This document shows positions 1-64,000 of a stretch of 64,000 nt of DNA, in pieces; positions within the stretch are counted from its first letter, which is position 1, and every line of letters begins with the position of its first letter. Origin of the DNA: an uncultured Actinomycetes bacterium (lineage in GTDB: Bacteria > Actinomycetota > Thermoleophilia > RBG-16-64-13); assembly GCA_963784835.1 (NCBI GenBank), contig CAWASM010000007.1, positions 14,694 through 78,693 on the forward strand. Reading direction: 5' to 3'. The translations under genes were made by a program, and so were the position numbers. The notes under the pieces are model-generated. The model made no database searches and was not told the origin of the DNA. It saw only the letters and a list, made by a program, of their open reading frames with translations.

Positions 1-384
1 GAGCATCATCGAGCGGGACTTCCCCGCCATCGCGGAGGTCGACGCCAAACTGGTGAAGCTGGCCAAGGAGATGCGGGCCTGCATCATCACCACCGACTAC
101 AACCTCAACAAGATCTCGCAGATCCAAGGTGTGGACGTCCTGAACGTCAATGAACTTGCCCACACCGTGAAGCCGGTGGTGCTGGCCGGCGAGACCCTGG
201 ACGTGCGGGTGCTGCGCGAGGGCAAGGAAGCCGATCAGGGAGTGGCCTATCTGGACGACGGCACCATGGTGGTGATCGAGGGCGGCCGCAGCAGGGTGGG
301 TGAGCAGGTGCGAGGTGGAAGTGAGTTCTCGTGCTGCAGAATCCCACCGGGAAGATGATCTTCGGCCGCATAGTGGGCTCGTAG
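1..384 (+). CDS. PIN/TRAM-domain protein (YacL-like), C-terminal part entering from upstream; frameshifted
   Basis: The frame of ORF 53..358 reads ACIITTDYNLNKISQIQGVDVLNVNELAHTVKPVVLAGETLDVRVLREGKE..GVAYLDDGTMVVIEGG. The expected TRAM end, VLQNPTGKMIFGRIVGS-stop (TAG 382..384), lies in another frame, so there is at least one indel near 305-330. It sits upstream of ispD, as in Bacillus. Confidence 0.6.
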
Positions 385-401
385 GCTTCGGGGGAGGACA
401 T

Positions 402-1121
402 ATGCCTGACCATGATCTCAAGTTGGCGCTGGTGGTGGCCGCAGCCGGCCAGGGCACTCGCCTCGAATCGAGACTACCCAAGCAGTACGTGCCCTTGCTG
501 GGCATCCCCATGCTGCAGCGGACCTTGGCCACTCTTGGCTCCTGCCGCCGGGTGGATGCCCTAGTAGTAGTGGTCGGCCCCGGCGGTGAGGCCTACTGCA
601 GAGGGGAGATCGAGAACGAAAGCCTGCAGAAGGTGGTAGCGGTGACCGCCGGGGGCGACGAGCGGCCCTTTTCGGTGCGCAACGGACTGCGTGCCCTGGC
701 TGAAGCGGGCACCTGGGATCTGGTGGGTGTGCACGACGGCGCCCGGCCCCTGGTGACCTGCGCCGAGATCGGCCGGGCCGTGGACGCCTTGATTGCGGAC
801 GAGTCGCTCGACGGGGCGGTGCTGGCTATTCCCAGCGTCGACACCATCAAGCTGGTGGACGACAAGGGTCTCATCACCGGGACTCCCGACAGGCTGCACA
901 CCTGGCGGGCGCAGACTCCGCAGATCTTCCGCTGGAGCATGCTGATGGAAGCCTACGCGCAGCCGGACGAAGTGCTGCTGGCCAGCACCGACGAGGCTTC
1001 CCTGGTGGAGGCGCTGGGCGGGCGGGTGGTTGTGGTGCAGGGTTCGCCTGACAATCTCAAGATCACCGATCGCATCGACATGCGCGTTGCCGAGCAGATT
1101 CTGGCGGAGCGCCGGCAGTGA
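402..1121 (+). CDS. ispD: 2-C-methyl-D-erythritol 4-phosphate cytidylyltransferase
   Basis: ATG 402 follows GGGGAGGA. The N-terminus LALVVAAAGQGTRLESRLPKQYVPLLG and ...VHDGARPLV...IPSVDTIK are typical IspD. It is in frame with ORF 300..1121. Confidence 0.9.
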   Translation: MPDHDLKLALVVAAAGQGTRLESRLPKQYVPLLGIPMLQRTLATLGSCRRVDALVVVVGPGGEAYCRGEIENESLQKVVAVTAGGDERPFSVRNGLRALAEAGTWDLVGVHDGARPLVTCAEIGRAVDALIADESLDGAVLAIPSVDTIKLVDDKGLITGTPDRLHTWRAQTPQIFRWSMLMEAYAQPDEVLLASTDEASLVEALGGRVVVVQGSPDNLKITDRIDMRVAEQILAERRQ

Positions 1122-1197
1122 GGGGCCGGGCGCCGGCGACTGGCGCCGCGCCGCGGCGAGAGCGGCAGTGAGCGACCGCCCGCCGGCGAGCGGGCCA

Positions 1198-1753
1198 GTG
1201 AGCGGCTCCGATCCAGGGCTGCGGGTCGGCGTCGGTTTCGACGCTCACAGATTCGCTCCTGACCGTCCCCTAGTGCTGGGCGGGGTGCGCCTGCGCGAGA
1301 CCGAGGGGCTGGCCGGTCACAGCGACGCTGACGTGCTTACTCATGCGGTCATGGACGCGTTGCTGGGCGCCGCCGGCCTGGATGACATAGGCACGCTCTT
1401 CCCCGATAGCGACCCGGCCTTCGCAGGCGCCGACAGCGTGGAACTCTTGACCTCGGTGGCCCGCCTGGTGCGCGAGCATGGCTGGGAGCCGGTGAACGTG
1501 GACGCCGTGGTCATCTGTGAGCAACCGACGGGTGGCGCCGCAGCGCGCCGCCATGCGCGAGCGCATGGCGGCGGCCATGGGCGTCGAAGTCGAAAGGGTG
1601 ACGCTGCGGGGCACCACCACTGAGGGCATGGGCTTCACAGGCCGCGGTGAGGGCATCGCCGTGCAGGCGGTGGCTCTGGTCCGCACGGCTGGCGGCCCGG
1701 GCGCCGGCGGGATCCCCCGGGCGCGCCGCTGGGCGGGTGTGCGCCGCACCTAG
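1198..1753 (+). CDS. ispF: 2-C-methyl-D-erythritol 2,4-cyclodiphosphate synthase (one frameshift near 1520)
   Basis: VGVGFDAHRF...GHSDADVLTHAVMDALLGAAGLDDIG lies in the frame of ORF 1030..1623. It continues as RGTTTEGMGFTGRGEGIAVQAVALV in the frame of ORF 1517..1753. The start is GTG 1198 (an in-frame GTG at 1168 is also possible). Confidence 0.85.
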
Positions 1754-1786
1754 GGAGCGCGCGGCGAGGCTTCGCCCGCGCCGCGC

Positions 1787-2773
1787 CTACTGGTCCTGCC
1801 AGATCACCTTGCCGGTCCTGTCGATGTAGGTCATGGCCACGGTGCCTTCAGCCACGTCCATATCCACCCAGGCCAGACCGCCTACGAACGAGCCTATTTC
1901 TCCGCAGCGCAAGGATATGACCGTCTTGCCGGTCTTATCGATGTACCCCCAGGTATAGGCGCGGGGGTCCAGCCACACACCGGATAGGCCCTCGGAGAAA
2001 GGCAACGTCCCAGCGAATCGCGGGGGGATGACCATCGTGCCGGTCATGTCGATGTAGCCGGAAGGGCCGTTCGCCCCCTTCTGCACCTCAGCCAGGCCCT
2101 CGGAGAAGTCCGTGCGATACTCGTACCCAGGCCGGGGCGGGATGACCATGTTGCCGGTTTGGTCGACAAAGCCATTGGCATCTTCCCCGGCCACCAAAGC
2201 CAGTCCTTCGGAGAACTTGGGGGCCCACCCCGAACCTGAGAAGAACTGGGGCTGGATGACCATCTTGCCGCTCTTGTCCACGAATCCATATGGGCCGGAT
2301 TCCTCCAGTTGCACCGAGGCGAGACCACCGGAGAAGTCTCCGACATCTGTGAACTGAGGCTGGATGACCATCTTGCCGCTCAAGTCGATATAGCCCCAGC
2401 TCATTCCGAGTCTCACTGCCGCCAGGCCCGCGGAGAAGTCGCCGGCGAGATCGAACTGGGGCTCGATGACGATCTTGCCCGTATTGTCGATGTAGCCCAT
2501 CTTGTCGCCCACCGACACGGGGAAGAGGGCAACGTCCCGCGCCCAGGCCTCTGTCGACGTGGTCTGCCCCGCCGTGGTCGAGGCGGTGGGTTCTGTGGCC
2601 TCTGTCGTTTTGGCGCTCTGCAGACTGGTGACCGGCAGAGTGGTTGTGTCCGCATCACCTGGCGGCGAAGAGCACCCCACCACAGCAGCGCCAATCAAGA
2701 CGAGGAGCCCGAGAAAGCTCCACGCCGCCCAGCGTATCGCTCTATCAGCCCGGTGCCCCAGACAATGGTTCAT
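1787..2773 (-). CDS. WG-repeat (KWG-type) lipoprotein
   Basis: The signal/lipobox reads LLVLIGAAVVGCSS. It is followed by at least 7 repeats of the pattern GYID.TGK.VI.PQF....F(S)EGLA. Confidence 0.8.
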   Translation of the reverse strand: MNHCLGHRADRAIRWAAWSFLGLLVLIGAAVVGCSSPPGDADTTTLPVTSLQSAKTTEATEPTASTTAGQTTSTEAWARDVALFPVSVGDKMGYIDNTGKIVIEPQFDLAGDFSAGLAAVRLGMSWGYIDLSGKMVIQPQFTDVGDFSGGLASVQLEESGPYGFVDKSGKMVIQPQFFSGSGWAPKFSEGLALVAGEDANGFVDQTGNMVIPPRPGYEYRTDFSEGLAEVQKGANGPSGYIDMTGTMVIPPRFAGTLPFSEGLSGVWLDPRAYTWGYIDKTGKTVISLRCGEIGSFVGGLAWVDMDVAEGTVAMTYIDRTGKVIWQDQ

Positions 2774-2931
2774 CTTGCCCCCGCCCCGTGTCTGTCGAAT
2801 CCGCCTTGCCCGCACCACTGACTATACAATGCCTTCACTCGGTTCCGGTGACGCCGACGCCCCCCGGCCCCGTCGGGTAGACTGATTGCAGAAGACTTAC
2901 TTGAAGAGAACCTCGCAAGAGAGACATCAGC

Positions 2932-4413
2932 ATGGCCCACGTACGCGTACGCTTCGCTCCCAGTCCCACGGGTTCGCTGCACGTGGGCAGCGCCCGCACG
3001 GCGCTCTACAACTTCCTCTACGCCCGCCATCACAGCGGCACCTTGGTGCTGCGCATCGAGGACACCGACCTCAAGCGCTCCACGAGCCACCACGACTCCA
3101 GCATCATCAACGATCTGGCCTGGCTCGGGCTGCAGGCCGACGAAGGTCCCGACATTGGCGGCGACTACGGTCCCTACCGGCAGAGCGAGAGGGCCGACCT
3201 CTACGAGGCCGCCGTGCAGCAGCTGCTCGCCGACGGGTGGGCCTATCCCTGCTTCTGCCCGCAGGAACTGCTCGACGAGCGCAAGGAGCAGCATACTGGC
3301 CGCAGGGCCAGATGCCAAAGTACGACCGCACCTGCAGCTGTCTCACGTCCGACGAGGTGGAGGCGCGGTTCGCCGCCGGCGAGCAGGCCGCCATCCGCTT
3401 CCGCGTGCCCGACGGAGACGTGACCTTCGAGGATCTCATCCACGGGCCCATCACCTTCTCGTCGGACGTCATCGGCGACTTCATCATCAAGCGCACCGAC
3501 GGCGGCTTCTCCTACAACTTCGCGGTGGTGGTCGACGATGCCGGCATGGAGATCACCGACGTCATCCGGGGCGAGGACCACATCACCAACACCGCCCGGC
3601 AGATGATGCTGTTCGCGGCTCTGGGCAAGGCGGCGCCCGCGCTACGGGCACCACTCGCTCATCCTGGCTCCCGACGGCAGCAAGCTCTCCAAGCGGCACG
3701 GAGCCACCTCCATCGGCGACTTTCAGGGACCTGGGCTATCTGTCCGGCGGCCATGGTCAACTACCTGGCCCTCCTGAGCTGGCATCCGGCCGACGAGCGC
3801 GAGAAGTTCAGCCTCGACGAGCTCATCGCAGGAGTTCGAGCTTCGGACGGGTCTCGAAGAGCCCGGCCATCTTCGACATCCAGAAGCTCAACTGGCTGAA
3901 CGGCATCTACATCCGCGAGCTGGCCCCGGCCGAACTCTACGAGCACATCGCGCCCTACCTGGCCGCGGCCGGCATCGAGTTGGCTCCCGTGCAGCGGGAA
4001 GTGGTGGCCGAGGCGGTGCAGGCCAACCTGGTGGTGCTCGGCGACGCACCTCAAGTACGCGGCCGTGTTCATCGACGACGCCGATCCTGCGACCTGCGAG
4101 TGCGCCGACGAGCTGCTGGCTCCCGGCACCGACGCGCTGCTCCGGTCTGGCGACCGAAGCCTTCACGGCGATGCCCACCGAATACCTGCACGGCGACGAG
4201 GCGCGGGAGTCTGCTGCGGGGTCTGGCGGAAGCCGGCAAAGCGGAAGGGATCAAGGGCAAAGCCTTGTATCACCCGTTGCGGGTGGCTCTGAGCGGCCGG
4301 GACGAGGGTCCGGAACTGTTCTATCTGATCGCGGGACTGGGCAAGAGCCGCACTATTTGGCCCGGCTCGGAAGCCGCGGCGCGCTTTCGCGGCCCGCCAA
4401 GGAAGGGGACTGA
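2932..4413 (+). CDS. gltX: glutamate--tRNA ligase, readable only with at least six frame changes
   Basis: [32 protein letters not shown] (HIGH region), [36 protein letters not shown] (KMSKS), [22 protein letters not shown] and [20 protein letters not shown] are spread over all three + frames. The 3' end is approximate. Confidence 0.85.
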
Positions 4414-4415
4414 GC

Positions 4416-5850
<1,435 letters not shown>

Positions 5851-5989
5851 CCGCCGGGCGCGCCCGCGCGGCGGCGCCGCGGGCGCGGCGGCGCGCCGGC
5901 AGCGCCGGTCCGCGGCGGCGCGGCGGCGGCCCCGCCACCGCGGCCCGAGCGGGCACAGCATCCCGTCGCCTGAGGCCGCTCCGCGTCGT

Positions 5990-6765
5990 ATCGCCGACGT
6001 GGGCCCCGGTCTCGACGCTGATCTACGGCCGCAATCCGGTGCGTGAGGCTCTGCGGGGCCGCCGGCAAGTCCACACCATCCTGCTGGCCACCGGCCGGGG
6101 AGGGAGAGCGGCGCGGCTGCTGCCTGAGTGGTGCGGCGCCGGAGGCGCCACTCCGTCGCCGCCGAGCTGTCGCCAACGGCCCCACCGTGGACCGCGTCTC
6201 CCGGTGCGCGCATGGACCTCTGAGCTCACCGCCTTGCTGGACACCTCGAGCACCAGGGCATCGCCGCCGTGGTCGATCCCTATCCGTATGTGGAAGCGGC
6301 CGAGATCCTCGTGGACCACACCTTGCTGGTGGTGCTGGACGAGGTGCAGGACCCGCACAACCTGGGGGCGATCATCCGCACGGCCGAGGGGGCCGGAGCC
6401 GGCGTGGTCATCCCTCGGCACCGGGCGGCCGAGGTGACGGCGGCCGTGGTCAAGGCTTCCGCCGGGGCGACCGAGCATGCGGCCGTGGCCAGGGTGCGCA
6501 ACCTGGCCGACTTCCTTGCAGGCGGCGAAGAAGGCCGGATTCTGGGTGTACGGCACGGCGGCCGGCGCGGCGAGGCGGATACGCCGACCAGGACTACAAA
6601 TACCCCACCTGCTTCGTGCTGGGCTCTGAGGGGGAGGGCCTGGGGCGCCGGGTGGAGTCTCTGTGTGACGTCATGGTCAGTCTGCCGTTAGGGGGCAAGG
6701 TGGAGTCGCTGAACGTGAGCGTCTCGGCCGGCATCCTTCTGTACGAGGCCTTGCGCCAACGTGGC
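5990..6765 (+). CDS. rlmB: 23S rRNA (guanosine-2'-O)-methyltransferase, TrmH/SpoU family (frameshifted; start and stop not resolved)
   Basis: The recognisable segments are LIYGRNPVREAL, LVVLDEVQDPHNLGAIIRTAEGAGAGVVIP, ASAGATEHAAVARV and FVLGSEGEGLGRRV...LPLGGKVESLNVSVSAGILLYEALRQR. The preceding Arg/Gly/Ala-rich stretch at 5830-6000 has no stop in frame. Confidence 0.75.
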
Positions 6766-6810
6766 TGCCGGTGGCTCCGAGCAGCCCGCGGCGCCGGAGG
6801 CGACCGGGCC

Positions 6811-7355
6811 GTGAGCGTCTATCTCATCGACGGTTACAACGTGCTGCACGAGTTTCTGGGGCACAAAGGCGTGACCGATCTGGAAGAAGAGCGAAATCGT
6901 TTGATCGATCGCATCGCCAGCTACATGGGGGGTACCTCCGACCGGGCCATCGTTGTCTTCGATTCGCACGTGCAGGCGTTGCAAAAGATAGAGACTGCAA
7001 CCGCCAACGTAGAGGTCTATTTCGGGTCCTTTTCGAGGTCTGCCGACAGCATCATCGAGAGGGAGATATATGCTTTAAACACCGGAGAAAGTGTGGTTGT
7101 GGTGTCCTCAGACTACCTACTCCAGCAGACCACCTTTCTCCCCAATGTGATCCGGCGGTCCTCCAGGCAATTCGTGGGCGATTTGCAAGCGCACACAAAG
7201 AGTATTGCAATTCCTAAGAATTGCATTACAATGGAGCACAGGATCGAGGACAGGATCGACCCGGTCACGGTGGAGAGACTCAAGGCGCTGCGGGATGGAT
7301 TGGCGGCGCAGACCAGCATCTGCCGAGCCTGCCGGAGCCGGGAGACGAGGCCTGA
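6811..7355 (+). CDS. NYN-domain ribonuclease-like protein (YacP/Rae1-like); 3' end approximate
   Basis: GTG 6811 begins VSVYLIDGYNVLHEF...DRAIVVFDS...VEVYF....SADSIIERE...VVVVSSDYLLQ. It lies between rlmB and sigH, as in Bacillus. Confidence 0.75.
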
Positions 7356-7384
7356 CCCGCAACGCCGGAGCGGGAGGAAACGGG

Positions 7385-8046
7385 ATGGAGAGCGCGGCAA
7401 CGGCTTTGAGACTGGCCGAGAGGGCAGCACCGGAGCTCAGCGACGAGCAACTGGTGGCGTTTGCCAAGAGTGGGGACACGGAGTCGACGCGCCGGATCCT
7501 GGTTCGCTACAAGCAGTTCGTCCGCCTCAAGGCCAATTCGTACTTCTTGGCCGGAGGCGACGGCGACGATCTCATCCAAGAAGGCTACATCGGTCTCTAC
7601 AAGGCCATCCGCGATTACGAGTACGGCCGCAGCACCACCTTCCGCAGCTTCGCCGAACTCTGCGTCACCCGGCAGATCATCACCGCCATCAAGACCGCCT
7701 CGCGGCAGAAGCACGTGCCGCTCAACACCTACCTGAGCTTCAGCCATTCGCCTTCCAGCACACGACTACGAGAGCCGCACTTTGGCCGACATCATCCCGT
7801 CGGGGCGCAGCAGCGATCCGGTGCAGCAGGTCATCAGCTCCGAGGAGTGCATCAGTCTGACCGACTGCCTGCTGCGGCTGCTCAGCCCGCTGGAGTCCCT
7901 GGTGCTTAAGTACTACATGGAAGGCAACTCGTACGAGGCCATCGCTGTTCCACATCGGCCACGACACCAAGACCGTCGACAACGCGCTGCAGCGCATCAA
8001 GCGCAAGGTGACTCTTCACCTAGAAAGTAGAAGAGTTATCTTGTAG
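7385..8046 (+). CDS. sigH: RNA polymerase sigma-H-type factor (two frameshifts, near 7745 and 7945)
   Basis: DDLIQEGYIGLYKAIRDYEYGRSTTFRSFAELCVTRQIITAIKTASRQKHVPLN closely parallels B. subtilis SigH. The later segments LSPLESLVLKYYMEGNSYEAIA and TKTVDNALQRIKRKV are in other frames. The stop is TAG 8044..8046. Confidence 0.85.
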
Positions 8047-8173
8047 TATGGCTTGCGGCCGGTAAGGCCGGAGGGGTGGCGCGCAAGCGCCGGTCAGTAG
8101 AGGATATGCTGCGGGACGAGGGCCCGGCGACTTTGGTCGCGGGGCCCTTGGTGCGTCCGGGGGCGGGAATCAC

Positions 8174-8965
8174 CTACGTTTGCCGGCCGCACAAGGGACA
8201 GAACTGAGCGTTCTCACGGAGCGTCCCACCGCATCCGAGGCAGGAGCGAGGGGCGCCTTTGTCTTCAGTCAGGGCCGCGCCGCAGATCGCACAGAACCGA
8301 TCCTCAGCTTGCATTGCGGCTCCACAGGCGGCACATGAGGGTCCGGCGGCCTGAGCGGGTGTTGTTTGGCCCGGGCTCACCAGACCGGGGCCCGCCAGAC
8401 CGGGTTGGGCGCTCCCCTGGTACTGAGTTTGCATATGACGGAGCTGCGCTTCCGATAGGGCCCCACCGGAGGCCTCTTCCCACTGGTCGGCGAACGTGTT
8501 GGGCGCATAGGTGGGACCTATCTGGAGTGGTACCCCGGGGGCCAGCATGCTCAAGAGTTCCAAACTCGGGCCGCGGGCTCCACCGTCGCGGCTCCAGCTG
8601 ACCTGAACATCAGATTGGCCTGGGTGCCCCGCCACGTCAGTGGCCACGACGGATACGCTGATCGCCCTCTTGCCCGCGGCCCAATAGATCAGCCCCGGGA
8701 TGATCCCGAAAACGAAGAGCACAATGGCTATCGCGCAACCAGGAGACTGTTGTCGTGTGAAGGTCGCCGATCTATCGGTGCAGGTCGTTGTGGTCCATCC
8801 TTTCACCGTGAGCGCGTGGACTGAGGTCTGAACTACATCTCGCGAAGACCGGGGGGCGCGAACCGCGACCGCTCCAGAGCGACCGTTGTGGATCGCCCAG
8901 TAGACAAGCGCGGCAATCAGCCCGAGGAAAAAGACGATGTATATCAGGAGCCAATAGCTTCCCAT
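8174..8965 (-). CDS. membrane protein with C-terminal double zinc-ribbon
   Basis: There is an N-terminal TM segment (YWLLIYIVFFLGLIAALVYWAI) and an internal TM segment. The C-terminus is CAACGAAM..RFCAICGA......CLGCGG.....FCPLCG. Confidence 0.65.
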   Translation of the reverse strand: MGSYWLLIYIVFFLGLIAALVYWAIHNGRSGAVAVRAPRSSRDVVQTSVHALTVKGWTTTTCTDRSATFTRQQSPGCAIAIVLFVFGIIPGLIYWAAGKRAISVSVVATDVAGHPGQSDVQVSWSRDGGARGPSLELLSMLAPGVPLQIGPTYAPNTFADQWEEASGGALSEAQLRHMQTQYQGSAQPGLAGPGLVSPGQTTPAQAAGPSCAACGAAMQAEDRFCAICGAALTEDKGAPRSCLGCGGTLRENAQFCPLCGRQT

Positions 8966-9350
8966 TGCTGAGCATCCCCCTAGTCTCTTCAACGCTCACG
9001 TCAGGACCGCAGCCCCAAGGGGCGTCTTCGTTGGATTCCTGAGAGATTACCGGCGGCCTCGTCCATGAGTATCGAACGGGTAAAGTAATGTCAAGGACCT
9101 GCCGGTGTGCACATATAGCTCTGCCCATGTCGGTGGTTTGTGGTGCCCAGCCTGAGGTGCCTGGCGCGGCAGGAGGGTTCGTCGCCGGTGATAGGATCCT
9201 GCGAGCATCCACTCCATGCTCAAGCGCGTTACAATCTCCCGGCGTGGCGTTGCGCGAGTGGCGCCGCGCGGTGTCGCGGCGGTGAGGGCGCGGCAGCATC
9301 GCGGCGACGACGACGTGTCGCATCGTAGTGGTGCACGTGCCGCATCTCGG

Positions 9351-9422
9351 GCCGGTGTAGCTCAATGGTAGAGCAGCTGATTTGTAATCAGCAGGTTAGG
9401 GGTTCAAGTCCCTCCACCGGCT
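9351..9422 (+). tRNA. tRNA-Thr (anticodon UGU)
   Basis: Manual cloverleaf: acceptor GCCGGTG/CACCGGC, D arm GCTC-AATGGTA-GAGC, anticodon arm GCTGA-TTTGTAA-TCAGC, T arm with TTCAAGT loop. The T stem has one mismatched pair and there is no encoded CCA. Confidence 0.85.
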
Positions 9423-9624
9423 CCTAAGGGTTGACACAAACGCGCCGCATTTGGGCCTAGTGTGAAACTGCCGTGTAGTTTGGAGTCGCTCACAGGTTCG
9501 GTCCGGGGCTTACGCGGCGCTTACCCGAGGTGTGTGCGGGGCGTGGTTGAACGAGGCCCGACTGGGTACCTAGAAGCAATCGTATTCCTGACAGCGAGGG
9601 CCCGGTGGCGACGAAGCTGGCGCG

Positions 9625-9933
9625 GTGGAAAGGACGGTAGACGTGGATGAACAAGAGCGCGGCGAAAGTAAGCTAGAGGCTCACGAGCTGGAGGAGCTCG
9701 AGGAATCGGGTCTCGAGAAGATGGGGGAGGTCTCATTGTATGAGAACGAGGAACTCGTTCTCATGGGCGGAAGTGGCCCTGTACCCTACACGACCCTCCT
9801 CACAGAAGAGGAGTTTCAGGCCTTCCGAGAGCTCGCTGAGAAGAAGAAGCCCACGGAAGAGGAAGTGGCAAGCGGTCAGGCCCTCCTCCGACTCATGATG
9901 GACCGCTACCCGGACGGCCCTACGGCGAAGTAA
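9625..9933 (+). CDS. hypothetical acidic protein
   Basis: This is a Glu-rich ORF with no recognisable family. It is the first ORF after the tRNA. Confidence 0.4.
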   Translation: MERTVDVDEQERGESKLEAHELEELEESGLEKMGEVSLYENEELVLMGGSGPVPYTTLLTEEEFQAFRELAEKKKPTEEEVASGQALLRLMMDRYPDGPTAK

Positions 9934-9934
9934 G

Positions 9935-10189
9935 TCATTTGCGGCGAGGGACCGTCCGGGAGGGCGGCGTCGTCCGAGTATCACCGGTCGGGCTCGCGAG
10001 TTGTCTCTCCAAGTCGGTGAACGCCCGAATGAGTTCCGGTGCCTCGAAGGCTCGATTCCGCCTCCCGACCGCGGCGATCTTCGAAGAGGCCGAACGGGGC
10101 AGCTCCATGACTCTCAAGCCGATCGGATTCTTGCGCGCCGATCTCGGCATGGCCAAGACCCACTCCCGGCCCAACACCTCGACGGACAA
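9935..10189 (-). pseudogene. possible C-terminal remnant of a LysR-type regulator
   Basis: VLAMPRSA....LRVMELP....IAAVGRRNRAF.APELIRAFTDL resembles the end of LysR substrate-binding domains. No N-terminal HTH part is present. Confidence 0.3.
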
Positions 10190-10290
10190 TCCCTGTTCAC
10201 GGACGTGACGACGGCGGAGCCTGTCCTTGCAAGGGACTCGGCTTCCTGTGGAGTGAGGGGCTCCGTTTCACCTCCGCGCGGGAGGCTGGC

Positions 10291-11686
10291 TCAAGCCTTC
10301 TTGGAGGCCGCATGCAGGGCCGCGAGGCGACCGAAGGTCATGGCGCGGCCATGGCTGGCGCCGTGGACATTGCGCGGGTAGGCGTCGGCGAAGAAGCCAC
10401 CGCTGGTGTTGCCTGAGGCATAAAGACCGGGGATGACCTTGGCTTCGGTGTCTATCACCTGCATGTTGGTGTTGATTGTCAGACCGCTAACCGTGACGAG
10501 GCAGAAGTTGAGGACCTTCACCGCGTAGTAGGGAGCGACCTCGACTGGCGCCATCTTGCCGGCCTCAACGCCAAAATCCTGGTCCTTGCCACCAGCGGCC
10601 AGACTGTTGTAACGCTCCACGGTGGCCTTGAGGGTCTCTGCCGGCACGTGCATCTTCTTGGCTAGTTCTTCCAGCGTGTCGGCCTTGAGCACGGCGCCTT
10701 CGGGCACATACTGGTCGAGAAGAGTCGCCTTGTCGCCCCACCGGCTTTCCTCCTTGGTGGAGTCGATGATGGACCAATGGAAGCTCTTGGGTAGACGAGC
10801 GTTGGCGTTGGCGGCACGGCAGTAGTCGGAATCTTCGTTGACGAAGCGGTCGCCGTTGCAGTCCACGCGCAGATAGGGGATGAACATGACCAGGTACAAC
10901 TCGGTGTGGGCCTTGTCCTGGATGATGCCGTTGCCCAGGATGAGACAGTGCGGCGCTTCGTCCATAGCGGCGCCGATAGCCAGGGCCATGTTGTGCCCAT
11001 CACCCACGCAGCCTCCAGTCTCGGAGTTATGCCGCGCGAAGCGCAGATCGGAAGGACGCAGATACGTCTCCATCATCTCGGGGTTATCGTCGTAGCCACC
11101 GCAACTGAGGATGACGCCCTTTTTCGCATTGACACGGAGGAGGCTGCCATCGGGCTGTTCGGCGATGACGGCAGTCACGCGGCCTTCGCCTTCACGCACC
11201 AAGCGTACGGCGGGGGTGTTGTAGTGGATATCGCCGCCCTTTTCCACGATTAGGGTTTCCATTTCCTTGGCTAACCCGACGTTCTGGCCCGTCCAGTTCA
11301 CAGCGGTGTGCCACACTTTGTAGGGGCCTTCCCTGTCCGCCCCGCCCGTGGGGAGGGAGGCCTCGATGCCCCTCGGTTGGACGAGACTGCGCAGCCAGTC
11401 GATCGTCTCGCCGCTCTTGTCCACCCAGGTACGTATTAGGCGCTGGTCAGCGCGGTAGTTGGACTGCACCATGAGCTCACCGATGAGTTCTTCCCGATCA
11501 ATAGCCACTCCGGCTTCCTTGTGGACGCTGCTGTTCACGGCGCCACAGTCGAAGCCCCGGGCGTTGTTCTTGGCGCCCTTTTCGAGGACGACGACCTTGG
11601 CGCCGCGCGTCCACCGCCGACAGCGCGGCGGTAAGACCTGAGATCCCGAAGCCGACGACTATGACCTCGGTGTCGATGCTCGTCAT
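10291..11686 (-). CDS. FAD-dependent oxidoreductase (fumarate-reductase/KstD-like flavoprotein), frameshift near 11540
   Basis: The N-terminus MTSIDTEVIVVGFGISGLTAALSA (dinucleotide fold) is in ORF 11498..11686. The body is ORF 10291..11538, ending ...GLYASGNTSGGFFADAYPRNVHGASHGRAMTFGR. Confidence 0.8.
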
Positions 11687-11790
11687 ATGAGCCTCCTTGA
11701 GGACCGGTTCATGCCCCCAGATATGCTAACAGTTGGTGGAGTATGCAGAGACGTCGGCCTATCCGCACGCCACCCGCCGCCCCGAACGAC

Positions 11791-11845
11791 TTTGAGACTG
11801 CTCGAAAGGGCAGCACTGGAGCTTAGCGACGAGCAACTAGTGGCG
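11791..11845 (+). repeat. copy of the sigH 5' coding segment
   Basis: By manual alignment, 55 nt match 7405..7459 at 49 of 55 positions. This copy encodes LRLLERAALELSDEQLVA; sigH encodes LRLAERAAPELSDEQLVA. Confidence 0.8.
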
Positions 11846-12042
11846 GCTCACGGGGGGAGACGAGCCGAGTCGCACCTCTAATTCGGTGGTCTGGCGTCAA
11901 CGCCCATGGCGGAGTTTGCTTACGCTAGACACATTTGTCCCCAAGAGCAGCCCCTTTCGCGGGGCGGAGTAGCTGATGACGTATCAGTAGGCTGAACCGC
12001 ACCGGCTTTCCTGGAGACTCCAACCTTTGAGAGGATGGAGCC

Positions 12043-12360
12043 ATGAACAACACATCAAAGAGGTATCCAGTTGAAGTGAGGGAGCGAGCCGTCCGCATGG
12101 TCTTCGATCACCAGGACGAGTACGACTCCCAGTGGGCGGCGATCTCCTCGGTCGCGACCAAGTTGGGGATGACGCCCGAGACCCTCCGTAATTGCGTCCG
12201 CCGAGCCGAGATCGATGAAGGCCAGAGGGCGGGTCTCACCACCAGCGAGTGTGAGCGTGTGAAGGAACTCGAAAAGGAGAACCGGGAACTCAGGCGCGCC
12301 GATGAAATCCCAAAAGCAGCGGCCGCTTTCTTCGGGGTGGAGTTCGCGGCCCTTACTTAG
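12043..12360 (+). mobile_element. IS3-family transposase OrfA (HTH) stub without OrfB
   Basis: [13 protein letters not shown]....[52 protein letters not shown] is typical IS3 OrfA. No integrase-core ORF follows. Confidence 0.7.
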
Positions 12361-12564
12361 GTTGCGCAGCAGGTAGAGCTCCCTGGTCTTGAAGAAGTCG
12401 GCGTTTCCGTCGTAGAACGCCTTGAGGTCCTCGATGAACTGGCGCTCGCCCAGCTGGTCAGGGGGGAGTAGACTTCGTCAGAATGAAGCTGATGTGCACG
12501 ATTTGACAAATATTGCACCAAGTGCTACGGTCATCTGGTAGATCAAATAGAGGAACGCGAGTTT

Positions 12565-12650
12565 CGTTTCTTGATAAGGGCAAACCTGCCGTGAGGCGGG
12601 GACGCAAAGCCATCGGACCCATTCGTTGATTATTGGGCAGCCGAGCTCCC
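12565..12650 (+). promoter_or_regulatory. c-di-GMP-I (GEMM-I) riboswitch aptamer
   Basis: AAGGGCAAACC-TGCC-GTGA-GGCG-GGGACGCAAAGCCATCGG at 12576..12617 reproduces the conserved GGCAAAC / GNRA-capped hairpin / GGACGCAAAGCC core. A second hairpin forms from TCGG-ACCCA...TGGG-CAG-CCGA. It lies about 250 nt upstream of the TasA-like gene. Confidence 0.85.
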
Positions 12651-12678
12651 GGGGAAGCGGGAGCGGGCTGCCTTTTTT
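12636..12678 (+). terminator. intrinsic terminator (expression platform of the riboswitch)
   Basis: GGCAGCC(12636-42)/GGCTGCC(12666-72) and GCTCCC(12645-50)/GGGAGC(12659-64) form the stem. A T6 run follows (12673-78). The 5' arm overlaps the 3' arm of aptamer helix P2. Confidence 0.8.
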
Positions 12679-12924
12679 GTTGTGCAGCGATTCCCGAGCT
12701 TAGGTGAATGCGCTGGGCCGAGGACAGGGGCGGGGGCGCTTCGCGAGCGAAAGTGAGGTGGTGCTTTTGGTTTGCACGTGCTGCGTTCGCGTCAACTCTG
12801 AATTTCGCGGCGCACTGCCAGGTACTTCAACGTCATGCACGCGAGCGGACCTAAGAACGCTGAGAGGTCGGACGGAGCGTCCTACGCCCAGCGAAAGCCT
12901 CTCGAAAAGGAAAGAGGAGGGATC

Positions 12925-13650
12925 GTGAAGAAACACTTCAGCAGGCGGTTCAAGGTAAAAGCCCTTGCACTCGGGGTTTCCATCATTCTCGTCGTGGTCC
13001 TCATCGCCATCGCCACCGGGGCGACCGGGGCCTACTTCAGTGACACCAAGAGCGGGACGGTCACCGGTGCCATGGGGACGATCCAGGTGAGCGCGACCGG
13101 GGGAACTGGTGGGAATAATCTCGACTTTAACTGGCCCAACATGTTGCCCGGTGTGCACTACACCACCTCGGTGACCTTCCAGAACAGCGGCAACAACCCG
13201 GAAGACGTCTATCTGAACTTCAACAACCTGACCGCGCTCAGCACGCTCAACACTAAGGGGACGTACGCGTCGGTGCACATCAAGGTCAATGGCACTCCGA
13301 CGTACGCCTATCTGAACCTGAACGACCAGAACTCGAGCGGCTTCCTGCCGCCGCGGCTCTTGCTCGTTTCTAACCTCATACCGAACGCGACCGGGACGAT
13401 GGTCTTCGACTTCGAGTACGCGTCGAAGTTGGCCACCCCGGAACCGGGAGGGGTCTTCAACCTGTATCCCATCTACGACAGCGATTCCTGGTATGAGGCG
13501 CACAGTGGCTACGCCGCGGGATACGGCCAGACCACTGCCCGTTCGGGCATCGACTTCGTAATGGGTCAGCACAACCAAGGTCTGCCGTACCAAATCCTCG
13601 CTACCCAGGTCGGCATATCCCCGGACGACACCGGTGGCTCAGCCGACTAA
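12925..13650 (+). CDS. TasA/camelysin-family secreted protein with SipW-type signal peptide
   Basis: GTG 12925 follows AGGAGG. After the TM segment comes GATGAYFSDTKSGTVTGAMGTIQVS (AYFSD motif), then a beta-rich body with LPG....TF.N.G. Confidence 0.8.
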   Translation: MKKHFSRRFKVKALALGVSIILVVVLIAIATGATGAYFSDTKSGTVTGAMGTIQVSATGGTGGNNLDFNWPNMLPGVHYTTSVTFQNSGNNPEDVYLNFNNLTALSTLNTKGTYASVHIKVNGTPTYAYLNLNDQNSSGFLPPRLLLVSNLIPNATGTMVFDFEYASKLATPEPGGVFNLYPIYDSDSWYEAHSGYAAGYGQTTARSGIDFVMGQHNQGLPYQILATQVGISPDDTGGSAD

Positions 13651-13760
13651 TCGTTGACCGGCTAGTAACCGCAGACCCGTGAACTCGGAGGAGCGCGGCG
13701 GCTTGACCGCCGCGCTCCCCAGCCTTTCTCCGCAATCTCGCTTGTCGGCCAAGGAAGATC

Positions 13761-14612
13761 GTGAAAACGTCCAGAAGACTTGCACGAACTCTACTTCGGT
13801 GGCTCCTGCCGCTGATGGCCCTGGGCGTCATCGTGTCCGGCGTTCTCTTCCTCACGGGAGTCTTCTCGTACCAGATCTACATCATCCACACCGGCTCCAT
13901 GACTCCCACCATCCCGACCCGAAGCGCGGTCATCGTGCACGAAGGGCCGGTACAAGTCGGGCAGGTCGTGACGTTCCACACCGAGGGGGGCGTGGTCGCC
14001 CACCGGCTGGTCAAGCAGCTCCCTGACGGCACCTACCAGACCAAAGGCGACGCCAACGAGACTGTCGATGTCGGCACGATCGGAGCTTCCCAGATCATCG
14101 GGCCGGTGGTCGCTGCTCCGCGCAACCTCGGCTATTGGCTCGCTTACTTCAAGAGCCAAATAGGTCTCGGCTCACTGGCACTTGGGATTCTCTGTCTCTG
14201 GCTAATGTACTCGGTGCTGGTGGAGTTTGGCGCAGCTGGGGCCGCACGTCGCAGGAGTTGGACGAGACGACCCGGGACGAGAGTTGGAGCTGTGTTGGTG
14301 ATGGCTGGCCTGGCAGTTGTTCTCTTTGCCGGGACCGCCCAGGCCGACTTCGAGGCCCGGGTATCTGGGACGATGCGGGGAACCCTCGACCCATCCTTCG
14401 CCACATCAGACTCCACGACCACCACCGTACTTGATCCTACCGACGTCCCCGAGACGAGCAGCAGCACGACAGCCGGACCGACGACCTCGACCAGCGAGAC
14501 CACCAGCACCGAGCCGACGGAGCTCCCAGCAACCGAGCCCCCGACCACCGCGGCAACGGCTGGGCTGGACACGACGGCAACTGGGACCACGACGACCGAA
14601 GGCTACCAGTGA
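13761..14612 (+). CDS. SipW-type signal peptidase I (S26B) with long C-terminal extension
   Basis: The peptidase core is IIHTGSMTPTIPTRSAVIV....VGQVVTF......AHRLV.....TYQTKGDANETVD. It has a C-terminal TM, followed by a signal-peptide-like segment and a Thr/Ser/Pro-rich tail. Confidence 0.8.
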   Translation: MKTSRRLARTLLRWLLPLMALGVIVSGVLFLTGVFSYQIYIIHTGSMTPTIPTRSAVIVHEGPVQVGQVVTFHTEGGVVAHRLVKQLPDGTYQTKGDANETVDVGTIGASQIIGPVVAAPRNLGYWLAYFKSQIGLGSLALGILCLWLMYSVLVEFGAAGAARRRSWTRRPGTRVGAVLVMAGLAVVLFAGTAQADFEARVSGTMRGTLDPSFATSDSTTTTVLDPTDVPETSSSTTAGPTTSTSETTSTEPTELPATEPPTTAATAGLDTTATGTTTTEGYQ

Positions 14613-14723
14613 TCTAGTGGCTGACCGAGTAGCACAGGCGCTTGGACGTACGTCCGCGCGGCGGGTTGGCTGCCGGGCCCTCCAGTGCTGCCACACAGCC
14701 TCGTCGGTGCTCGGAGTAAGACC

Positions 14724-15548
14724 GTGACGGCCTCAAGGAAGATAGGCCGGGTTGTGATGCATTGGCTTCTGCCGCTCATGGCCCTGGGCATCGTGGTCTC
14801 GGCCGCTCTGTTCGTCACGGGCGTCTTCTCGTACAAGATCTACATCATCCACACGGGCTCCATGACTCCCACCATCCCGACCCGAAGCGCGGTCATCGTG
14901 CACGAAGGGCCGGTACAAGTCGGGCAGGTCGTGACGTTCCACACCCAAGCGGGCGTGGTCACCCACCGGGTGGTCGAGCAGCGACCTGACGGGACCTACA
15001 TCACCAAGGGCGACGCCAACGAGACCGTCGATGTCGGTAGCATTCGCGCTTCACAGATCGTAGGGCCGGTAGTGGCCGCACCGCGCAGATTGGGCTACTG
15101 GATCGCCTACTTCAAGAGCCCGGTCGGTCTCGCCTCGCTGATCATCGCTATCGTTGTCATCTGGCTCCTCTATTCTCTCGTATCGGAGTTCGGGGAGCGG
15201 CGCGCACCGTCCGACCAACCGGCATCGGGGCTCCGAGCAGCGGACGAGGCAGCCAATTCAAGAGCCAACCCCTGTGTGGTGGCAGAAGTCAACACAGGAC
15301 AGTCCATGCAAGACTATGCGCTGGACGCCGTGCCCCGCCGCTGTGCCCGCTATGCTGCCTCGAAGACCACGTCAAGGAGAGCAGCGGGAGACGCGCTGAA
15401 GTCGATGCAAGATGACGTTTGCGATGCCGTGCCCCGCCGCTGTGCCCGCTATGCTGCCTCGAAGACCGAGCTGAGCAGACGCGCCGCCAAGCCAGCCTCC
15501 AAGAGCGGGGACGGAACGACGGCCACGAGTATCCTCTTGGGCGACTGA
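14724..15548 (+). CDS. SipW-type signal peptidase I, tandem paralog
   Basis: The peptidase core is the same as the previous gene, with a 90-nt block identical at DNA level. The C-terminal tail is different and contains a 99-bp direct repeat. Confidence 0.8.
   Translation: MTASRKIGRVVMHWLLPLMALGIVVSAALFVTGVFSYKIYIIHTGSMTPTIPTRSAVIVHEGPVQVGQVVTFHTQAGVVTHRVVEQRPDGTYITKGDANETVDVGSIRASQIVGPVVAAPRRLGYWIAYFKSPVGLASLIIAIVVIWLLYSLVSEFGERRAPSDQPASGLRAADEAANSRANPCVVAEVNTGQSMQDYALDAVPRRCARYAASKTTSRRAAGDALKSMQDDVCDAVPRRCARYAASKTELSRRAAKPASKSGDGTTATSILLGD
15306..15467 (+). repeat. 99-bp-period direct repeat inside the SipW paralog 3' region
   Basis: The two units are 15306..15368 and 15405..15467. They share an identical 42-nt core (15327..15368 = 15426..15467) encoding AVPRRCARYAASKT. 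Confidence 0.9.
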
Positions 15549-15725
15549 TCTTCCGGCCCTGGCTTCAGGCTCGGTTTCCAGCTTTCGATGCCGCAGTCGC
15601 GGCGGTTCGCCTAGCCTCGGCTTAATCACCGGGTTCCCTCTGCCGATACTCTCATGAGGGGCACACGCTTTTGTCTGCATCCATGTGCCTCGTTCGGTTA
15701 CAGACAGGCGGAGAGGAGAGCCACG

Positions 15726-16301
15726 ATGACACGAGGCAAGAAGATGAGGACTCTGCTCGGCAATGTGCTCCTCGGCCTCGTGCTGGTCGCCGCCGCCCTC
15801 TTCGTTGTCAACATGGGTGTTAACGGTCTCGGCACCCTGCCGGGCGGATATCGGCCCTTGGTCGTTCTCTCTGGGAGCATGGAGCCCTACATGCCGACGG
15901 GCAGCCTCGTCTTGACCAAGAGCGTGAACCCTGCAACGGTCAAAGTCGGCGACGTCATCACCTTCCGCCTGAAGACCGGTTCCTTCCAGACCGATTTCGC
16001 CACCCATCGGGTTGAGGCGATAGAGAACGGGCCAACCGGGATGAGTTTCGTCACCAAAGGGGACGCGAACCAGGTCCACGACCTTGTCCCGGTCTCCGCC
16101 ACGGCCCTAGTGGGCAGGGTCGTTCTCATCTCCAGCTTGGCCGGAAGTGTCGTCCAGGCGGTGAAGACGCCTCTGTTCCTCGCTCTCGTCGCGTTTGGAG
16201 CAGTGGCTCTAATGACCAAAGCTCTCTGGAAAAAGGTACCTCGCCGTCTCGCCCGTGAGCGGGCGCCACTGCCCGAGCCTTCCGCCCGCGTCCCCTCTTG
16301 A
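15726..16301 (+). CDS. SipW-type signal peptidase I, third copy (divergent)
   Basis: LVVLSGSMEPYMPTGSLVL....VKVGDVITF.......ATHRV......FVTKGDANQVHD plus a C-terminal TM segment. Of the three copies it is closest to B. subtilis SipW. Confidence 0.85.
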   Translation: MTRGKKMRTLLGNVLLGLVLVAAALFVVNMGVNGLGTLPGGYRPLVVLSGSMEPYMPTGSLVLTKSVNPATVKVGDVITFRLKTGSFQTDFATHRVEAIENGPTGMSFVTKGDANQVHDLVPVSATALVGRVVLISSLAGSVVQAVKTPLFLALVAFGAVALMTKALWKKVPRRLARERAPLPEPSARVPS

Positions 16302-16329
16302 CTTCCCAGCGGCCGACTGGATGCCATCA

Positions 16330-17323
16330 CGGCCCTGCTGCCAGAACCCGATCTGTTCCCATACGCCTACGTGCGCCGAGAGGCCGTGCTTTCCAGTCAG
16401 ATCGAGGGAACTCAGTCCTCGCTCTCCGACCTATTGCTCTTTGAACTTGAGGGGGCACCGGGCGCACCCTTCGACGAGGTGGTGGAGGTCTCCAACTACG
16501 TCGCGGCGCTGGAGCATGGGCTTGCTCGCCAGGCCGAAGGTCTTCCGCTGTCCAACGGGCTGATCCGGGAGATTCACGCCCGACTGCTTTCGCGGGGGCG
16601 GAGCATTGGCAAGCAGCCGGGCGAGTTCCGTACCAGCCAGAACTGTATCGGCGGCACTCGACCGGGCAATGCTCAATTTGTTCCGCCGCCCCCGCAGGAG
16701 GTGGAGCCATGCATGGCAGCGCTTGAGCGGTTCATGCATGACCCGATGCGCCGGGGGCTCTCAGCAAAGCCGCCCTTGCCCATGTGCAGTTCGAGTCCAT
16801 TCACCCCTTCGTTGACGACAACGGCCGAGTCGGCAGGCTGCTGATCGCCCTCCTTCTGCATCATGACGGGGTGCTGCGGCAGCCGCTTCTGTACCTGAGT
16901 CTCTATTTCAAACAGAACCGGGCCGAGTACTACCGACTGCTGAACTCCATGCGAGATACGGGTGACTGGGAGGCCTGGTTAGACTTCTTCCTCGAGGGAG
17001 TGCGGGAAACCGCCACAGGCGCGGTCGACACCGCCCACCGATTGCTGGCCATGTTCCAGAAGGATCAGGAACTTGTTCAGGGCTTGGGCCGCGCTGCCGC
17101 CAATACGCTTCGCGTATTCGAAGCCTTACGGCATCGTCCCGTGGGCCATATCGATCATTTGGCGGGGCAGACGGGAATAGCCTATCCCACCGCTGCACGG
17201 GCCGTCGACGCTCTTGTAGGACTCGGGGTGTTGCACGAGCTGACTGCGCGACGGCGCGGGCGCGTATTCGCCTATGACGGGTCTCTGCGGATCCTGAACG
17301 AGGGAGGATCATCGGAGGCGTAA
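16330..17323 (+). pseudogene. Fic-family protein, N-terminally truncated and frameshifted near 16790
   Basis: REAVLSSQIEGTQSS...EIHARLL...PGEFRTSQN is in ORF 16371..16844. HPFVDDNGRVGRLLIALLL... and a winged-helix C-terminus are in ORF 16784..17323. No room is left for a normal N-terminus after the SipW stop at 16301. Confidence 0.7.
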
Positions 17324-17378
17324 GCTCGAATGGCTGTGGCAAGTTTGTGACCGAGGACTTGCGGTCCGGTGGTCGGCA

Positions 17379-17422
17379 CTGATCTGTGGTCAGCAGGTTA
17401 GGGGTTCAAGTCCCGCCACCGG
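17379..17422 (+). repeat. partial copy of tRNA-Thr 3' part (anticodon arm to acceptor 3' strand)
   Basis: These 44 nt match 9377..9420 with 4 mismatches. 25 nt, TCAGCAGGTTAGGGGTTCAAGTCCC, are identical (9388..9412 = 17390..17414). No 5' half is present. Confidence 0.85.
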
Positions 17423-17877
17423 GGCTCATAACCCCTTGATACCCGGCGATACTTGATGGTACGCCGTAGCACACCATGGACGACTCATTAGTGGGCTTGG
17501 CAAGCCATGTTTCGCGGTCTCCTAAGCGCACGATCAGGAGTTCCCTTACTCCTTCACGCCCACCTGGCGCGGCTGTGTGGTCAAGGTGAGAAACACTGAG
17601 ACCGGCGACGAGATCGACCTCACTGACCACGATACCTTGTAGACGGACGATGACTATCATGGCCTTTCGGGACATAACCACTGGCGAGGTCTGGGGTTGA
17701 TGTTCTATCGTGGAGGGTGCTGACCGGGCAAGTCCAACACAGGCGCGCAGAGGGGGATCGAAGTGAAGTACTGCATAAGGTGCGCGGCTGACCTGTTTGA
17801 GGATAGCGCGCGGTTCTGCCCCGCCGGGAGGATCCAACTTAAATGAGCACGTACGCAGACGGAGGGAAGGGGTTCAC

Positions 17878-18636
17878 GTGCAGACGCTGAGTGACAGTGT
17901 GATCATAGTAACGGGCGCCGCTCAAGGCATTGGCCGGGCTGCGGCGTTGCACCTGGCCGCACTCGGAGCCAGGGTGGTCGCTGCCGACATCAACGAGGAG
18001 AAGGTGGACGACCTCGTCGAGCAGCTTAGGCAACAGCAGCTTTCGGGGCTGGCGGTTCAGGTGGATGTCTCGTCCGAAGCGAGCGTGACCAACATGGTCG
18101 ACGCGACGCTGCAGAAATACGGCCAGATAGACGTCCTCTTCAACAACGCGGCGATGTTCTCTTCGCTCAAGATGCGACCCATAGAGGATATCCCTGTCGA
18201 AGACTGGGACCGGGTAATGGCTGTCAACCTGCGTGGGCCATTCCTCTGTTCGCGGGCCGTGATCCCGCACATGAAGGCCAGGTCCCGAGGGAAGATCATC
18301 AACGTCTCCTCATCGACGTTCTTCCTGGGGCGGCCCAACTATGTGCACTACGTGACCTCGAAGGGCGGCATCGTCGGCTTCACCCGGGCGCTGGCCAAAG
18401 AGCTTGCCGGGTCCGGCATCACCGTCAATGCCCTGGCACCCGGCTCGGTAAAGACCGAGATCGAGCGTGAAACGGTAACCTCAGCAGTGGTGGAGGTCAT
18501 TGTAAGAGAGCGTTGTGTGCAGCGGGTTGAGACACCGGAAGACCTGATGGGCGCCCTGACGTTTCTGGTTTCAAGCGCGAGTGATTTCATGAGCGGCCAG
18601 ACCATCGTTGTCGACGGCGGCCAAGTGGTGCATTGA
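17878..18636 (+). CDS. SDR-family oxidoreductase (FabG-like)
   Basis: GTG 17878 follows GGAGGGAAGG. Motifs are VTGAAQGIGRA, NNAA and YVTSKGG (Y..xK). Confidence 0.85.
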   Translation: MQTLSDSVIIVTGAAQGIGRAAALHLAALGARVVAADINEEKVDDLVEQLRQQQLSGLAVQVDVSSEASVTNMVDATLQKYGQIDVLFNNAAMFSSLKMRPIEDIPVEDWDRVMAVNLRGPFLCSRAVIPHMKARSRGKIINVSSSTFFLGRPNYVHYVTSKGGIVGFTRALAKELAGSGITVNALAPGSVKTEIERETVTSAVVEVIVRERCVQRVETPEDLMGALTFLVSSASDFMSGQTIVVDGGQVVH

Positions 18637-19599
18637 GAACTCAGTCTGCCAACAAGGTGCGGGGCGCGTAAGCCATGGGTACGGACGCGAGACCTGGAGA
18701 CGCCGCTTTCCTTCTCGACTTTGTCGATGTATCGTCGACAAAATAGGCTGATTTATCAGGTGGCTTCCAGCGTTGTTCGGGCGGGAAGGAAAATGCTGCG
18801 AGGGACAAGCCTTGAAGCGGCAAGCGGTCCTGCGCTCGCCTCGAACCGGTAGTTGTCATCAAACCACGCAAAGGGCGACGCGTTGCCTGGTGTTACATCG
18901 GAAGCCGCAGGGCTATCAGGAGGCAAGCCTGTTGGTCTAGGTAGCTGATGGTCAATCAGTGGGTGGCCTGACCATTTGCCCTGTAGGGGGATGGGAACGC
19001 GATACGGACACTAACCGTTCGTGGTGATTGTTGCCTGCCGGGGAGTGACAACCAGCCTTCTACGTGTGCCGCTTATACCCATGCGTTTCTTTAATGTTCC
19101 TCCGGCCAGTGCCGATAGGTGGACTGACCGGAATAGCGGCTGGTTGCTCTCGCCCGGTTGTGGCGGATCGCCGTCCCGGGACCCGGTCCGCGCTAGCAAG
19201 GCTCGTGTCTGCCACGACTCTCGCAACGAGGGGCCTGAACAACGATGAACAAAGACCACGGTAGAGCGCTTGGCTATCTGTTCGGGTTCACCTTTGCGCT
19301 CTGTGTGGTTGTCTGCTTACTGGCTCTAGTCTCTAAGTTGATCGATGCCCTGTTCTAAGAGGAGAAATGTACCGTGACCTCCCCGGCGGGGCTCACAACC
19401 TCGACGACGCCCACCCCGGCCGCACCACCCGCGACGAGCACGACCACCACCGGGTCCGTACCGACGTCGATGACTCAGTCCGCGTTGGCCGGAGACTTGT
19501 AGGTCTATGTCGTGCACCCGCTTCTTGAGGGCCGCGTGCGAGCGCCCGCTGCTAAGTAGGTGAGGACGGCCGATGTGACCCTTCCTCGTTCATATCCCG

Positions 19600-20241
19600 C
19601 TATTCCGAATACGTGTAGCTCAGCACTGTCTTGCCATTCGGGTCAAGGACGGTCACCGTGTCGCCGTCGTTGTTCCAAATAGCTGACCCGCTGGCGCCCC
19701 AATAAAGGTCGCTTGCGGTGGTGGTGCCGGAGCCCGTGTGTAGGGTGAAGGTGTCACCTGCATCGAAGCTCATGTCGGGGAAGCTGTAGCGATGATTCGC
19801 CGCGTCCTCGACCACGTAGCCTCGAAGGCTGCTCGAGGTGGTCACCCGGAACACGATGTACTCCTCGTTCAGGTTGTTGTTGTCATCATTCCCAGGCGCG
19901 TCGTACTGCAAGGTCACAATCTCGAGCGGTCCTTCCTGCGCTGTCGACGGAGCTTCGGTGGTTGTTGTCGCCTCCGTTGTTGTGACCTTGGCGGTTGTCG
20001 CCGTTGTGGTAGTTCCCACAGGTGCCATCGTTGTCCCTGTGCTTGATTGCGTGGTCGTACTTTTCGCTTTCACCTGAGTGGAAGACGGGCTCATGCTAGT
20101 GCTGGACATCATGGCAAGCGGGTCACCTGTGGTCGGGGGGATTGTCGAGTCGCTGGCGCCACCACAAGCCGCACCGCTGAGGACGGTCAGCACCACCACG
20201 ACTGCTGCGCCATATAGAATCCTGCCGCCCCTGATCATGAT
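19600..20241 (-). CDS. lipoprotein with lamin-tail (LTD) domain
   Basis: The lipobox is LSGAACGG, followed by a Thr/Ser-rich linker. Then comes LEIVTLQYDAPGNDDNNNLNEEYIVFRV......YVVED....YSFP......DTFTLHTG......WNNDGDTVTVLD. Confidence 0.8.
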   Translation of the reverse strand: MMIRGGRILYGAAVVVVLTVLSGAACGGASDSTIPPTTGDPLAMMSSTSMSPSSTQVKAKSTTTQSSTGTTMAPVGTTTTATTAKVTTTEATTTTEAPSTAQEGPLEIVTLQYDAPGNDDNNNLNEEYIVFRVTTSSSLRGYVVEDAANHRYSFPDMSFDAGDTFTLHTGSGTTTASDLYWGASGSAIWNNDGDTVTVLDPNGKTVLSYTYSE

Positions 20242-20278
20242 CCTCTTCCTGCTGGTCTTCTGGCCTATCCCGCTGCCA

Positions 20279-20431
20279 CTACTTGTACTCGTGGTTCTCG
20301 GCAATCTTGTCCTCTGGGTCAAGTACTTTCATCATGTCGCCGTCGTGATCCAAGAAACAGGCGTGAACATACCTGTCACCGACATCGACTCCCACTGTCA
20401 TCTCGTTTTCATGGCCGGTAGCATTGCCCAT
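20279..20431 (-). pseudogene. possible IS110-family transposase N-terminal stub (50 codons)
   Basis: MGNATGHENEMTVGVDVGDRYVHACFLDHDGDMM resembles the VGIDV.K..h.a..ld..G start of IS110 transposases. A stop follows after 50 codons. Confidence 0.3.
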
Positions 20432-20666
20432 GACTGACCTCCATCGCTAAACTGATGCCGGACTCCAGAACAACTATCTCGCGACAGGGGTCGGACTTCT
20501 CATTCCATCCCGATGGTAACGGTCTGCCACTCATGGAGGATTGCCCGTCAGCAAGACCGCCGAGCCCAAGCTCTCCGGACTGATACCATGTCGCGAAGAT
20601 CGGGGAGCCAGCGTGGCCTCTGGCCCGCACTGGAGCAAAGACCACAACTGCAAGGGGGAATAGCGG

Positions 20667-21251
20667 ATGGCGCGGCGCGTGTTCTTACTAGTACTGACCT
20701 TGACTTTTGTCGCTATCGCCCTGGTGGGGGTCACGGCCTGCGGCTCGAGCTTGGTTCCAGCGACCACGGCCGCGGCGCCGAGCGTCACCGCTACGTCCTC
20801 AACGACGTCGCTGGATGCCGGCGCTGCCACAACCGTTGGGGTGACAACCGCAGATACCGCGACTCAAGACGAGTACAAGGCCAAGATGTCGGCTTGGGTC
20901 ACGGGACCTCTCCAGAAGCTGGACACCAGCGTTTTCGATATCCCCGATCCAGCCAATGCGACCACCAAACAGATCGACGCCGTCGCCGCCTTCGTGAGTC
21001 AAGCCCAGGCGGCCCTCGATCAGCTCAAAGCCATCAAGCCCTCCGCAGAAGCGTCGGCCGCGCACAACCAGTACGTCAAGGCCTATGAGGACCTTCTCGT
21101 CGCGACCGAGAAGTACGTGAGCGCGATGCGCAGCAAGGACGCGAGCATGCTCGCGAGCATACAGCAGGCCATGTCGACCGCGCAGACGCAAATACAGCAG
21201 TCGATCGGCATCCTGAGGCCGATGATCGGGCTGACGCCGCCCACGACCTAG
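20667..21251 (+). CDS. hypothetical lipoprotein
   Basis: The signal/lipobox is LVGVTACGSS, followed by a helical Ala/Gln-rich body. Confidence 0.65.
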   Translation: MARRVFLLVLTLTFVAIALVGVTACGSSLVPATTAAAPSVTATSSTTSLDAGAATTVGVTTADTATQDEYKAKMSAWVTGPLQKLDTSVFDIPDPANATTKQIDAVAAFVSQAQAALDQLKAIKPSAEASAAHNQYVKAYEDLLVATEKYVSAMRSKDASMLASIQQAMSTAQTQIQQSIGILRPMIGLTPPTT

Positions 21252-21755
21252 TGAGGTCGCACCTGGTAGGGGCGATCTTGACAGGAGTCGGAGCGAACCT
21301 GGCGTTAGCCGCCAGCAAGGCCGTTGCGAGTGTGGCGCTTGCTCGCGGGCATGATCGGCAAGGACCACCGTTAGGCGCTTACCAAGCATCCACAAAGGCG
21401 TCATCATGAGGTGAGAGCGGTCGCCCGTGGGTGCTCAACCTACGCCCGGTGCTCAGGAACAGCGGGAGGGCCCCCTGGGTAGTCACGTCGGTACGAGCTA
21501 CGCAGCAGGTGGGGCGCCAGATGGATCGGCATGGGGACCAGAACGACAGCGCGCTTCAAGTCGTGCACGCCCAAGAAATGTAGCACCCATATGAGAAGCT
21601 CTCGCCGGAGCAGCATGAGGAACTTCTTCAGGGCCTCCTCATCGCGGCGCCGCGCGGGGGAGAGGCTATGATCGAGGTGCTGCACCAGTTGCTGCTCTGC
21701 CACGCGACCGCGGAGTTGCTGAGCGAGTGCGGATACGACGAAGGAGGCGACGCAA

Positions 21756-22364
21756 ATGACGATTCCCGTCCGCATCTTCTCTGACTACATCTGACCCTTC
21801 TGCTATGTCGGCACGGGCATTGTCGACAAGTTGAAGGAAGAATTCCCTCTCGAGGACACCTGGGTGAGCTATGAGATCCACCCCGAGACCCCGGCAGGAG
21901 GCGTGAGGCTCGAGCGTCTCTTCGGACCTGGCTACCGCGAGATGCAGATTGGCATAGCCCTGCGCTGCCGGGAACTCGGTCTTTCCTTCCAGCCTCCAGA
22001 GGTTCTCTCCAACTCGCGGCTGGCCGTTGAGGCCGCCGAGTTTGCCCGGGATGCCGGCAAGCACGATGTCTTTCATCGGGCGGTGCTGGCTGCCTACTTC
22101 GCGCAGTCTCTCGACATCGGTGACGCTGAGGTCTTGCGGGGAGTAGCTGAAGAGATCGGGCTGGACGGCGGGGCTCTGGCGGATGCTCTGGCCACCGGTC
22201 GCTACGCGGCCATGCGTGCGGCGGCCGAGGACGAGGCCCGCAACCTCGGCGTCACCGGCGTCCCCACATTTGTCTTCGAGGGACGCAGCCGTGTGGTCGG
22301 GGCCCAGCCTCTGGACTACTTCTGGCATCTGCTAAAGGCGAATCCGGTCGCCGCGGACGGATGA
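21756..22364 (+). CDS. DsbA-family (FrnE/HCCA-isomerase-like) thiol oxidoreductase with in-frame TGA at the first redox Cys position (candidate selenoprotein)
   Basis: ATG 21756 follows AAGGAGG. The gene reads MTIPVRIFSDYI-TGA(21792..21794)-PFCYVGTGIVDKL, then continues in the same frame as ORF 21831..22364 (...GVTGVPTFVFEG). Family members carry SD..CP(F/W)CY at this position. Confidence 0.65.
21806..21828 (+). promoter_or_regulatory. hairpin 11 nt downstream of the in-frame TGA (SECIS-like candidate)
   Basis: TGTCGGCA (21806-13) pairs with TGTCGACA (21821-28): 8 bp including one G-T. The 7-nt loop is CGGGCAT. Confidence 0.4.
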
Positions 22365-22744
22365 GACTGCAGCTACCTGCGCTAACTTCCCATAGTGTTC
22401 GTTCCCGAACAGTAAGTCTTGGCCCGGCAATCCTCCGTTCTGTCCGGCGGGCATGATACTGTCTCCGCCTTGATCATCGCGTTCTGGAGTGTAGAAATAG
22501 ATGCGGGTTTTAGGGCCCTTATCGAGATTGCGGATGCTGGCCACTTGGTCCGCGTCGAGTCCCCATACGAGGGACTTCATGAGCATTTCGTTAGCCGCGT
22601 TGCTCGCTTCTACGAGTTCTCTCCGGGCCGGCATTCCGCTGAGGAAGTACTGCAGTTCCTCTGCCACGACCATTCTCATTACGGCTTCTACGTGATGGAA
22701 GGCGACTTCGATGAAATCTATGGCGGTGTCGCCAACCGCGTTTC

Positions 22745-23424
22745 GTGGTGGGCTCGCTTGGAGTTCCGGTAAGGACGCCTGAAGACATAAGACGATTCCT
22801 CGGTAAACCCTCGCATCTCAAGAAGGGCTACTCTGCCTATGAACTGGCATGGAGTTGGCTGGAGGCGAACGGCATTCCCTCGCCGGTGAGGTCCGTTCTT
22901 GAGAGTTGTGACGTCTATCGCGGCGCGGCCTTCGATCTAGGCTGGTTCGAGAAGCCGGTTCGGCTGGGTACGCCGGGAAGGGATAGCCAGACCGATCTCA
23001 TGGTCTATCTCACCCTCTCGAATGGTACAGGCGTGATCGCCGCTGAGGGAAAGGTCGAGGAGCCGTATGAGATTTGGTAGGGGATTGGCACGACGGGAGT
23101 CCCACCAAAGAGGCGCGACTGAAAGATATTGCCGCTCAGCTCGGGCTAGACCAGGCCGACACTTACGACCTCCGCTACCAACTTCTTCATCGTACTGTCT
23201 CTGCGCTGCGGGAGGCAGATGACAAGGAGTGTCAGGAGGCTCTCATGCTCGTCCACTCATTCAGCGCGAGCCGCTCTCACCTCACGGATTTCCAGACGTT
23301 CGCCGAAAGGATGGGCATCAGTTGCGCCGCCGGGCAGGTGAGCGGACGCAAGAGGCTAACGGCGGGTGCGGGGCAGACAACGATTGACCTGCGTCTCGGC
23401 TGGGTCTCTGACAACGTTTCCTAG
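22745..23424 (+). CDS. hypothetical protein with PD-(D/E)xK-like motif (frameshift near 23075)
   Basis: ORFs 22745..23080 and 23074..23424 join into one protein. QTDLMVYL...VIAAEGKVEEP fits a D...E.K nuclease-fold signature. Confidence 0.45.
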
Positions 23425-23539
23425 TCACTCGCGCTGGATAGCCGAGCCGAAGCTCAAATCCCGGCCTAGCCAGCCGGTGCCCCTTGTTTGTCAGAACCGC
23501 TGGGAAGCAGGTCAGGCAGCCGCTACTCTCAAAACGAAC

Positions 23540-23582
23540 ACAATGAGCGCATAGTATTCATTTCTGTGGAGAAAGCATAAGG
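23540..23582 (+). repeat. intergenic repeat family, copy A (most divergent)
   Basis: The sequence is ACAAT-N7-TAGTATTCATTTCTGTGGAGAAAGCATAAGG. It has a TTTCT/AGAAA hairpin. Confidence 0.6.
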
Positions 23583-24091
23583 CTGACTCTCGAGCCCACA
23601 TCGGGTGGGGGCAGGGGGGCGGTACGAAGTTCCTAAGGATGGGTGTCGACGGCCTGCCCGCGCCGGTGTTTTCCCCTCGCCGAAAGCTTTCGGCCTGTGG
23701 ACAGCGAAGCTAGGAAGCGGCCTGTGGCTCGCGGGGTCCCTTGTCCCGCCGTCCCAATGCGTTTGACCGCATCCACGCCTGCACCAGTCCGACACCGGCC
23801 TCTCTTTCGCCCAGGTCGTCCAGTGCTTCGGCGCGCTATCACGATGAGACGCTCAGCGAGAGCCCGCGCGGTGCGCCATGTGTTAGGACGGATTCGGGAA
23901 CTCCCGTCCTCTGGGCGTGGGGTGATGGGGTTCGTCGGGTGCCCCTCAGACTTTTTTCGTTCTGCAGCAGCAGATCGAAGGGACTTCCCCGCTGCAATCG
24001 GTTCGCCACAGGCTACCAAACGCAAGGATTTGGATAAGACGACCAGAACGTATTGCCGAGAGGAGCTTGTCTCGTCTGGTCGAGGAGGATC

Positions 24092-24733
24092 ATGAAGCCT
24101 GACCTACCCCCATACATTGTCCCAAGCCGCCGGGATGATCTTCGACGGCAGAGACGGCAGAGACAAGTGGGGAGGCGTCGTTTGGTCCTGGCCGCGTTCT
24201 TGGTCATTGTGGTTGTGGTCGTGGTGGCTTTGGCGGTCGCCTCGCCGGGCAGCAAGAAAGCCTCAAGCTCGGCCACGACTGCCAGCTTGGGCGCTGCGAC
24301 GACGACCTCGGCGACAGTTGCGCTGGCGAACGCACCCTTAACCTATAGCGCCGAACTCACCGGGGAGAATGAGACCCCCGCTGTTTCTACCTCTGCGAGC
24401 GGCACCCTGACCCTAACGGCGGCCGCCGACGGGTCCTCCGTGGATTACGTCCTCAAGGTTAGCGGGATCACGGACCTCACCGTTGCTCGCCTACATGAAG
24501 GCAAGGCGGGAGCCACCGGAGCGACCATTCTCACCCTCTACGACGGTCCCACGAAGACTGGGGCCTTCAGCGGAACTCTTACTGAAGGGTCCATCGCGGC
24601 GGCTGATTTTGTGGGTTCACTCGAGGGCAAGACTATCGCCGACCTGGTAGCCCTAACTGAGGCTGACTCCGTATACCTCAACGTGGGAACGAGCGCCCAT
24701 ACCTCTGGCGAGATCCGCGGGCAGCTCCAGTAG
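24092..24733 (+). CDS. CHRD-domain protein with N-terminal TM anchor
   Basis: ATG 24092 follows GAGGAGG. After the TM stretch comes LTGENETPAVSTSASGTLTL......VDYVLKVSGITDLTVARLHEGKAGATG. Confidence 0.75.
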   Translation: MKPDLPPYIVPSRRDDLRRQRRQRQVGRRRLVLAAFLVIVVVVVVALAVASPGSKKASSSATTASLGAATTTSATVALANAPLTYSAELTGENETPAVSTSASGTLTLTAAADGSSVDYVLKVSGITDLTVARLHEGKAGATGATILTLYDGPTKTGAFSGTLTEGSIAAADFVGSLEGKTIADLVALTEADSVYLNVGTSAHTSGEIRGQLQ

Positions 24734-24952
24734 TGCCCGGAGGAGTGAAGCGCTGGTTCATTGGAGACGCAGTTGTTTGAGTATGGCCTCTTCGGCCGGC
24801 TTGACATGGGGACACTATTCGCGCCCTTCCGGCAATCTTCAAGATGACCATCACCACCCTTGGGGTGGTGCGCGTTCCCTGCGGCAGCACTTCGCGCGTC
24901 GCCCTGCATCAGGGTTTTTTGTTGACTACGTTTGCCCGGCGCGACCAGCCGG

Positions 24953-25255
24953 TCACCGAGACGAGCCCAGGTATTCCCGCACCACCCTCGCGGCCAAGGT
25001 CTCGGCCTCCCTGTTCTCACCCAGCTTGTCCAGGGTCTCGCACCTTGCCATGAGGATCCACTGCTCGGCAAGGACCCGGGCCTCGCGAGTGACATCAGGT
25101 GCGTCCCTCTTGATCGGGGTGCGAGCGGAGCTACCCTTCGCGGCCCTTTCCTTGTGCTCCACCAAGTCCAGAGCGTAGTCTCGAAAGTCATCGTGGGATT
25201 CGTAGGCAAGTCCAAGGAGAGAATCGGCATACATCTCGCTCAGGTTGGCGGACAC
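24953..25255 (-). CDS. hypothetical protein
   Basis: 100-codon ORF with no family recognised. Repeat copy B lies about 145 nt upstream. Confidence 0.4.
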   Translation of the reverse strand: MSANLSEMYADSLLGLAYESHDDFRDYALDLVEHKERAAKGSSARTPIKRDAPDVTREARVLAEQWILMARCETLDKLGENREAETLAARVVREYLGSSR

Positions 25256-25398
25256 GCGGTAACCCGACGATGGCGGCGAAGTTTCGGAGCTCCAGAAAGC
25301 GAACGCCGGCAGTGAAGAGGTCAGATAGGATGACGGCAGACCGGCGGCTTTAACATTCAGGGATGTACTGTGAAGGGGGCCGGACCAACTAAGCGGAG

Positions 25399-25439
25399 AC
25401 CATCAACAGATAGTGATAGTTCACTCCTGGAAAGCAGGG
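25399..25439 (+). repeat. intergenic repeat family, copy B
   Basis: The sequence is ACCAT-N7-TAGTGATAGTTCACTCCTGGAAAGCAGGG. Confidence 0.75.
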
Positions 25440-25509
25440 AGCACTCGAACAAGCGTTGACCTGAGTGATGTGCCTAGCCTGGCCTAGATTGATCTAGGCA
25501 GGGAATGTC

Positions 25510-26544
25510 TCACATCGGGTCCAGCTCCGTGCAGGTCGACGGGTCGGTGAAAAGACCGGTACGGCGGTCCAGGAGCAGTGGTAGCGTTTCCGCCCAGCCA
25601 GTAGGAGCGTTTGTCCGCAAGTCGAGATCCACGCGCTCGACTGCGTCACCGGCAAGAGCGGAGACCGATTCCAAAACCACGATCGTCTGAACCGGGACTT
25701 TCCCCGTTGCACTCAAGGATGGGTCGGGCGTGGTGGCGGCGAGCAGGCCCGGCACGGAGTCCGCGGTCAAGGTGCCATCCAAGCGTGAGAGCAGAGGCAA
25801 AAGCGGTCCGGAGCCGGTGAGAAACCGCAGGCGCTCCAAGTCGTCGACCAACAGGAGCGGGATCCTCTGGTGCTGCTCCATGGCTTCCTGAGCTCGCAGA
25901 CGGACGTCCTGGATAAAGGCGCTCAGCGTGGGGGTAGAAGCCGAAACGGTGTCCACCAATGAGAGGTACGGCAGCACAGCACTCTGGAGAGCCAGGTCGA
26001 GGCGGGCGAGCGTTTCAAGCTCCTGGGGAGCCAAGGTGCGTGCGCGAAGGGCGCTAACAGGGATCGAGCGACCGTCGAGGACATGGCCGACGGTGCTGAT
26101 CAGGCGTTCCCAGGTCCGGAGGCTGCCCTCTTTCAGGGCGTAGTAGAGAACCGGACGTTTGTCGGACACGGCCTCCCAGACCATCGACTCGAGGAAGGCA
26201 GTCTTGCCCACCCCTGTCGGTCCAAGGACCAGATGTAGGCCCGGGCCGAACCCACCGGCCAGACGAGAGTCCAGGCTTGCCAGTCCCGAGGGGGCGAGCT
26301 CAGGCGAGGGGGCGGTGCGCTGCAAGAACCGCCGCAGGAACCTGCTCGGCTCGGTGGCAGAGGACTTCGCCATGCCCGTCGTCCAAAGGGCGCCTGAGGG
26401 CAGAGAGGAGCATCGCTCATTGTCCCGGAACAGCGCAAGCAACTCGTCGCGCATGGACGCGCGCGCGACGCCTCGCTTGCGATTGCTAGGTGGGGGCGGG
26501 GCCTCTTGGGAGGTCCCCTCTTCTGGGGTCGGCTTAGAGTTCAT
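25510..26544 (-). CDS. RecA-fold P-loop ATPase (KaiC/DnaB-C/RadA-like)
   Basis: LDSRLAGGFGPGLHLVLGPTGVGKTAFLE is the Walker A region and IPLLLVDDLERL the Walker B. The N-terminal 100 aa are unrelated to anything I recognise. Confidence 0.7.
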   Translation of the reverse strand: MNSKPTPEEGTSQEAPPPPSNRKRGVARASMRDELLALFRDNERCSSLPSGALWTTGMAKSSATEPSRFLRRFLQRTAPSPELAPSGLASLDSRLAGGFGPGLHLVLGPTGVGKTAFLESMVWEAVSDKRPVLYYALKEGSLRTWERLISTVGHVLDGRSIPVSALRARTLAPQELETLARLDLALQSAVLPYLSLVDTVSASTPTLSAFIQDVRLRAQEAMEQHQRIPLLLVDDLERLRFLTGSGPLLPLLSRLDGTLTADSVPGLLAATTPDPSLSATGKVPVQTIVVLESVSALAGDAVERVDLDLRTNAPTGWAETLPLLLDRRTGLFTDPSTCTELDPM

Positions 26545-26615
26545 CTAAGAAGGATTCTCCGCGAGATTGTCGCATCCTCGCGAGAGAAGCTAGCGATTTA
26601 ACCACGCGGTGGCCT

Positions 26616-26655
26616 ACCATTACCCGATCGTGATCGTTCCCGATCGGAAAGCGTA
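26616..26655 (+). repeat. intergenic repeat family, copy C
   Basis: The sequence is ACCAT-N7-TCGTGATCGTTCCCGATCGGAAAGCGTAG. Confidence 0.75.
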
Positions 26656-26799
26656 GAACCTTCTCCGTTCCCAGCCGCACCAGGCTGGAGCCTTTTCTGG
26701 CCCCTGGTCGCACGGCTCAAAGCGTCGAGCCAGCCAGTGTCTTGCCCGCGGACGCCACAAGTCCCCACGAGGCGGCGGCCGGAGTAGGCGGCCAAAGCC

Positions 26800-27609
26800 T
26801 CATGTCACCGTCCCCACGATCATCCAGATAGCTATTAGCACTAGCAGGACGGCGAAGTAGGTTCTGAGAGTGCTCGGTCTCACCCGCACCGATAGCGACG
26901 AACCCAGCCGGCCCCCGACGAAAGCCGCGGCGGCAAGAGGCAGCGCGGCAAGGATGTCAAAGGACCCGGTGACGAGGTGTCCGGAAAGACCGCCAAGAGC
27001 GGTGAGAGCGACCATAAATGACGAAGTCCCGATGGCGATGCGCATAGGGACGCCGCCGAGTAGCACCATCGCCGGCATCTTGAAGATGCCTCCCGAGATT
27101 CCGATCATGCCGGCGATAAACCCGGCCACCGCCGTCACCGGCATGAGCCAGGGAAGTCGCACCACGTAGGTGTGAGCTCCCACGGTCCGCAGCCAATGCC
27201 CCCGGCGATGGCTCCAGGCGGTCTCCGTGGATGCGGTCTCTCTCTCGGTAGCCGGCCGCATCATGAAGAAGCTGGCCACGATGAGCACGGCGCCGAATAT
27301 GATCTTCAGCGCGTAAGCGTCGATGTAGTTGGCCAACAACCCGCCGGCGAAGGCGAGAGCGAAGGTCATCGGCTCGATGACCAGAGCGAGCTTCCAGTCG
27401 ATCGTCCTTCGGCGACGGTAGATGATGGCCGCGGAGATGCTTGTCGCAATGATCACAAAGAGGCTGATCGTCGCGGCGTCGTGCACACTCATCCCGAACG
27501 CCAGCAGTATAGGAACGTAAAGGACGCCGCCGCCTTGACCGGTGGCCGAGAAGGCCGTGGACGCCACGAGTATGGCAACGACGGCTACAGCGAGAGAGGT
27601 ACCACTCAC
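26800..27609 (-). CDS. TauE/SafE-family anion exporter
   Basis: Polytopic membrane protein whose two halves each carry G..GGG/ISGG..K.P..V motifs, typical of TauE/SafE. Confidence 0.8.
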   Translation of the reverse strand: MSGTSLAVAVVAILVASTAFSATGQGGGVLYVPILLAFGMSVHDAATISLFVIIATSISAAIIYRRRRTIDWKLALVIEPMTFALAFAGGLLANYIDAYALKIIFGAVLIVASFFMMRPATERETASTETAWSHRRGHWLRTVGAHTYVVRLPWLMPVTAVAGFIAGMIGISGGIFKMPAMVLLGGVPMRIAIGTSSFMVALTALGGLSGHLVTGSFDILAALPLAAAAFVGGRLGSSLSVRVRPSTLRTYFAVLLVLIAIWMIVGTVT

Positions 27610-28247
27610 TGACCTTGTGCCCCGGCTTCTCCACTATGTCGAAGTGAGGTGGCCCTTCTCTGATAGCCGGAACAAGGTATGCAGCATGGTTCCCCTTGAA
27701 CCACGCGAACGTACCGCTCGAAGACATACTCTCCGCAGCGCGAGCACTTGACTCTGCTGAACGAACCCTTGGGGGGCGAGTAGGCGTATTCGCCAAGCGT
27801 CTCGACCTTGAAGATCTGTTCGTCTGTCTGAGAGTCGATCCACTCAAGGGCCTGGGCCGTGACCTCGGCAGGGATTTGCGAGGGCTCGATGCCTCTGCGT
27901 CGGTAGGCAAAGAACTCGACCCCGTCGAATGCATCAAGGAATTCCGATCTTAGAGAAAAGCGTATCGCTCCCTTGCCGGGACGATAGAAGACAGCCGCCA
28001 GCTTGCCCCAATAGGTGCGCTCCATGAGAGACTTGCCGTAGGTGGCGCCGGTGGCGATCTGCAGGCCGTCCATGAGGCAGGTTTGCGGGTGCCCGATGCC
28101 CAACTCCGGGATCACGAACAAGCCGTGATCTTTCTCATGTGCGACATCCAGTTTCTGCATAGCAGTGATGCCCATATGGTAGCCAAGAGGCATGAACGGG
28201 CACCGGTGGCCGTGAAACTCGAATGCCCAATCAGGAGTCGTGATCAT
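27606..28247 (-). CDS. FmdE-family protein with C-terminal zinc ribbon
   Basis: The N-terminal part is FHGHRCPFMPLGYHMG......GIGHPQTCLMDGLQIATGATYGK. The C-terminus is CSRCGEYV.........CCIPC. Its stop overlaps the tauE-like start. Confidence 0.8.
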   Translation of the reverse strand: MITTPDWAFEFHGHRCPFMPLGYHMGITAMQKLDVAHEKDHGLFVIPELGIGHPQTCLMDGLQIATGATYGKSLMERTYWGKLAAVFYRPGKGAIRFSLRSEFLDAFDGVEFFAYRRRGIEPSQIPAEVTAQALEWIDSQTDEQIFKVETLGEYAYSPPKGSFSRVKCSRCGEYVFERYVRVVQGEPCCIPCSGYQRRATSLRHSGEAGAQGQ

Positions 28248-28675
28248 CGACTCCTCCTTTCGGTTGCGTCCGACGATCGTGCACGTGATCGGTCTTCAAT
28301 GTACCCATGGGGGGACGATCTTAATGGTTGTATGTAACCGGACACAAGGACATGGTTCCGCTTGACATCCGGGAGATGACCACAGACGAAGCGGTAGCCA
28401 AAGTCCAGGCTGCGCTCCGCGATATGGGGTGCAGAAGAGGAAGAGGGCACCGGAGGTGGCATAACCCTCCGCTCAAGGCGGGCCGTAGGCACCCGCCCCA
28501 CGAGCGCTGGGTTTGGTGTCCCGGCTCGGTGATCATCGTGACGGGGGTACTCTCGGCAGAACTGATAGAGCACCTCGTCCACTCCGCCCCAATCGGTGTC
28601 AAAACGAGACCAGGAGGCGTCAAGCTGCGCTTGAGTGGGTGGAAGAATGGGTTGCTGCTCGGTCATAGCCACCAT
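28244..28675 (-). CDS. hypothetical protein, first gene of the FmdE-TauE operon (possibly frameshifted)
   Basis: ORF overlapping the fmdE-like start by 4 nt. MTEQQPILPPTQAQLDASWSRFDTDWGGVDEVLYQFCREYP looks protein-like, but no family is assigned. Confidence 0.35.
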   Translation of the reverse strand: MVAMTEQQPILPPTQAQLDASWSRFDTDWGGVDEVLYQFCREYPRHDDHRAGTPNPALVGRVPTARLERRVMPPPVPSSSSAPHIAERSLDFGYRFVCGHLPDVKRNHVLVSGYIQPLRSSPHGYIEDRSRARSSDATERRSR

Positions 28676-28888
28676 GTTGTCAGTGACCCATGGGTGGGCG
28701 CAATGCCGGAGGGGGTGGGGGAGGGCCCCTTCGGCCTGCGGCCCAGGGCGGGGGGCATAGCAACTCGGAACTTGCACGGGTTACAAGGTATCTATTCGGG
28801 GAGCCAAGGGCGATGAATGCCCATCCGGGCTCCAGAATCTGGCGTTGCACGCCCTGCGATAGTGGCTGGAACATGTGCCGTTTCAGTT

Positions 28889-28926
28889 ACCATCCGTTCT
28901 TAGTGATCGTTCCCAGTGGGCAAGCA
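28889..28926 (+). repeat. intergenic repeat family, copy D
   Basis: The sequence is ACCAT-N7-TAGTGATCGTTCCCAGTGGGCAAGCA. Confidence 0.75.
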
Positions 28927-29680
28927 TCGCGGCGGCTCGATGACCAACCATGCTCACGCTGTGCGCCTCCCTCCGCCGAGCCTTGGCGCCCGTTGGACCT
29001 GCGTAGTGTTGGGCCTGGGACTGGCACTTGCTCTTGTTGGCCCTGGCGTCTGTGCTCCTGACGCTGCTCCCCGTCGTGCGGGTCTGGGCTCGGGCTGGCA
29101 AGGATTACTATTGGGCGCGCCGACGCCACGAAGAATGGAAGAATGATAGCTCCCCTGGTTCCGTTGGTCGATTACCAGAACGTCTACAACGGGGCCGGAG
29201 GATACTTCCACTCTCGTTTGGACCCGGGCTGGGCTGGGGCCAGATGGGTCCGTTGGAGCTGGGGTTGCTCATCACGTCACGAGGCATCGGTGACCGGGAG
29301 CTGCAGGTAGTGTCGCCGTACTTAGGGCGAGGAACCCGATGAACTCCTCCAATGCCTGCCGAGTGTCGGTCCTCGCGAGGGAGAGCCGAAGATCGAGGGG
29401 TTGGAGCGCTTGGTGCTTTGTCATGCGACGGACGAGTTGCTCGAAAGACACTCTACTGGGTAGTGCGCCGGACGCGGGTAAGGTATGGTGGCAAGGGGCG
29501 CGAACTCACAAGCGCCCCCCTTGCGACATAAACCGATCAAACTGCTACGCCGCTGCGCGCGCTCCCTTAGGTCGGCGGCGCTCGCGGCTCGGGATAGATC
29601 ATGTGAACGTGCACCGGCCAAGCACAGGAAACTACACGCAAGCGCGGACGGCGGGCGAGCGTCGTCTGCGTCTGGAAGCA

Positions 29681-30196
29681 ATGTTTGAGGAATATGCCCC
29701 CCGTATCCTCGACTACGCCCGCCATCGTGGTGCGACCCTCGTCGAGGCCGAAGATGTCGTGTCGGAGGTATTCATCGTCCTAACCCGCCGCCTGGACGAA
29801 GCACCGGCCGAGGTTCTTCCGTGGCTTTACGGAGTCGCCCGCAAAGTGCTGGGAAACCAGATGCGAAGCAAGCGGCGCAGACTTGCGCTCGAGAAGCGTA
29901 TCGAAGAGCAGGTGGTGTGGGCTCACTCATCCAACTCAAATGCGCCTTCCATAGGCGCTAGCGATGCCTTGATCCGACAGGCTCTGTCCATGCTGCCGGC
30001 AAAGGACCGCGAGGTCCTTCTTCTTGTTGCTTGGGATGAGCTGAGTTACAAGGAGGCGGCTCAGTCGCTAGGATGCACTTCCATGGCGTTTGCCCAAGCG
30101 CTCCGTCGAGCAAGGCAGCACCTTTTGGCAATTTTTGAAGAGATCCGGACATGTACTAAGGTAGATTGGACACCAATCGAGTCGGAAGAGTCATGA
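29681..30196 (+). CDS. ECF-type sigma-70 family factor
   Basis: Region 2 is EDVVSEVFIVLTRR......LPWLYGVARKVLGN. Region 4 is LPAKDREVLLLVAWDELSYKEAAQSLGCTSMAFAQALRRARQHL. The start could also be GTG 29603 or 29609. Confidence 0.8.
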   Translation: MFEEYAPRILDYARHRGATLVEAEDVVSEVFIVLTRRLDEAPAEVLPWLYGVARKVLGNQMRSKRRRLALEKRIEEQVVWAHSSNSNAPSIGASDALIRQALSMLPAKDREVLLLVAWDELSYKEAAQSLGCTSMAFAQALRRARQHLLAIFEEIRTCTKVDWTPIESEES

Positions 30197-30988
30197 GAGA
30201 CGAGGATAAAGACAGATTGATAGATGACATCAGGGCGGCGAGGCCCACACCCCGGCCATCCGCGGAGGAATGGGTGAAGAGCGAACGCGGGCGGCGTGTA
30301 CTTGCGCGGGTACTGGCGGGTGTCGATACCCCGGCGTCGGCACCCTGCGCGCGGAACGCCGGAGGCCGTGGCCCACTCACGCGGGCTCGGTCGTGGAGGG
30401 CCTCCCGGATAGCGATCGCGGCCATCATCCTGGTCCTTGTCGTTCTCGCGCTGTCGATATCGCTGTCGTTCGCTGGCCGGGAGGCCGACCGACCTACCGT
30501 TGCTCAGGACTCAAATACAACCCTGGCAAATCCGGGTACGACGGAACTCACTGGCGGGGTGACCAAACTGAGCGCGGTGGAGCACGTGATGCAACTCGTC
30601 TTCACAAGGATATCCTGGTCGGCGAGTCCGTTGTACGTTCCGACAACAGACGAAGCGTTATTGCTCGATGAGGCGGTAGACCAGGGACTTATCACCCGAT
30701 CCGAGATTTCCAGCGGTTCGGCGGCCGAGCCCTTACTGCAGGGGCAGTATGCTGTGCTTCTGTGGAAGGCGTTCGGTCCCGATTTGTCTGGACAACCGCC
30801 CCAACAAGCCCGGTTTCCTGGAACCAGTCGATCCGCAGGAGAGGGCAGCCATTCAAGGTCTCCAGTCGGCGAGCGTTATTCGGGAGTCAGACGGGGCATT
30901 CTCGCAGACCGGCCCCTTGACAGCGAACAAGAGCAGCTCCTTCTCGGCAGGATGGAAGACGCACTTCGAGGCCAAGTCGCCGAAATAG
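30193..30988 (+). CDS. putative anti-sigma membrane protein (frameshift near 30770)
   Basis: The ATGA overlap couples it to the sigma gene. It has a single TM segment, IAIAAIILVLVVLALSISL. The extracytoplasmic part continues in the frame of ORF 30749..30988. Confidence 0.55.
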
Positions 30989-31204
30989 CGCTTCTCCCAG
31001 CTAGGTCACGTTCTCACGTCTCGTGTTCCCCCGTCCGCCCATCCCTCCGGCGCGCCGTGGTGCCTGCGTCGCGGCCTGCCGTCATGTTCGCCGCCCATCT
31101 GGACACAACCGAGAGTGATAGCGGATTACAGCGGCCAAGGAGGTGGGAGCAACGGAAGACGGCTCGATGGCTGTGTCAAATGACGAAAGGAGTGACATTG
31201 ATAC

Positions 31205-31778
31205 TTGGGAAGACCCCGATTGCTGCTCGTGTTGATAGCTGCGATTGTCATTGTGCTGGCATGCTCGGGAACGGCGTGGGCATACACTACCTACAACGGA
31301 CACGTTCTCAACGGTGGTGTCGGCAACTACGGTGCCAACGACAGGTACTACTACATCACCAGTTCGGCGAGCGGTCACACAGGTGACATCACGTCGGCCA
31401 TATGGGATTGGATACACACGACCTCACGTCTGGGGATAACCACGCCCATCTGTTGGCTTCGTACCTACACGCAGAGCTATAGCGTAATGGACATATATCA
31501 CAACTACTACTACGACCCCGCCACAGGGATCGCGGCTGTGACCGAGCATCATCCTGAATAACGTCGTGTGCAATCCGTACCTGACCAACTGGAACTGGGG
31601 CAAGATCAAGCTCAACACGCCCCTCTTCGATCCCCTGAGCGACTTCAACGAGAAGGGGACCATAGCCCACGAGATGGGCCACCTCATGGGCCTGGGGCAC
31701 ACCGCCTACACGAACCAGATCATGTGCACGCTCGGCGCCGGCCGTACCGTGAACGCCTGCCAGGATAATGACTGCTGA
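31205..31778 (+). CDS. secreted metzincin-type zinc metalloprotease (frameshift near 31560)
   Basis: The signal peptide ends ...ACSGTAWA. AHEMGHLMGLGH (HExxHxxGxxH) is in the frame of ORF 31566..31778. Confidence 0.7.
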
Positions 31779-31810
31779 CGGCATCAACTACCTGTACTAG
31801 GAGGTGACTG

Positions 31811-32549
31811 ATGAAACGACATAAGAGATGGATGATCCCTCTGCTGGCGCTCGTGACGTTGGCGATAGTCGTGTCGGTCACCGTGGGCGTAGGCATTGGA
31901 GCCCCGGTCGGCCCTGAGACCGTTCGAGGCACCGATTTCCGCCGCGGCGCCCGCGGTCCAGGCGGCTCAACCGGCCGCGGTCAGGCCTGAGACGGCGCCG
32001 CCTTGCGGCCGACGGTGACGGCCAGCGCCGATTTCGCGGTGGTATATGAGAGCCTGAGACCAGCTCGAGGAGGCCGCCGACCTCATCGTCCGCGGTGAGG
32101 TCACCCAGGTTTCGTACCTGGATTTCAACTCCACTGCTTATACCAAAGTCATCTTCAGGGTCTCGAAATGCCTGAAGGGTGGCGTCGCCGCGGGCAAGGA
32201 GATCACGATCGCTGAGGTCGGCGGAGTGACATCTATGGCCACGGTGAACGGCGACAAGTTCGGGGAGCCGACGCAACTGGATGCGGAGACCCAAGTCAGC
32301 GTATTGCTGGACGGAGCCCCTCTCAGCGAGGTCGGCGACAAATGCGTGTACTTCCTGGGGACCGGGTCGATCGGTGTCGTCCCCGGTGTCTACTACGTCC
32401 CGCTGGGCGCGTTCCAGGGCCGCTTCAAGATCGACAACACCGTGGCGAAGCGCTTCGTCCCGGTCGATTGGCAGGACGGCGAATACACCGCGTTGCCAAT
32501 GGTTGAAAGCGCTATCGACCAGAATGTGCTGCGGGCAGAAGCCGAGTAA
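31811..32549 (+). CDS. secreted hypothetical protein (frameshifted)
   Basis: ATG 31811 begins MKRHKRWMIPLLALVTLAIVV (signal/TM). The body, LIVRGEVTQVSYLDF....KVIFRVSKCLKG...., ends with ORF 32226..32549. Confidence 0.5.
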
Positions 32550-32799
32550 AAGGACGCCATAGGGGGGATCGGGGAGCGGCTGAGCAGTACATCGGCCGCT
32601 CCTCTTCCTCCTGCGGAGAGACCCGCGTAATCGCGGGGCTCTGTCAGCTCAACATTGTGAAGGCCCTCACCGTGTGACGACGGTACTCGTTGACGTGCGC
32701 CATGACTCCTGTCACAAACGAGCTCTTGCCGGACACTGTAACCAAGTAGATGGACTTGAACGCTGAATGGACGCGTCATAGAGGCGCTTCGAACGGCGG

Positions 32800-35227
32800 A
32801 TGATGCGGTCAGTTGTGCGTGACTTAACCAGACCCCGGGAGGGAGTGGTGGGCGTGTGGGCAAACGGGCGGCGTCGGCAGAGACGCTACGAGCAAGCCAA
32901 CGAGACCGAAGCGAAGCGGCGGGCGACAGGCGCCCGCTATTCGCACCTGCTAGGGCGGGCCAATGAAGCGGTCTTTCTGTCCGACGATGACGGCCGCTTC
33001 TTGGAGGTCAACGACAGGGCTCTAGAGATGTATGGGTACAGGCGGGAGGAGTTACTCGGCCTTCGCCTGTGCGACTTGGTGCCGCTCGAAGGACGAGCGA
33101 CTCAGGGCGCTCGGGTACTGGAGGTATTGGAGACAGGCATGCCGATCGCGGAGACCGTGCACATCAAGGCCAACGGAACACATTTTCCGGTGGAGCTGAT
33201 TACGCGGCGGGTCGACATCGACGGCAAGGTCCTTGTCCAATACATCGTTCGTGACATCACCGAGCGCGTCAAGGCGGAGACCGCGCTACAAAAGAAGCTG
33301 GAGGATCTGAGCCGTCTGGCCACGGCGGTGAGCGACTCGAACGATGCGGTCATCCTGCATGATCTCGAAGGAAACATCCTGGCCTGGAACCACGGCGCGA
33401 TAGAGACCTACGGCTACAGTAAGGCCGAGGCGCTGGGCATGAATGTCAGAGACATTGTCACCGATACTTATCGAGAAACGGCCCCGGCGCTGATCGAAGC
33501 AATCGGGCATGGGGAGATCGTCAAACCCTTCGAGCTGCGGCGGGTGACCAAGGATGGCCGGATTCTCGATGTTTGGCTGACCACCACCTTGCTCACCGAT
33601 GACCAAGGAAACCCCGTGGCCGTGGCCACGATCGAACGTGACATCACAGAGCGCAAGCAAGTGGAGGCCTCTCTGCGGCTCACACGCTTCTCTGTGGACC
33701 ACGCGGATGACGGCCTTCTGTGGGTGGACCGCGAGGGGCGGTTCTTCGATGTGAACGATTTCCTGTGCTCTCGGCTTGGCTACTCGCGCGAAGAGCTGTT
33801 GGGCATGAAAGTGTTCGATGTGACTGTCGGTCTTCGGCCCGAAGCTTGGCCGGCTCGTTGGCTTGAGCTGAAAGCGCGCGGATCCTTGACCTTTGAAAAG
33901 CAATACCAAACCAAGAGCGGAGAGACCTTCCCGGCTGAGATAACCTCAACTGTTCTCGATCACGAGGGTCACGAGTATCTCTTCGGCTTCATCCGCGACA
34001 TCACCGGACGCAAGGAGGCGGAGGAGGCGCTGAAAGAGGGCGAGGCACAGCTCCGCCAAGCTCAGAAGATGGAAGCCATCGGCCGGCTGGCGGGCGGAAT
34101 CGCCCACGACTTCAACAATCTGCTCACCGCCATCCTCGGGTACAGCGACCTGATACTAGCTTCGGAGGAATGCGCCGCCGGCTCGCTTCGCGGTGACGTG
34201 GAGGAGATCAAGGCGGCCGGCGAGCGGGGTAGCGCCCTAACTCGGCAGATCCTAGCCTTCTCCCGGCGCGAGGCCCCGCAGCCCGAGGTGCTCTCCCTGA
34301 ACGAGATCCTGATAGATAGTGAGCGCTTCCTGGTCCGCACCCTAGGCGAAGATATCGATTTGGTCACGCTTCCTCATCCCGAGCTGGGTCTAACGGGAGT
34401 GGACCGCCGGCAATTCGAGCAGGTGCTTCTTAATCTGGCGCTAAACGCCCGAGACGCCATGCCGGGTGGGGGCAGGCTCACCCTGGAAACGGCCAACGTC
34501 GAGCTGGACGATGATTACTGCCGGGTGCACGGAGGGACCGAACCCGGCGCCTACGTGATGCTGGCCGTGTCGGATACGGGAACGGGCATGAACGAGGAGA
34601 CCAAGTCTCACGTCTTCGAACCCTTCTTCACCACCAAGGAACCGGGCAAAGGGACGGGGCTAGGCTTAGCCACCCTCTATGTCACAGTCAAGCAGAGCGG
34701 CGGCAGCGTCTTGGTCTACAGCGAGCTCGGGCAGGGCACTACCTTCAAGGTCTACTTACCACGCGTCAACGAGCCGACCAAGGCGCTCGCCGCTGCTGCA
34801 GAAATGCCAGCCTCGCTCATCGGGTGCGAAACCATCCTCGTGGTGGAGGACGAAGTCGCTCTGCGGGTACTGATCAAACGGGTCCTTGAGCATCATGGCT
34901 ATACCATACTGCTGACCGGTAGCAGCGATGAAGCCCTGCGCATTCTGGACGGAGCCAGTCCCCCGGTGGATCTCCTGCTGACTGATGTGGTCCTTGCCGG
35001 AAACCTGCAAGGCGACGAACTTGTCCGGGCAGCCAGAGTCCTCCATCCAGACCTGCCGGCGCTTTACATGTCCGGATACACCCGCAACGCTGCTCATGCG
35101 CTCCGGTCGGCTGGACGAAGGGGTGAACTACCTTGAGAAACCATTCACGCCCGCGGACCTAGCCTGTCGGGTGCGCGAAGTCCTAAACTGTCAGGCTGAT
35201 GCCCAGGAGCGACTCGCGCTCCCGTAG
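32800..35227 (+). CDS. multi-PAS hybrid sensor histidine kinase with receiver domain (frameshift near 35090; start uncertain)
   Basis: At least three PAS units, each ending (V)RDITERK. HisKA is AGGIAHDFNNLLTAILGY; the HATPase part has NLALNARDAM and DTGTGM; REC is ILVVEDE...DLLLTDVVL. The last 45 aa are in the frame of ORF 34985..35227. Confidence 0.85.
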
Positions 35228-35324
35228 TCGGCGTGAAGCATGTAGGGGCGCGCGGGGACGGCGGTGGGCCCGGAGGTGACCCGGACATCCCGTGTTGGCC
35301 CCCGGGAGTGTGAGGGAAACCCGT

Positions 35325-35367
35325 ACCATCTTGCCATAGTGATCGTTGCTAACTGGGAATCCAGGGG
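35325..35367 (+). repeat. intergenic repeat family, copy E
   Basis: The sequence is ACCAT-N7-TAGTGATCGTTGCTAACTGGGAATCCAGGGG. Confidence 0.7.
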
Positions 35368-35517
35368 TAATGCCTCCGCGCTTCCTGTGTCGTTGCCGGC
35401 CGGTACGTGGTTTGCCTTGATGGGTTTTGGTGCGAGTACGGTGCGGAACAAACTAGTAGCTCGGTTCTCGGAGCTAGTTGCGCTCAAAAGCGATGCGCGA
35501 TGCCAAGGAGAGATTCG

Positions 35518-35622
35518 ATGGAGTTCCAGGACGTAGTCAGGCAGCGATATGCCTGCAAGAAGTTCGACGGAAGATCCATACTCGAGGAGAAGATGACGGG
35601 CCCTTGGGGTATGAGAGGATGA
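35518..35622 (+). pseudogene. nitroreductase-family N-terminal stub (34 codons)
   Basis: MEFQDVVRQRYACKKFDGRSI is the usual nitroreductase N-terminus. A stop follows after 34 codons, directly in front of the next gene. Confidence 0.5.
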
Positions 35623-35626
35623 AACG

Positions 35627-36331
35627 GTGATGGGAGCGCAAGGCGTGGAAGAGCAACCGACGTTCATGAAGATCGACAAGGTGACCGACGAAACGCCGCA
35701 GATGCGGCTCTTCACGCTGCTGCCGCCCGCGGACTGGGATTTCGTCCCTGGCCAAGTCGCGGTACTCGGTCTGCCGGAACACGGCGAGGGCTACTTCGCG
35801 ATTGCTTCAGCCCCGGAAGACAAAGGCATCCTCGAGTTCTTGGTCAAGGACGGCGAAGGTGTGGCAGGGGCCATCTTTCGGCTGAGCAAGGGGGAAGGTC
35901 TTCAAGTCAAGGGTCCTTTGGGAAAAGGCTTCCCGATAGACAACTACAAAGGGCGAGACGTCTTGATCCAAGCCGTGGGAAGCGCCATAGCTCCGATGAG
36001 AGGAGTGATCGCGTCGATCATGCGGAGAAGGTCGGATTTCAAGAACGTAACCGCCATATTCGGCGTGCGGCACTCGGCCGACTTTCCGTTTGCCGATGAG
36101 CTTGACAACTGGCGCAAGGCGGATATCGAGATAATCGTCACGCTCAGTCGGCCCGAAGACCCGGATTGGCCCGGCAAATCCGGCTACGTCACCGAGCACT
36201 GCCAAGAGGCGCTGGCAGAACTGGACCACCCAGTGGCCTTGCTATGCGGCATGAAGGACATGCAGAATCAGAGTACGGAACAGCTGTGCCGACTCGGCGT
36301 CGACAAGTGCGACGTGTTGACGAACTACTAA
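35627..36331 (+). CDS. FNR-like FAD/NAD(P)-binding oxidoreductase
   Basis: The FAD part is PGQVAVLGLP......YFAIAS. The NAD part is GKGFP......VLIQAVGSAIAPMRGVI and LLCGMKDM. Confidence 0.75.
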   Translation: MMGAQGVEEQPTFMKIDKVTDETPQMRLFTLLPPADWDFVPGQVAVLGLPEHGEGYFAIASAPEDKGILEFLVKDGEGVAGAIFRLSKGEGLQVKGPLGKGFPIDNYKGRDVLIQAVGSAIAPMRGVIASIMRRRSDFKNVTAIFGVRHSADFPFADELDNWRKADIEIIVTLSRPEDPDWPGKSGYVTEHCQEALAELDHPVALLCGMKDMQNQSTEQLCRLGVDKCDVLTNY

Positions 36332-36405
36332 GGCGGCCATTTGGTCGGCTAGCAACTTAGTCGGAACCTCCCCTTGAAAGACAAGGATACGCGCAGAACC
36401 TAGCC

Positions 36406-36850
36406 TTACCTCGCCATCACCATGACCTGATAGTGATCGTTCCCATCTGGAAGCAAGGGTCCGCTTCGCGCGGAAACAGGAGCCGAAGAGGGGAAGTTCC
36501 ACCCCAGAGATGAACCAGGGGCCAGGTTGCCTTTGGGGGTTACGGAGCCGCGCCCGGGCTCGTAGCACTCTCCGGACTCGGGCTCGACGGGCCACTGGGT
36601 GGTCTCCTGCTGGTGGGCCAGCCGGTAGGCATCCCACCCATAGAGGCTCTTGAAGGCAAGATTGCCCTCGAGCCGGCAGTCGTCGTAGGCACACGAGAGT
36701 CCGGCCTCGGGCCCATCAAGCGCACAGTCCCCTTGCCGCATGGCGCGATGACAGGACCCGCAGTAGACCCAGGCCTCATCGGTCGCGTCGGCGGCGACTC
36801 GGCAGGCGTTCTTGGCCTCTTGCGTCTGGTCGCGGAACCGGTTCTTCACC
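36406..36850 (-). CDS. Cys-rich hypothetical protein
   Basis: GTG near 36850 lies directly after the stop of the upstream small gene. The protein contains WVYCGSCHRAM..GDCA.......LSCAYDDC. Its last ~18 codons and its stop lie inside repeat copy F. Confidence 0.45.
36419..36459 (+). repeat. intergenic repeat family, copy F
   Basis: The sequence is ACCAT-N7-TAGTGATCGTTCCCATCTGGAAGCAAGGG. It has a TTCC/GGAA hairpin. Confidence 0.75.
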
Positions 36851-36851
36851 G

Positions 36852-37052
36852 TCAACCCCCGGCCTCGTCCGCCCAGCTCGATTGCTGGGGCGCGTCGCTT
36901 CTCAACTCCATTTCCCTGTCGCAGCACGTCAGCTTGCACTGGTCTGCCGCGCACTTGCCTTCGTCGGCGCATTCTTTGATCACTTGAAGTTCGACGCCGC
37001 AGTCGGGGCAGGCGTAGATCTCGCCCTTCTTCATCTGAGCGCAGGTCGTCAT
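36852..37052 (-). CDS. small desulforedoxin-like CxxC...CC metal-binding protein
   Basis: ATG 37052 follows GAAGGAGG. MKKGEIYACPDCGVELQVIKEC......CKLTCCDREMEL parallels the desulforedoxin / Dfx N-terminal pattern. Confidence 0.6.
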   Translation of the reverse strand: MTTCAQMKKGEIYACPDCGVELQVIKECADEGKCAADQCKLTCCDREMELRSDAPQQSSWADEAGG

Positions 37053-37210
37053 CGGTCCTCCTTCTAAGCCGTTCATCCGCTCTCTGCTACCCGCGGCCTT
37101 CGGTTGGTAAACGCAGGTGGAGCGTCCGATGACCGCGGGGCGGGGTGGCCGCCGCCCAGGACAACGACGAGGGCCGTGCCTATAAACATGCTAGCGTCAA
37201 CTTGATGCAG

Positions 37211-38055
37211 TAGGGGGCTGAAGTCAGCGATTGCTGCGGCGGTTGGGGGAGTGAGTGGCCATGTTGGGGCATCAAGACCAGGGTCTTCGGCCGCGACGAC
37301 AGCAAGGCTGGTGGAAGCGAAAGACGAGGCGCGCGAAGCTCCTCTGGGCGCTTATGGGCCAAGGCCACGTTCGTTGCCCTGAATGAGGTCGGTCTCACCG
37401 CCCGGGCAACGAAGGATCTCGATTTGGTGCTACAGCTTGAGGCCCTTGAGACGGAGTTCGGGCGCGCCTTCTGGGGATTTGTGAAGGCAGGGGGATACGA
37501 GATTGAGGAGCGGACAGACGGCACCCCGGTCTTCTATAGGTTCCGCAAGCCGGCGACGGATGGATACCCCTTTCAGATAGAGCTATTTGCGCGCAAGCCA
37601 GATCTGATCGATTCGGCAGCCGGGCCCATTTGATCCCAATACCGATCTCGCCAGATCTATCCAGTCTCTCGGCAATTCTTGTGGACGCCGAATACTACGG
37701 CGTGATTCTTGCAGGGAAGCGGCGGGTAGCCGGCCTCACGGTGCTGCATCCAAGCCGCTTGGTGCCTCTTAAGGCGAGGGCATGGATAGACCCCACGAAA
37801 CGTCGGGAGCGGGGCGAGCAGGTCGATTCGAACGATATCAAGAAGCATCGAAGCGATGTTCTGCGCTTAAGCCAGCTCATTGCTCCAACCGACCGCGTGA
37901 TCCTCCCGGATTCTGTTCGACAAGACTTAGTCTTCTTCGTTGAGAACGCACTTCAGACTGAGCCAGGTCCTTCGGCAATCGGGATTCAAGGGATGAGCTT
38001 GGAGTATGTCCGCTCCCTGCTAGCTTCAGTGTACGAGTTTGCAGAGTCGATTTGA
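37211..38055 (+). pseudogene. nucleotidyltransferase-fold protein (AbiEii-like), no good start and frameshift at 37630
   Basis: FVALNEVGLTARATKDLDLVLQ fits the G..R.T.DlD nucleotidyltransferase motif. ORF 37424..37633 stops and continues as ORF 37630..38055. There is no ATG/GTG start for the N-terminal part. Confidence 0.5.
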
Positions 38056-38213
38056 TGGCTGAAGCGGTGTGTGCCGCAACACGGTGGGAGGCTAGGCGTT
38101 TCTTCTATTTGCGCTGCTGGGTTGTGTGTGTCAAGTTGTGCAAAAGCTGATCACGGCATGACAACGTCTTCCTCGACTCCGTCTTCCTAGGCCGCCTCCT
38201 CCAGTTGCCGTAG

Positions 38214-38393
38214 TTACTTGCGTCTGCGTTCGGTAAGAAGTTGCATGTTGAGGTAGCGGTGCTCCTCGATCCTGCCCTCGTGACTCTCGACGGCGAGAGC
38301 CCGAACCAGGCGAAGGCAGCTCTCAGCATTGGGGAAGATCCGGACCACCCGAGTTCGGCGTTTGATATGCGCCGGAATCGCAGAATTATGGAA
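38214..38393 (-). mobile_element. IS256-family transposase C-terminal remnant
   Basis: The minus-strand translation is NSAIPAHIKRRTRVVRIFPNAESCLRLVRALAVESHEGRIEEHRYLNMQLL-stop, the conserved IS256/mutator C-terminus. Nothing recognisable lies upstream of it. Confidence 0.6.
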
Positions 38394-38834
38394 AACTACC
38401 GTTCACAAGAATTCCGCCATTGACGCCGCAGTGCCCTTAGAAAGCAAAACTTCCCATAAAGCAGGCTGCGAGAATGCGCGTTCACTCTCGTTGACAGGCA
38501 CATCGGCTGATGCTAGCGTGTGGATGAGCCTATCAGGGGGCCTTTCTGAACAGCTGGCGAGGTGGTCACTAGTGGCAGCATGCCTATGAGATTCTCCTGC
38601 ACGTGTCAGTGCTGTTGTGTCACGAGGCAGGGCCGATCCCGCCCGGGTTCAAGGAGGCAGACAAGAAGCTCCTGCTTGATTGTTTGAGACGAAGCTGATG
38701 GGCAATCGGATCGTCGAGATGTTCGCACGCAAGTCAGGGCATCGTCGGTCGGGAGGAGAGTGATGGCACAGCAATGACGCGGTCGGAACGCAATGTGACC
38801 TTGAATGGTGCTTGATCTCAAGAGGAGGGCCGAA

Positions 38835-40103
38835 ATGAAAGCAGCTCGCTGCGCATGCACAGTTCTACTTGTGGTTCTGGCCATTAGTCTGTCTGTTCTA
38901 CTCGCGTCATGTGGCGGGGGTAATGACGTGACGACGACTGCGGGGCCCCAAACGACGTCGAGCGGCGCCACAACCGGGACCCAATCTACTGGGCAGGCGG
39001 AGACCCTCAGAATCGGAGGGCTCTTTCAGGTGACCGATTGGTACTCGGCCATAGACGGCTTGGAGCAAAAAGACGCTGAAGCAGTGGTCAAGATAGTCAA
39101 CGACGGGGGCGGGATTACAGTCCAGGGTATACGTTACAACATACAATTAGTGGTAGAGGATGGCAAGAGTACGCTGGATGGCAATACCGCCGCGGCTAAT
39201 AAACTGGTCCTTGATGATAAGGTCAAGTTCGTGATAGGCCCGGGCGGCTACTTCAATGTCGCTACCACACCTGTTTTTGAGAAGGCAAAAGTAGTACATG
39301 TCCTGACCAACGCGGCCATGCAGCCAGGAGAGATAGGGTCTGATACCCCATATGCCTTCGTGTGCAACGACCCTCTGGCCATGTATGGTGGCGCGATTAA
39401 GGCCCTGCTGAAGCAGTACCCCGATGTGAAGCGGGTAGCCATAGCTTTCGGTGAGGACTCCTCGACCCCGTATATATGGCCGGCTATGCAGGACATGATC
39501 GCAAGCATGGGACTCCAGATCGTGGGCGAGCCCGTCAAGTTTTCGCAGGCACTGGACGACTTCAACCCCATTGCCGCCAAGCTGCACTCGTACGCGGATC
39601 AAGCGGATGCCTATCTGTTTGCGATGTCTATTCCACCGAGTTTCGCAGGCATCGCGAAGGGGCTGCGTGCCCTTGGTGACGACAAGCCCATAGCGTATCC
39701 GGGCTTTGCCCCAGGCACCATTTCAATGGTTGGCGCCGCCGGCGCGACCAACATCGTGAATTCCGGAAGCTTCGGCTACAAGGCTCCTGGCAACACGGAG
39801 ATTCTCGACAAGATCTTTGAGGTAGGCGGCGACACCCAGCGTCAGTTCCTTGGCCTGGCTCCTAATGGCATCTACATGCTGATCAAAGCTATAGAAGCGG
39901 CCGACAGTCTCGATCCGGACGTCGTCAGAAAGTCGTGGGAAAGCATGGACTCCATTCCCACCATTTACGGAGAGGGTATTCCGACTGGGGAGAAAATCTA
40001 TGGACTCAAGAACCACGCTTGGGTTTATCCGACCTGTGTGACGCACATCATGAATGGCAGCTTTCAATTTACCGGGTGGGTTACAGCCGATATCACACCA
40101 TGA
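38835..40103 (+). CDS. ABC transporter substrate-binding lipoprotein (LivJ/Peripla_BP_6-like)
   Basis: ATG 38835 follows GAGGAGGG. The lipobox is LLASCGGG. It is the first gene of a five-gene ABC operon. Confidence 0.8.
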   Translation: MKAARCACTVLLVVLAISLSVLLASCGGGNDVTTTAGPQTTSSGATTGTQSTGQAETLRIGGLFQVTDWYSAIDGLEQKDAEAVVKIVNDGGGITVQGIRYNIQLVVEDGKSTLDGNTAAANKLVLDDKVKFVIGPGGYFNVATTPVFEKAKVVHVLTNAAMQPGEIGSDTPYAFVCNDPLAMYGGAIKALLKQYPDVKRVAIAFGEDSSTPYIWPAMQDMIASMGLQIVGEPVKFSQALDDFNPIAAKLHSYADQADAYLFAMSIPPSFAGIAKGLRALGDDKPIAYPGFAPGTISMVGAAGATNIVNSGSFGYKAPGNTEILDKIFEVGGDTQRQFLGLAPNGIYMLIKAIEAADSLDPDVVRKSWESMDSIPTIYGEGIPTGEKIYGLKNHAWVYPTCVTHIMNGSFQFTGWVTADITP

Positions 40104-40121
40104 CAGATTGACAAAAGCTCT

Positions 40122-40174
40122 CCTGAGGTTGGCAGCCTGGTTCTCTGTCACTACGCCAAACTGCCAACCTCAGG
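40122..40174 (+). promoter_or_regulatory. 14-bp perfect inverted repeat between binding-protein and permease genes
   Basis: CCTGAGGTTGGCAG (40122-35) pairs with CTGCCAACCTCAGG (40161-74), leaving a 25-nt loop. No T-run follows. Confidence 0.7.
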
Positions 40175-40231
40175 TGGCCTGTTGAGTAAGCTCGCGAGTC
40201 ACTCAGAATCGCCTATTCTGGGCACAGGTAT

Positions 40232-41089
40232 ATGGAAATCCTGGTTCAAACGCTAATCAATGCAGCCATTCTAGCCGCCGTCTACATTCTTGGTGGCTTA
40301 GGATTTGCCTTTATTCTCAACCTTTTGGGAATATTCAATCTGGCCCATGGTGCTACCTTCATGGCCGCCGCCTACTTGTGCTATTTGTTACGTGTCCAGT
40401 TGGGCCTATCACCATGGATTTCTATCATTATCCCTTTGATTGTTTCGGGCATCGCAGGAATACTTATTGAGAAGTATTTGTTTAGGCCTTTTAAGGGCGA
40501 TTTTGACCGAACGGTGATGGCGTGCATATTCATATCCACCGTGTTGGTTACGACCTTCAACCTCGCTCTTGGGACTCAGCAGATTTCGATACCAGCCGTC
40601 ATTTCAACCACTATTGGAACAGCTCCATATTCAATTGCCGCCGATCGACTTCTCGTGCTGTGCATCGCTATAGTACTGCTCGCTCTCACCATGCTGTTCG
40701 TCAGGAAGAGCAGATGGGGTGCCCAGATGCAGGCGGTCAGCCAGAACAGAGAAGGTGCCGCGTTGCAGGGAATACGATTCAGTCGCGTCGCGGCGATGGC
40801 CTGCGGCGTCGGATTCGCACTGGCGGCTGCTGCCGGCGTGTTCGTGGGGACGCTGTATAACCTGAGTCCTTGGATGGGCGACAGCATTCTAGTAAAAGTG
40901 CTCATGCTCGTTGTCCTCGCCGGTATGGGCAGTTTTAGCGGCATATTCTTGGTCGGTGCGATTCTTGGGTTGATCTATGCGGGTCTGCCAATCGTGCTTC
41001 CGGGAGCTGTAGTCGACGCAGTAGCATCGGCACTGGTTCTGGGCCTGTTGCTTGTGAGGCCGCAGGGGTTCTTCGGACACGAGATGTGA
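40232..41089 (+). CDS. branched-chain-amino-acid-type ABC permease (LivH-like)
   Basis: Polytopic membrane protein with FNLAHGA and ....REGAALQGI motifs. Confidence 0.85.
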   Translation: MEILVQTLINAAILAAVYILGGLGFAFILNLLGIFNLAHGATFMAAAYLCYLLRVQLGLSPWISIIIPLIVSGIAGILIEKYLFRPFKGDFDRTVMACIFISTVLVTTFNLALGTQQISIPAVISTTIGTAPYSIAADRLLVLCIAIVLLALTMLFVRKSRWGAQMQAVSQNREGAALQGIRFSRVAAMACGVGFALAAAAGVFVGTLYNLSPWMGDSILVKVLMLVVLAGMGSFSGIFLVGAILGLIYAGLPIVLPGAVVDAVASALVLGLLLVRPQGFFGHEM

Positions 41090-41103
41090 GAAGAGTGATA
41101 TCA

Positions 41104-42101
41104 ATGAGAAGCTCGAGTGGCTCATCTGAAGCTCCCCGACTCACTGGCGCTGGTTTGTGGCGAGGCGCAGCAATCGGGATGGTGCTCGTTATCGCAGCGA
41201 TTCTTCCGGCCTTCATTGCTAACTCTTACTACATGCACGTCATGATCGTGGCCTTCATCTATATGGTCGTGACGGCCAGTTTCAGAACTGTGGTCATGTC
41301 AGGCCAGTTTTCGATCGCTCACGCTGCCTTCATGGGAATCGGGGCATACATCGCAGGTATGTCGTCTGTCTGGCTACACTGGCCTCCGATTCTGACGATA
41401 CCGGCAGGAGCTATTGCGGCGGCTGTGTTGGCGAGTGCGCTCGCGTATCCGTTTGCTCGTCTGCGAACGGTCTACTACGCAATGGGAACGCTCTTCTTGG
41501 GCTACACCATCATCAATCTATTCTCGGCCGGCGGGAAGTGGACGGGGAGTACGGGCGGACTGGCGGGCATCAAGCCTCTCTTTGACTCTCGCATCACCTA
41601 TTACTATGTGTTTCTGGGCATACTGCTTGTGAGCTTCGCGGCCATATATCGCTTCGAGCACAGTCGCATCGGGATGACGCTCAAGGCAGTTGCGCAGTCG
41701 CATCACGTCGCCTCAAGCGTAGGAATCAACGAGAGGCGATGGCGCATATTCGCAGTCGGTTTTGCCTCCTTTTTTGCTGGCCTTATGGGCGCGCTATATG
41801 CGCACTACAACATGGTTATATCTCCCACGAGCTTTGGACTTTCGTCCAGTCTTTGGATCATCATGTATACGCTCGTGGGGGAAAGTACAGCTCCTGGGGC
41901 CCGGTCATAGGGGTCACGGTTCTTCAGATCATCGCGGAGTTCTTTAGAGATCTCAGGGGATACCTGCCCTTCTTTTCCGCACTAATACTCGTGGTCATTG
42001 CCTTCACACTTCCGGGAGGGCTGGCCAGTATTCCTGGGCTCCTCAGAAACCGCGCATCCAAGCCGCGCCCAGACGAGGAGCTGAGCCCCTATGCTCCTTG
42101 A
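41104..42101 (+). CDS. ABC permease (LivM-like), frameshift near 41890
   Basis: GQFSIAHAAFMGIGAY and LKAVAQSHHVASSVGIN are in ORF 41086..41910. The C-terminus is in the frame of ORF 41739..42101. Confidence 0.8.
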
Positions 42102-42852
42102 GATCGAGGACCTCACCAAGAACTTCGGTGGGCTGGCTGCGGTGGATGAGTTCAGCATGGGCGTGTCCGAAGGCGAGATAGTAGGCCTGATCGGTCCAAA
42201 CGGGGCGGGGAAGAGCACGATTTTCAACCTTATCACCGGGGTCCATCGTGTCACGGGCGGTAGGGTTGTATTCGACGGGCGCGACATCACCCACAAGGTG
42301 CCCGACCAGGTGGCAAAGCTGGGGATCGGTAGAACTTTCCAGCTCAATCCGCTATTCCCCGACTTCACGGTGCTTGAGAATGTCATTTCCTCTTTCTTCT
42401 TGCACCCCCGCTCGAACGTCCTGCAGATCTTCTTCCACACCAAGACATACCGGGAGCACGAAGCTTTCATCCGTACAAAGGCCGAGGAGATCATCAAGCT
42501 GGTCGGGCTGGAGAGGGTGCAGGACGAGTGGGCCCGCAACCTCGCCCACGGTCATCAGAAGATGCTGGGAGTGGCCCGGGCTCTCGCTACAAAACCACGC
42601 CTCTTGCTCTTGGACGAGCCCCTGGCCGGCATGAACCCCGAGGAGATCTCGGCCAGTCTCGACGCCATCCGAGACATGAGGGAAGGCGGGATCACCATCC
42701 TCATCGTGGAGCACAACATGCAGATCTTGAGTTTGTGCGACCGGGTGGTGGTGGTCAGCTTCGGCAAAAAGATCACCGAGGGCCGTCCTCAGGAAGTGCG
42801 GGCTAACACCGAGGTTATCTCCGCTTACTTCGGGACCGATCATGCTTGCTGA
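42091..42852 (+). CDS. ABC ATP-binding protein (LivG-like)
   Basis: Walker A is GPNGAGKST, the signature-region is LAHGHQKML, and Walker B is LLLLDEP. Confidence 0.9.
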   Translation: MLLEIEDLTKNFGGLAAVDEFSMGVSEGEIVGLIGPNGAGKSTIFNLITGVHRVTGGRVVFDGRDITHKVPDQVAKLGIGRTFQLNPLFPDFTVLENVISSFFLHPRSNVLQIFFHTKTYREHEAFIRTKAEEIIKLVGLERVQDEWARNLAHGHQKMLGVARALATKPRLLLLDEPLAGMNPEEISASLDAIRDMREGGITILIVEHNMQILSLCDRVVVVSFGKKITEGRPQEVRANTEVISAYFGTDHAC

Positions 42853-43549
42853 GATTGACAACATCACCGTGCGATACGGTAAGAGCGTGGCCGTAAGTGA
42901 GGTCTCGGTGCAGGTGCCTGAGGGCGCTGTGGTTACCGTGCTCGGCGCGAACGGAGCGGGAAAGTCCACCGTGCTCAAGGCGCTGGCCGGCCTGGTTCCT
43001 ACGCGCGAAGGCGAGATCCGCTTCCAATCCGAGCCCATTGATACTCTGGACACCGACCAGCGGGTGAGAAGGGGCATCGTGCTAGTGCCAGAGGGGCGGC
43101 AGCTTTTCCCGCACCTGACGGTGCTTACCAACCTCGAGCTGGGCGCCACGGTCCGGAAGGACAAGCGCGGCATCGGTCAGTCTCTGCAGTACGTCTTCGA
43201 CCTCTTCCCCCGTCTGAAGGAACGGGCCAAGCAGAACGCCGGTACCCTCTCCGGGGGAGAGCAACAGATGCTGGCTATCGCCCGGGGCCTCATGGCCGAT
43301 CCCCGGCTGCTTTGCTTGGATGAGCCGTCGGTGGGCCTGGCCCCCATTGTGGTGGAGCAAGTTGGCGAGGTCATCAGGCAGATAAACAGCCGGGGCATCA
43401 GCGTACTCTTGGTGGAGCAGAACGTTCACCTGGGGCTAGGCGTCGCCGACCGGGGATACATGCTCGAGGTAGGCCGGGTGGTGCGGAGCGGAGACGTCGA
43501 GGCCCTCAAGTGCAGCGACATCGTTCGCAAGGCTTATCTGGGCGGATAG
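42842..43549 (+). CDS. ABC ATP-binding protein (LivF-like)
   Basis: Walker A is GANGAGKST, the signature is LSGGEQQML, and Walker B is LLCLDEPS. Confidence 0.9.
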   Translation: MLAEIDNITVRYGKSVAVSEVSVQVPEGAVVTVLGANGAGKSTVLKALAGLVPTREGEIRFQSEPIDTLDTDQRVRRGIVLVPEGRQLFPHLTVLTNLELGATVRKDKRGIGQSLQYVFDLFPRLKERAKQNAGTLSGGEQQMLAIARGLMADPRLLCLDEPSVGLAPIVVEQVGEVIRQINSRGISVLLVEQNVHLGLGVADRGYMLEVGRVVRSGDVEALKCSDIVRKAYLGG

Positions 43550-43612
43550 GTGGCGCAGCATGGGCGAGACTAGTGTTTTCACCAGAGTGACACGGTCCAG
43601 CGGAGCACGGCT

Positions 43613-45058
43613 GTGACAATAGTCGATGATCTTGAACACATAGTTGGCTGCGAGAGGGTTTCCACCTCGGATGCCGTTTGTTTGAGCTATTCATTCAACT
43701 GCTTTGTCGGTAGAGACGTCGTGAGGAAGCCGGACATTGTCGTCATGGCTCAGAGTACCGAAGAGGTTTCGAGGATAGTGACGGCTGCCAACAAACACCA
43801 CGTGCCTATAACACCGAAGGGAGCTGTCGGCGCGGCGGGGACCGGAGGTCCTCTGCGAGGCGGGATCCTCCTTGATCTTGCCTTGTTGGACAAGATCGAT
43901 CTTATCGACCTGGACAACATGAAGGCAGTGGCAGAGGCGGGCTGCAGCTTCTTCAGGCTTTCGCAAGAGTTGTTCAAGAAGGGCCTGATGCTGCCCACGG
44001 CTCCTTACGGCCCCGGACCGACCGTCGCCGCATCGGCCATAACTCCGGTCAATGCCTACGGTGGGACCAAGTACGGGCCAAACATAAACCTCGTAGAGGG
44101 TTTCGAGGTCGTGCTTCCCACCGGCGAAATCGCAAGAGTCGGTTCCATGGCCTATGTTGACAGTGAATTTGGTCCCTACTACCGGTACATCACCGGTCCG
44201 GACCTGGTCGGGCTCTTCACCAAGGCGAACGGGGCATTCGGGATTGTCACCAAGGTAGCGTATAGGTGCCTTCACAGACCACCAAACTGGTCTTTCCACA
44301 CCTACTGTTGGCCGCTGGATAGATTAGGCGATGCCACCAAGGCATTGCTGTCAGGCATCGCCGTGGAGGTTTTCGACATTCATCTTATGGACAAATGGAG
44401 GCTCCAGATAGAGCCCGGCCCCGAATTGCCCGAGGGTCTCGGCTTTGCTCTCCAGTTCATGGTCAACGCGGAGAATGAACAGGAGCTGCGTGGCAAGGAG
44501 AAAACCGTCGAAGAGATATGCGCGACCCACGCCGGTACCTATCTCCCGGGCCACGGAGAGGACTTCTATAGCCAATGGCCGCCACCTTTCATCGGTCTCC
44601 GGAGGGCGGACACACTCTCTGAGAGTTCTGGCGATCTCACCAAGCCTCCCCGTCTTTACACCTTTCTCTTTGACGAGCTCATCTTTCCCGCCTCACAGCT
44701 ACCTCAGGTCTACGATCGACTAAGAGAGGACTGTAAGACGTACGGATTCTCGGACACCCCCTCTCACGTCGCGTTCAGCGGCTTCCCGATGAACCACCAC
44801 GTCATCACCGCGACCATCGGTATTGCGCTCGATGACAGCGACCGAGAGGTACTTCACCGGTTCCACGCGTGCCAGGCTGACTTCAGGAACTGGTTTGGCG
44901 AGAAGGGTGGGATGTTCCAATACAGGCTACCTCCCATGGTTCCTGACTTTGTCTGGACGAACCAGATGGACGCTTTCCATCTCCTCAGGCGCATAAAGGC
45001 CGTCCTCGACCCCAATGGCATCCTGAGCCCCGGAACATTCGAGCTATGCGAGTCGTAG
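43613..45058 (+). CDS. FAD-linked oxidase (GlcD-like, PCMH-type FAD binding)
   Basis: The N-terminal FAD-binding region reads PDIVVMAQSTEEVSRIVTAANKHHVPITPKG......GG.....ILLDL. The C-terminal part is oxidase-like. Confidence 0.75.
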   Translation: MTIVDDLEHIVGCERVSTSDAVCLSYSFNCFVGRDVVRKPDIVVMAQSTEEVSRIVTAANKHHVPITPKGAVGAAGTGGPLRGGILLDLALLDKIDLIDLDNMKAVAEAGCSFFRLSQELFKKGLMLPTAPYGPGPTVAASAITPVNAYGGTKYGPNINLVEGFEVVLPTGEIARVGSMAYVDSEFGPYYRYITGPDLVGLFTKANGAFGIVTKVAYRCLHRPPNWSFHTYCWPLDRLGDATKALLSGIAVEVFDIHLMDKWRLQIEPGPELPEGLGFALQFMVNAENEQELRGKEKTVEEICATHAGTYLPGHGEDFYSQWPPPFIGLRRADTLSESSGDLTKPPRLYTFLFDELIFPASQLPQVYDRLREDCKTYGFSDTPSHVAFSGFPMNHHVITATIGIALDDSDREVLHRFHACQADFRNWFGEKGGMFQYRLPPMVPDFVWTNQMDAFHLLRRIKAVLDPNGILSPGTFELCES

Positions 45059-45059
45059 G

Positions 45060-46262
45060 ATGGAGGACCTCACCAAGACGAATCTGAAGGACTTCAAGGG
45101 AGCCTGGACCGTGTGTTCTCAATGCTCCGCGTGCTACTACCGAGGGCCGGTGGTCCCGTTCAACTGGCGTGAGTTGCCGCCCCCCGAATGGTCATCGCCG
45201 GAGCATAGATGTCCATCTTTCGAGTACTTCAAGTTTCGGGCGTATACGGCCGTCGGCATCGGGAACTTGGCTGCGCTGGTTTTTGATGACAACGAGTTCC
45301 CGATTACAGACGATCTGGTGAAGATTGCTTACTCGTGTACCAGTTGCGGCGTTTGTGCAGAGATATGCCAACTCTTTCAGCCCCTCGTCGCGATATGGGC
45401 TCTGCGGGAAGAACTGGTACGTCGCGGAACCAGGCTCCCAGAACCTCTGGAGAAGGTGCACGACCGCATGGAGACGCGCGGGAACATATTCGGTGCCACG
45501 AAGTCATCCCGGGCTATCAAGGGAATTCCTGCCACAGGTGAGAACGTCTACTTCGCCGGTTGCACCGCGCGTTTCCGCGAACCGGAAGTCACCCAGACTA
45601 CACTGGCCGTCTTAAGGGCGGCAGGCATGGACATTGCCTACTTGGCCGGGAAGGAGATATGTTGCGGCTTTCTCGCGGGCCACGACGGTAACACCGAAGC
45701 GCTCGAACGGCAGGCCACTCGGAATATCGAGCGTCTGATCCAGGCAGGTGCCAAGCGGGTGATCGTGTCTTGTGCCCATTGCTACAAGATCATGAAGCTT
45801 GATTATCCTCTTATCGTGGGCGAGCTTCCTTTTGAGGTGGTTCATATCTCGAAACTCTATCAAGAGCTCATTGGCGAAAAGAAGATACGTTTGACGCAAG
45901 AGATTGAGAGAACGGTGACGTACCATGACCCTTGCTTCTTGGGTAGGCACTGCAAGATGTACGAGGAACCTAGGAGCGTCCTTGAAAGCATACCGGGAAT
46001 CAAGCTCGTCGAAATGGTCCGCAACCGGAGATGGTCCTATTGCTGCGGGTCCGGGGCAAAGATCACGTCGACGTGCTTTCCCGACTTCAGTGCCGCCATC
46101 GCAAAAGAGCGGCTGATGGAAGCCAAACAGGCGGCTGACACTATGGTGACGGCCTGCGCCTCATGCCTCTCTGTTCTTCATAGAGCGGCTCGAAAAGAGG
46201 CCGTTGATTTGGAGGTGCTGGACCTGTCCACTTTGGTGGCCCAGGGGATGGGGATCGAATAG
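45060..46262 (+). CDS. Fe-S oxidoreductase with CCG domains (GlcF/LutA/HdrD-like)
   Basis: The Cys clusters are CSQCSACY and CTSCGVCAEIC. There are two CCG-type motifs (EICCGF, WSYCCGSG). Confidence 0.75.
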   Translation: MEDLTKTNLKDFKGAWTVCSQCSACYYRGPVVPFNWRELPPPEWSSPEHRCPSFEYFKFRAYTAVGIGNLAALVFDDNEFPITDDLVKIAYSCTSCGVCAEICQLFQPLVAIWALREELVRRGTRLPEPLEKVHDRMETRGNIFGATKSSRAIKGIPATGENVYFAGCTARFREPEVTQTTLAVLRAAGMDIAYLAGKEICCGFLAGHDGNTEALERQATRNIERLIQAGAKRVIVSCAHCYKIMKLDYPLIVGELPFEVVHISKLYQELIGEKKIRLTQEIERTVTYHDPCFLGRHCKMYEEPRSVLESIPGIKLVEMVRNRRWSYCCGSGAKITSTCFPDFSAAIAKERLMEAKQAADTMVTACASCLSVLHRAARKEAVDLEVLDLSTLVAQGMGIE

Positions 46263-46336
46263 ATGTGTGAAGTACTCCGCCCAACCGCACGCCCGGGCGA
46301 ACGTCATTGCCCGGATAGCCGGATTAGCTTAGTGCC

Positions 46337-47083
46337 ATGTCGGAAGTAGAAAGGAATACGGGAGAGAGCAGCATGATTGACGAGACGGACCTCACGGGTG
46401 AAAAACAGTGGTTCTATGATGTGAAAGTTAAACAAGTAATCAAGAATCTTACGAAACGCAACATGTGCGGGCAGTACGTTCCCGGGCGCAAAGAGGCGCT
46501 TGCGGCTGTTATGGAGATGATCCCGCCTGGTGCTAGTGTCGGACAGGGGAATTCAATCAGCGTTCAACAGGTTGGGGTGTTCGAAGAACTCAGCAAGCGC
46601 GGTCAGAACAGAATCATTGAGTACATATATGTTGCAACTTATGAGCCTCCCGTGCACACACCTGAGGAGAGTTTTACGATAGAACGAGAAGTATTCACTG
46701 CGGATGTCTTTTTGAGCGGCACTAACGCAATTACTCTAGATGGTGTGCTAGTTAACACTGATGGTATCGGGAATCGAGTGGCGCCCATGATTTTTGGACC
46801 GAAGAAGGTAATTATCGTGACAGGCGTCAACAAAATCGTCAGAAACATAGAAGAAGCGCTGGACAGAGTGCACAATGTGGCTGCGCCGCTGAATGGCATT
46901 CGGCATCACATAAAACACAACTTCCCGGAGACTGCCGAATTGGCGTGCGTAAAGACCGGCAAGTGCAGCGATTGCAGTCATCCGGGCAGGATGTGCCGCA
47001 GCACGGGCATCATCGAGGGAAGCGATTTCCGGCAAAAGGGCCGTATCAACGTAGTCCTGGTCGGTGAAGAACTCGGGTTCTAG
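46337..47083 (+). CDS. LUD-domain (LutC/YkgG-like) protein
   Basis: TADVFLSGTNAITLDGVLVNTDGIGNRVA..IFGPKKVIIVTGVNKIV is typical of the lactate-utilisation LUD fold. The C-terminus carries a CSDC..P..C cluster. Confidence 0.65.
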   Translation: MSEVERNTGESSMIDETDLTGEKQWFYDVKVKQVIKNLTKRNMCGQYVPGRKEALAAVMEMIPPGASVGQGNSISVQQVGVFEELSKRGQNRIIEYIYVATYEPPVHTPEESFTIEREVFTADVFLSGTNAITLDGVLVNTDGIGNRVAPMIFGPKKVIIVTGVNKIVRNIEEALDRVHNVAAPLNGIRHHIKHNFPETAELACVKTGKCSDCSHPGRMCRSTGIIEGSDFRQKGRINVVLVGEELGF

Positions 47084-47113
47084 CTGTGACCTGTACGACC
47101 TCGGTTGACACCT

Positions 47114-47554
47114 TCACGATACCAACTTCTCTCTCAGGACCTCATACGGAGTCAGCCCCTTAAGCCCGCGTTAGGCCGGTGGACGCTGTAACTCCTCCCA
47201 GACCGCGAGCTTCTCCGTGAGGTCGACGTCGTCGGTGTACTCAAGGAGCTGATAGAACTCGAGCTGATCGGTGAGTGAGAGCGCTCGACCTTGCCGTTGA
47301 GGTTCGGGCTCCCCGGCTTGATGTAGGTGTGCCTCATGCCCTGGTCCTCCACATGCCAATGGAACTTGGCCTAGGAACTCGTGGCCGTTGTCGGTACCGC
47401 ACGGTGTGGATGCGGAAGGGGAAACGCTCCACGACGTGGTCGATGAAGTCGATGGCGCTCTCCTGGTTGTGTTTGTTATAGACCTTGAGAGCGCGGATGC
47501 GGGTGGCGTCGTCCACGGCGGTGAACTTGGTAGCGCTGCACCTTGCGGCCGGCG
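47114..47554 (-). mobile_element. IS481-like (rve integrase-core) transposase remnant, frameshifted, 5' part cut off by IS21
   Basis: The minus-strand pieces are QRYQFTAVDDATRIRALKVYN....AIDFIDHVVERFPFRIHTVRTDNGHEF, HVEDQGMRHTYIKPGSPNLNGKVERSH, and LTPYEVLREKLVS-stop (stop 47114..47116). Confidence 0.7.
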
Positions 47555-47678
47555 TGTGTTCGATAACCTAAAAGTTGACCACTTGGAGGCCGTTCGTTCA
47601 TCGAAAAGTTGACCACCTTCAAGACAAGTCCTGTACCGTCAGCGCCGCGAGGCGCAGAGACGGACAGGGGGAAGGCAT

Positions 47679-49140
47679 GTGCTGAAGATGGTCGACGTGG
47701 AGTTCATCAAGAAGAAGCATGAGATCGAGGGCTGGCCGATCCGCAAGATCGCCCGGCAGCTCGAGGTCTCCAGGCAGACGGTGCGCAGGGTGCTGGCCTC
47801 CCCGGCTGAGCCGCCCCGGTATGAGCAGAGGGTTGCTCGTTCGCAACCGGTCATGGGCCCGTATCTCCCGGTCGTCGAGCGCTGGCTCATCGACGACGAG
47901 ACCGCGCCCCGCAAACAGCGTCACACCGCCCATCGCATCTACGACCGCCTGGTGGCTGAATACGACTTCCCCGGATCCGAGGTGACCGTGCGCCGGGCGG
48001 TCCGCGCCCTTCGGGGCCGACGCGTGGAGATGTTCGTGCCCTTGGAAGCGGTGCCGGGCAAGGTGGCCCAAGCTGACTTCGGTCAGGCTCACATGCTGAT
48101 CGCCGGCTGTGTGCAGAAGGTCTTCATCTTTTGCCTGCGGGCCAAGCATTCCAAGGTGCCCTTTGCCGCTGCTTATCCCACCGAGAAGCTGGAAGCCTTT
48201 CTGGATGGTCACGTCCGGGGTCTCGAGTTCTTCGGCGGCATCTTCCGGGAGATCTGGTATGACAACCCCAAGACCGCCGTCACCAAGATCCTTTCTGGGC
48301 CGGAGAGAGTCGAGCACGAACACTTCAGCCGCCTGCGGGCCCACTACCTGTTCGATAGCTCCTTCTGCACCCCCGGAGAGGCTCACGAGAAGGGCTCGGT
48401 GGAGAACCTGGTCGGATACGTGCGCAGAAACGCTCTGGTGCCGGCGTCCAAGCCCTTCGCCAGCCTCGAGGCCCTGAACGCTCACCTACTTGCCTTCTGC
48501 GAGCGGGAACGGGTCCGCCATGCTGAGGCTTGGGCTCTGGAGGAGTCTGCTCTTGGGCCCCTGCCTACCTACCCCTTCCGGGCCGCGACCTCCCGGCCGG
48601 TCTCGGTCTCCAAGACCGCCCTGGTCCGCATCGACCACAATCGCTACTCGGTCCCGGCCGTCCAGGCCGGCCGTCTGCTGCGCGCCGAGCTCTACGCAGA
48701 CAAGGTGGAGATCTATGCCGCCGCCACGCTCGTGGCCACCCATCCCCGCAGCTACCATCGCGACGAAAGCTTCCTGGATCTTGCCCACTATCTTCCTGCC
48801 TTCCAAAGAAAGCCCCGGGCGGCCGGCTGCTGCGCCGCTCTTCATCAGGCCGACCCGGTGTTCATCCGCGCCCGGGACCGTCTGCTCGCCGAACCCGGTG
48901 GATACCGGGTCTTCGCCGAGATCCTCATGCTAGGGCTGCGCTTTGATCTGGAGGTCCTGGCTGAAGCCCTCGGAGAGTGCCTGGCCTCCGGGAGACTCTC
49001 GGTCGAGGGTGTCCGCCAGCATTGTCTCAACCTCACTCACCCGGCGCCGCAGCATGTGGAGGTGCCTGAGTTCTTGGCCCTGCGGCTTCCCCGGCCGGAT
49101 CTTAGCCCGCTACGACACCCTGACGGCGGTGGCCCGATGA
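47679..49140 (+). CDS. istA: IS21 transposase IstA (1-nt indel near 49093)
   Basis: The N-terminal HTH is MVDVEFIKKKHEIEGWPIRKIARQLEVSRQTVRR. The DDE core has QADFG...... and WYDNPKTAV. The expected end, PDLARYDTLTAVAR-TGA (49138..49140), is in the frame of ORF 48943..49140. Confidence 0.85.
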
Positions 49141-49904
49141 ACTCAGAGGTCGTCGCCGCCCAGGTCAAGCTCTTTACCCAGGAACTTAAGATGCCGGGGC
49201 TGCGCACCCATTTCGAGGAGATCGCCCGGGAGGCAAGGAGCAACGGGGAGTCCCACGAAGCCTATCTGGTCGCGTGTCTGCGGGCCGAGATCGAGTCCCG
49301 GCGGGAGCACCGGCTGCAGGATCGCCTAAAACAGGCCCGCTTCCCCCACCGAAAGACGCTCGATGAGTTCGACTTCACCCTGGTCCCCTCCGTCCCCAAG
49401 GAAGAGGTCCTTGGCCTGGCGGGAGCCGAGTTCGTCCGCGCCCGGGAGAACGTCATCCTCTTAGGAGCAAGCGGCACCGGCAAGACACACCTTGCCCAGG
49501 CCATCGGCCATGCCGCCATCTACGCCGGCGCTCGGGTCCGCTTCACGAGCGCGGTCGCGCTGGCTCAAGAACTGCTCGCCGCTCAAGACGAGCATCGGCT
49601 GCCTCGCTATCTTAGGAGCTGGCAGAAGACCGATCTGGCCATCGTCGATGAACTCGGATATCTGGGCCTGGGGCCGGGAGGCCCCTTGCTCTTTCAGTTC
49701 TTCGCCGAGCGCTACGAGAAAGGATCGGTGCTCGTGACCTCCAACCTGGAGTTCTCGCGTTGGAGCGAGGTCTTCGGAGATCCGGTGCTCACCGCGGCCC
49801 TTCTCGATCGACTGACCCACCACAGTCATATCCTGGTGTTCGAAGGGGAGTCCTACCGGTTCCGGGAGAGCCAGAAGCAGAAGACGAGATCTCAGGCGAA
49901 GTGA
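49137..49904 (+). CDS. istB: IS21 helper ATPase IstB
   Basis: ATG 49137 lies in an ATGA overlap with the istA stop. Walker A is LLGASGTGKTHLA and Walker B is LAIVDELGY; also VTSNLEFSRW. Confidence 0.9.
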   Translation: MNSEVVAAQVKLFTQELKMPGLRTHFEEIAREARSNGESHEAYLVACLRAEIESRREHRLQDRLKQARFPHRKTLDEFDFTLVPSVPKEEVLGLAGAEFVRARENVILLGASGTGKTHLAQAIGHAAIYAGARVRFTSAVALAQELLAAQDEHRLPRYLRSWQKTDLAIVDELGYLGLGPGGPLLFQFFAERYEKGSVLVTSNLEFSRWSEVFGDPVLTAALLDRLTHHSHILVFEGESYRFRESQKQKTRSQAK

Positions 49905-50078
49905 CCGGGGTGGTCAACTATTCGATGATCGAGGTGGTCAACTTTTCGGTTGACGAACACATCCGTACTGGTCTTAGCGGCCGGCTGACTCTCTGACCTC
50001 CTTGGTCTTGGTCTTGGTCTTGACCCGATTCCGTTGACCCTCTAGAAATGGACCACTACGGTCCAGAAGGGAGTCAAC

Positions 50079-50363
50079 GTGGCCCACACGCCAGAGTTCA
50101 GGCAGGAAGCCAGTGCGTCTCTACCGGGTGAGTCAGAGGGGCATCAGGTCCTGCGCCGCTCAGCTCGGGATATCGCTCGGCACCCTTCGCGCCTGGGTGC
50201 GCCAGGCCGAAGTCGATGAGGGTCTGCGGGAAGGCCTGACCAGCCCCGAGCGAGCTGAGCTTCTGCGTCTTCGGCGTGAGGTCCGAAGATCCTGGAGGAG
50301 GAGAAGGAGATCCTCCGCAAGGCCGCGCTTTTCTTCGCCAGGGAGACCGATCGGCGCAAATGA
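50079..50363 (+). CDS. IS3 OrfA (HTH + leucine zipper), two frame changes
   Basis: [11 protein letters not shown], then [37 protein letters not shown]...[12 protein letters not shown], then [27 protein letters not shown]. The three pieces lie in three different frames. Confidence 0.7.
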
Positions 50364-51247
50364 AGTTCCGCCTGATCGAAGAAGAGAAGTCGCACCACAC
50401 GATCTCCCGTATGGCCCGCGTGCTTGGTGTGACCGCCGCGGGATACCACGCCTGGAAGAAGCGCCCGCCTTCTGCGCGCCTCCAAGAGGATGATCGCCTG
50501 AAGAGGCTTATCCAAGACGCCCACGAGCGCTCTCAGGGCATCTACGGCGCTCCGCGCATCCACGCGGAGCTTGTGCTGGCTCATGGGGAACACGTGGCGC
50601 GCAAGCGCGTGGCCCGCCTCATGACTGCACTGGGGCTGGAAGGCGTGTCAAGGAGAGGGAAGCGCCGGTCCAAGAAGGCTGAGGCCGAGATGCCGGCCGC
50701 TCCCGATCTCGTTCGTCGTCGCTTCACCGCCGGCGCCCCCAATGAGCTTTGGATCGCCGACATCACCTACGTTCCCACCTGGGAGGGCTGGCTGTTTCTG
50801 GCGGTGGTCATCGACGCTTGCTCCCGCCGCGTCTGCGGCTGGTCCATGCGTGACGACCTCAAGGCCGATCTTGTCGTCGATGCTCTGGGGATGGCCACCA
50901 CTCGCCGACGTCCAGGACCCGGCCTCATCCACCATTCGGACCGCGGGGGCCAATATCGCTCGCTGGCGTTCGGTCGGACCCTACGCGATTCGGGCATCCT
51001 TGCGTCGATGGGTTCACGGGGCGATGCCTTCGATAACGCCGCCTGCGAGAGCTTCATGGCCAGCATCAAGACCGAACTCACGAAGAGGAAGACCTTCAAG
51101 ACGAGAGACGAAGCCAGGCTGGCCGTCTTCTCCTACATCGAGGCCTTCTACAACCCCCAGCGCAGGCATTCAGCCCTCGGATATCTTTCCCCGATCGAAT
51201 ACGAGAAGATGCTCAAGGAGAATTGCATCGAGACTGTCGCGGTCTAA
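50360..51247 (+). CDS. IS3 OrfB integrase-core transposase
   Basis: The core motifs are [39 protein letters not shown] and [17 protein letters not shown] 50360 overlaps the orfA stop. Confidence 0.9.
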
Positions 51248-51330
51248 CGGAAAACAGTCAACGGAAACGGGGCAACTCCACAGCAACTAGGAAGGGGGGT
51301 CCGTTTCAAACCGCTGCAGAGGGGTTCACT

Positions 51331-54251
51331 TCAAAGCGCTGTTGACACAAGTTCCGAACCGACGTTGAACCGTTCCCGGAAGGCCGATTGAAGGCGCCGA
51401 TCGGCGGGGTCGGATATGACCACGGGCGAACGGGTGCGACGAGCTTCAGCCACCTGGGGCACCTCGGCGTCGGTGAAGCACGAACCTGCGGCCTCGGAGG
51501 TCGGGTGGACGAATTCGAGGCTCCAGCAGGCGCCAGAAAGAAGCATGACTCCACCTGAGTCGGCCGCAAGGGCACGAGTGGCGCGGTCGAGGACCCTACG
51601 CATTATCTCGGACAGCACCAAGGTCGAGGCTATGGCGGCATTCACCTCGTTAAGAGCAGTGCTCAGTCTGCTGGTTTCCTGCATCCGCGTCATGGCGCGC
51701 GTGAGCTCGTCGACGTCGACGAAGCTGAGCACTGCTCCCTCTATGCGTTTGCCGGCCGTCCTGTACGGTCTCACTCTCACCGAGAAGAAACGCCCGTCTT
51801 CGGTCTGCACGTCGCGGGAGGCCGGAGTGAGCGACGAGAGGGCATCGCGCAGGAATTGGTCGAGATCGGGGATGGATACTCTGAGGGCGATGTCGGTGAT
51901 CGGGCGTCCGACGTCGGATGGGATCATATGCAGTATCTCTTCGGTGCCGGGGGTGAACCGCCGGATGCGAAGATTGTCGTCCAGTATCACGATGGGAAGG
52001 TTCACGCTGGCGAGAATGTTGGAGATGTCGTCAAGGGCAGCGCCCAGCTGGGCGTTGCGTTGCTGCAGTTCGTCGTTGACGGTCGTCAGCTCTTCGTTTA
52101 CGGACTGGAGCTCCTCTTTGGCGGTCTCCAGCTCCTCGTTGGTGCTTTGCAACTCCTCGTTTGTCGATTGCAGCTCCTCGTAAGAGGCTCGGACCTCCTC
52201 CAGGCTCGTATCCTTTTCGTGGAGGACCTCCTGCACGTGCTCCCGGGCCGCCTCGAGCTCCTCGCGCAACACCGCTACTTCGGAGAGTTCCGCCTGCGCG
52301 GTCTCTGCAGTCCTCTCGGCTTGTGGCACCTTCTGCACGCTTGAGTCGCTCTTCTCTCGAAAGACGACGACGAAGTAGGTGCGTCTATCGGAGGCCCTAA
52401 ACGGCATCACTTCGAGATCCAGCCCTGCCCACCCCTGGTCGATCCTCACTCGCACGTTCTCTTTGCGGACGGACGCAAAGGTCTCGCGGGCCGTCTCGAG
52501 CGCCTTGCGCAGGTCGTGCGCCAGCCCTTCGCGGGCCAGCAGGAAGAGATCGAAGGAGGCCTTACCCGAGTGGTGTTCAAGATAGGCGGCGGTCGAGCCT
52601 CGGAAGGCGATGACTTCCATGTCTTCGTTGACGAGGACGCTCGAGGAGGCATACGCGGACGCCACAGCCCGATCGGCTTCGCGCTGGGCGTCGAACGAGT
52701 CAAGGCTGGTGCCCACCTCCCCCTCGGGCGCGGTTTGGACGGGAGTGTCGGTCACACGGCCGGCAGACGGTCTGGAGAAGACGATGGGCTGCTCTGCCGG
52801 AGCGGGCTGCTTCTTGTAGGCATGATGAGTCTTGTCGACGAGCCGAAACAGATTCGCCTGCCGGGCGATCGTCTCCGAACGGCCCAAGAGAAGGAACCCG
52901 TCGAGGCGTAACGCATAATGAAAGATCTTTACCGCTCGCTCCTGCAGGGTCCGCTCGAAATAGATCAGCAAGTTTCGGCAGCTGATGAAATCGAGATTCG
53001 AGAAGGGGGGATCGCGGGTGACGTCATGCCGGGCATAGGTGCAGAGGTGGCGCACATTCTCGTTGACACGGTAGCCCCCGTTCTCCGGGACGAAGAAACG
53101 AGCGAGCCGTTCAGGAGAGACCTCAGAGACGATCTCCGCCGGGTAGTAGCCCGCCCGAGCAATCGCGATGTCACGCTCGTTGATGTCGGTTGCAAAGATG
53201 CGGGTAGGCGGAAGGGGCCCATTGGCGGACTCAAGGAGAGCAATGGCCACACTGTACGCCTCTTCCCGGTGGAACAGCCGGCGACCCAGAACCGCAGTCC
53301 CTCCTCTCTCGCCTCTCGCCCGAGTATCTCGGGGAAGACCTCCTCCTTCAGGAAGTCAAAGGTCTCCGGATCGCGGAAGAACTCGGTGACCCCGATGAGG
53401 AGCTCGTGGTAGAGCGCTTCGACCTCGCCCGGTTCCTTTCTCGCGTAACTCAGATAGTCCTCAAGGTTATCTAGTTTGTGAACCAACATCCGGCGGGCGA
53501 GACGGCGCCTGAAGGTGGCGTGCTTGTAGCCACTGAAGTCTTGGCCGCTGACCTGGCGGAGAAGGAGAAACAGGTGGCCAAGAAGGTCTTCCTCGTCTGA
53601 GCCCTGCGGCCTGGTCCCTGGCTCGGCCCTCATGTGCGGATGGCGGGCAATCCTAAGTAATTCGTGGGCGATGCCCTTGGGGGGAAGAACGAAATCAACC
53701 GCGCCCGTCTCGTGGGCGTGCCGCGGCATTTCCGGATAACTCGCAGATTCGGGTTCTTGGGCGAAGGTGACTCCTCCCACGGCCCTGATCGCCACTAGGC
53801 CGCTCGACCCGTCGGAGCCCGTCCCTGAAAGAACGACACCGATAGCTCTCTGCTTGAGATCCTTGGCCAGCAGACGAAAGAAGTGGTCGATGGGCAAGTG
53901 GGCCGCCCCTGGATCCTTATCTCGGGGAACAAGCCGCAGGGTACCGCCCGCCACGGCGAGGTCGGCGGACCCGGGCATCACATAGACATGCCCAGGCTCC
54001 AAGCGAATGCCTTCCAGGGCTTCAAGGACGGGCATGCTCGTGGAACGGCCAAGTATCTCGGCCAGAAAGCTCTTCGTGCTTTCGCTCAGGTGCTGGATCA
54101 CAACAAACGCCATGCCGGTATCGCCCGACAGGCCGCCGAACAACTCTCGAAGAGCCTCGAGCCCCCCTGCGGATGCTCCGATGGCAACTATGGGGAACGC
54201 TCCCAGAGCCGACTTTCTTCTGTGGACAGGCTTGTCGGGGGTGGCGGTCAT
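51331..54251 (-). CDS. CheB methylesterase-CheR methyltransferase-PAS-coiled-coil-PAS-GAF fusion, frameshift near 53255, C-terminus cut at the IS3 end
   Basis: CheB: FPIVAIGASAGGLEAL...VVIQH...GVVLSGTGSDGS. CheR: TEFFRD...LRFWVAGCSTG / EEAYSVAI..., ISCRNLLIYF. The Glu/Leu heptad region is at 52000-52330. The partial GAF ends 3 nt from IS3. Confidence 0.85.
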
Positions 54252-54580
54252 AGTCGAGGTGACAACCGAGACGTGTGGTCCTGACTCAAGGTCCCTCCTC
54301 TGGCATCCAGGTCGCCCAGCTACTTGACCCCTACTACTACCCGAACTTAGCCCTGATTATCCCCTTGAGACTGCTGGCTCTCAAGTGCGCGGGTCTGCGG
54401 CTCCGTGACGAGCTGACCCCATGCGGTGGAAGTGGATACAAGCGGGCCGACGGCAATGTGCCCCCGGGCACCGTTTGATTGGGCGCACCGTCGGGGATGC
54501 TCAAAACTAAGGAGGCAGCTTCGCTACGACCGAACCTGCGACCTCTGAGGACGAACTCGACGAGCAGACAAGGAGTCATC

Positions 54581-55384
54581 ATGCTCCGAAAAGCCGAAGC
54601 GTTATACAAGTACACATTGGGTGCCGTAGATGGAGAGATCGGAAAGGTCAAGGACTTCTACTTCGACGACCGGACTTGGACCGTTCGCTATCTCGTGGCG
54701 GATACGGGAAGCTGGCTCGAAGAAAGGCTGGTGCTTATCTCTCCCTATGCGCTGGTCTCCGTCGATGAAGAGCGCGAGATCATCACTACGAACCTGACAA
54801 GAAAGCAGATCGAGAACAGCCCGCCGGCGGATTCCGATAAACCGGTATCACGCCAGTTCGAGGCCCTCTACTATGAGTACTATGGGTGGCCGGCATATTG
54901 GTACGGCCCGTATGCGTGGGGAGCGAACCCTCCCCGCGCCGTCCGCGAAAGAATCAGCGCAGGATGAGGAGACGGCCTGGGACAGCCATCTGCGCAGTGT
55001 GCGGGAGGTGGAAGGATATGGAGTCGGGGCTCGGACGGAGATATCGGCCACATCGCCGAGTTCGTCATCGACGATAAGGACTGGTCGATCCGCTACATGG
55101 TGGTGGACACGCGAAACTGGTGGCCTGGCAAGCACGTGCTGATGTCGCCGCAGTGGATAGAACGAGTGAGCTGGGATGATCGGAAAGTCTATGTCGACCT
55201 GGCCCGCGACACGATCAAGGATGCTCCCGAATACCCGCGCGATTCGGTTATCACCCGGGAGTACGAGATAGAGCTCTTTCTCCACTACAGCCGGGAGGGC
55301 TATTGGGCCCAAGCTGACCGCCCCTCGGATCCGGCGGATGGGGTCCCGCCGGATGAAGGCACGTTACACAGGAGAGAGGGATAG
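54581..55384 (+). CDS. tandem PRC-barrel domain protein (two frameshifts, 54950-55060)
   Basis: ATG 54581 follows AAGGAG. The first barrel is YTLGAVDGEIGKVKDFYFDDRTWTVRYLVADTGSW. The second is GDIGHIAEFVIDDKDWSIRYMVVDTRNWWPGKHVL. Confidence 0.8.
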
Positions 55385-55387
55385 ATA

Positions 55388-56540
55388 GTGGACTCACTCG
55401 ACAAGGACTACGCAGCGGGGCTCTTCCGGGGCTGTGAACCCCCCTGCCTCTCGCTCTACCAGCCGACTCATCGGCACCGTCCGGAAAACCAGCAGGATCC
55501 GATCCGGTTCGGGAACCTCGTGAAGGTACTAGAGGAATCGCTGCTGCAGAAGTATCCGAAGCGTGAGATCCAGACGCTCTTGGACCCCGTTCCTGGCATT
55601 GGCGGAAGACCGCGACTTCTGGGAGCATACCCTTGACGGACTGGCAGTGCTGGGGCGCAGAGGCGTGTTTCGAGTCTACAGGCTCCAGCGGCCGGTTGCC
55701 GAGTTGGCCGTCGTGGCCGATAGCTTCCACACGAAGCCTCTGCTGCGCATGCTTCAGTCGGCCGACCGCTACCAAGTCCTCGGCCTGAGCCGACAGGAGA
55801 TCAAGCTCTTCGAGGGTAACCGTGACTCCTTGGATGAGATCGAGCCGGCCCCCGGTGTCCCGCGGACGATCACCGAGGCGCTGGGGGGGGAATTGACCGA
55901 GCCACACCAGACCGTCGCCTCATACGGCGGCGTCGGCGGGTCGCACTCGGCCATGCACCATGGCCACGGTGGGAAGGAGTCTGAGGTGGACATCGACGCG
56001 GAACGCTTCTTCCGCGCCGTCGACCGTGGGATCCTGGAGCACCACTCCCGGCCATCGGCCCTTCCGCTGATCTTGGCGACGTTGCCGGAACATCGTCAGC
56101 TGTTCCACCAAGTCAGCCATAACCCGTTCCTGATGGACGAAGGCATCGATATCTACCCGGACGCCCTGCCTAGCGACGAACTCCGCCAGCGGGCCTGGCA
56201 GGTCATCGAGCCTCACTACCTGGAACGGCTGGACGCGCTGATCGAGGAGTTCGGCAGAGCAAAGGCCAAGGATCTCGGCGAGGAAGATGTGGCGCGCGTC
56301 GCCAAAGCGGTCGTTGCCGGGCGGGTCGCGACCCTGCTCATCGAAGCCGACCGCGAGATTCCCGGCCGGATCGACGCTGCGACCGGCGACATCGAGTTTG
56401 GGGACTTGGCGGACCCGGAGGTTGATGAGGTGCTCGACGACCTGGGGGAGTTGACCCTGAAGATGGGCGGACAGGTCGTAGTCGTCCCCACCGAGCGGAT
56501 GCCGACCAAGACGGGAATAGCCGCGATCTACCGCTACTAA
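55388..56540 (+). CDS. eRF1/Pelota-like protein (bacterial baeRF-type), frameshift near 55600
   Basis: N-terminus: CLSLYQPTHRHRPENQQDPIRFGNL. Middle domain: HGHGGKESEVDIDAERFFRAVDRGI, compared with eRF1 HGRGGQS...R....F.rkV. C-terminus: AVVAGRVATLLIE. Confidence 0.65.
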
Positions 56541-56553
56541 AGAGGATAGGCAC

Positions 56554-56871
56554 ATGCAGATTCAGATCAACACCGACAGCAACATTGAAGGCGACAACGC
56601 GCTGGCTCAGCAGGTCGAAACCACGGTGAGGGAGACCCTAGACCACTTCAGCAAGCACATCACGCGGGTTGAAGTCCACCTCAGAGACGAGAACAGCGGC
56701 AGCAAGTCCGGCACTGAGGACAAGCGTTGCCTGCTGGAGGTCCGTCTCATCGACCACCAACCGATCGCGGTGAGCCATCATGCCTCTACCGTGGAGCAGG
56801 CCGTCGACGGTGCTGCTAAGAAAATGAAACGTTTGCTCGTCAGCACTCTCGGGCGGTTGAACAGCCGCTAG
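56554..56871 (+). CDS. short HPF/RaiA-family ribosome-associated protein
   Basis: MQIQINTDSNIEG.......VETTVRETLDHFSKHITRVEVHLRDENS......DKRCLLEVRL....PIAVSH.A.TVEQAVDGAAKKMKR matches the short S30AE family. Confidence 0.8.
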   Translation: MQIQINTDSNIEGDNALAQQVETTVRETLDHFSKHITRVEVHLRDENSGSKSGTEDKRCLLEVRLIDHQPIAVSHHASTVEQAVDGAAKKMKRLLVSTLGRLNSR

Positions 56872-56919
56872 TGTCCATCGGCTTTCGGGCGGCCTGTGGG
56901 TGCCGAATGGAGGGGCCTG

Positions 56920-57564
56920 ATGAAACATCGGTGCGTTGCCGTCGCGACCGCCCTGGCAGGCGCGGGGGCTGCCTACGTGCTTCTTGCGCGGCCCCGGCAT
57001 CTGCGCTGGGGCGCGACCGACCAGGAGTTCCGCGGGACTCTGCCCGGCGACGACCTCCTGGCGAACCCCGACCTGACCGCCACTCGCGCCATCACTGTTC
57101 GCGCCGCGACCGATGATGTCTGGCCGTGGCTCGCCCAACTGGGGCAGGGTCGAGGCGGATTCTACAGTTATGACTTCCTTGAGAACCTCGTCGGCTGCAA
57201 CATCCATAGCGCGGATGTCATCGTGCCCGAGTGGCAGGCACTCAAGGTCGGCGACCAGGTGAAGCTCCATCCGGACGGGCCGCTTGAAGTAGCCATCCTC
57301 GAGCCGGGGAGAGAACTTGTTCTTCGCGGCGGGGTTCCGATGGGGGACACCCCGCCTCCCTATGACTTCACTTGGGCCTTCGTGCTCCAAGAGCTGCCGG
57401 ACGGGGCGACCAGACTTCTGTCCAGAGAGCGATATGCGTACACGAAGTGGTGGACGCCGCTTCTCGTCGAGCCCGTTGAGGCGGTCAGTTTTGTGATGAG
57501 TCGAAAAATGCTCCGTGGCATCAGGGACCGGGCGGAAAGCGCCGCCGCGCGGCCGGTGCAGTAA
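56920..57564 (+). CDS. SRPBCC (START/polyketide-cyclase-like) family protein
   Basis: VWPWLAQLGQGRGGFYSYDFLEN is typical of SRPBCC proteins that carry an N-terminal TM segment. Confidence 0.65.
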   Translation: MKHRCVAVATALAGAGAAYVLLARPRHLRWGATDQEFRGTLPGDDLLANPDLTATRAITVRAATDDVWPWLAQLGQGRGGFYSYDFLENLVGCNIHSADVIVPEWQALKVGDQVKLHPDGPLEVAILEPGRELVLRGGVPMGDTPPPYDFTWAFVLQELPDGATRLLSRERYAYTKWWTPLLVEPVEAVSFVMSRKMLRGIRDRAESAAARPVQ

Positions 57565-57575
57565 CCGGAAGGAGG

Positions 57576-58412
57576 TTGCAGGTGTCTGGCAACGCGACGG
57601 TACTCGGATTGGTGGGCAGTCCTAACCGCGAAGGCAGGACGTTTCGGTTGGTGAGTGCTGCTCTTGAAGGGGCGGCGAAGGCAGGCGCGGAGGTCGAGCT
57701 CGTGCAGTTGTCCGACCGCGTGGTAGCAGCCTGTAAAGACTGCGAGCCGTGGACGTGCTTGACCGAGCTGAAATGCGCATACTCCGATGCCGGTTTCGAG
57801 TACCTGGCCGGCAAGCTGTTGAGCTGCGGCGCGCTGGTTCTCGGAACGCCGATCTACTGGTGGGACACCTCGGCGATGGTGAGGTTGTTGATCCTCAAGA
57901 TGTTCCGGGTGTTCGCCCGCTCGGGTCCGCTGTCAGGACTTCCGGCAGTCGGCATAGGGGTGGCTGGTGGAACCGGCAACGGTCTCGTGTCCGGACTGCG
58001 GCCCGTGTACCATTTCTTCCAGATGCTGCAGATGCGCGCCCTGGATCCGCTTCCTGTGACTCGGTTCAATTGGGACTGGGCGATCTCTCAGGCAGAAGAG
58101 CGAGGGACCGCCCTGGCCTCCATGGCAAGGGGGCGCCATCCCTTCGACGGCCTGGAAGAAAGACTTCTGTGGTATGACGACCTTCCGTATCTGAGCATGA
58201 GCCGCAGCGCCGAGCGCCGGCTGCTCGCGGCGCTCTCCACGGCGGCCGCCTCCGACGCCGCTCCTGCCGGTATCGCCGGCCTTCTCGCCGAGGCCGAGCA
58301 GCTTGCCGCCGCCGGCGAGGCCCTGGAGTCGCTCAAGGTCACCAGCTCGATCTACGAGAAGACCCTAAGTGCCTACGAGTCCGGAACAATCACGGGAAGC
58401 AGGAGGAAGTGA
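57576..58412 (+). CDS. flavodoxin-like NAD(P)H-dependent FMN reductase / iron-sulfur flavoprotein-like
   Basis: The sequence has LGLVGSPNREGRT, a C..C..W.C cluster, and VLGTPIYWWDTSA. Confidence 0.65.
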   Translation: MQVSGNATVLGLVGSPNREGRTFRLVSAALEGAAKAGAEVELVQLSDRVVAACKDCEPWTCLTELKCAYSDAGFEYLAGKLLSCGALVLGTPIYWWDTSAMVRLLILKMFRVFARSGPLSGLPAVGIGVAGGTGNGLVSGLRPVYHFFQMLQMRALDPLPVTRFNWDWAISQAEERGTALASMARGRHPFDGLEERLLWYDDLPYLSMSRSAERRLLAALSTAAASDAAPAGIAGLLAEAEQLAAAGEALESLKVTSSIYEKTLSAYESGTITGSRRK

Positions 58413-59188
58413 TGGACAGACTCCAGGGCAAAGTAGCGATCGTCACGGGAGCCGGGTCGGGCATCGGACGGGCGGTGGCGATAGCGTTCGCCAAGGAAGG
58501 GGCCAAGGTGGTGGTCAACGATCGCCGCACCGATGGCCAGGGCGAAGAGACCGTGGAAGCCATCCGCGCCTCCGGCGGCCAGGCGATCTATGTGTCGGCC
58601 GACGTGTCGCGCGAAGACGACGTGAAGAGGCTCATCGCATCCACGGTGGAGGCCTTTGGCCGGTTGGACGTGATGGTGAACAACGCCGGGGTCATGGTGG
58701 CCAAGCCGCTGCAAGAACTCACGGAGGAGGACTTCGACCGCGTCACGTCAGTCAACCAGAAGGGGACCTTCTTCGGAACCAAGCATGCTGTTCCGGCCAT
58801 GATCGCCGGCGGAGGTGGGTCGATCATCAACACCTCGTCCATCGCGGCGGACCACGCACAGCACGGGGGCTTCGTGTACGGCGCTACGAAGGGCGCCATC
58901 CTCTCCATGACCCAGACCGCTGCCGCGGAACTGGGGGAGTTCGGCATCCGCGTGAACGCCGTGCAACCAGGGGTGATAGAGACCGGCATAGTGGCCGCTT
59001 CCAACATCGAGGAGCCGAAGTGGCTGACCGAGCGCATCCTGCGGGAGACTCCGCTGGGGCACAGAAAGGGTGAGCCCGAGGACTGCGCGCCGCTCTACGT
59101 GTTCTTGGCCTCCGATGAGTCGGCCTTTGTCACCGGGCAGAAGATGGCGGTGGACGGTGGGGTCTCGGCCGACAGCCACATAATCTAG
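58409..59188 (+). CDS. SDR-family oxidoreductase
   Basis: Motifs are VTGAGSGIGRA, NNAG and YGATKGA. The ATGA overlap links it to the upstream gene. Confidence 0.9.
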   Translation: MMDRLQGKVAIVTGAGSGIGRAVAIAFAKEGAKVVVNDRRTDGQGEETVEAIRASGGQAIYVSADVSREDDVKRLIASTVEAFGRLDVMVNNAGVMVAKPLQELTEEDFDRVTSVNQKGTFFGTKHAVPAMIAGGGGSIINTSSIAADHAQHGGFVYGATKGAILSMTQTAAAELGEFGIRVNAVQPGVIETGIVAASNIEEPKWLTERILRETPLGHRKGEPEDCAPLYVFLASDESAFVTGQKMAVDGGVSADSHII

Positions 59189-59195
59189 TCTCGCG

Positions 59196-59708
59196 CTACC
59201 GCCACTGGTCGTAGGAGACGATCTCGCCGATTGACTTGCGGCTCTTTGGCCTGGGATTGTCAGCTGGGTAACCCAGAGTCATCACCGCGACCACCTTGGC
59301 CGACTTGGGGATGCCCAGCACTTCGCGAACCTGGTCTTGATCGAACGCTCCGATCCAGCAGGTGCCCAGGCCCTCGGCCGTGGCCGCGAGGGCCAGGTGT
59401 TCCATGGCGATGGTGACATCTACGGGATCGCCCGGAATATCGCAGCGCATCACGCGGTCCGGCATCAGCCCGACGCCGGCCACTACCACCGGCGCCTCAG
59501 CGAGGAACTGCTGATCAGCGCAGGCCGCCACCAGTCGACGGCGGACCTCCCCGTCGCGGACGACTACGAACTTCCATGGTTGTCGATTCGACCCGGAAGG
59601 GGCGAGACGGACGGCCTCGAGGATACGGTCCAACTTGTCCTGCTCGACGGGGCGAGGCTGGTAAGAGCGGACCGAGTATCGCGATTTGACCAGTTCGAGG
59701 AGTTCCAT
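59196..59708 (-). CDS. nitroreductase-family protein
   Basis: The N-terminus reads RYSVRSYQPRPVEQDKLDRILEAVRLAPSGSNRQPWKFVVV. Confidence 0.85.
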   Translation of the reverse strand: MELLELVKSRYSVRSYQPRPVEQDKLDRILEAVRLAPSGSNRQPWKFVVVRDGEVRRRLVAACADQQFLAEAPVVVAGVGLMPDRVMRCDIPGDPVDVTIAMEHLALAATAEGLGTCWIGAFDQDQVREVLGIPKSAKVVAVMTLGYPADNPRPKSRKSIGEIVSYDQWR

Positions 59709-60046
59709 GGGTCACCTCTGCTTATGGTTGTGTCGATGGGTAGCGGCCCAGAGTCTATCGGCGGGTCGAGCGGCGGTCAATCGGCGGTCCTGGGAGCACT
59801 ACTGGCTCATAGCGCTCGGCGAGAACCCGCCAGAACGTGACGTCGGTGGCCAAGAGCGACCACCCGGTCTTCCTGCACGAGCTCAAGGAGGCGCTCTCTC
59901 AACTGGGGGAGGGGGCGGTGCACGCTTCCCTGCTTAGCACGCATCTTACGAGGGCCTTACTCACTCAGGGCTATCCTGGGGCGAGCAGGCGGAGTATCGA
60001 CCGAACACGCTTGCGATGGAAGGAAGTAGCGGTCAACGAGGAGGCA

Positions 60047-60814
60047 ATGTTGAGCGACACAGATGATCAAACCATGGCCGCCGAGGCGGGAGTACCCGCG
60101 GAGGCTACTGAGCCGGCTAGTGTGCCGCAAACCGCGACGAGTCCGCGTCGCGATAGCTGGTTCAGAAATGGCCTGCGCAACGGTATCATCGCGGCTGTAG
60201 TAGTCGTGGTGGCCGGCGCTTTCTTCACGATCGGGTGGTTCACGTCCACGCGTGGAGACCACGGCCGTTCTGTTGAGAGGGCCGGAATCGAGCAGCGGAT
60301 GAACCTGCCCCAGTCGGGCGTCCCGCAAGGCGGCACCGACCAGCAAGGTTCGAACCAGGCGCAGGGCCACCGTGGCCGCAATTGGGGGATGAACGCACCC
60401 CAGCAAGGACAGGCTCAGGGTCAAGCCATCCCCAGAGGCCAGTCGCAATCCAACGGTCCGTCCACCCAGCAACCCCCGTCCACCCAGCAGGCTCCATCCG
60501 TCCAGCAGGGTTATCTCGGCGTGGGGCTGGAAACGGTCACCGCCGCGCTGCAGAAGCAGTATGACCTCTCCAGCTCAAGCGGGGCTTTGGTCACGGCGCT
60601 TGATGACAGTGGGCCCGCAGTCCAAGCTGGCATCCGTCAAGGTGACGTCATCACCGCTATCGACGGGGCGACGGTGACGCAGCAACAAGACGTCGTGAGT
60701 GTCGTCACGCAGAAAAAGGCTGGAGACTCTGTCTCTGTCAGCATCGACCGCAACGGCCAAAGCCTGACTATTCAGGTGACGTTGGCGTCAAGACTGGCCT
60801 CCGTCTCCGGATAG
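60047..60814 (+). CDS. membrane-anchored PDZ-domain protein
   Basis: ATG 60047 follows GAGGAGG. It has a TM segment, a Gln/Gly-rich linker, and a PDZ domain: GYLGVGLE....GALVTALDDSGPAVQAGIRQGDVITAIDG. Confidence 0.7.
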   Translation: MLSDTDDQTMAAEAGVPAEATEPASVPQTATSPRRDSWFRNGLRNGIIAAVVVVVAGAFFTIGWFTSTRGDHGRSVERAGIEQRMNLPQSGVPQGGTDQQGSNQAQGHRGRNWGMNAPQQGQAQGQAIPRGQSQSNGPSTQQPPSTQQAPSVQQGYLGVGLETVTAALQKQYDLSSSSGALVTALDDSGPAVQAGIRQGDVITAIDGATVTQQQDVVSVVTQKKAGDSVSVSIDRNGQSLTIQVTLASRLASVSG

Positions 60815-60865
60815 CACCCGGGCCTTCAGCACCTCCAGGGGACGCTCGGTCGCTCCCCTGGAGGT

Positions 60866-61054
60866 GTGAGGATCACAGCGCTCCTGGTCGACTCCACCGC
60901 CGACCTGCCGGCCAACCTGGCGCTAGACCCCGACCTCACCATCGTCCCACTGACGGTGCCAGGCAGAGCGCAGGCCACACATATAGACGGCCGTCGGCAA
61001 CGGTCGGCGGCAATACTGGTTTCACAACCATGCGCAGTGGAACAAGAGACTTGA
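60866..61054 (+). pseudogene. DegV-family N-terminal stub
   Basis: MRITALLVDSTADLPANLALDPDLTIVPLTV is the usual DegV start. The ORF ends after 62 codons. Confidence 0.5.
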
Positions 61055-61096
61055 GACAGGCCAGGCCGGCAAGTCACTTGGACAGGAGGAGAGACC

Positions 61097-61918
61097 GTGA
61101 GGCTTGAAACTGGGTGGATGGAGTATGCAACGGCGGACAAGGCCTGCTCCGCGTATCGCGCTCGACCGATCGCGGCGCATGGTCCGTTGCCCGGGATCCT
61201 CGTCATCCAGGAGGTCTGGGGTGTCGACGAGCACATCCAAGACCTATGCGACCGTTTCGCGACAGCAGGCTATGTCGCGCTAGCACCGGAACTCTACAGC
61301 GTGGGTGATCGACCAGCGGAGCTTGCTCCCACCCGTATCGCCGCCGTGAAGGCGTTTCTAGAGACGGTGCCGCCACCAGTCTGGACCGATCCCGAGGAGC
61401 GCAGTCGAGCGGTGGGCCTGCTGCCTGACGGAGAGCGGGAAGAAGTGGCCGGTACCATGGCGCGCCTGTTCGGTCCTCGGGACTGGGAGGGGCAGCTGCG
61501 AGCGCTCGGCGACGGGATCCGTGCGCTGCAAGAAGACCCGGCCTGCGACGGGCGGATCGGCGCGGTCGGCTGGTGCATGGGGGGAGCCTTCTGCGGTCGC
61601 CTTGCGGCTCGCGAGCGGACGTTGGCCGCGGCGGCCATCTTCTACGGCGCGCCACCTTCGGCGGAGGAGATCGCGACGATCGGCTGCCCAGTGATGGGCT
61701 TCTATGGGGCGGAGGACACGCGTATCACCGAGGCGGTGCCGGCTTTTTCGGAGGCCATGAAGCGTGCCGGGGCCAGCCTCGAATACCTTGTCTACCCCCA
61801 CGCACCCCATGCCTTCTTTAACGACACCCGGCGTTCCTACCGGGTAGAGGCGGCTCGGGACGCTTGGGCTAGGTGCCTCACGTTCTTCGCTTCGCACCTG
61901 GGACCGGCCCTCCCGTGA
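61097..61918 (+). CDS. dienelactone hydrolase family protein
   Basis: Recognisable motifs are PGILVIQEVWGVDEHIQDLCDRFATAGYVALAPELY, GAVGWCMGG, and HAF near the C-terminus. Confidence 0.85.
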   Translation: MRLETGWMEYATADKACSAYRARPIAAHGPLPGILVIQEVWGVDEHIQDLCDRFATAGYVALAPELYSVGDRPAELAPTRIAAVKAFLETVPPPVWTDPEERSRAVGLLPDGEREEVAGTMARLFGPRDWEGQLRALGDGIRALQEDPACDGRIGAVGWCMGGAFCGRLAARERTLAAAAIFYGAPPSAEEIATIGCPVMGFYGAEDTRITEAVPAFSEAMKRAGASLEYLVYPHAPHAFFNDTRRSYRVEAARDAWARCLTFFASHLGPALP

Positions 61919-62017
61919 GCTGAGACGGGGGATCGCGCCGTGACCGTCAGGCGAAGGCAGTAAGATGAATGGCGTTGGTGACTGCCTCTAAAGAGCCGAC
62001 CGCATCAGGAGGCGCCG

Positions 62018-62212
62018 ATGGACCCGAGTCTAATCAAGCGCTACCCCGTCACGATCGACGGCGAGACGGCGAGCATCGGCACGGCGAACGAGCTGGCAGT
62101 GGCGCTCGACGTTCTGCGAGGACAGTACGACCGCGCCGTGCTGGAGCAACTCGGCCCGGTCAGAATGGAGCTTGGGTTTATGTTGCAGGGTCTAGAGGTA
62201 CATAAACAGTGA
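62018..62212 (+). CDS. small hypothetical protein
   Basis: 64-codon ORF with no family recognised. Confidence 0.3.
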   Translation: MDPSLIKRYPVTIDGETASIGTANELAVALDVLRGQYDRAVLEQLGPVRMELGFMLQGLEVHKQ

Positions 62213-62366
62213 AAGTGCAGCGTCCAAAGCGTCGCCCACTTTTCTCTTGACCTGCCACTCAAGAGTGACAAGAAGGCCCTGGCTGGACGGCGTCCCCCGG
62301 GCCTTTCGTCGTTCTAGACGGTGGGGGCTTTGTTCTATGTGCGGGTAACTGAGGGAGGCGATCACG

Positions 62367-62867
62367 GTGCGACGACTATCCGCTATTGCCGTGGCGATGT
62401 TCGTCGGGTGCGCTCTGATAGCGGCAGGTTGTGGCGGTGGTGTGGTCCCTAGCTCCACTGCCGCGGGCAGTGAAGATACATCAGTAAGCCCAGCGGCCAC
62501 GAGCGCGCCTGAGGAGTCGTCGTACTACCCGACAGCCAAGGCGACTCTCGAAGAGGTCTGTGCGGACAGTGAAGTCTTGTTCGATGCGCAGACCTCGGAT
62601 GAGATGGGCGCAGCCGTTGAGGGATTCCAGGCCAGCGTCAAGGCGGCTCTGAGCAAATGGCGTGGCCTCGACGTTCCGGCGCAGTTTGAGGCCTCTCACG
62701 CACTCGGTCTGGCCGCGCTTGAAGCGTACGACGAAGGCCTGTCGCTCCTTTCCCAGGCGACCCTCGCAGGTGACGACGCCGGGCTCGACGAATCCCAAAC
62801 CCTGCTGACACAGGCGGAGGAATACTACACGCAGTGGCAGACGCAATCAGCCAAAGAGGCCCAGTAG
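62367..62867 (+). CDS. hypothetical lipoprotein
   Basis: The lipobox is LIAAGCGGG, followed by a helical body. Confidence 0.6.
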   Translation: MRRLSAIAVAMFVGCALIAAGCGGGVVPSSTAAGSEDTSVSPAATSAPEESSYYPTAKATLEEVCADSEVLFDAQTSDEMGAAVEGFQASVKAALSKWRGLDVPAQFEASHALGLAALEAYDEGLSLLSQATLAGDDAGLDESQTLLTQAEEYYTQWQTQSAKEAQ

Positions 62868-62928
62868 CCCCGGCCGCCTGGATAGACCGTCGAGCCACGA
62901 CGCTTGGACATGTGGTAGCGTCTTCCTC

Positions 62929-63903
62929 ATGGACCGCGAGACCATCCTTGTACTAGGCCGGCCCGAAGAACGGCTGGTTGCGACGCTCAGAGCCTCCATC
63001 GGTGGGATGGATGTTGTGGTGGGCACCACCTCTGAGGCCTTTGAGCGCGTTGCGCCGGGCGCGACCGTCATCCTCTGTTGGGACGCGTCCCACGATCTAC
63101 TGCGCCAGGTGCTCCTCATGTGTCCCAACGTGCGGTGGGTGCATATCGTGTGGGCTGGGATAAACCACCTCCTCTCCCCGGAGCTCACGGAGAGCCCGGC
63201 AGTGCTCACTAACGGCCGCGGGGTGTTCAGCGAGTCGCTGGGGGAGTGGGTGCTCGGCGCGATCCTGTATTTCGCAAAGGACTTTCGCCGCTTGCTGCGA
63301 AGCCAGGGGGAGGGTCGCTGGGATCCCTTTGGCGTCGTGGGTGTCGCCGGCCAGACGGTGGGTATCGTGGGCTACGGAGACATCGGGCGGGCGGTGGCCA
63401 GGAGCGTCCGCCCCCTGGGGATGCGTGTGCTCGGGCTGACCCGACGTGGGCCGCTCTCGCATCAGGTCGGCGACGATCTGGCAGAGCAGATTTTCGCACC
63501 GGCCGAACGCGTTCGCATGATCAAGCAGTGCGATTACTTGGTGATCGCGGCTCCGTTGACGCCGGAGACGCGGGGCCTGATCGACGAGGCCGAGCTCGCG
63601 GCGATGAAACCCGAAGCGGTGATCGTCAACGTGGGGCGCGGCCCTATCATCCACGAGGAGGCACTTGTCCGCGCTCTATCCGAGAACAGGATCAAGGGGG
63701 CCGCTCTGGATGTCTTCGAGATTGAGCCGTTGCCCCAAGGCCACCCGTTCTATCACCTGGAGAATGTCCTCTTGTCGCCCCACTGCGCCGACCGCACCTC
63801 CGGCTGGTTGGAGAACGCCCTGCAGCTCTTCCTGGAGAATGTGGCCCGCTACCGCAAGGGTGAACTCCTCGTGAACGCAGTTGAGAAGGAACTCGGTTAC
63901 TGA
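62929..63903 (+). CDS. D-isomer-specific 2-hydroxyacid dehydrogenase family protein
   Basis: The NAD fold is VGIVGYGDIGRAVA. Further motifs are VNVGRG, ALDVFE.EPL and SPH. Confidence 0.9.
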   Translation: MDRETILVLGRPEERLVATLRASIGGMDVVVGTTSEAFERVAPGATVILCWDASHDLLRQVLLMCPNVRWVHIVWAGINHLLSPELTESPAVLTNGRGVFSESLGEWVLGAILYFAKDFRRLLRSQGEGRWDPFGVVGVAGQTVGIVGYGDIGRAVARSVRPLGMRVLGLTRRGPLSHQVGDDLAEQIFAPAERVRMIKQCDYLVIAAPLTPETRGLIDEAELAAMKPEAVIVNVGRGPIIHEEALVRALSENRIKGAALDVFEIEPLPQGHPFYHLENVLLSPHCADRTSGWLENALQLFLENVARYRKGELLVNAVEKELGY

Positions 63904-64000
63904 CTTATAGTCCTGCGACGCGATGGAATGCTCAGTGAAGAGCGAACGAGGGAGCGCGCTGGCCGGAGTCCCGCTGGCCACAAGATGCGTTAGCACATTC

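Follow-up and report, generated by a model that had tools for sequence, protein, structure and literature searches.

A predicted class I cyclic-di-GMP riboswitch upstream of a TasA-like/SipW operon in an uncultured actinobacterium

The stretch of DNA analysed here, which we call the window, is 64,000 nucleotides long and carries an RNA element that we interpret as a class I cyclic-di-GMP (c-di-GMP) riboswitch. We propose that this element is an ON switch that controls the transcription of an operon of four genes, which encode a TasA-like protein and SipW-type signal peptidases, and on the basis of the sequence and its computed folds we give this reading a probability of roughly 0.78. The proposed mechanism is as follows. 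Transcription would begin near position 12539, from a TTGACA-17-TACGGT promoter, and the nascent RNA from 12567 to 12656 is computed to adopt the three-helix GEMM-I aptamer. Bound c-di-GMP, contacted by G12579, A12606, and C12649, would keep the helices P1 and P3 closed. The closed helices would sequester 12636-12656, leaving the 5' arm of a terminator blocked and allowing the polymerase to read through into the operon. When the ligand is absent, the 3' arm of the terminator (12658-12673) is computed to invade P3 and P1, and the resulting hairpin (-31.9 kcal/mol), followed by six uridines, would stop transcription at about 12678. High c-di-GMP levels would then lead to more fibre protein and to more of the peptidases by which its unusual signal peptide is processed. 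A Pfam search of the approximately 30 larger open reading frames (ORFs) of the window revealed no GGDEF, EAL, or HD-GYP domain, so that the synthesis of c-di-GMP by the host is an assumption of this model. All the features described below are on the forward (+) strand of the window.

The window RNA is assigned to the c-di-GMP-I family

We searched the whole window, on both strands, with cmscan and the 4227 families of Rfam 15. The search resulted in a full-length match to the c-di-GMP-I model (RF01051, model positions 1-87) at 12569-12653, with a score of 55.5 bits (E 3.9e-8), and in a single other match on either strand, to a tRNA. As the gathering score of RF01051 is 35 bits, the GEMM-I assignment made in the initial annotation passed the covariance-model check that had been suggested along with it. 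The alignment to a related model, RF03167, adds a closing helix, which extends the aptamer to 12567-12656. This helix, P1, has 7 bp (12567-73 paired with 12650-56) and is recovered both in the RF03167 alignment and when the RNA is folded freely.

The sequence contains the GEMM-I core and the GNRA-capped hairpin that had been claimed for it. The first hairpin of the aptamer spans 12580-12605 and, as read from the sequence, has the order GC / AAA / CCUGCC-GUGA-GGCGGG / GAC / GC. It starts with a 2-bp stem (12580-81 paired with 12604-05), followed by the AAA internal loop (12582-84) and by a 6-bp stem, CCUGCC/GGCGGG (12585-90 paired with 12595-12600), whose cap is the GNRA tetraloop GUGA. An AAA linker (12606-08) joins the first hairpin to the second one, P3 (12608-12647), which is less conserved, has its 3' strand at 12636-12647, and includes two mismatched positions in the RF01051 alignment. 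All the descriptive features of GEMM RNAs given by Weinberg et al. 2007 (PMC1950547) were found in the window sequence. According to the same study, GYRA tetraloops are not expected to come with a tetraloop receptor (PMC1950547). The tetraloop of the window is of this kind, and the receptor is absent. Between the aptamer and the GTG start codon at 12925, on the same strand, there are 269 nt without a conserved ORF.

We then placed the three nucleotides that contact the ligand in the Vc2 riboswitch. The equivalent of Vc2 G20 is G12579, which aligns to position 11 of the RF01051 model, and the equivalent of A47 is A12606, with which the AAA linker begins just after the GC pair. In the RF03167 alignment, two bases separate P3 from P1, and we infer that the second of them, C12649, corresponds to C92. 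By model alignment, all three positions are canonical in the window, and they are predicted to contact the ligand. G12579 precedes the A47 equivalent by 27 nt, a spacing that is presumably the same in Vc2. A47 stacks between the two bases of the ligand. In Vc2, G20 contacts the first guanine of the ligand (G-alpha), and C92 pairs with the second (G-beta) (PMC6140456).

The position of A47 is also the one that bears on the closest neighbouring family. When the thresholds are relaxed, c-di-GMP-I-GGC (RF03167) outscores the other models of the clan, with 58.9 bits, and one may ask if the window RNA is a member of this variant, whose ligand is possibly different. The score is just below the gathering score of that model, which is 59 bits, and the consensus of the variant, GACGCGAAG, has a G (after CGC) at the A47 position, where the window, GACGCAAAG, has an A. 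From our reading of the consensus and of the name, this G is the nucleotide for which RF03167 is named. Our guess is that the higher score with RF03167 is explained by the GC-rich stems, by the short P3, and by P1, which only the RF03167 model includes. Because the window has an A at the A47 position, we filed the RNA under the canonical RF01051, and we regard its membership in the variant as very improbable. Judged by class membership, the window RNA is a genuine class I RNA, with c-di-GMP as its predicted ligand.

A predicted terminator shares the 3' strands of the aptamer

The minimum free energy (MFE) structure of 12560-12685 includes a predicted intrinsic terminator at 12635-12678, which consists of a bulged, GC-rich hairpin of 15 bp and a run of six uridines. 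The hairpin itself (12635-12673) reads GGGCAGCC-GA-GCUCCCG / GGGAAG / CGGGAGC-G-GGCUGCC(U), the U6 occupies 12673-78, and the energy given above, -31.9 kcal/mol, is that of the hairpin folded alone. Its 5' arm (12635-12651) takes in bases that belong, in the aptamer, to the 3' strands of P3 (12636-12647) and P1 (12650-12656). This is the strong terminator, sharing the 3' arm of the second helix and ending in T6, that had been described from the letters of the sequence, and the computed structure places it where it was announced. A scan for terminator patterns did not list it, we think because the stem is bulged and the inner stem does not stand directly before the T run.

The computed folds follow the order in which the RNA would be made. 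The unconstrained MFE structure of 12560-12656 is the complete aptamer, including the 7-bp P1 (-27.7 kcal/mol). Once the 3' arm has been made, the terminator is favoured: the full leader folds at -49.6 kcal/mol with the terminator, versus -34.2 kcal/mol when the aptamer pairs are enforced. These results match the ON logic predicted in the initial annotation, in which ligand-stabilised folding of the aptamer prevents termination. The terminator shares the 3' strands of the aptamer and there is no separate anti-terminator, so ligand-stabilised folding can only prevent termination. The element is therefore predicted to be an ON switch. Both OFF switches and translational switches exist among c-di-GMP riboswitches (PMC6366702), and we considered whether the element could be one of these. 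Given that the terminator shares the aptamer strands directly, with no intervening anti-terminator, and that 260 nt separate the aptamer from the Shine-Dalgarno-like sequence downstream, we hold the chance of this to be negligible.

This type of architecture has been described before. Among the 322 GEMM RNAs of the original study, 78 have terminators that overlap the 3' side of the second hairpin, and the ligand was predicted to raise expression in these cases (PMC1950547). The same ON mechanism was demonstrated experimentally for Bc2 of B. thuringiensis (PMC4933901). The architecture of the switch is thus a textbook layout and not a new design.

The predicted switch is conserved in two orthologous lineages

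Two groups of metagenomic contigs contain orthologues of the locus. In lineage A (contigs L037-L040 and L049), the TasA-like protein is 59% identical to that of the window, and in lineage B (contigs L044 and L048), it is 54% identical. The whole four-gene operon is orthologous in lineage A, with 59, 63-70, 65, and 80% identity for the successive genes. The aptamers of the two lineages match RF01051 with 57.1-57.3 bits. Both lineages have kept the TTGACA -35 hexamer with a -10 element at 17 nt, the overlapping terminator with its U-rich tail, and a leader of approximately 250 nt. We searched for further orthologous leaders by scanning metagenomes with a 22-mer of the aptamer, and this gave two contigs, both of which were already included in lineages A and B.

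The substitutions between the lineages are compatible with the proposed pairings. There is a compensatory change at a single pair of P1 (U-A to C-G), and the first hairpin shows a change from U-G to C-G. A C-to-U substitution at 12646 keeps the pairing in both of the alternative structures, as G-U in P3 and as U-G in the terminator. Across the four distinct orthologous sequences, 95.8% of the cells are paired, versus 36-57% when the partners are slid. The corresponding covariation test has no statistical power with four distinct sequences, as 110 of the 500 shuffles do equally well. The presence of the overlap between aptamer and terminator in all three lineages argues that the switch is under selection.

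The putative promoter and the conserved leader

Upstream of the aptamer, the sequence has a -35-like hexamer, TTGACA (12503-12508), which is invariant in the three orthologous lineages, and, 17 nt past it, a -10-like hexamer, TACGGT (12526-12531). The orthologues have CACAGT or TACATT as the -10 element at equal spacing. The similarity to the orthologous contigs begins at approximately 12494. We infer that these hexamers form the promoter, which would place the start of transcription near 12539. A scan for sigma-70 promoters did not call the pair, in our view because the -10 element is weak (it matches the consensus at 3 of 6 positions).

Between the terminator and the start codon, the alignment shows a conserved non-coding leader of approximately 247 nt (12679-12924). 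From the promoter to the start codon, the window is 83% identical to lineage A over 436 aligned bases, versus 70% in the coding sequence. No Rfam family matched the leader beyond noise at E <= 10. We considered that the leader might encode a peptide, e.g., from the 74-aa ORF at 12704-12928, and rejected this idea, as single-base indels across the three lineages break every frame. A scan for terminators identified a terminator-like element at 12737-12773, made of a conserved 8-bp hairpin with a GAGCGAAA loop and of a U-rich stretch that follows it. The pairs of this hairpin (12737-12760) are kept in lineages A and B, with changes from U-G to C-G and from G-U to G-C. As a conserved second terminator it was discarded, since in lineage B the hairpin is no longer followed by a U-rich tail (GGUGCCACUGGGGUC). 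Conservation in the leader exceeds that in the coding sequence; the leader could add regulation, and it may be a second regulatory RNA.

These observations raise the question of whether an aptamer that binds c-di-GMP might still leave the operon unresponsive, because the leader holds a dominant block that does not depend on the ligand, or a site for a protein or an RNA. There is a precedent in Bc1 of B. thuringiensis, where a second terminator in a long expression platform masks the response to c-di-GMP (PMC11218506). The conservation of the leader above that of the coding sequence and the conserved pairs of the terminator-like hairpin at 12737-12760 would be in line with such a scenario. Against it, lineage B has no U-rich tail after the second hairpin, and the three lineages have all kept the first terminator as well as the bases that it shares with the aptamer, which argues for selection on the switch itself. 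We regard an unresponsive operon as unlikely and retain the ON switch as the preferred reading.

The orthologous leaders may differ in their ligands

Lineages A and B read AAGAGCAAACC and have an A at the position equivalent to Vc2 G20, where the window has a G. The replacement of G20 by A is the signature of GEMM-Ib RNAs, and it is thus present in lineages A and B and absent from the window. An A at position 20 is found in riboswitches for cyclic GMP-AMP (cGAMP), and the G20A mutant of Vc2 is bispecific (PMC6140456). The orthologous leaders may therefore differ in the specificity for their ligands.

This raises an alternative concerning the window itself, that its RNA responds in nature to 3',3'-cGAMP, or to both dinucleotides as a GEMM-Ib-like RNA would, and not to c-di-GMP alone. 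The evidence for it consists of the A of lineages A and B, read in the light of the cGAMP riboswitches and of the bispecific mutant. The window, with its G at 12579, does not share this A, and the alternative suits its relatives rather than the window. Furthermore, wild-type Vc2, which has G20, binds cGAMP only at ~10 uM, versus picomolar concentrations for c-di-GMP (PMC6140456). For the window we find this alternative quite improbable, and we keep c-di-GMP as its predicted ligand. With either G or A at position 20, the orthologous leaders form a natural experiment that bears on ligand specificity.

The operon encodes a TasA-like protein and three SipW-type peptidases

The genes downstream of the riboswitch had been described as a TasA/camelysin-like gene and SipW-type peptidases, and the searches with the Pfam Peptidase_M73, TIGR02228, and SipW models bear this out. 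The first gene (12925-13650) encodes a TasA/camelysin-like secreted protein of 241 aa. The start is most likely the GTG at 12925, because the homologues share it. A Shine-Dalgarno-like sequence, GGAGGG (12916-12921, read from the sequence), ends 3 nt before this codon. The protein begins with a membrane-spanning signal that ends in GATGAYFSD, a motif that shows little or no variation across 30 homologues. It matches Peptidase_M73 (PF12389) with 24.6 bits (E 2.6e-5; the gathering score is 22.5 bits), and the match covers the positions 6-108 of the 196 positions of the profile. Its score with the NCBIfam TasA equivalog is only 17.6 bits, far below the cut-off of 450, which indicates a member of the family and not an orthologue of TasA. 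An AlphaFold model, built on the alignment of homologues, has a mean pLDDT of 69.7. Foldseek identified the TasA fibre 8AUR as the best match of this model in the PDB (E 5.5e-4, probability 1.00), but with a TM of only 0.31. This remote similarity suggests that the product of the first gene is a remote member of the TasA family, and we predict that it is a fibre subunit.

Directly downstream, on the same strand, there are three genes for signal peptidase I of the SipW (archaeal/ER) type, all of which have the motifs GSM(T/E)P, HR(L/V), and KGDAN, as identified by eye. The first paralogue (13761-14612) is matched by the SipW model (E 4.9e-13), by TIGR02228 with 51.1 bits, just under the cut-off of 51.85 bits, and by Pfam Peptidase_S26 with 24.6 bits. 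It has a C-terminal membrane segment and an extension rich in Thr and Pro, and its identity to gene 2 of lineage A is that given above (63-70%). The second paralogue (14685-15548) scores 61.4 bits with TIGR02228; gene 3 of lineage A, to which it is 65% identical, starts at a position that aligns with its residue 14, and its start is probably at 14724. The third paralogue (15654-16301) has the highest score with this model (91.0 bits); the start of gene 4 of lineage A (80% identity) aligns with its residue 25, and its start is probably at 15726.

Elsewhere in the window, gltX, cysS, and fic look frameshifted, and the assembly may contain indel errors; the riboswitch region agrees with independent contigs. 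The best named matches of CysS are metagenome-assembled genomes labelled Actinobacteria or Thermoleophilia, with 72-77% identity. Judging from these names and from those of the TasA-like homologues, the source of the window seems to be an uncultured bacterium of the phylum Actinomycetota.

A second riboswitch class precedes some of the more distant homologues of the operon

We scanned 35 genome loci with more distant homologues of the TasA-like gene (28-48% identity in the best aligned segment), mostly from Actinomycetota (Solirubrobacterales, Acidimicrobiia, Microbacteriaceae, and others). A c-di-GMP-II-GAG motif (RF03169) was identified upstream of the homologue in 12 of the 35 loci, with scores of 42.5-56.5 bits (the gathering score is 40 bits). 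The motifs are upstream, on the strand of the homologue, at a distance of 25-400 nt from its aligned start, which often leaves too little room for a terminator. They are found in Solirubrobacterales and Acidimicrobiia. In all 12 loci with the motif, a gene resembling sipW is directly downstream of the TasA-like gene, as is the case in nearly all the related loci. None of the 35 distant loci has a class I aptamer, and a search with regular expressions found no GEMM-I core upstream of the homologues in 36 genome loci. Conversely, when we searched positions 12350-13000 of the window for a degenerate c-di-GMP-II-GAG motif, or for any other Rfam family, at E <= 10, we obtained only noise.

That aptamers of two unrelated folds occur in the same place relative to the operon provides independent support for its control by cyclic dinucleotides. 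One could go further and propose that the TasA-like/SipW operons of uncultured Actinomycetota form a regulon that was repeatedly placed under cyclic-dinucleotide riboswitches of unrelated folds. We put this forward tentatively, and with the odds clearly against it. If it were true, the ligand of orthologous operons might vary between organisms, being c-di-GMP in some and cGAMP, or both dinucleotides, in others. The shared operon context also gives the II-GAG variant a concrete candidate ligand that can be tested.

Comparison with known systems

The closest counterparts of the window RNA are the GEMM RNAs with an overlapping terminator (PMC1950547, RF01051), with which it shares the fold, the core, the GYRA loop, the overlap, and the ON model. 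It differs from them in its context: the phylum of its host, Actinomycetota, is not named in the distribution published in 2007, TasA-like and SipW proteins are missing from the table of gene families associated with GEMM in that study, and the window adds the leader of approximately 247 nt. The Bc2 riboswitch, upstream of cap (encoding a collagen adhesion protein) in Bacillus thuringiensis, is likewise a class I ON switch for a surface or adhesion protein (PMC4933901). The phylum, the regulated gene, and the sequence of the expression platform differ between the two, and Bc2 was tested experimentally whereas the window RNA is predicted. In Clostridioides difficile, c-di-GMP promotes read-through at Cdi-2-4, located upstream of pilA1, whose product is the major subunit of an extracellular filament (PMC6366702). 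The aptamer of Cdi-2-4 is of class II and its filament is a type IV pilus, whereas the aptamer of the window is of class I and its product is TasA-like.

The GEMM-Ib riboswitches for 3',3'-cGAMP (Gs1761, Geobacter; PMC6140456) have the same fold, and lineages A and B share their A20. The window RNA differs from them in having G20. These organisms have no known cGAMP synthase. The c-di-GMP-II-GAG motif (RF03169) occupies the same position before homologous TasA-like/SipW operons, with an unrelated fold.

On the side of the regulated genes, the relevant comparison is with the tapA-sipW-tasA operon of Bacillus subtilis, which pairs a fibre subunit of the TasA family with a dedicated peptidase of the SipW type. 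That operon is controlled by the protein repressors SinR and AbrB, and not by a riboswitch. The operon of the window differs from it in having three SipW paralogues, no recognisable TapA, and a reversed gene order.

In none of the papers that our literature search covered is a c-di-GMP riboswitch connected with TasA, camelysin, or SipW. The locus would tie c-di-GMP, at the level of the RNA, to a matrix fibre of the TasA type and to the peptidases that process it. Its practical value is modest: for a group of uncultured actinobacteria, it provides the prediction of a c-di-GMP sensor together with its output gene. What is new is limited to the regulated gene, the phylum, and the comparative pattern, as the RNA family and the expression platform were already known. 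c-di-GMP is the classic signal for the change to surface-attached life. c-di-GMP ON switches are established before genes for adhesins and pilus subunits, and the pairing of such a switch with a TasA-like gene is plausible rather than surprising.

Upstream flank and leader of the riboswitch

The window differs in its upstream flank from the contigs that carry the orthologous operon, which are similar to it only from about position 12494 onward. This limit indicates that the neighbourhood upstream of the riboswitch promoter has been rearranged. The region immediately upstream of this promoter (12043-12494) comprises a fragment of an IS3-family OrfA (12043-12360; 105 aa, HTH_Tnp_1) and, adjoining it, what by eye resembles the tail of a minus-strand gene that has been truncated (approximately 12361-12470). 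Two further mobile elements lie elsewhere in the window: an IS21-like transposase and its IstB helper in a single 741-aa ORF (47679-49904), and an IS3-type integrase-core ORF (50276-51247).

The terminator is separated from the start codon of the TasA-like gene by a non-coding leader of 247 nt (12679-12924), which contains a conserved hairpin (12737-12760). The leader is 83% identical to that of lineage A (L037-L040 and L049), one of two metagenomic sister lineages with an orthologous aptamer, leader, and operon, against 70% for the coding sequence. It matched no Rfam family.

The class I aptamers of both sister lineages, A and B (L044 and L048), have an A in place of the G equivalent to G20 of Vc2 (AAGAGCAAACC). 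They were located in L037 (603-688), L039 (1582-1667), L044 (134-218), L048 (1300-1384, minus strand), and L049 (approximately 470-560). An A here is the signature of cGAMP-binding or bispecific aptamers. The window aptamer has a G at the equivalent position (12579).

The operon and other genes of the window

The first of the SipW-type peptidase paralogues (13761-14612) ends in a C-terminal extension (approximately 14290-14612) that is kept in lineage A. A membrane segment is combined there with AQADFEARVSGTMRGTL, a sequence similar to the N-terminus of the TasA-like protein (AYFSDTKSGTVTG), and with a tail rich in Thr and Pro. Speculatively, this extension might serve the fibre as a fused anchor or as a nucleator. 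The product of a gene on the opposite strand, 3 kb downstream of the operon (19600-20322, minus strand), is secreted, rich in Thr, and contains a lamin-tail domain (LTD, 57.8 bits).

Other genes encode a triple-PAS hybrid histidine kinase (32800-35136, plus strand), a CheB-CheR fusion adjoining a CheR-PAS protein (51331-54251, minus strand), and a bacterial eRF1-like protein of baeRF family 3 (55563-56540, plus strand). The Pfam scan of about 30 of the larger ORFs of the window revealed no GGDEF, EAL, or HD-GYP domain. Three genes appear frameshifted or truncated (2886-4429; 4416-5591; 16371-17323): gltX is divided between two overlapping frames, cysS encodes 391 aa versus about 470 in homologues, with the last 17% unaligned, and a Fic-family gene is broken into two ORFs. 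All three are pseudogenes or else artefacts of indel errors in the assembly.

Leader elements of homologous operons

Five loci with TasA-like genes share a G-rich leader motif 100-150 nt before the start codon, at these approximate positions: L021 (3850-3900), L046 (1235-1295), L041 (1530-1580), L043 (3890-3940), and L011 (3830-3860). It takes the forms GAGGGGGGAUGCG..., GACGGGGGGUGAGG..., and GACCAGGGGGUGAGG..., and may represent a third, undescribed leader element for this gene family; Rfam gave no riboswitch match in these five loci.

The c-di-GMP-II-GAG aptamer (RF03169) was identified in 12 of the 35 genome loci with TasA-like homologues (L009, L013, L017-L020, L022, L023, L026, L027, L031, and L033), at 42.5-56.5 bits and around positions 3520-3980 of each. 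In these 12 loci the motif is directly upstream of the TasA-like homologue and on its strand, and all 12 have a SipW-like gene after that homologue. The c-di-GMP-II-GAG aptamer differs in fold from the class I aptamer of the window but occupies the same position before the operon.

Follow-up and report, generated by a model that had tools for sequence, protein, structure and literature searches.

A c-di-GMP riboswitch operon on a putative tRNA-flanked island, proposed to export a TasA-like subunit with three SipW-like signal peptidases

The genes at 12925–16301 of the window (the 64,000-nucleotide stretch of DNA analysed, on whose plus strand all features described below lie) are best read as a horizontally acquired operon under c-di-GMP riboswitch control, which would export a fibre or matrix subunit of the TasA superfamily with three dedicated SipW-like peptidases of the ER/archaeal-type family S26B. 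We put the probability of this reading at roughly 0.75. The interval holds four same-strand ORFs, a tasA-like gene followed by sip1, sip2 and sip3, in an uncultured high-GC bacterium from soil or peat. The ORFs and their family matches agree with an earlier sequence-only reading of one TasA-like gene followed by three S26B peptidase genes. The operon is an uncommon variant of the known TasA/SipW-type system. The usual count in the TasA-like family is one peptidase (nearly all of 51 genome and 23 metagenome loci), and three peptidases are rare because one is the rule in these ~70 loci; three in tandem were seen in this genome only among 401 genomes of the phylum. The same four-gene order is found at loci L023, L024, L080 and L081, four independent assemblies of one sibling species that are 99.6% identical to each other and share ~80% nucleotide identity with the window, and it recurs in L082 and L095. 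A search for AYFSD-type substrates found only this one in the source genome, which is metagenome-assembled and 58% complete.

The TasA-like subunit, its leader and the island

The tasA-like gene (12925–13650) starts at a GTG codon behind GAAAGAGGAGG and encodes a predicted secreted TasA/camelysin-like protein of 241 aa, identified through PF12389, an AF2 model searched with Foldseek and the family alignment. PF12389 matches residues 46–152 of the long ORF at 24.6 bits against a gathering cut-off of 22.5, a margin of ~2 bits. The product carries the motif TGAYFSD, the predicted signal peptide ending in ...ATGATG and the mature chain opening with AYFSD, which places an aromatic residue at P2'. 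AYFS is invariant across the TasA-like family alignment. In TasA the aromatic P2' residue is the reason a dedicated peptidase is needed, as it is poorly accepted by ordinary type I enzymes (PMC10269814). When the AF2 model was compared for a TasA-like jelly-roll fold, its best PDB match was the TasA fibre 8AUR (E 4e-4, probability 1.0), with a TM-score of only 0.37 and a model pLDDT of 72. The TasA equivalog model NF046066 gives 17.6–18 bits, below its cut-off of 450, and the SipW-dependent signal peptide model TIGR04088 gives 11–15 bits, below its cut-off of 19, despite the AYFSD motif. With PF12389 narrowly passed, TIGR04088 missed and a low TM-score, the assignment to TasA by sequence and model is weak. 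The pairing first proposed, dedicated SipW-type peptidases next to a TasA-like substrate, is supported.

The operon leader contains a c-di-GMP-I riboswitch aptamer at 12569–12653 (RF01051, 55.5 bits; gathering score 35), the match being full-length (model positions 1–87), on the same strand and upstream of the operon. A terminator hairpin followed by six U residues occupies 12635–12679 (dG -32.5 kcal/mol, z -3.4), and since the aptamer and the left arm of this hairpin overlap, at the aptamer's 3' end, it is the likely expression platform. A c-di-GMP-I riboswitch also lies upstream of the orthologous operon in L024, and in L043 and L048 the tasA-like gene stands behind a c-di-GMP-II-GAG riboswitch. 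Between the tasA-like gene and sip1 a 12-bp GC hairpin is found at 13690–13718 (dG -31.6 kcal/mol, z -4.5). A hairpin of different sequence occupies the same place in L024 and L095, and the element is likely an intra-operon attenuator or stabiliser. Binding of c-di-GMP to the leader aptamer would block the overlapping terminator, the tasA-like gene would then be strongly transcribed, and the conserved hairpin behind it probably reduces the transcription that continues into sip1 to sip3. Sec would export the pre-protein, which would be cut between ...ATG and AYFSD, with its aromatic P2' residue, after which the mature N-terminal strand could join subunits by donor-strand exchange; TasA itself assembles by donor strand (PMC9674648, PMC10151520).

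A tRNA-Thr(TGT) gene is located at 9351–9424 (ARAGORN; Rfam 69 bits). The 44 nt of its 3' part (9377–9420) are repeated at 17379–17422 with 40/44 positions matching, and this direct repeat marks the left and right borders of a putative 8-kb island. The island includes an IS3-family orfA stub at 12043–12360 (PF01527, 39 bits; NF033516 partial), a mobile-element remnant. A decayed cargo gene of Fic/DOC type, recognised by its domain matches, follows the operon at 16371–17323, where a frameshift has split it into two overlapping ORFs, the first with Fic_N and Fic and the second with the C-terminal part of Fic and an HTH. Between the tRNA-Thr repeats no gene for an integrase was found, only the IS3 stub and the Fic pseudogene. 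Neither the tasA-like gene nor the three peptidase genes occur in 15 congeneric genomes.

Three S26B peptidases

sip1 (13761–14612) encodes an S26B peptidase extended by a third helix and a Thr/Ser/Pro tail (TIGR02228, SEC11 alignment, AF2, Foldseek). sip2 (14724–15548) encodes one with a ~110-aa basic cytosolic tail (TIGR02228, its repeat, comparison with L024 and L082); its longest ORF runs from 14685, and the GTG at 14724, with GGAG upstream, is the start position of the orthologues. sip3 (15726–16301) encodes a canonical short S26B peptidase of 191 aa with the motif GSMEP (TIGR02228, tree, orthologues in L024 and L082). TIGR02228 (cut-off 51.85 bits) is passed by sip3 at 91.0 bits and by sip2 at 61.4–63.1, and sip1, at 51.1, lies 0.7 below the cut-off and in the same clade as sip2 with 99% support. 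The Bacillus SipW model NF046067 gives 49, 57.5 and 64 bits for the three, below 190. The third copy had been described as the most SipW-like, and sip3 does reach the highest scores with both the SipW and the archaeal-type model (TIGR02228 91 against 51 and 61). As judged from sequence, sip1 to sip3 and the tasA-like product are relatives of Bacillus SipW and TasA, not orthologues.

All three align to human SEC11A/C at the motifs that hold the catalytic Ser, His and Asp (GSMTP or GSMEP, (A/T)HR and KGDAN...D), and across 53 related peptidases Ser46, His81 and Asp103 do not vary. Catalytic integrity, tested as a possible refutation of the sequence-only reading, is predicted for each of the three, as Ser, His and Asp are present in all. 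The triad of SipW is S47/H87/D106, of Ser-His rather than Ser-Lys type (PMC8767453). For sip1, AF2 predicts residues 10–160 with pLDDT >90 and helices at 3–31 and 133–165; the model agrees with a SEC11-like fold anchored in the membrane at both its N- and C-terminal ends, and its top Foldseek matches are SEC11C and SEC11A. The sip2 tail carries VPRRxARYAAxKT twice through an in-frame 99-nt duplication (15301–15368 and 15400–15467), the motif being single in the sip2 of L024 and L082. In Bacillus, the C-terminal tail of SipW is cytosolic and also acts in regulation (PMC8767453). The three enzymes are probably alike in cleavage chemistry and unlike in tail function, and a division of labour may oppose the cytosolic basic tail of sip2 to the signal-like helix and extracellular Thr/Ser/Pro tail of sip1.

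The description of the three genes as tandem copies does not extend to sip3. Its very long branch (2.9) falls outside the clade of peptidases cognate to the TasA-like family, and homologues at 64% identity occur in unrelated contexts. The tree thus resolves sip3 as a distant S26B lineage that was recruited separately and is not a duplicate of sip1 or sip2.

Gene conversion between sip1 and sip2

Segment trees and site patterns establish that sip1 and sip2 descend from one peptidase, cognate to the TasA-like family, that was duplicated in tandem long ago, and that their catalytic cores have been repeatedly homogenised by gene conversion. The reported 90-nt block, 13893–13982 in sip1 and 14856–14945 in sip2, is identical letter for letter and starts at the GSMTP codons, covering the catalytic region as claimed. 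Over the same codons ~10% of positions differ between orthologues. The wider homology of the two genes amounts to 88% over 300 nt. Polymorphic sites at which sip1 and sip2 agree form runs of up to 19, a length reached in 0 of 10,000 permutations (p <= 1e-4). On the sip1 side the exchange tract that holds the block extends over 13830–13980 (informative-site map, identity profile). Its counterpart in sip2, the gene-conversion tract holding 14856–14945, covers 14793–14943 (informative-site map, permutation, segment trees): across these ~150 nt the informative sites of sip2 are sip1-type, and on either side they are sip2-type. For codons 21–65 a clade by sip1 orthology is rejected (p-AU 0.002). 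For codons 96–160 the sip1 orthologues form one clade (100/99) and a clade of the window's sip1 and sip2 is rejected (p-AU 2.6e-5). Downstream of the 90-nt block, sip1 and sip2 each cluster with their own orthologue. The sip1 of L095 is an independent mosaic of opposite direction, sip2-type at the same place. Ongoing conversion between the first two copies had been one of two explanations offered for the block, and the permutation result, the conflicting segment trees and the site map all speak for it. The flanks and tails have diverged as noted, the last TM helix and the tails differing between sip1 and sip2.

The other explanation, a recent tandem duplication in which the 90 nt have simply not yet diverged, fits the 88% identity over 300 nt, which is held at a fixed 963-nt register, and the weak homology that reaches into the upstream hairpin region. 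It fails on the age of the pair: sip1 and sip2, their tails already distinct, occur together in at least three lineages ~20% apart in nucleotides, and the pair therefore predates the split of those lineages. The sip1-to-sip1 orthology of codons 96–160 and the rejection of a by-genome clade argue against it likewise, as do the paralogues, just 45–78% identical outside the tract against ~80% for orthologues. Recent duplication is hardly credible on these grounds.

The metagenomic origin of the genome and its 58% completeness leave room for an expanded repeat or a chimeric join as the source of the tandem copies or the identical block. Sequencing runs searched for the organism yielded only low-depth fragments of relatives, at 85–95% identity. 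In the four independent assemblies of the sibling species all four genes recur, with unchanged ORF sizes. The converted patch is enclosed by sip2-type sequence and its identity is graded at the 5' edge, a pattern that an assembler jump would not leave. Every reading frame is intact and all three peptidases are under purifying selection, with dN/dS in the peptidase domains of 0.31, 0.24 and, for sip3, 0.16. An assembly artefact is accordingly very improbable.

At eight informative sites in codons 24–44 the states are swapped, sip1 bearing the sip2-type base and vice versa, and the history must therefore be more complex than one unidirectional conversion. The mosaic might instead have arisen by homologous recombination with DNA of a related strain carrying other sip alleles. 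The swapped sites themselves would suit such an import, as would the location of the operon on a mobile island and the identities over codons 21–50, where the window's sip2 is 93–95% identical to the sip1 of L024 and the window's own sip1 82–88%. Import into one copy leaves the 90-nt identity of two copies in one genome unexplained, and the same type of mosaic at the same place in a second lineage fits recurrent ectopic exchange between adjacent paralogues. As the sole source of the mosaic, strain import is unlikely; recombination with a foreign allele could form part of the tract's history, in addition to the preferred intragenomic conversion.

The sip1 tail and comparison with known systems

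The peptidase domain of sip1 (aa 1–165) contains two TM helices. Next come the basic loop RRRSWTRRPGTR and, at aa 175–191, a third helix, hydrophobic in character, which ends in AQA195, directly followed by DFEARVSGTMRGTL, after which a Thr/Ser/Pro-rich tail of ~85 aa extends. In the AF2 model the helix is present at 176–192 and the tail is disordered. The fusion is also found in L024, and the tail end in L082. In sister loci a second AYF[ST]D protein, g2, lies between tasA and the peptidase. These arrangements bear on the earlier remark that no TapA-like anchor gene is evident: there is indeed no separate gene, but the signal-like segment and tail of sip1 occupy the position of g2 and are a candidate functional analogue. 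Pfam and NCBIfam models gave no match to TapA in the sip1 tail or the g2 proteins.

One possible, though rather doubtful, reading of sip1 is a peptidase-substrate fusion, in which a cut behind AQA195, made in cis or by one of the two other peptidases, would release or expose a TapA-like initiator or anchor. The passenger would combine a short N-terminal strand of TasA-like type (DFEARVSGTMRGTL) with a Thr/Ser/Pro tail resembling mucin. The basic loop, the hydrophobic helix of 17–20 residues, the A-x-A motif and the aromatic F at P2', as in TasA (PMC10269814), are consistent with this reading. The window and L024 share the conserved stretch FAGTAQA[DS]FE[AV]RVSGTM[RQ]GTLDPSFATS, and the fusion is kept in three lineages. 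The g2 proteins at the same position in sister loci start ...NAYF[ST]D.(.)SGTM.GTL and end in a Pro/Thr/Ser tail, and mature TapA needs just residues 44–57 for function (PMC10151520; bioRxiv 10.1101/794164). Against the fusion, a profile of the g2 N-terminus misses the tail (7.7 bits, E 6, in the sip1 of L024 and nothing in the window's sip1), TIGR04088 has no match in it, the AF2 model shows no docking of the cleavage site into the active site and leaves the tail disordered, and dN/dS in the segment is 0.6–0.7. The third helix could be a mere membrane anchor for an uncleaved extracellular stalk. If true, the fusion would account for the lack of a TapA-like gene, and perhaps for why additional peptidases are needed. 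A still more speculative extension holds that sip1 unites a peptidase and a minimal fibre initiator or anchor in one chain, that sip3 was recruited for the altered site and that conversion matches the cores. The third helix of sip1 would then be a SipW-type signal peptide, and the cut behind AQA195 would uncover a donor strand like that of TasA which, with its mucin-like tail, primes, caps or tethers the TasA-like fibre at the site of subunit maturation. The catalytic cores of sip1 and sip2 would be kept matched to one shared substrate through gene conversion.

The operon resembles tapA-sipW-tasA of B. subtilis in that a TasA/camelysin-superfamily subunit adjoins a dedicated Ser-His-Asp S26B peptidase, in the aromatic P2' residue at the cleavage site (PMC10269814) and in a peptidase with a cytosolic C-terminal tail (PMC8767453). 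It differs from it in having three peptidases rather than one and no separate TapA gene, in control by a c-di-GMP riboswitch rather than SinR/AbrB/RemA, and in its high-GC host and tRNA-flanked island. The B. cereus cluster sipW-calY1(tasA)-bc_1280-calY2 likewise lacks TapA, and assembly there is aided by a different accessory component (PMC10151520, bioRxiv 10.1101/2024.02.27.582368); it combines two camelysins with one peptidase, whereas here a single subunit is accompanied by a multiplied peptidase. S. pyogenes SipA/LepA (PDB 4N31), which ranks second among the structural matches to the sip1 model, is also an extra signal-peptidase-fold protein in a fibre operon. That peptidase homologue is essential for pilus polymerisation, whereas all three peptidases here, by alignment, keep their catalytic residues. 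The cassettes of Actinomycetota (Microbacteriaceae, Acidimicrobiia, Thermoleophilia) and Saccharibacteria share the TasA-like family (TGAYFSD ... GLPYQIVATQVG) and the cognate clade of GSMTP-type peptidases, and some lie behind c-di-GMP riboswitches. They contain one peptidase each, and a sister group adds g2 (AYF[ST]D) and a zinc-finger-like cytosolic peptidase tail.

Organization and rarity of the three-peptidase operon

The source genome is metagenome-assembled (2.33 Mb, 58% complete, about 62% G+C), and the operon displays four genes on the same strand. The gene of a TasA/camelysin-like secreted subunit, tasA-like (12925–13650), has a GTG start after a strong Shine-Dalgarno sequence and is followed by three genes for S26B (SipW-type) signal peptidases, sip1 (13761–14612), sip2 (14724–15548) and sip3 (15726–16301), an arrangement that the sequence-only reading had described correctly. 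The TasA-like protein matches Pfam PF12389 (camelysin/TasA) at 24.6 bits against a cut-off of 22.5, its signal peptide ending in ATGATG directly before AYFSD, and the top PDB match of its AlphaFold model (pLDDT 72) is the TasA fibre 8AUR, with an E-value of 4e-4 and a TM-score of only 0.37. The archaeal/ER-type signal peptidase model TIGR02228 (cut-off 51.85 bits) recognizes sip2 (61–63 bits) and sip3 (91 bits) above the cut-off and sip1 (51.1 bits) below it, while the Bacillus SipW model matches all three more weakly. The three peptidases align to human SEC11A/C across the catalytic Ser, His and Asp motifs, residues that do not vary across 53 aligned related peptidases, and sip1 is modelled with confidence in its peptidase domain, SEC11C and SEC11A being the best structural matches. 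The motifs are thus present in all three copies, so that the case named beforehand as a refutation, with only one peptidase intact, does not apply. Between the window and L024, a contig of a sibling species, dN/dS is 0.31 for the sip1 domain, 0.24 for the sip2 domain, 0.16 for sip3 and 0.30 for tasA-like, and the tails evolve faster (0.6–0.8); the low values in sip1–3 thus indicate that all three enzymes are maintained.

Approximately 60 relatives of the TasA-like protein are retrievable. The closest (59% amino-acid identity) is found on contigs L023, L024, L080 and L081, which derive from four different assemblies, share 99.6–99.7% mutual identity and about 80% DNA identity with the window, and carry all four genes of the operon, with a long sip1, a basic-tailed sip2 and sip3. 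A third lineage is represented by two pieces, L082, running from the end of the sip1 tail through sip2 to sip3, and L095, which holds tasA and the start of sip1. Within this family a single S26B gene almost always follows tasA-like, as observed at 51 species-representative genome loci and 23 metagenome loci in Thermoleophilia, Acidimicrobiia, Microbacteriaceae, Intrasporangiaceae, Saccharibacteria and others. TIGR02228 matches occur in 132 of the 401 genomes of the phylum, most of which have one and a handful adjacent pairs; among the matches listed, the source genome alone has three in tandem. Paired peptidases around TasA-like genes are present in the same taxonomic family (genome G019). Searched with the tasA-like gene, five peat/soil metagenomes share 4–8% of its words, and a whole-window search of sequencing runs returned no matching run. 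Four of the five metagenomes (runs X1–X4) contain low-depth short fragments 85–95% identical to the tasA-like and sip genes (window 12979–13640), so relatives of the operon live in peat.

Exchange between sip1 and sip2 and the origin of sip3

Positions 13893–13982 of sip1 and 14856–14945 of sip2 are identical over 90 nt from the GSMTP codons onwards, as first noticed from the sequence alone, and the homology around this block amounts to 88% over 300 nt, falling to background beyond about 14190. Across codons 31–70 the sliding identities between the two window copies (0.93–1.00) exceed the orthologue values (0.77–0.90); the 3′ half of the peptidase domain and the tails display about 0.8 identity to the orthologue against 0.35–0.6 to the neighbouring copy. 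A codon alignment of four genes has 169 polymorphic sites, and the longest concordant run between window sip1 and sip2 spans 19 of them, a length reached in 0 of 10,000 permutations. The segment trees are in conflict: over codons 96–160 the sip1 orthologues form a clade (100/99) and the grouping of the window's two copies is rejected (p-AU 2.6e-5), while over codons 21–65 it is the sip1-orthology clade that is rejected (p-AU 0.002). At the informative sites, those that distinguish L024_sip1 from both sip2 orthologues, window sip2 is of sip2 type up to codon 23, of sip1 type at 14793–14943, and again of sip2 type from 14946. The sequence-only reading had offered recent duplication or gene conversion as the origin of the shared stretch. 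The first is excluded by the orthologue-like 3′ halves, the presence of the pair in the orthologous loci and the rejection of by-genome grouping; the permutation test, the segment-tree conflict and the sip1-type tract in sip2 support the second, gene conversion, an ordinary process in itself, acting on an old sip1/sip2 pair.

At eight sites in codons 24–44 the two window copies show swapped states, the base in sip1 being of sip2 type and that in sip2 of sip1 type; the exchange was therefore partly reciprocal, took place more than once or drew on a foreign allele. A second mosaic is displayed by L095 sip1, which is sip1-like in its first 20 codons, groups with sip2 genes over codons 21–65 and is identical to L082_sip2 across codons 41–65. 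L095 and L082 come from sibling samples and are assumed to represent one organism, an assumption on which this mosaic does not depend; an assembly effect may be involved, because the L095 contig ends within the tract.

The tree built from 53 peptidase domains unites sip1 and sip2 in a clade (99% support) nested among the peptidases accompanying this TasA-like family, and places sip3 with its L024 orthologue outside the family-cognate peptidases, on a branch 2.9 in length. Proteins 64% identical to sip3 are encoded in unrelated neighbourhoods. Judged from the tree, sip3 is not a duplicate of sip1/sip2 and has a different origin, and the description of the locus as three tandem copies does not extend to it. 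Elsewhere, on a 3.56-Mb contig (L105:5333–9281), a GGDEF gene precedes a sip3-like peptidase gene (49% identity), a TasA-like gene and the gene of a 455-aa protein that begins with a second S26B domain, in what is predicted to be another multi-peptidase fibre locus linked to c-di-GMP.

The tails of sip1 and sip2

After its last TM helix sip2 carries a basic tail of about 110 residues, which should be cytosolic. The tail motif VPRRxARYAAxKT is conserved in three lineages and is doubled in the window by an in-frame 99-nt tandem repeat (15301–15467); this duplication is confined to the window's lineage, L024 and L082 displaying one unit. The tail of sip1 is of a different kind, with RRRSWTRRPGTR past the last TM helix, then a hydrophobic helix of 17–20 residues, and after this third helix AQA followed by DFEARVSGTMRGTLDPSF and about 85 Thr/Ser/Pro-rich residues that are disordered in the AlphaFold model. 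Among the 85 peptidases examined, such a helix-plus-tail segment is found in this clade only. Six sister loci (L026, L028, L063, L071, L083 and L085) have one peptidase, of the sister clade, and between tasA and the peptidase a separate gene, g2, whose product displays ...NAYF[ST]D..SGTM.GTL and a Pro/Thr/Ser tail. The sister-locus peptidases (L026:7935–8870, L028:3442–4323, L063 and L085) carry a long cytosolic tail in which a motif resembling a C2H2 zinc finger, F.CS.C...F.S..ELR.H, scores 18–21 bits with Pfam zf-C2H2, under the cut-off; the sip2 motif AVPRRCARYAASKT of the window may be a degenerate remnant of this motif.

The most interesting question at this locus is whether sip1 carries its own substrate. 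The common position and motif suggest that the sip1 tail is derived from g2 or replaces it. The aromatic P2′ residue in sip1 fits a SipW-type cleavage site (PMC10269814), and a short donor strand is a plausible initiator from TapA biology (PMC10151520; bioRxiv 10.1101/794164). That the tail acts as a g2-derived or g2-replacing TapA-like initiator is nevertheless a tentative reading, to which we assign a probability of roughly 0.25–0.3, because neither the g2 profiles nor TIGR04088 retrieve the tail. Searched against 27,037 genome ORFs and L024, the g2 profiles (full-length and first ~54 columns) returned only TasA-like proteins as significant, with L024 sip1 ranking 11th at 7.7 bits and window sip1 unlisted. 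TIGR04088 and other NCBIfam models gave nothing relevant on the tails, Pfam gave no match on the window's sip tails, and sip1 residues 163–222 returned only the query itself from a large database. In the AF2 model of full-length sip1 the tail is disordered, so that the model carries no information on docking of AQA into the active site. The genome-wide search for further AYFSD-type signal peptides proposed earlier yielded the known gene only (regex scan of the source genome in six frames). The only other weak TIGR04088 match, considered as a substrate, has an ordinary signal peptide and proved to be a papain-like protease.

Regulation, genomic setting and relation to known fibre systems

A c-di-GMP-I aptamer (12569–12653, 55.5 bits) precedes the operon, its 3′ end overlapping the left arm of a leader terminator (−32.5 kcal/mol, U6 tract), and the L024 operon has the same riboswitch. 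In two Acidimicrobiia MAGs, c-di-GMP-II-GAG elements (L043:5880–5967 and L048:5875–5959; 52–53 bits) lie immediately 5′ of tasA-like genes, so that riboswitches of two different classes precede this gene family. A strong 12-bp GC hairpin directly follows the stop codon of tasA-like at 13690–13718, with counterparts of different stem sequence in L024 (~1642–1666) and L095 (~1479–1504), three lineages in all. It may function as an intra-operon attenuator or mRNA stabiliser, setting a high subunit:peptidase ratio.

The operon is flanked by tRNA-Thr and, 8 kb away, by a 44-nt repeat of the 3′ end of that tRNA; the interval also contains an IS3 stub and a Fic/DOC adenylyltransferase-like gene (16371–17323) that a frameshift splits into two overlapping ORFs (Fic_N and Fic; Fic end and HTH). 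This gene, at the island's right end, is probably a pseudogene. No integrase was found between the repeats, and neither a tasA-like gene nor a TIGR02228-grade peptidase was found in 15 same-genus genomes. In two other genomes of the genus, part of the tRNA-Thr 3′ end occurs a second time some 9–10 kb from the tRNA (G004:C4:418425–428372 and G008:C97:24189–32962), so that different cargo appears to have been integrated repeatedly at this tRNA-Thr. Elsewhere in the window, a 741-aa ORF (47679–49904) clusters at 90% identity with 63 proteins of about 256 aa from many contigs that are named 'DNA replication protein DnaC' (IstB-like), which suggests an IS21-type element or else an ORF called too long.

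Nearly all work on TasA-type fibres and the SipW peptidases dedicated to them has been done in Bacillus. The present locus belongs to a widespread TasA-like family of Actinomycetota and Saccharibacteria, some members of which stand behind c-di-GMP riboswitches of two classes and are thereby tied directly to the biofilm second messenger. The compact four-gene cassette is suited to studying substrate specificity, the role of the tails and the possible fusion of a peptidase with an initiator. Its three-peptidase form is a natural experiment, in which recombination keeps the catalytic cores similar as the tails drift apart, as expected if S26B peptidases encoded in fibre operons have roles beyond signal-peptide cleavage; such roles have already been described for the C-terminus of SipW and for SipA of streptococci. 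Within the known TasA/SipW kind, the system is a rare variant with three peptidases.

Follow-up and report, generated by a model that had tools for sequence, protein, structure and literature searches.

A TGA codon at the redox centre of a DsbA/FrnE-type gene from an uncultured actinobacterium very probably encodes selenocysteine

How should a TGA codon be read that interrupts a DsbA-type gene exactly where the first cysteine of the CxxC motif is expected? The codon lies in a 64-kb stretch of DNA (hereafter the window) from a metagenome-assembled genome (MAG) of an uncultured Thermoleophilia/Gaiellales-like member of the Actinomycetota. The first-pass annotation, made from the letters alone, proposed that it encodes selenocysteine (Sec). 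The gene reads as described there: the ribosome-binding site AAGGAGG on the forward strand, the ATG at 21756, the in-frame TGA and the end of the same frame at 22364 are all in place (Table 1). From the ATG, 12 sense codons (MTIPVRIFSDYI) lead to the TGA, which is followed by PFCYVG, and the frame then stays open to the stop codon at 22362-22364, so that, as had been claimed, no change of frame is needed anywhere from 21756 onwards. Because an in-frame stop lies at 21720-21722 and no ATG, GTG or TTG occurs between it and 21756, this ATG is the only start codon 5' of the TGA.

Table 1 Features of the candidate selenoprotein gene and its neighbours in the window
Feature	Position	Strand	Basis or remark
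Shine-Dalgarno sequence AAGGAGG	21741..21747	+	direct reading; 8 nt before start codon
Full CDS, predicted DsbA-like (FrnE-type) selenoprotein	21756..22364	+	202 codons plus stop; Sec would be codon 13
TGA predicted to be read as Sec, replacing first (nucleophilic) Cys of CxxC	21792..21794	+	alignment to Cys homologues and FrnE; TGA in 76 of 80 genomes
Predicted U-P-F-C redox motif (TGA CCC TTC TGC)	21792..21803	+	Pro and second Cys invariant in 78 Sec forms
Possible extended lower helix (CCUUC/GAAGG plus GCU/AGU)	21796..21837	+	-18.7 kcal/mol; closest relatives only
Putative SECIS hairpin	21806..21828	+	5' arm 21806-21813, loop CGGGCAU 21814-21820, 3' arm 21821-21828
Val169-Pro170 of GVTGVPTF loop	22260..22265	+	P170 invariant in alignment A1; aligns with TGVPFF of FrnE
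True stop codon, also TGA	22362..22364	+	translation; structures 3' of it misfit SECIS model
Lamin-tail-domain protein	19600-20322	-	neighbour
Possibly secreted protein, no family	20667-21251		neighbour
Frameshift-split DUF6946 gene	22745-23424		neighbour
CHRD protein	24053-24733		neighbour
AAA/DnaB-like ATPase			neighbour
TauE and FmdE genes			neighbours

With Cys put in place of the TGA, the DSBA profile PF01323 spans the whole translation product (E=1.2e-28 for residues 5-192; score 100.7 bits, cut-off 25.6). The top match of the product in the PDB is Deinococcus FrnE (5cnw/5cp1, E=5.8e-22), with residues 3-186 of the query aligned to residues 12-208 of the chain. The full DsbA/FrnE-like domain that had been recognized from the letters alone is thus real. 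The next PDB matches are Streptomyces SCO1869 and a HCCA-isomerase-like protein; classical DsbA is only marginally similar (4pwp, E=8e-4). Among the NCBIfam models none is specific for the 202-residue protein, with sub-threshold matches only to a MJ0307 thioredoxin and to the Rcas_1661 family of thioredoxin-like (seleno)lipoproteins (NF041057), the latter rejected at 29 bits against a cut-off of 190.

The likeness to FrnE of Deinococcus radiodurans (5cnw, 5cp1, 5co3, 5coh, 5e59, 5xwh) includes an active site close to the N-terminus and the lack of a signal peptide. In the alignment the TGA falls on the first Cys of the FrnE motif CPWC (IWSDIACPWCYIG versus IFSDYI-U-PFCYVG), and TGVPFF of FrnE aligns with TGVPTF, the Val169-Pro170 loop, which we take to be the cis-Pro loop of thioredoxin-fold proteins. 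FrnE, however, has Cys rather than Sec and comprises 260 residues with a C-terminal extension, whereas the protein encoded in the window ends after 202 residues (...KANPVAADG) and the alignment after FrnE residue 208; the extension of about 50 residues is absent. The C-terminal tail of FrnE carries a second Cys pair, CxxxxC. No such pair is present in the window protein, in which Cys70 is the only Cys after Cys16 of the motif and the C-terminal region has none.

With the predicted Sec 13 residues from the N-terminus and no alternative start, there is no room for a signal peptide, which argues for a cytoplasmic protein of the FrnE/COG2761 type and against a periplasmic oxidase. Classical periplasmic DsbA (E. 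coli type) shares the thioredoxin fold with helical insertion, a CxxC-type centre and the cis-Pro loop, but its motif is CPHC, whereas the window protein would have UPFC. We rejected assignment to the periplasmic DsbA oxidases on these grounds, as the active site starts at residue 13. Judged from its sequence, the gene product is a predicted cytoplasmic DsbA/FrnE-type thiol-disulfide oxidoreductase with a U-P-F-C centre. By analogy to FrnE it may act in disulfide reduction or isomerisation, with Sec as the more reactive nucleophile, and a cytoplasmic reductase or isomerase role appears more likely than oxidase activity.

Homologues allow the site itself to be judged. In a protein search, nearly all close homologues (60-77% identity) were 160-176 aa long, covered ~78-82% of the query and started 3' of the CxxC, and a minority was full length with Cys at the site (CPYC, CPHC or CPFC; e.g., P0004, P0011, P0063 and P0084). 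The DNA of two relatives has TGA at the codon corresponding to 21792, and the JGI gene call P0003 (L002, 417-1049) shows Trp at the site, translated from a TGA. We then scanned one genome per GTDB species (species representatives) and obtained 80 loci: 76 carry TGA at this codon and 4 carry TGC/TGT, namely L035 and L046 (Smithella), L041 (Gaiellales) and L058 (Tumebacillus). The first-pass annotation had suggested looking for such Cys/Sec pairs, and they are clearly present, all the more so with 107 distinct Cys-form genes that a degenerate pattern search recovered from metagenomes, most of which belong to more distant DsbA/FrnE subfamilies with a different downstream peptide. In the Cys forms and in FrnE the site is the first Cys of CPFC, CPYC, CPHC or CPWC, in agreement with the proposed UxxC centre in which the TGA replaces the nucleophilic Cys.

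The genomes with TGA span at least four phyla (Actinomycetota, Syntrophales/Smithella, Nitrospirota and Bacillota). The closest relatives are uncultured Actinomycetota/Thermoleophilia/Gaiellales MAGs, many of them from 'MFD' assemblies; cultured Bacillota with the TGA form include Alicyclobacillus mengziensis (complete genome), A. ferrooxydans and Ferroacidibacillus organovorans. The peptide is kept on both sides of the codon (...[IV]FSDY[IV]-TGA-P[FY]CY[IV]G...), and among 78 Sec forms the Pro and the second Cys of the motif are invariant. Codons 5' of the TGA vary synonymously while S-D-Y-I is kept (Asp GAC 49/GAT 29, Tyr TAC 49/TAT 27, Phe TTT 42/TTC 27). A TGA at the same codon across phyla, within conserved flanking protein, speaks decisively against a sequencing error, a pseudogene and a protein that starts downstream.

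The notion that TGC/TGT in a Cys-type DsbA gene or pseudogene was misread in sequencing or assembly, or has only recently mutated to TGA, draws on the visible errors of this assembly, in which several genes are split by frameshifts. These errors are indels and not substitutions, as the first-pass annotation had stated and as the frameshift-split DUF6946, Fic and CheB/CheR genes confirm, but an error here would have to be a substitution that recurs in 76 independent genomes, complete genomes of cultured strains included, while the rest of the gene remains intact and under purifying selection. We attach a negligible probability to it.

A second alternative takes the TGA as a true stop that ends a 12-residue leader, with the DsbA domain translated separately, without its CxxC, from TTG 21831 or GTG 21864. 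Nearly all database entries of the clade are called in this way (160-176 aa), and no Sec machinery was found in the 64-kb window. Yet gene callers choose different starts in different relatives, and the codon at 21831 is a variable Leu codon (CTG 36, TTG 13, CTC 12, TTA 9, CTT 7 and CTA 1 among 78 relatives), i.e., it is not TTG in 65 of 78. TTG 21831 is therefore no conserved start, and the first-pass concern that translation might begin solely there is removed. Moreover, the 12 upstream codons, the UxxC and the ATG preceded by a ribosome-binding site are conserved across phyla, and a DsbA fold without CxxC would have no redox centre. Separate translation of the domain is accordingly very improbable.

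If the TGA is read as Sec, a selenocysteine insertion sequence (SECIS) is expected close to it. The stem of a hairpin, UGUCGGCA-CGGGCAU-UGUCGACA, begins 11 nt after the TGA, with 8 bp, a 7-nt loop and -8.9 kcal/mol. The published model of bacterial SECIS elements (bSECIS) comprises an apical loop of 3-9 nt on an upper stem of 4-16 bp, a G at loop position 1 or 2 with, as a rule, a G or U after it, a distance of 16-37 nt between UGA and loop, and a minimum free energy of at most -7.5 kcal/mol (PMC13188914). The window hairpin, which has G at loop position 2, then G, and a spacing of 19 nt, agrees with the model on all four counts (PMC13188914), so the compatibility claimed for its position was justified. 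All 78 Sec-form sequences conform to the geometry of the model, and 41 of the 78 also to its energy cut-off when only nt 13-42 are folded. A lower helix might extend the core in the closest relatives (Table 1); it also forms in L001, L003, L006, L009, L042 and L061, and not where Tyr replaces Phe, a pattern that hints weakly at a longer element.

Folding energy alone was rejected as evidence for the hairpin, as the stability of the 75-nt region is unremarkable (z=-1.4 against dinucleotide shuffles, 17 of 200 of which fold at least as well). Rfam returned no SECIS or tRNA-Sec match, neither in the whole window at gathering thresholds nor in 21700-21900 at E<=10; for the hairpin this result carries no information, since Rfam covers divergent bacterial SECIS elements poorly. 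The hairpin is thus not unusual by stability, and it is the comparative data that point to more than chance.

In a gapless alignment (A2) of the 78 distinct Sec forms, numbered from the U of the UGA, each of the six core pairs (17-35 to 22-30) forms in 97-100% of the sequences. Pairing overall amounts to 87.5% in the true register versus 14-47% with the 3' arm slid by 1-3 nt. Pair 22-30 changes from A-U to G-C in seven sequences (Nitrospirota, L049 and the actinobacterial L061), pair 18-34 from C-G to G-C in one (L080), and pair 16-36 is A-U in 24, G-C in 8 and C-G in 1, with few independent compensatory events in a stem that sits in conserved coding sequence. Synonymous sites within the stem are frozen in the Sec forms: Gly in the 5' arm is GGC in 76 of 76, Val in the 3' arm GTC in 76 of 77 and Ile ATC in 59 of 64. 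The Gly codon in the loop, two codons 3' of the stem Gly, varies (GGC 43/GGT 17/GGA 6/GGG 6), and the flanking Pro, Cys, Tyr, Leu and Lys codons do so freely, across lineages of very different GC content. In the 107 Cys forms, most of them from more distant subfamilies, the stem Gly codon is GGC 44/GGT 25/GGA 23/GGG 12, and only 7 of them can form all six core pairs, compared to 74 of the 78 Sec forms. Pairing with compensation, frozen synonymous sites and linkage to the TGA together argue, at the level of sequence comparison, for selection on the RNA itself.

The four Cys forms among the species representatives differ in what is left of the hairpin. Both Smithella loci, L035 (3037) and L046 (3031), retain it unchanged, which suggests that they are recent Sec-to-Cys conversions. 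The Gaiellales locus L041 (3037) has a different yet paired hairpin, with GGG...CUC for GGC...GUC, and in Tumebacillus L058 it is lost. Two actinobacterial loci, L018 and L020 (3037-3087), have Ala (GCG) for Gly (GGC) in the 5' arm, giving GUCGCGACGGGCAUCGUCGAC; a shift in register still allows their stem to pair, leaving a bulged U that recalls the fdhF SECIS of E. coli. The fdhF/fdnG SECIS elements of E. coli and the SelB pathway are the mechanistic paradigm of bacterial Sec decoding (summarised in PMC13188914). They share with the window hairpin the location within the coding sequence just 3' of the UGA, a stem that begins 11 nt beyond it and a G-containing apical loop, but there is no sequence similarity and no Rfam match, and the window hairpin lacks the bulged U.

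TGA also ends 19 of the 35 Pfam-supported genes in the window, this gene included, and is the commonest stop there. Recoding at 21792 therefore has to depend on context, and genome-wide reassignment of TGA is excluded. The structures 3' of the stop at 22362-22364 lack a G at loop positions 1 and 2 and are wrongly spaced. This bears on a third alternative, namely that the UGA is decoded outside the SelB/Sec system, through genome-wide reassignment to Trp or Gly or by hairpin-promoted near-cognate or Cys insertion. The Trp in the JGI call P0003 and the lack of any Sec machinery in the 64-kb window are compatible with such decoding, but besides the 19 terminating TGA codons it conflicts with a catalytic Cys site that alternates only with Cys codons, the classic Sec/Cys signature, with a hairpin that fits the SelB-type bSECIS model and with the spread of the clade over phyla with the standard code. 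It strikes us as quite implausible.

The genes needed for Sec decoding would be expected elsewhere in the source genome. No selA, selB, selD or tRNA-Sec was found within the 64-kb window (Pfam on ~50 ORFs, ARAGORN, Rfam); the only tRNA that ARAGORN detected there was tRNA-Thr, and 60 related loci yielded no tRNA-Sec. Regular expressions for SelD and SelB motifs gave no match in 203 sequences, and none of the Sec-decoding genes turned up beside the gene in ~200 related loci. A search of the window for a second selenoprotein (in-frame TGA with redox motif and coding-like flanks) returned only noise besides 21792.

All in all, we put at roughly 0.93 the probability that the gene truly encodes Sec, carries a functional SECIS and yields a DsbA/FrnE-type product. 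In the proposed model, translation would start at ATG 21756, and the mRNA hairpin, its G-rich apical loop placed 19 nt 3' of the UGA, would act as a bacterial SECIS that recruits SelB-GTP-Sec-tRNA(Sec) to the ribosome. Sec would be inserted instead of termination, and translation would run on to the ordinary UGA stop at 22362. Decoding would thus presumably be SelB-dependent, and the protein would be expected to be an active enzyme.

A 'DsbA-like protein' (COG2761, UxxC) was among the new bacterial selenoprotein families reported from the Sargasso Sea by Zhang, Fomenko and Gladyshev in 2005, with nine sequences and a predicted SECIS displayed (PMC1088965). Zhang et al. described it in 2006 in the genomes of Anaeromyxobacter dehalogenans, Desulfovibrio desulfuricans and Desulfotomaculum reducens (PMC1794560), and the 2016 survey of Peng et al. 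counted 45 genes in 41 organisms (PMC5029168). A 2026 review lists 'DsbA-like protein form 1, PF01323, UxxC' and describes such families as functionally uncharacterised (PMC13188914). All sequence-level defining features of this family are present in the window gene: the Pfam domain, the UxxC with Sec for the first Cys, widespread Cys homologues, and a bSECIS immediately 3' with a G in its small apical loop. Judged from the published family features there is no difference in kind, and the copy studied here comes from an actinobacterial lineage that the passages on this family in those papers do not name. It is a further member of a selenoprotein family known since 2005 and poses no new biological question. 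To our knowledge, selenium incorporation or activity has been shown for no member of the DsbA-like selenoprotein family.

The surroundings of the gene revealed no conserved operon partner, either upstream or downstream, in a comparison with the related locus L001: of the nearby genes the two have only CHRD in common, and the small ORFs on either side of the gene in L001 have no counterpart in the window. Among the neighbours, a gene of the TauE/SafE sulfite-exporter family (26800-27609) and one with an FmdE domain and a C4 zinc finger (27606-28247) overlap on the reverse strand. DUF6946 is split into 22745-23080 and 23074-23424 (profile positions 1-102 and 106-213), a Fic protein over two frames (16371-16844 and 16784-17323) and a CheB-CheR fusion likewise on the reverse strand (52965-54251 and 51331-53250); these splits are indel errors typical of long-read assemblies. 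Insertion sequences are represented by a 741-aa ORF (47679-49904, forward strand) that joins parts of an IS21-type transposase (HTH, Mu-transposase C) to IstB, and by an adjoining gene for an IS3-type integrase (rve; 50276-51247, forward strand). Since transposase and IstB are normally two genes, the 741-aa fusion is probably an indel artefact.

Further away, a c-di-GMP-I riboswitch (12569-12653, forward strand; RF01051, 55.5 bits, E=3.9e-08) lies just 5' of a camelysin-like Peptidase_M73 gene (12835-13650), near which two genes with weak signal-peptidase S26 matches occupy 13761-15548, an arrangement that points to a secreted or pilus-like operon under the control of c-di-GMP. At 55563-56540 on the forward strand lies a gene of baeRF family 3 (E=1.8e-51), which encodes a bacterial archaeo-eukaryotic release-factor-like protein; it is 34 kb from the Sec codon and has no visible link to it. 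A gene cluster at 43613-47083 (forward strand) encodes a GlcD-like FAD oxidase, a GlpC-like Fe-S protein with CCG domains and a LUD-domain protein. It shares a stretch of lower GC content (38-48 kb, 0.53-0.60) with an ABC transporter of the branched-chain amino-acid type. Sec forms of GlpC-like Fe-S oxidoreductases are known from other bacteria (PMC1794560), but the GlpC-like gene of this cluster contains no in-frame TGA.

The public gene calls for the clade (P0001-P0120) are almost all truncated N-terminally at arbitrary downstream starts, which is a systematic misannotation of a selenoprotein family. The correct annotation would be a 202-residue selenoprotein with Sec at codon 13, instead of a 166-177-residue fragment without active site, and nearly all public entries of the clade need to be corrected likewise. 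Because the SECIS core is strikingly uniform across four phyla, detection is simple, and the very strongly conserved element could be turned into a search pattern or a covariance model with which to find such genes. The gene also hints that soil Actinomycetota of the Thermoleophilia/Gaiellales type may use selenium, and Sec decoding and a need for selenium in this uncultured lineage would bear on metabolic reconstruction and cultivation.

It is tempting to speculate, though on balance we doubt it, that this FrnE-like subfamily is an almost obligately Sec-containing clade (~95% of species) with a near-identical SECIS core, UCGGCA-N5-7-UGUCGA, across Actinomycetota, Syntrophales, Nitrospirota and Alicyclobacillaceae. 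If so, the gene might have spread horizontally together with its SECIS, or be subject to an unusually strict SelB-SECIS constraint, which would also fix the peptide motif G-[TK]-G-I-V-D. Thermoleophilia/Gaiellales-like soil Actinomycetota would then be under-recognised users of Sec, whose selenoproteomes are hidden by N-terminal truncation.

Follow-up and report, generated by a model that had tools for sequence, protein, structure and literature searches.

A probable Balon-HPF ribosome-hibernation locus with a tandem PRC-barrel gene in an uncultured actinobacterium

Organization of the locus

Three closely spaced genes occupy the + strand of a 64,000-nucleotide stretch of DNA from an uncultured actinobacterium, a stretch referred to here as the window. 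The first is a tandem PRC-barrel gene (54581-55384) with an ATG start, whose intact relatives encode ~254 amino acids; the second is a baeRF/Balon gene (55388-56540) with a GTG start, which encodes 383 amino acids when read through; and the third is an intact short HPF/RaiA gene (56554-56871), which encodes 105 amino acids. Only 3 nt separate the PRC gene from the baeRF gene, and 13 nt separate the baeRF gene from the HPF gene. An earlier note on this DNA had described the same coordinates and gaps, and had quoted the motifs SLYQPTHR, HGHGGKES...AERFFRAVD and AVVAGRVATLLIE, all of which are found in the middle protein. Its family calls, namely two PRC barrels, an eRF1/Pelota-like baeRF protein and a short HPF, are likewise upheld by Pfam and fold matches.

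For the PRC gene, the first of the pieces of the reading frame matches PF05239 (E 9.7e-07; 29.2 bits against a cut-off of 21.2), and the intact orthologue L101 scores 41.1 bits with the same profile. Each half of the protein can be aligned with intact members of the family, and the nearly invariant residues are retained. An AF2 model of the intact orthologue P0121 consists of two PRC barrels (pLDDT 80, pTM 0.80), the best Foldseek matches of which are the CdpB1/CdpB2 PRC-barrel heterodimer and the reaction-centre H subunit. A fold-based link to the ribosome was considered for this protein and dropped, because the top 50 Foldseek matches of the model do not include RimM.

The small HPF matches PF02482 (E 3.7e-10; 40.8 bits against a cut-off of 23.7) and is of the short form, in which the C-terminal dimerisation domain is absent. 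Its TIGR00741 score of 23.9 bits is below the cut-off of 40.9, which marks it as a divergent family member, and it carries an insertion of ~12 residues rich in Gly, Ser, Lys and Asp. The same insertion is present in its best solved relative, the 'ribosomal subunit interface protein' 7m4z_v (E 2e-14). The genome also has a separate canonical long HPF, the gene of which adjoins secA on contig C1.

Upstream sequence and the PRC-Balon junction

A candidate SigB/SigF-type general-stress promoter, GTTTGA-N14-GGGGAT (54473-54498, + strand), lies ~83-108 nt 5' of the PRC start, and is inferred from its match to sigma-factor consensus sequences of the SigB/SigF type. The same motif stands at an equal distance 5' of the PRC orthologues in two other loci (L130 and L137), and a related GGTTC-N15-GGGTAT is found ~82 nt 5' of Balon in three relatives (L001, L002 and L043). 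Shuffled upstream regions would be expected to give ~0.6 matches to the promoter motif, and the reverse strand gave none. Within positions 54000-57300, Rfam returned nothing at E <= 1, a sigma-70 scan produced a single match on the - strand and no + strand site fit for the trio, and a scan for intrinsic terminators found none convincing 3' of HPF. A tRNA or tmRNA 3' of HPF, suspected in the relatives L001 and L002 from a GGTTCGAATCC-like string, was rejected after ARAGORN found none.

The close apposition of the PRC and Balon genes appears to be a secondary feature of this lineage. In an alignment with L130, PRC homology stops at window position 55336 and homology to the Balon block resumes at 55345; between those points L130 has 114 nt, comprising the PRC stop codon and intergenic DNA, and this genome has 8 nt. 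The putative deletion junction (55337-55387, + strand) thus spans the last ~16 PRC codons and the 3-nt spacer, which together would represent a remnant of the leader of Balon, ribosome-binding site included. A deletion of ~106 nt would have taken out the stop codon of PRC along with the DNA between the two genes, so that the SigB/SigF-like promoter 5' of PRC probably drives the whole trio.

Assignment of the middle protein to the Balon family

When the single break in its frame is read through, the middle gene yields a 383-amino-acid protein with 92% identity, over 100% of the length, to intact 383-amino-acid proteins. The protein matches PF18845, baeRF_family3, at E 1.8e-51 (175.3 bits against a cut-off of 31.5), and the 'AOC03_06830 family ribosome hibernation factor' profile NF052287 at E 1.9e-52, but in the latter case with 179 bits against an equivalog cut-off of 330, which places it in the same family without making it an equivalog of the Psychrobacter protein. 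A single-sequence search of the PDB retrieved Balon of P. urativorans (8rd8_B) at E 2e-06, and a family profile aligned with the same chain over its full length at E 4.7e-38; that baeRF profile gave values of 5.7e-05 for Msmeg1130 Balon and 0.087 for Pelota. The fold was modelled with AF2 on the intact orthologue P0012, which is 90% identical to the middle protein (pLDDT 77.5). Balon chains are the best Foldseek matches of the P0012 model (E 5.5e-23 to 2e-22, TM 0.60-0.64), followed in order by Msmeg1130, Rv2629, aRF1, eRF1, Pelota and Dom34. Both the profile comparison and the Foldseek search of the model therefore point to the eRF1-like fold that had been proposed for this protein.

The GGQ position is taken up by a long, variable loop, YGGVGGSHSAMHHGHGGKESE, in which there is no GGQ, nor is there one in TEPHQTVASYGGVGGSHSAMHHGHGGKESE; the loop is disordered in the model, where residues 168-197 have pLDDT <50. 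At the N-terminus, in the region of the 'HP motif' that would stand at the decoding centre in place of NIKS, the family block THRxHPxNQQDP aligns with THREHPANDQDP of Balon, and its T, P, N, Q and D do not vary among 33 sequences; the residue preceding the conserved Pro is Arg in this protein, not His. By homology, the middle protein is inferred to be a Balon-family ribosome hibernation factor, a putatively non-catalytic relative of aeRF1.

The Balon-HPF pair and its PRC-barrel neighbour

Among 80 Balon loci, drawn from many phyla, 45 have an HPF of the type found here directly 3' of Balon. DNA homology with relatives begins 1-43 nt 5' of the Balon start and ends no more than 2 nt from the HPF stop, and the flanks are dissimilar among relatives. 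Judged from these alignments, the conserved unit is the Balon-HPF pair, which appears to travel as a precisely bounded two-gene unit that is 60-82% identical in many phyla. The HPF member is decaying in some other lineages, by an internal deletion in L044 and by truncation in L128/L129.

The association of the PRC gene with this pair is looser. Neighbours of Balon and PRC genes were surveyed in 100 genomes of the genus, family and class, and from the close relatives the trio had seemed a one-off arrangement, a view that was revised once metagenome contigs showed linked loci. An intact PRC-Balon-HPF trio is seen in L130/L131, the trio order recurs at six further loci (L168, L170, L180, L203, L211 and L101), and a PRC gene followed by HPF is found in L163 and L186, with gaps of ~45-130 nt. 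Where PRC precedes Balon on the same strand (L130, L180, L203, L211 and L101), the gaps are ~83-150 nt. Balon, this HPF, or both are present at 11 of 84 metagenomic PRC loci. A PRC tree requires at least five independent gains or losses of Balon/HPF linkage, and contains one well-supported clade in which six of nine members are linked. The trio proposed in the earlier note as a linked module is thus conserved in part: intact trios and linked PRC loci exist, but the PRC gene is present at two and absent at 78 of the 80 Balon loci, no PRC gene lies beside the orthologous Balon loci of genus and family relatives (0/5), and no Balon gene lies beside the PRC loci of relatives (0/19). On this comparative evidence, the PRC gene is a minority but apparently non-random partner of the Balon-HPF pair.

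These distributions bear on whether the PRC gene contributes to the same process as its neighbours. By a narrow balance, the PRC protein probably has no direct ribosome role and belongs instead to a horizontally shuffled pool of dormancy and stress genes, in which case it would often be found beside Balon or HPF because such genes cluster in islands. Its rarity at Balon loci and its absence from the five orthologous ones are what such a pool would produce, as is the company kept by each gene: PRC genes lie no less often beside genes for phosphoketolase, a putative acetate kinase, or BON-domain, YflT or GH15 proteins, and Balon is flanked by similar genes (phosphoketolase, BON-MscS, PPK2 and DUF2254). 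The likeness of the PRC model to CdpB1/B2 and the reaction-centre H subunit, with RimM outside the top 50, is also consistent with a protein that has no business at the ribosome. Shuffling sits less easily with the tight same-strand adjacency of PRC to Balon or HPF in several lineages, or with the clade in which most members are linked.

Interrupted reading frames

The frame breaks that had been flagged in the PRC and baeRF genes are present in the assembly, and orthologues read straight through the corresponding sequence. In the PRC gene the frame is lost near 54958 and regained near 55028, by two compensating changes. The baeRF gene has one frame change near 55589, so that its ORF is not intact in the assembly, and an additional +1/-1 indel pair near 55655-55663. 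Uninterrupted orthologues exist for both, the PRC gene in L025/L026 and L130, and Balon as 383-amino-acid proteins. A programmed frameshift like that of prfB was ruled out for the middle gene, as five relatives are without the indel and encode uninterrupted 383-amino-acid proteins.

Errors in the assembly consensus are the likeliest source of the three frame breaks, because rpoB is broken too, the indels are specific to this genome, and dN/dS is low (broadly 0.15-0.4). The assembly (2.3 Mb in 8 contigs, CheckM completeness 58%) has a frameshifted rpoB (contig C1, near 219880) together with intact rpoC and secA; gyrA, which was wanted as a further control of frame integrity, could not be located in this genome, which is incomplete. 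Of five relatives compared, none has any of the three Balon indels. Against relatives, dN/dS lies at 0.14-0.29 in the four longer pieces (two from PRC, the long stretch of Balon, and HPF, which is intact); the short N-terminal piece of Balon gives 0.16-0.55. If the breaks are indeed artefacts, the organism itself probably carries whole PRC and Balon genes, and annotators should read such genes through the frame breaks of the assembly rather than call them pseudogenes.

It is unlikely, although not negligibly so, that the module is instead decaying, with PRC and Balon as true pseudogenes in an IS-rich accessory region and HPF as the only functional gene. The density of breaks is what recommends this reading, as there are three within 2.3 kb at the trio, and rpoB, rpoC and secA together have one in ~10 kb; the intact rpoC and secA imply that breaks are not uniform over the genome. 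The neighbouring CheB-CheR-PAS gene is split as well, within its CheR SAM-binding domain, the region around the trio is rich in IS elements and has truncated genes, and decay of part of the module has the precedent of HPF in L044 and L128/L129. Against it stand an essential gene, rpoB, that is likewise frameshifted, two PRC breaks that offset each other within ~70 nt, Balon indels seen in this genome only, and nearly invariant residues retained in the broken genes, whose longer pieces have dN/dS like that of the intact HPF, values up to 0.55 being confined to the short Balon N-terminal piece.

A probable ribosome hibernation operon

With both broken genes taken as intact in the organism, the locus is probably a stress-induced ribosome-hibernation operon. 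By homology to solved complexes, the Balon-family factor would occupy the A site without catalysis, lacking GGQ, and HPF/RaiA would fill the mRNA/tRNA channel of the 30S subunit on the same ribosome, so that the two factors would jointly silence and protect 70S ribosomes during non-growth. Binding to the A site with EF-Tu-GDP and inhibition of translation, as expected of a Balon/baeRF-1 protein, are predicted here. The tandem PRC-barrel protein would, from its sequence context, be a dormancy or general-stress protein that recurs beside the pair. The earlier suggestion of a pathway acting on stalled or hibernating ribosomes thus survives, as a prediction from homology, in its ribosome-directed and hibernation aspects, but the stalled-ribosome part does not agree with the absence of GGQ.

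A stronger role for the PRC protein can be imagined, although it is distinctly doubtful: that it is a third, unrecognised component of Balon/HPF-type hibernation, its repeated same-strand adjacency reflecting physical partnership. As one option, its target might be the hibernating ribosome itself, in the way that the RimM PRC barrel binds the 30S head; as another, it might bind Balon or HPF and so load, stabilise or release them. If such a partnership were true, the repeated adjacency to Balon or HPF in several phyla would be a trace of physical contact. The search returned at least 8000 proteins of the tandem PRC-barrel family, which is thus very large, and its non-random linkage to Balon and to this short HPF commends it, at little cost, as a candidate ribosome-dormancy factor.

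Finally, a catalytic or Dom34-like role for the eRF1-like protein, in the rescue of stalled ribosomes, is very improbable. Its aeRF1/Pelota fold would permit such a function, which Burroughs and Aravind considered as one possibility for the baeRF-1 clade (PMC6514570), but GGQ is absent, the loop in its place varies in sequence and is disordered, the nearest relatives of solved structure are hibernation factors, under which the peptidyl-transferase centre stays inert, and linkage with HPF points to shutdown, not rescue.

Relation to known systems

Two PRC-barrel systems offer partial parallels to the first gene of the hibernation locus. The cyanobacterial protein AvaK (PRC + DUF2382; PMC9804601) has the PRC-barrel fold and belongs to dormancy and desiccation gene sets, as the PRC protein here appears to; unlike AvaK, the latter has two barrels in one chain, joined by a Tyr/Trp-rich linker, and no DUF2382. 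The archaeal CdpB1/CdpB2 heterodimer (8QZO) resembles it in being a two-barrel assembly, but CdpB proteins act in archaeal cell division, a role that nothing supports for the PRC protein here.

The HPF genes conform to a pattern described for other genomes (10.1101/2025.11.04.686544), where extra non-canonical HPF copies lie beside Balon and the canonical long HPF keeps to an operon of its own. Here too a long HPF lies by secA and a short, divergent HPF by Balon, the latter differing from the non-canonical copies in the ~12-residue insertion that it shares with the ribosome-bound A. baumannii protein 7m4z_v. The linkage of baeRF and HPF was described as early as 2019 (Burroughs and Aravind, PMC6514570), and the operonic baeRF-1 and HPF of that study correspond to the present genes in Pfam families, neighbourhood and predicted non-catalytic A-site occupancy; PRC-barrel neighbours, as seen at the locus here, go unmentioned in its main text. 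Balon is itself a member of the baeRF-1 clade. In 2024, cryo-EM structures on the ribosome were published for Balon, Msmeg1130 and Rv2629 together with translation-inhibition assays and a knockout phenotype (Helena-Bueno et al., Nature, PMC10901736), in work that also identified RaiA as the most frequent neighbour of Balon. Since Balon beside RaiA/HPF was thus published in 2019 and 2024, the view in the earlier note that such release-factor-like families had been described in computational surveys alone, and that such trios lacked an experimentally established function, is outdated. 'PRC' is absent from the main texts of PMC6514570, PMC10901736 and 10.1101/2025.11.04.686544, and from two supplements of PMC10901736.

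Balon itself is the closest parallel. Balon (AOC03_06830; 8RD8/8RDV/8RDW), Msmeg1130 and Rv2629 have in common with the middle protein a three-domain aeRF1-like fold; Balon and the middle protein both lack GGQ and apparently NIKS, their N-terminal blocks can be aligned as THRxxPxNxQDP, and in both cases the gene adjoins a RaiA/HPF gene in a stress context. Because the middle protein is only ~21-22% identical to Balon in structural alignment and scores under the NCBIfam equivalog cut-off, EF-Tu recruitment and other details may differ. It also differs from Balon in belonging to a tightly conserved baeRF family 3 subtype, 60-82% identical over many phyla, and in having its gene, broken by a frame change in the assembly, behind a tandem PRC-barrel gene with which it is predicted to be co-transcribed. 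The locus is an additional member of the known Balon-HPF hibernation system, and an uncultured actinobacterial example of a system recognised only in 2024; what is modestly new is the double PRC-barrel gene that recurs beside the Balon-HPF pair.

The locus and its middle gene

The trio spans 54581-56871 of the window, where three plus-strand genes are separated by spacers of only 3 and 13 nt, as the earlier note had correctly observed. The first gene (54581-55384) encodes a tandem PRC-barrel protein with a Pfam PRC match (PF05239), the second (55388-56540) matches baeRF_family3 (PF18845, E 1.8e-51, 175 bits against a cut-off of 31.5) and, more weakly, the Pfam baeRF families 6, 7, 8 and 11, and the third (56554-56871) encodes a 105-aa protein matching Ribosomal_S30AE/HPF (PF02482, E 3.7e-10). 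These matches agree with the families originally assigned, namely PRC-barrel, eRF1-like baeRF and short HPF, and all of the motifs quoted at that time are present in the sequence.

Read through a single frame break, gene 2 encodes a 383-aa protein with 92% identity, along its whole length, to intact proteins of 383 aa, and more than 7000 homologues are found at E <= 1e-10. The single sequence matches PDB chain 8rd8_B, which is Balon in a hibernating ribosome of P. urativorans, at E 2e-06, and a profile of its family matches the same chain at E 4.7e-38 over residues 6-383, with Msmeg1130, named 'ribosome hibernation factor Balon', at 5.7e-05, Pelota at 0.087 and aRF1 at 0.62. The eRF1 fold proposed for the middle protein is borne out by an AlphaFold2 model of P0012, an intact orthologue 90% identical to gene 2 (pLDDT 77.5, pTM 0.68), for which the top Foldseek matches are three Balon chains (E about 1e-22, TM 0.60-0.64), followed by Msmeg1130 and Rv2629, and then by aRF1, eRF1, Pelota and Dom34. 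Among solved structures, the nearest relatives are specifically the hibernation factors. The N-terminal block (SLYQPTHR...) aligns with Balon's THREHPANDQDP, a region through which Balon contacts the decoding centre (PMC10901736), and GGQ is absent from the gene 2 loop at the GGQ position, a loop that is disordered in the P0012 model.

Origin of the frame breaks

Gene 1 leaves frame near 54958 and returns near 55028, the two breaks compensating within about 70 nt, and gene 2 shifts near 55589; orthologues of both genes are uninterrupted. At 55655-55663, a pair of indels (+1/-1) some 7 nt from each other changes a family-conserved LGARG to LGRRG while keeping the frame, and among six aligned sequences both this pair and the nearby Balon frame change are unique to this genome. 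The compensating breaks in the PRC gene share the signature of this indel pair.

The breaks are probably assembly errors. Evidence of such indel errors is provided by the essential gene rpoB of the same assembly (G000:C1:219780-219990, minus strand), whose reading frame shifts outside any homopolymer, between ...EIESHEL and LKFERSNQGTF...; no break interrupts rpoC or secA, and a search for gyrA in this assembly gave no gene. The assembly comprises 2.33 Mb in 8 contigs and is only 58% complete, and its closest named relatives are long-contig MAGs. A real, recent pseudogenisation is an unlikely though not negligible explanation of the same breaks. Against it, both broken genes retain the nearly invariant residues of their families and give dN/dS values against relatives of 0.14-0.29 in their longer pieces, matching the 0.20-0.29 of the intact HPF gene; the short 67-codon N-terminal piece of the Balon gene is noisier (0.16-0.55). 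A programmed frameshift in gene 2 is excluded because the site is not conserved. Another frame break lies close to the trio, where the SAM-binding domain of CheR is interrupted in a CheB-CheR-PAS-GAF fusion gene (51331-54251, minus strand), leaving two overlapping ORFs that hold profile positions 2-44 and 49-193, respectively.

The Balon-HPF pair

What relatives have conserved as a unit is Balon together with HPF. DNA homology sets in 1-43 nt ahead of the Balon start and ceases no more than 2 nt from the HPF stop, and the genes flanking this block are unrelated in every relative compared. The Balon subtype of gene 2 is 60-82% identical among 80 loci from species genomes (L048-L127) in more than 12 phyla, including Actinomycetota, Gemmatimonadota, Cyanobacteriota, Verrucomicrobiota, Planctomycetota, Nitrospirota, Acidobacteriota, Chloroflexota and several proteobacterial classes, and its cultured carriers include Syntrophus buswellii, Thioalkalivibrio versutus and Synechococcus sp. 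CS-1330. Such identity is unusually high for an accessory gene that moves horizontally. The same short HPF (47-84% identity) follows Balon at a distance of at most 131 nt in 45 of these 80 loci, 6 of the remainder having too little downstream sequence to judge. A family-3 baeRF gene occurs in only 3 of 15 genomes of this genome's own genus, and the sharp limits of homology, the breadth of phyla and this patchy distribution together point to frequent horizontal transfer of a two-gene cassette.

In some close relatives (L044, L128 and L129) the Balon-linked HPF has decayed, with Balon retained in all. Only the last 64 or so nt of HPF remain directly 3' of Balon in one (L044:7090-7160), and HPF is recognisable in its first part only in the other two (L128:4508-4710, where a 58-aa ORF is called, and L129).

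Linkage of the PRC-barrel gene

Intact relatives of the PRC protein are about 254 aa long, number at least 8000 at E <= 1e-05 and are named 'YrrD' or 'PRC-barrel domain-containing protein' in the source databases. In the AF2 model of an intact orthologue (P0121; pLDDT 80, pTM 0.80), two PRC barrels pack against each other; the structures this model matches best are the archaeal CdpB1/CdpB2 PRC-barrel heterodimer and the H subunit of the reaction centre, and RimM is not among the top 50 matches.

Linkage of all three genes is conserved only in part. The PRC gene lies within 4 kb of Balon in only 2 of the 80 Balon loci (L096 and L101), is absent at all five orthologous Balon loci of genus and family relatives, and has no Balon beside it at 19 of 19 PRC loci in relatives, whereas the trio is intact on L130/L131, two contigs from short-read metagenomes (PRC of 254 aa, a gap of 154 nt, Balon of 383 aa and HPF of 105 aa), and a metagenome scan seeded with the PRC family found Balon and/or this HPF within 3.5 kb at 11 of 84 PRC loci. 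Among the latter, L168 and L170 have the order PRC>Balon>HPF, L180 and L203 have PRC>Balon at a spacing of about 100 nt, L211 has a remnant of the Balon N-terminus between PRC and Balon, as does L101, and L163 and L186 have HPF directly after PRC, the HPF calls being confirmed by Pfam. Chance would be expected to yield well under one such locus, and the association is therefore real. In a PRC tree, six of the nine members of one 100/100-supported clade are linked to Balon/HPF, and the branches of linked members require at least 5 independent changes. Thus the linkage is uneven, confined to a minority of loci but recurrent.

Phosphoketolase, putative acetate kinase, BON, YflT and GH15 genes are equally frequent PRC neighbours, and dormancy genes of similar kinds are found on either side of Balon. 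The simplest interpretation is that PRC and Balon/HPF share membership of a shuffled pool of dormancy or general-stress genes; a direct ribosomal role of the PRC protein is possible but unsupported. Across the 84 PRC loci (L133-L216), the commonest neighbour encodes a protein of about 396 aa, a putative acetate kinase by its sequence (18 loci), phosphoketolase occurs in 13, and BON-domain, transaldolase-like and glycogen-phosphorylase-like genes are also frequent, which together looks like a dormancy and energy-reserve gene set. In a Candidatus Methylacidiphilales MAG (L101:1437-2280), the interval between PRC and a full Balon-HPF pair holds a Balon N-terminal remnant of 49 codons, a membrane protein of the Holin-X/Phage_holin_3_6 family (PF07332) and an ORF of 96 aa, as if an older PRC-Balon junction had received an insertion or been partly duplicated; the remnant in L211 is similar.

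Spacing and candidate promoters

Relative to L130, about 106 nt are missing from this genome, among them the stop codon of PRC and the greater part of the sequence between PRC and Balon, so that the PRC frame extends into the old Balon leader and ends 3 nt before the Balon start. The native leader thus appears to have been lost by deletion. In three Balon-HPF loci that lack PRC (L001, L002, L043), GGTTC-N15-GGGTAT is conserved about 82 nt upstream of Balon within an otherwise diverging leader, and may be the native unit's own stress promoter, of SigF/SigB type. A second motif, GTTTGA-N14-GGGGAT, lies about 96-109 nt upstream of this lineage's PRC genes (54473-54498 here). Shuffling of the upstream regions gives an expectation of about 0.6 hits, and the reverse strand has none. 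Both motifs resemble the consensus of SigB/SigF-type general-stress promoters. From the deletion and these motifs, we infer that the three genes may be co-transcribed from the candidate PRC promoter. Directly upstream of that promoter, at 54458-54471, is a perfect GC-rich hairpin, GTGCCCCCGGGCAC, that might act as an operator or terminate transcription arriving from upstream.

Relation to known hibernation systems

Burroughs and Aravind defined the baeRF-1 clade in 2019, reporting its persistent operonic association with HPF and predicting non-catalytic occupancy of the A site (PMC6514570). Using cryo-EM, genetics and biochemistry, Helena-Bueno et al. subsequently placed Balon in the A site with EF-Tu-GDP, alongside RaiA, whose gene is the commonest neighbour of Balon genes; Msmeg1130 and Rv2629 share the binding mode and inhibit translation about 15-fold, and knocking out Balon impairs the early stages of recovery after a long stationary phase (PMC10901736). 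The earlier statement that no experimental function was established has been outdated since that work appeared in 2024 (PMC10901736). The proposal of an uncharacterised module acting on stalled or hibernating ribosomes was right as to the families and the ribosome, but its account of the state of knowledge was outdated and it made too much of the trio as a unit. The locus adds a new member to the known Balon-RaiA/HPF hibernation system. PRC barrels are not mentioned in the main texts of PMC6514570, PMC10901736 and 10.1101/2025.11.04.686544 or in two supplements of PMC10901736, and the tandem PRC-barrel linkage is a small new lead.

The NCBIfam model 'AOC03_06830 family ribosome hibernation factor' matches the gene 2 product at E 1.9e-52, but the score of 179 bits falls below the equivalog cut-off of 330. 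The best solved relative of gene 3 is an A. baumannii 'ribosomal subunit interface protein' (7m4z_v, E 2e-14), with which it shares an insertion of about 12 residues. A canonical long HPF lies directly upstream of secA (G000:C1:156339-156620, minus strand; 194-aa open frame, PF02482 E 6e-24), which makes the short HPF beside Balon an additional copy. Extra non-canonical HPF copies often lie beside Balon, with the canonical long HPF in its own operon (10.1101/2025.11.04.686544), and this genome fits that 2025 preprint picture, with a canonical long HPF by secA and a short HPF by Balon.
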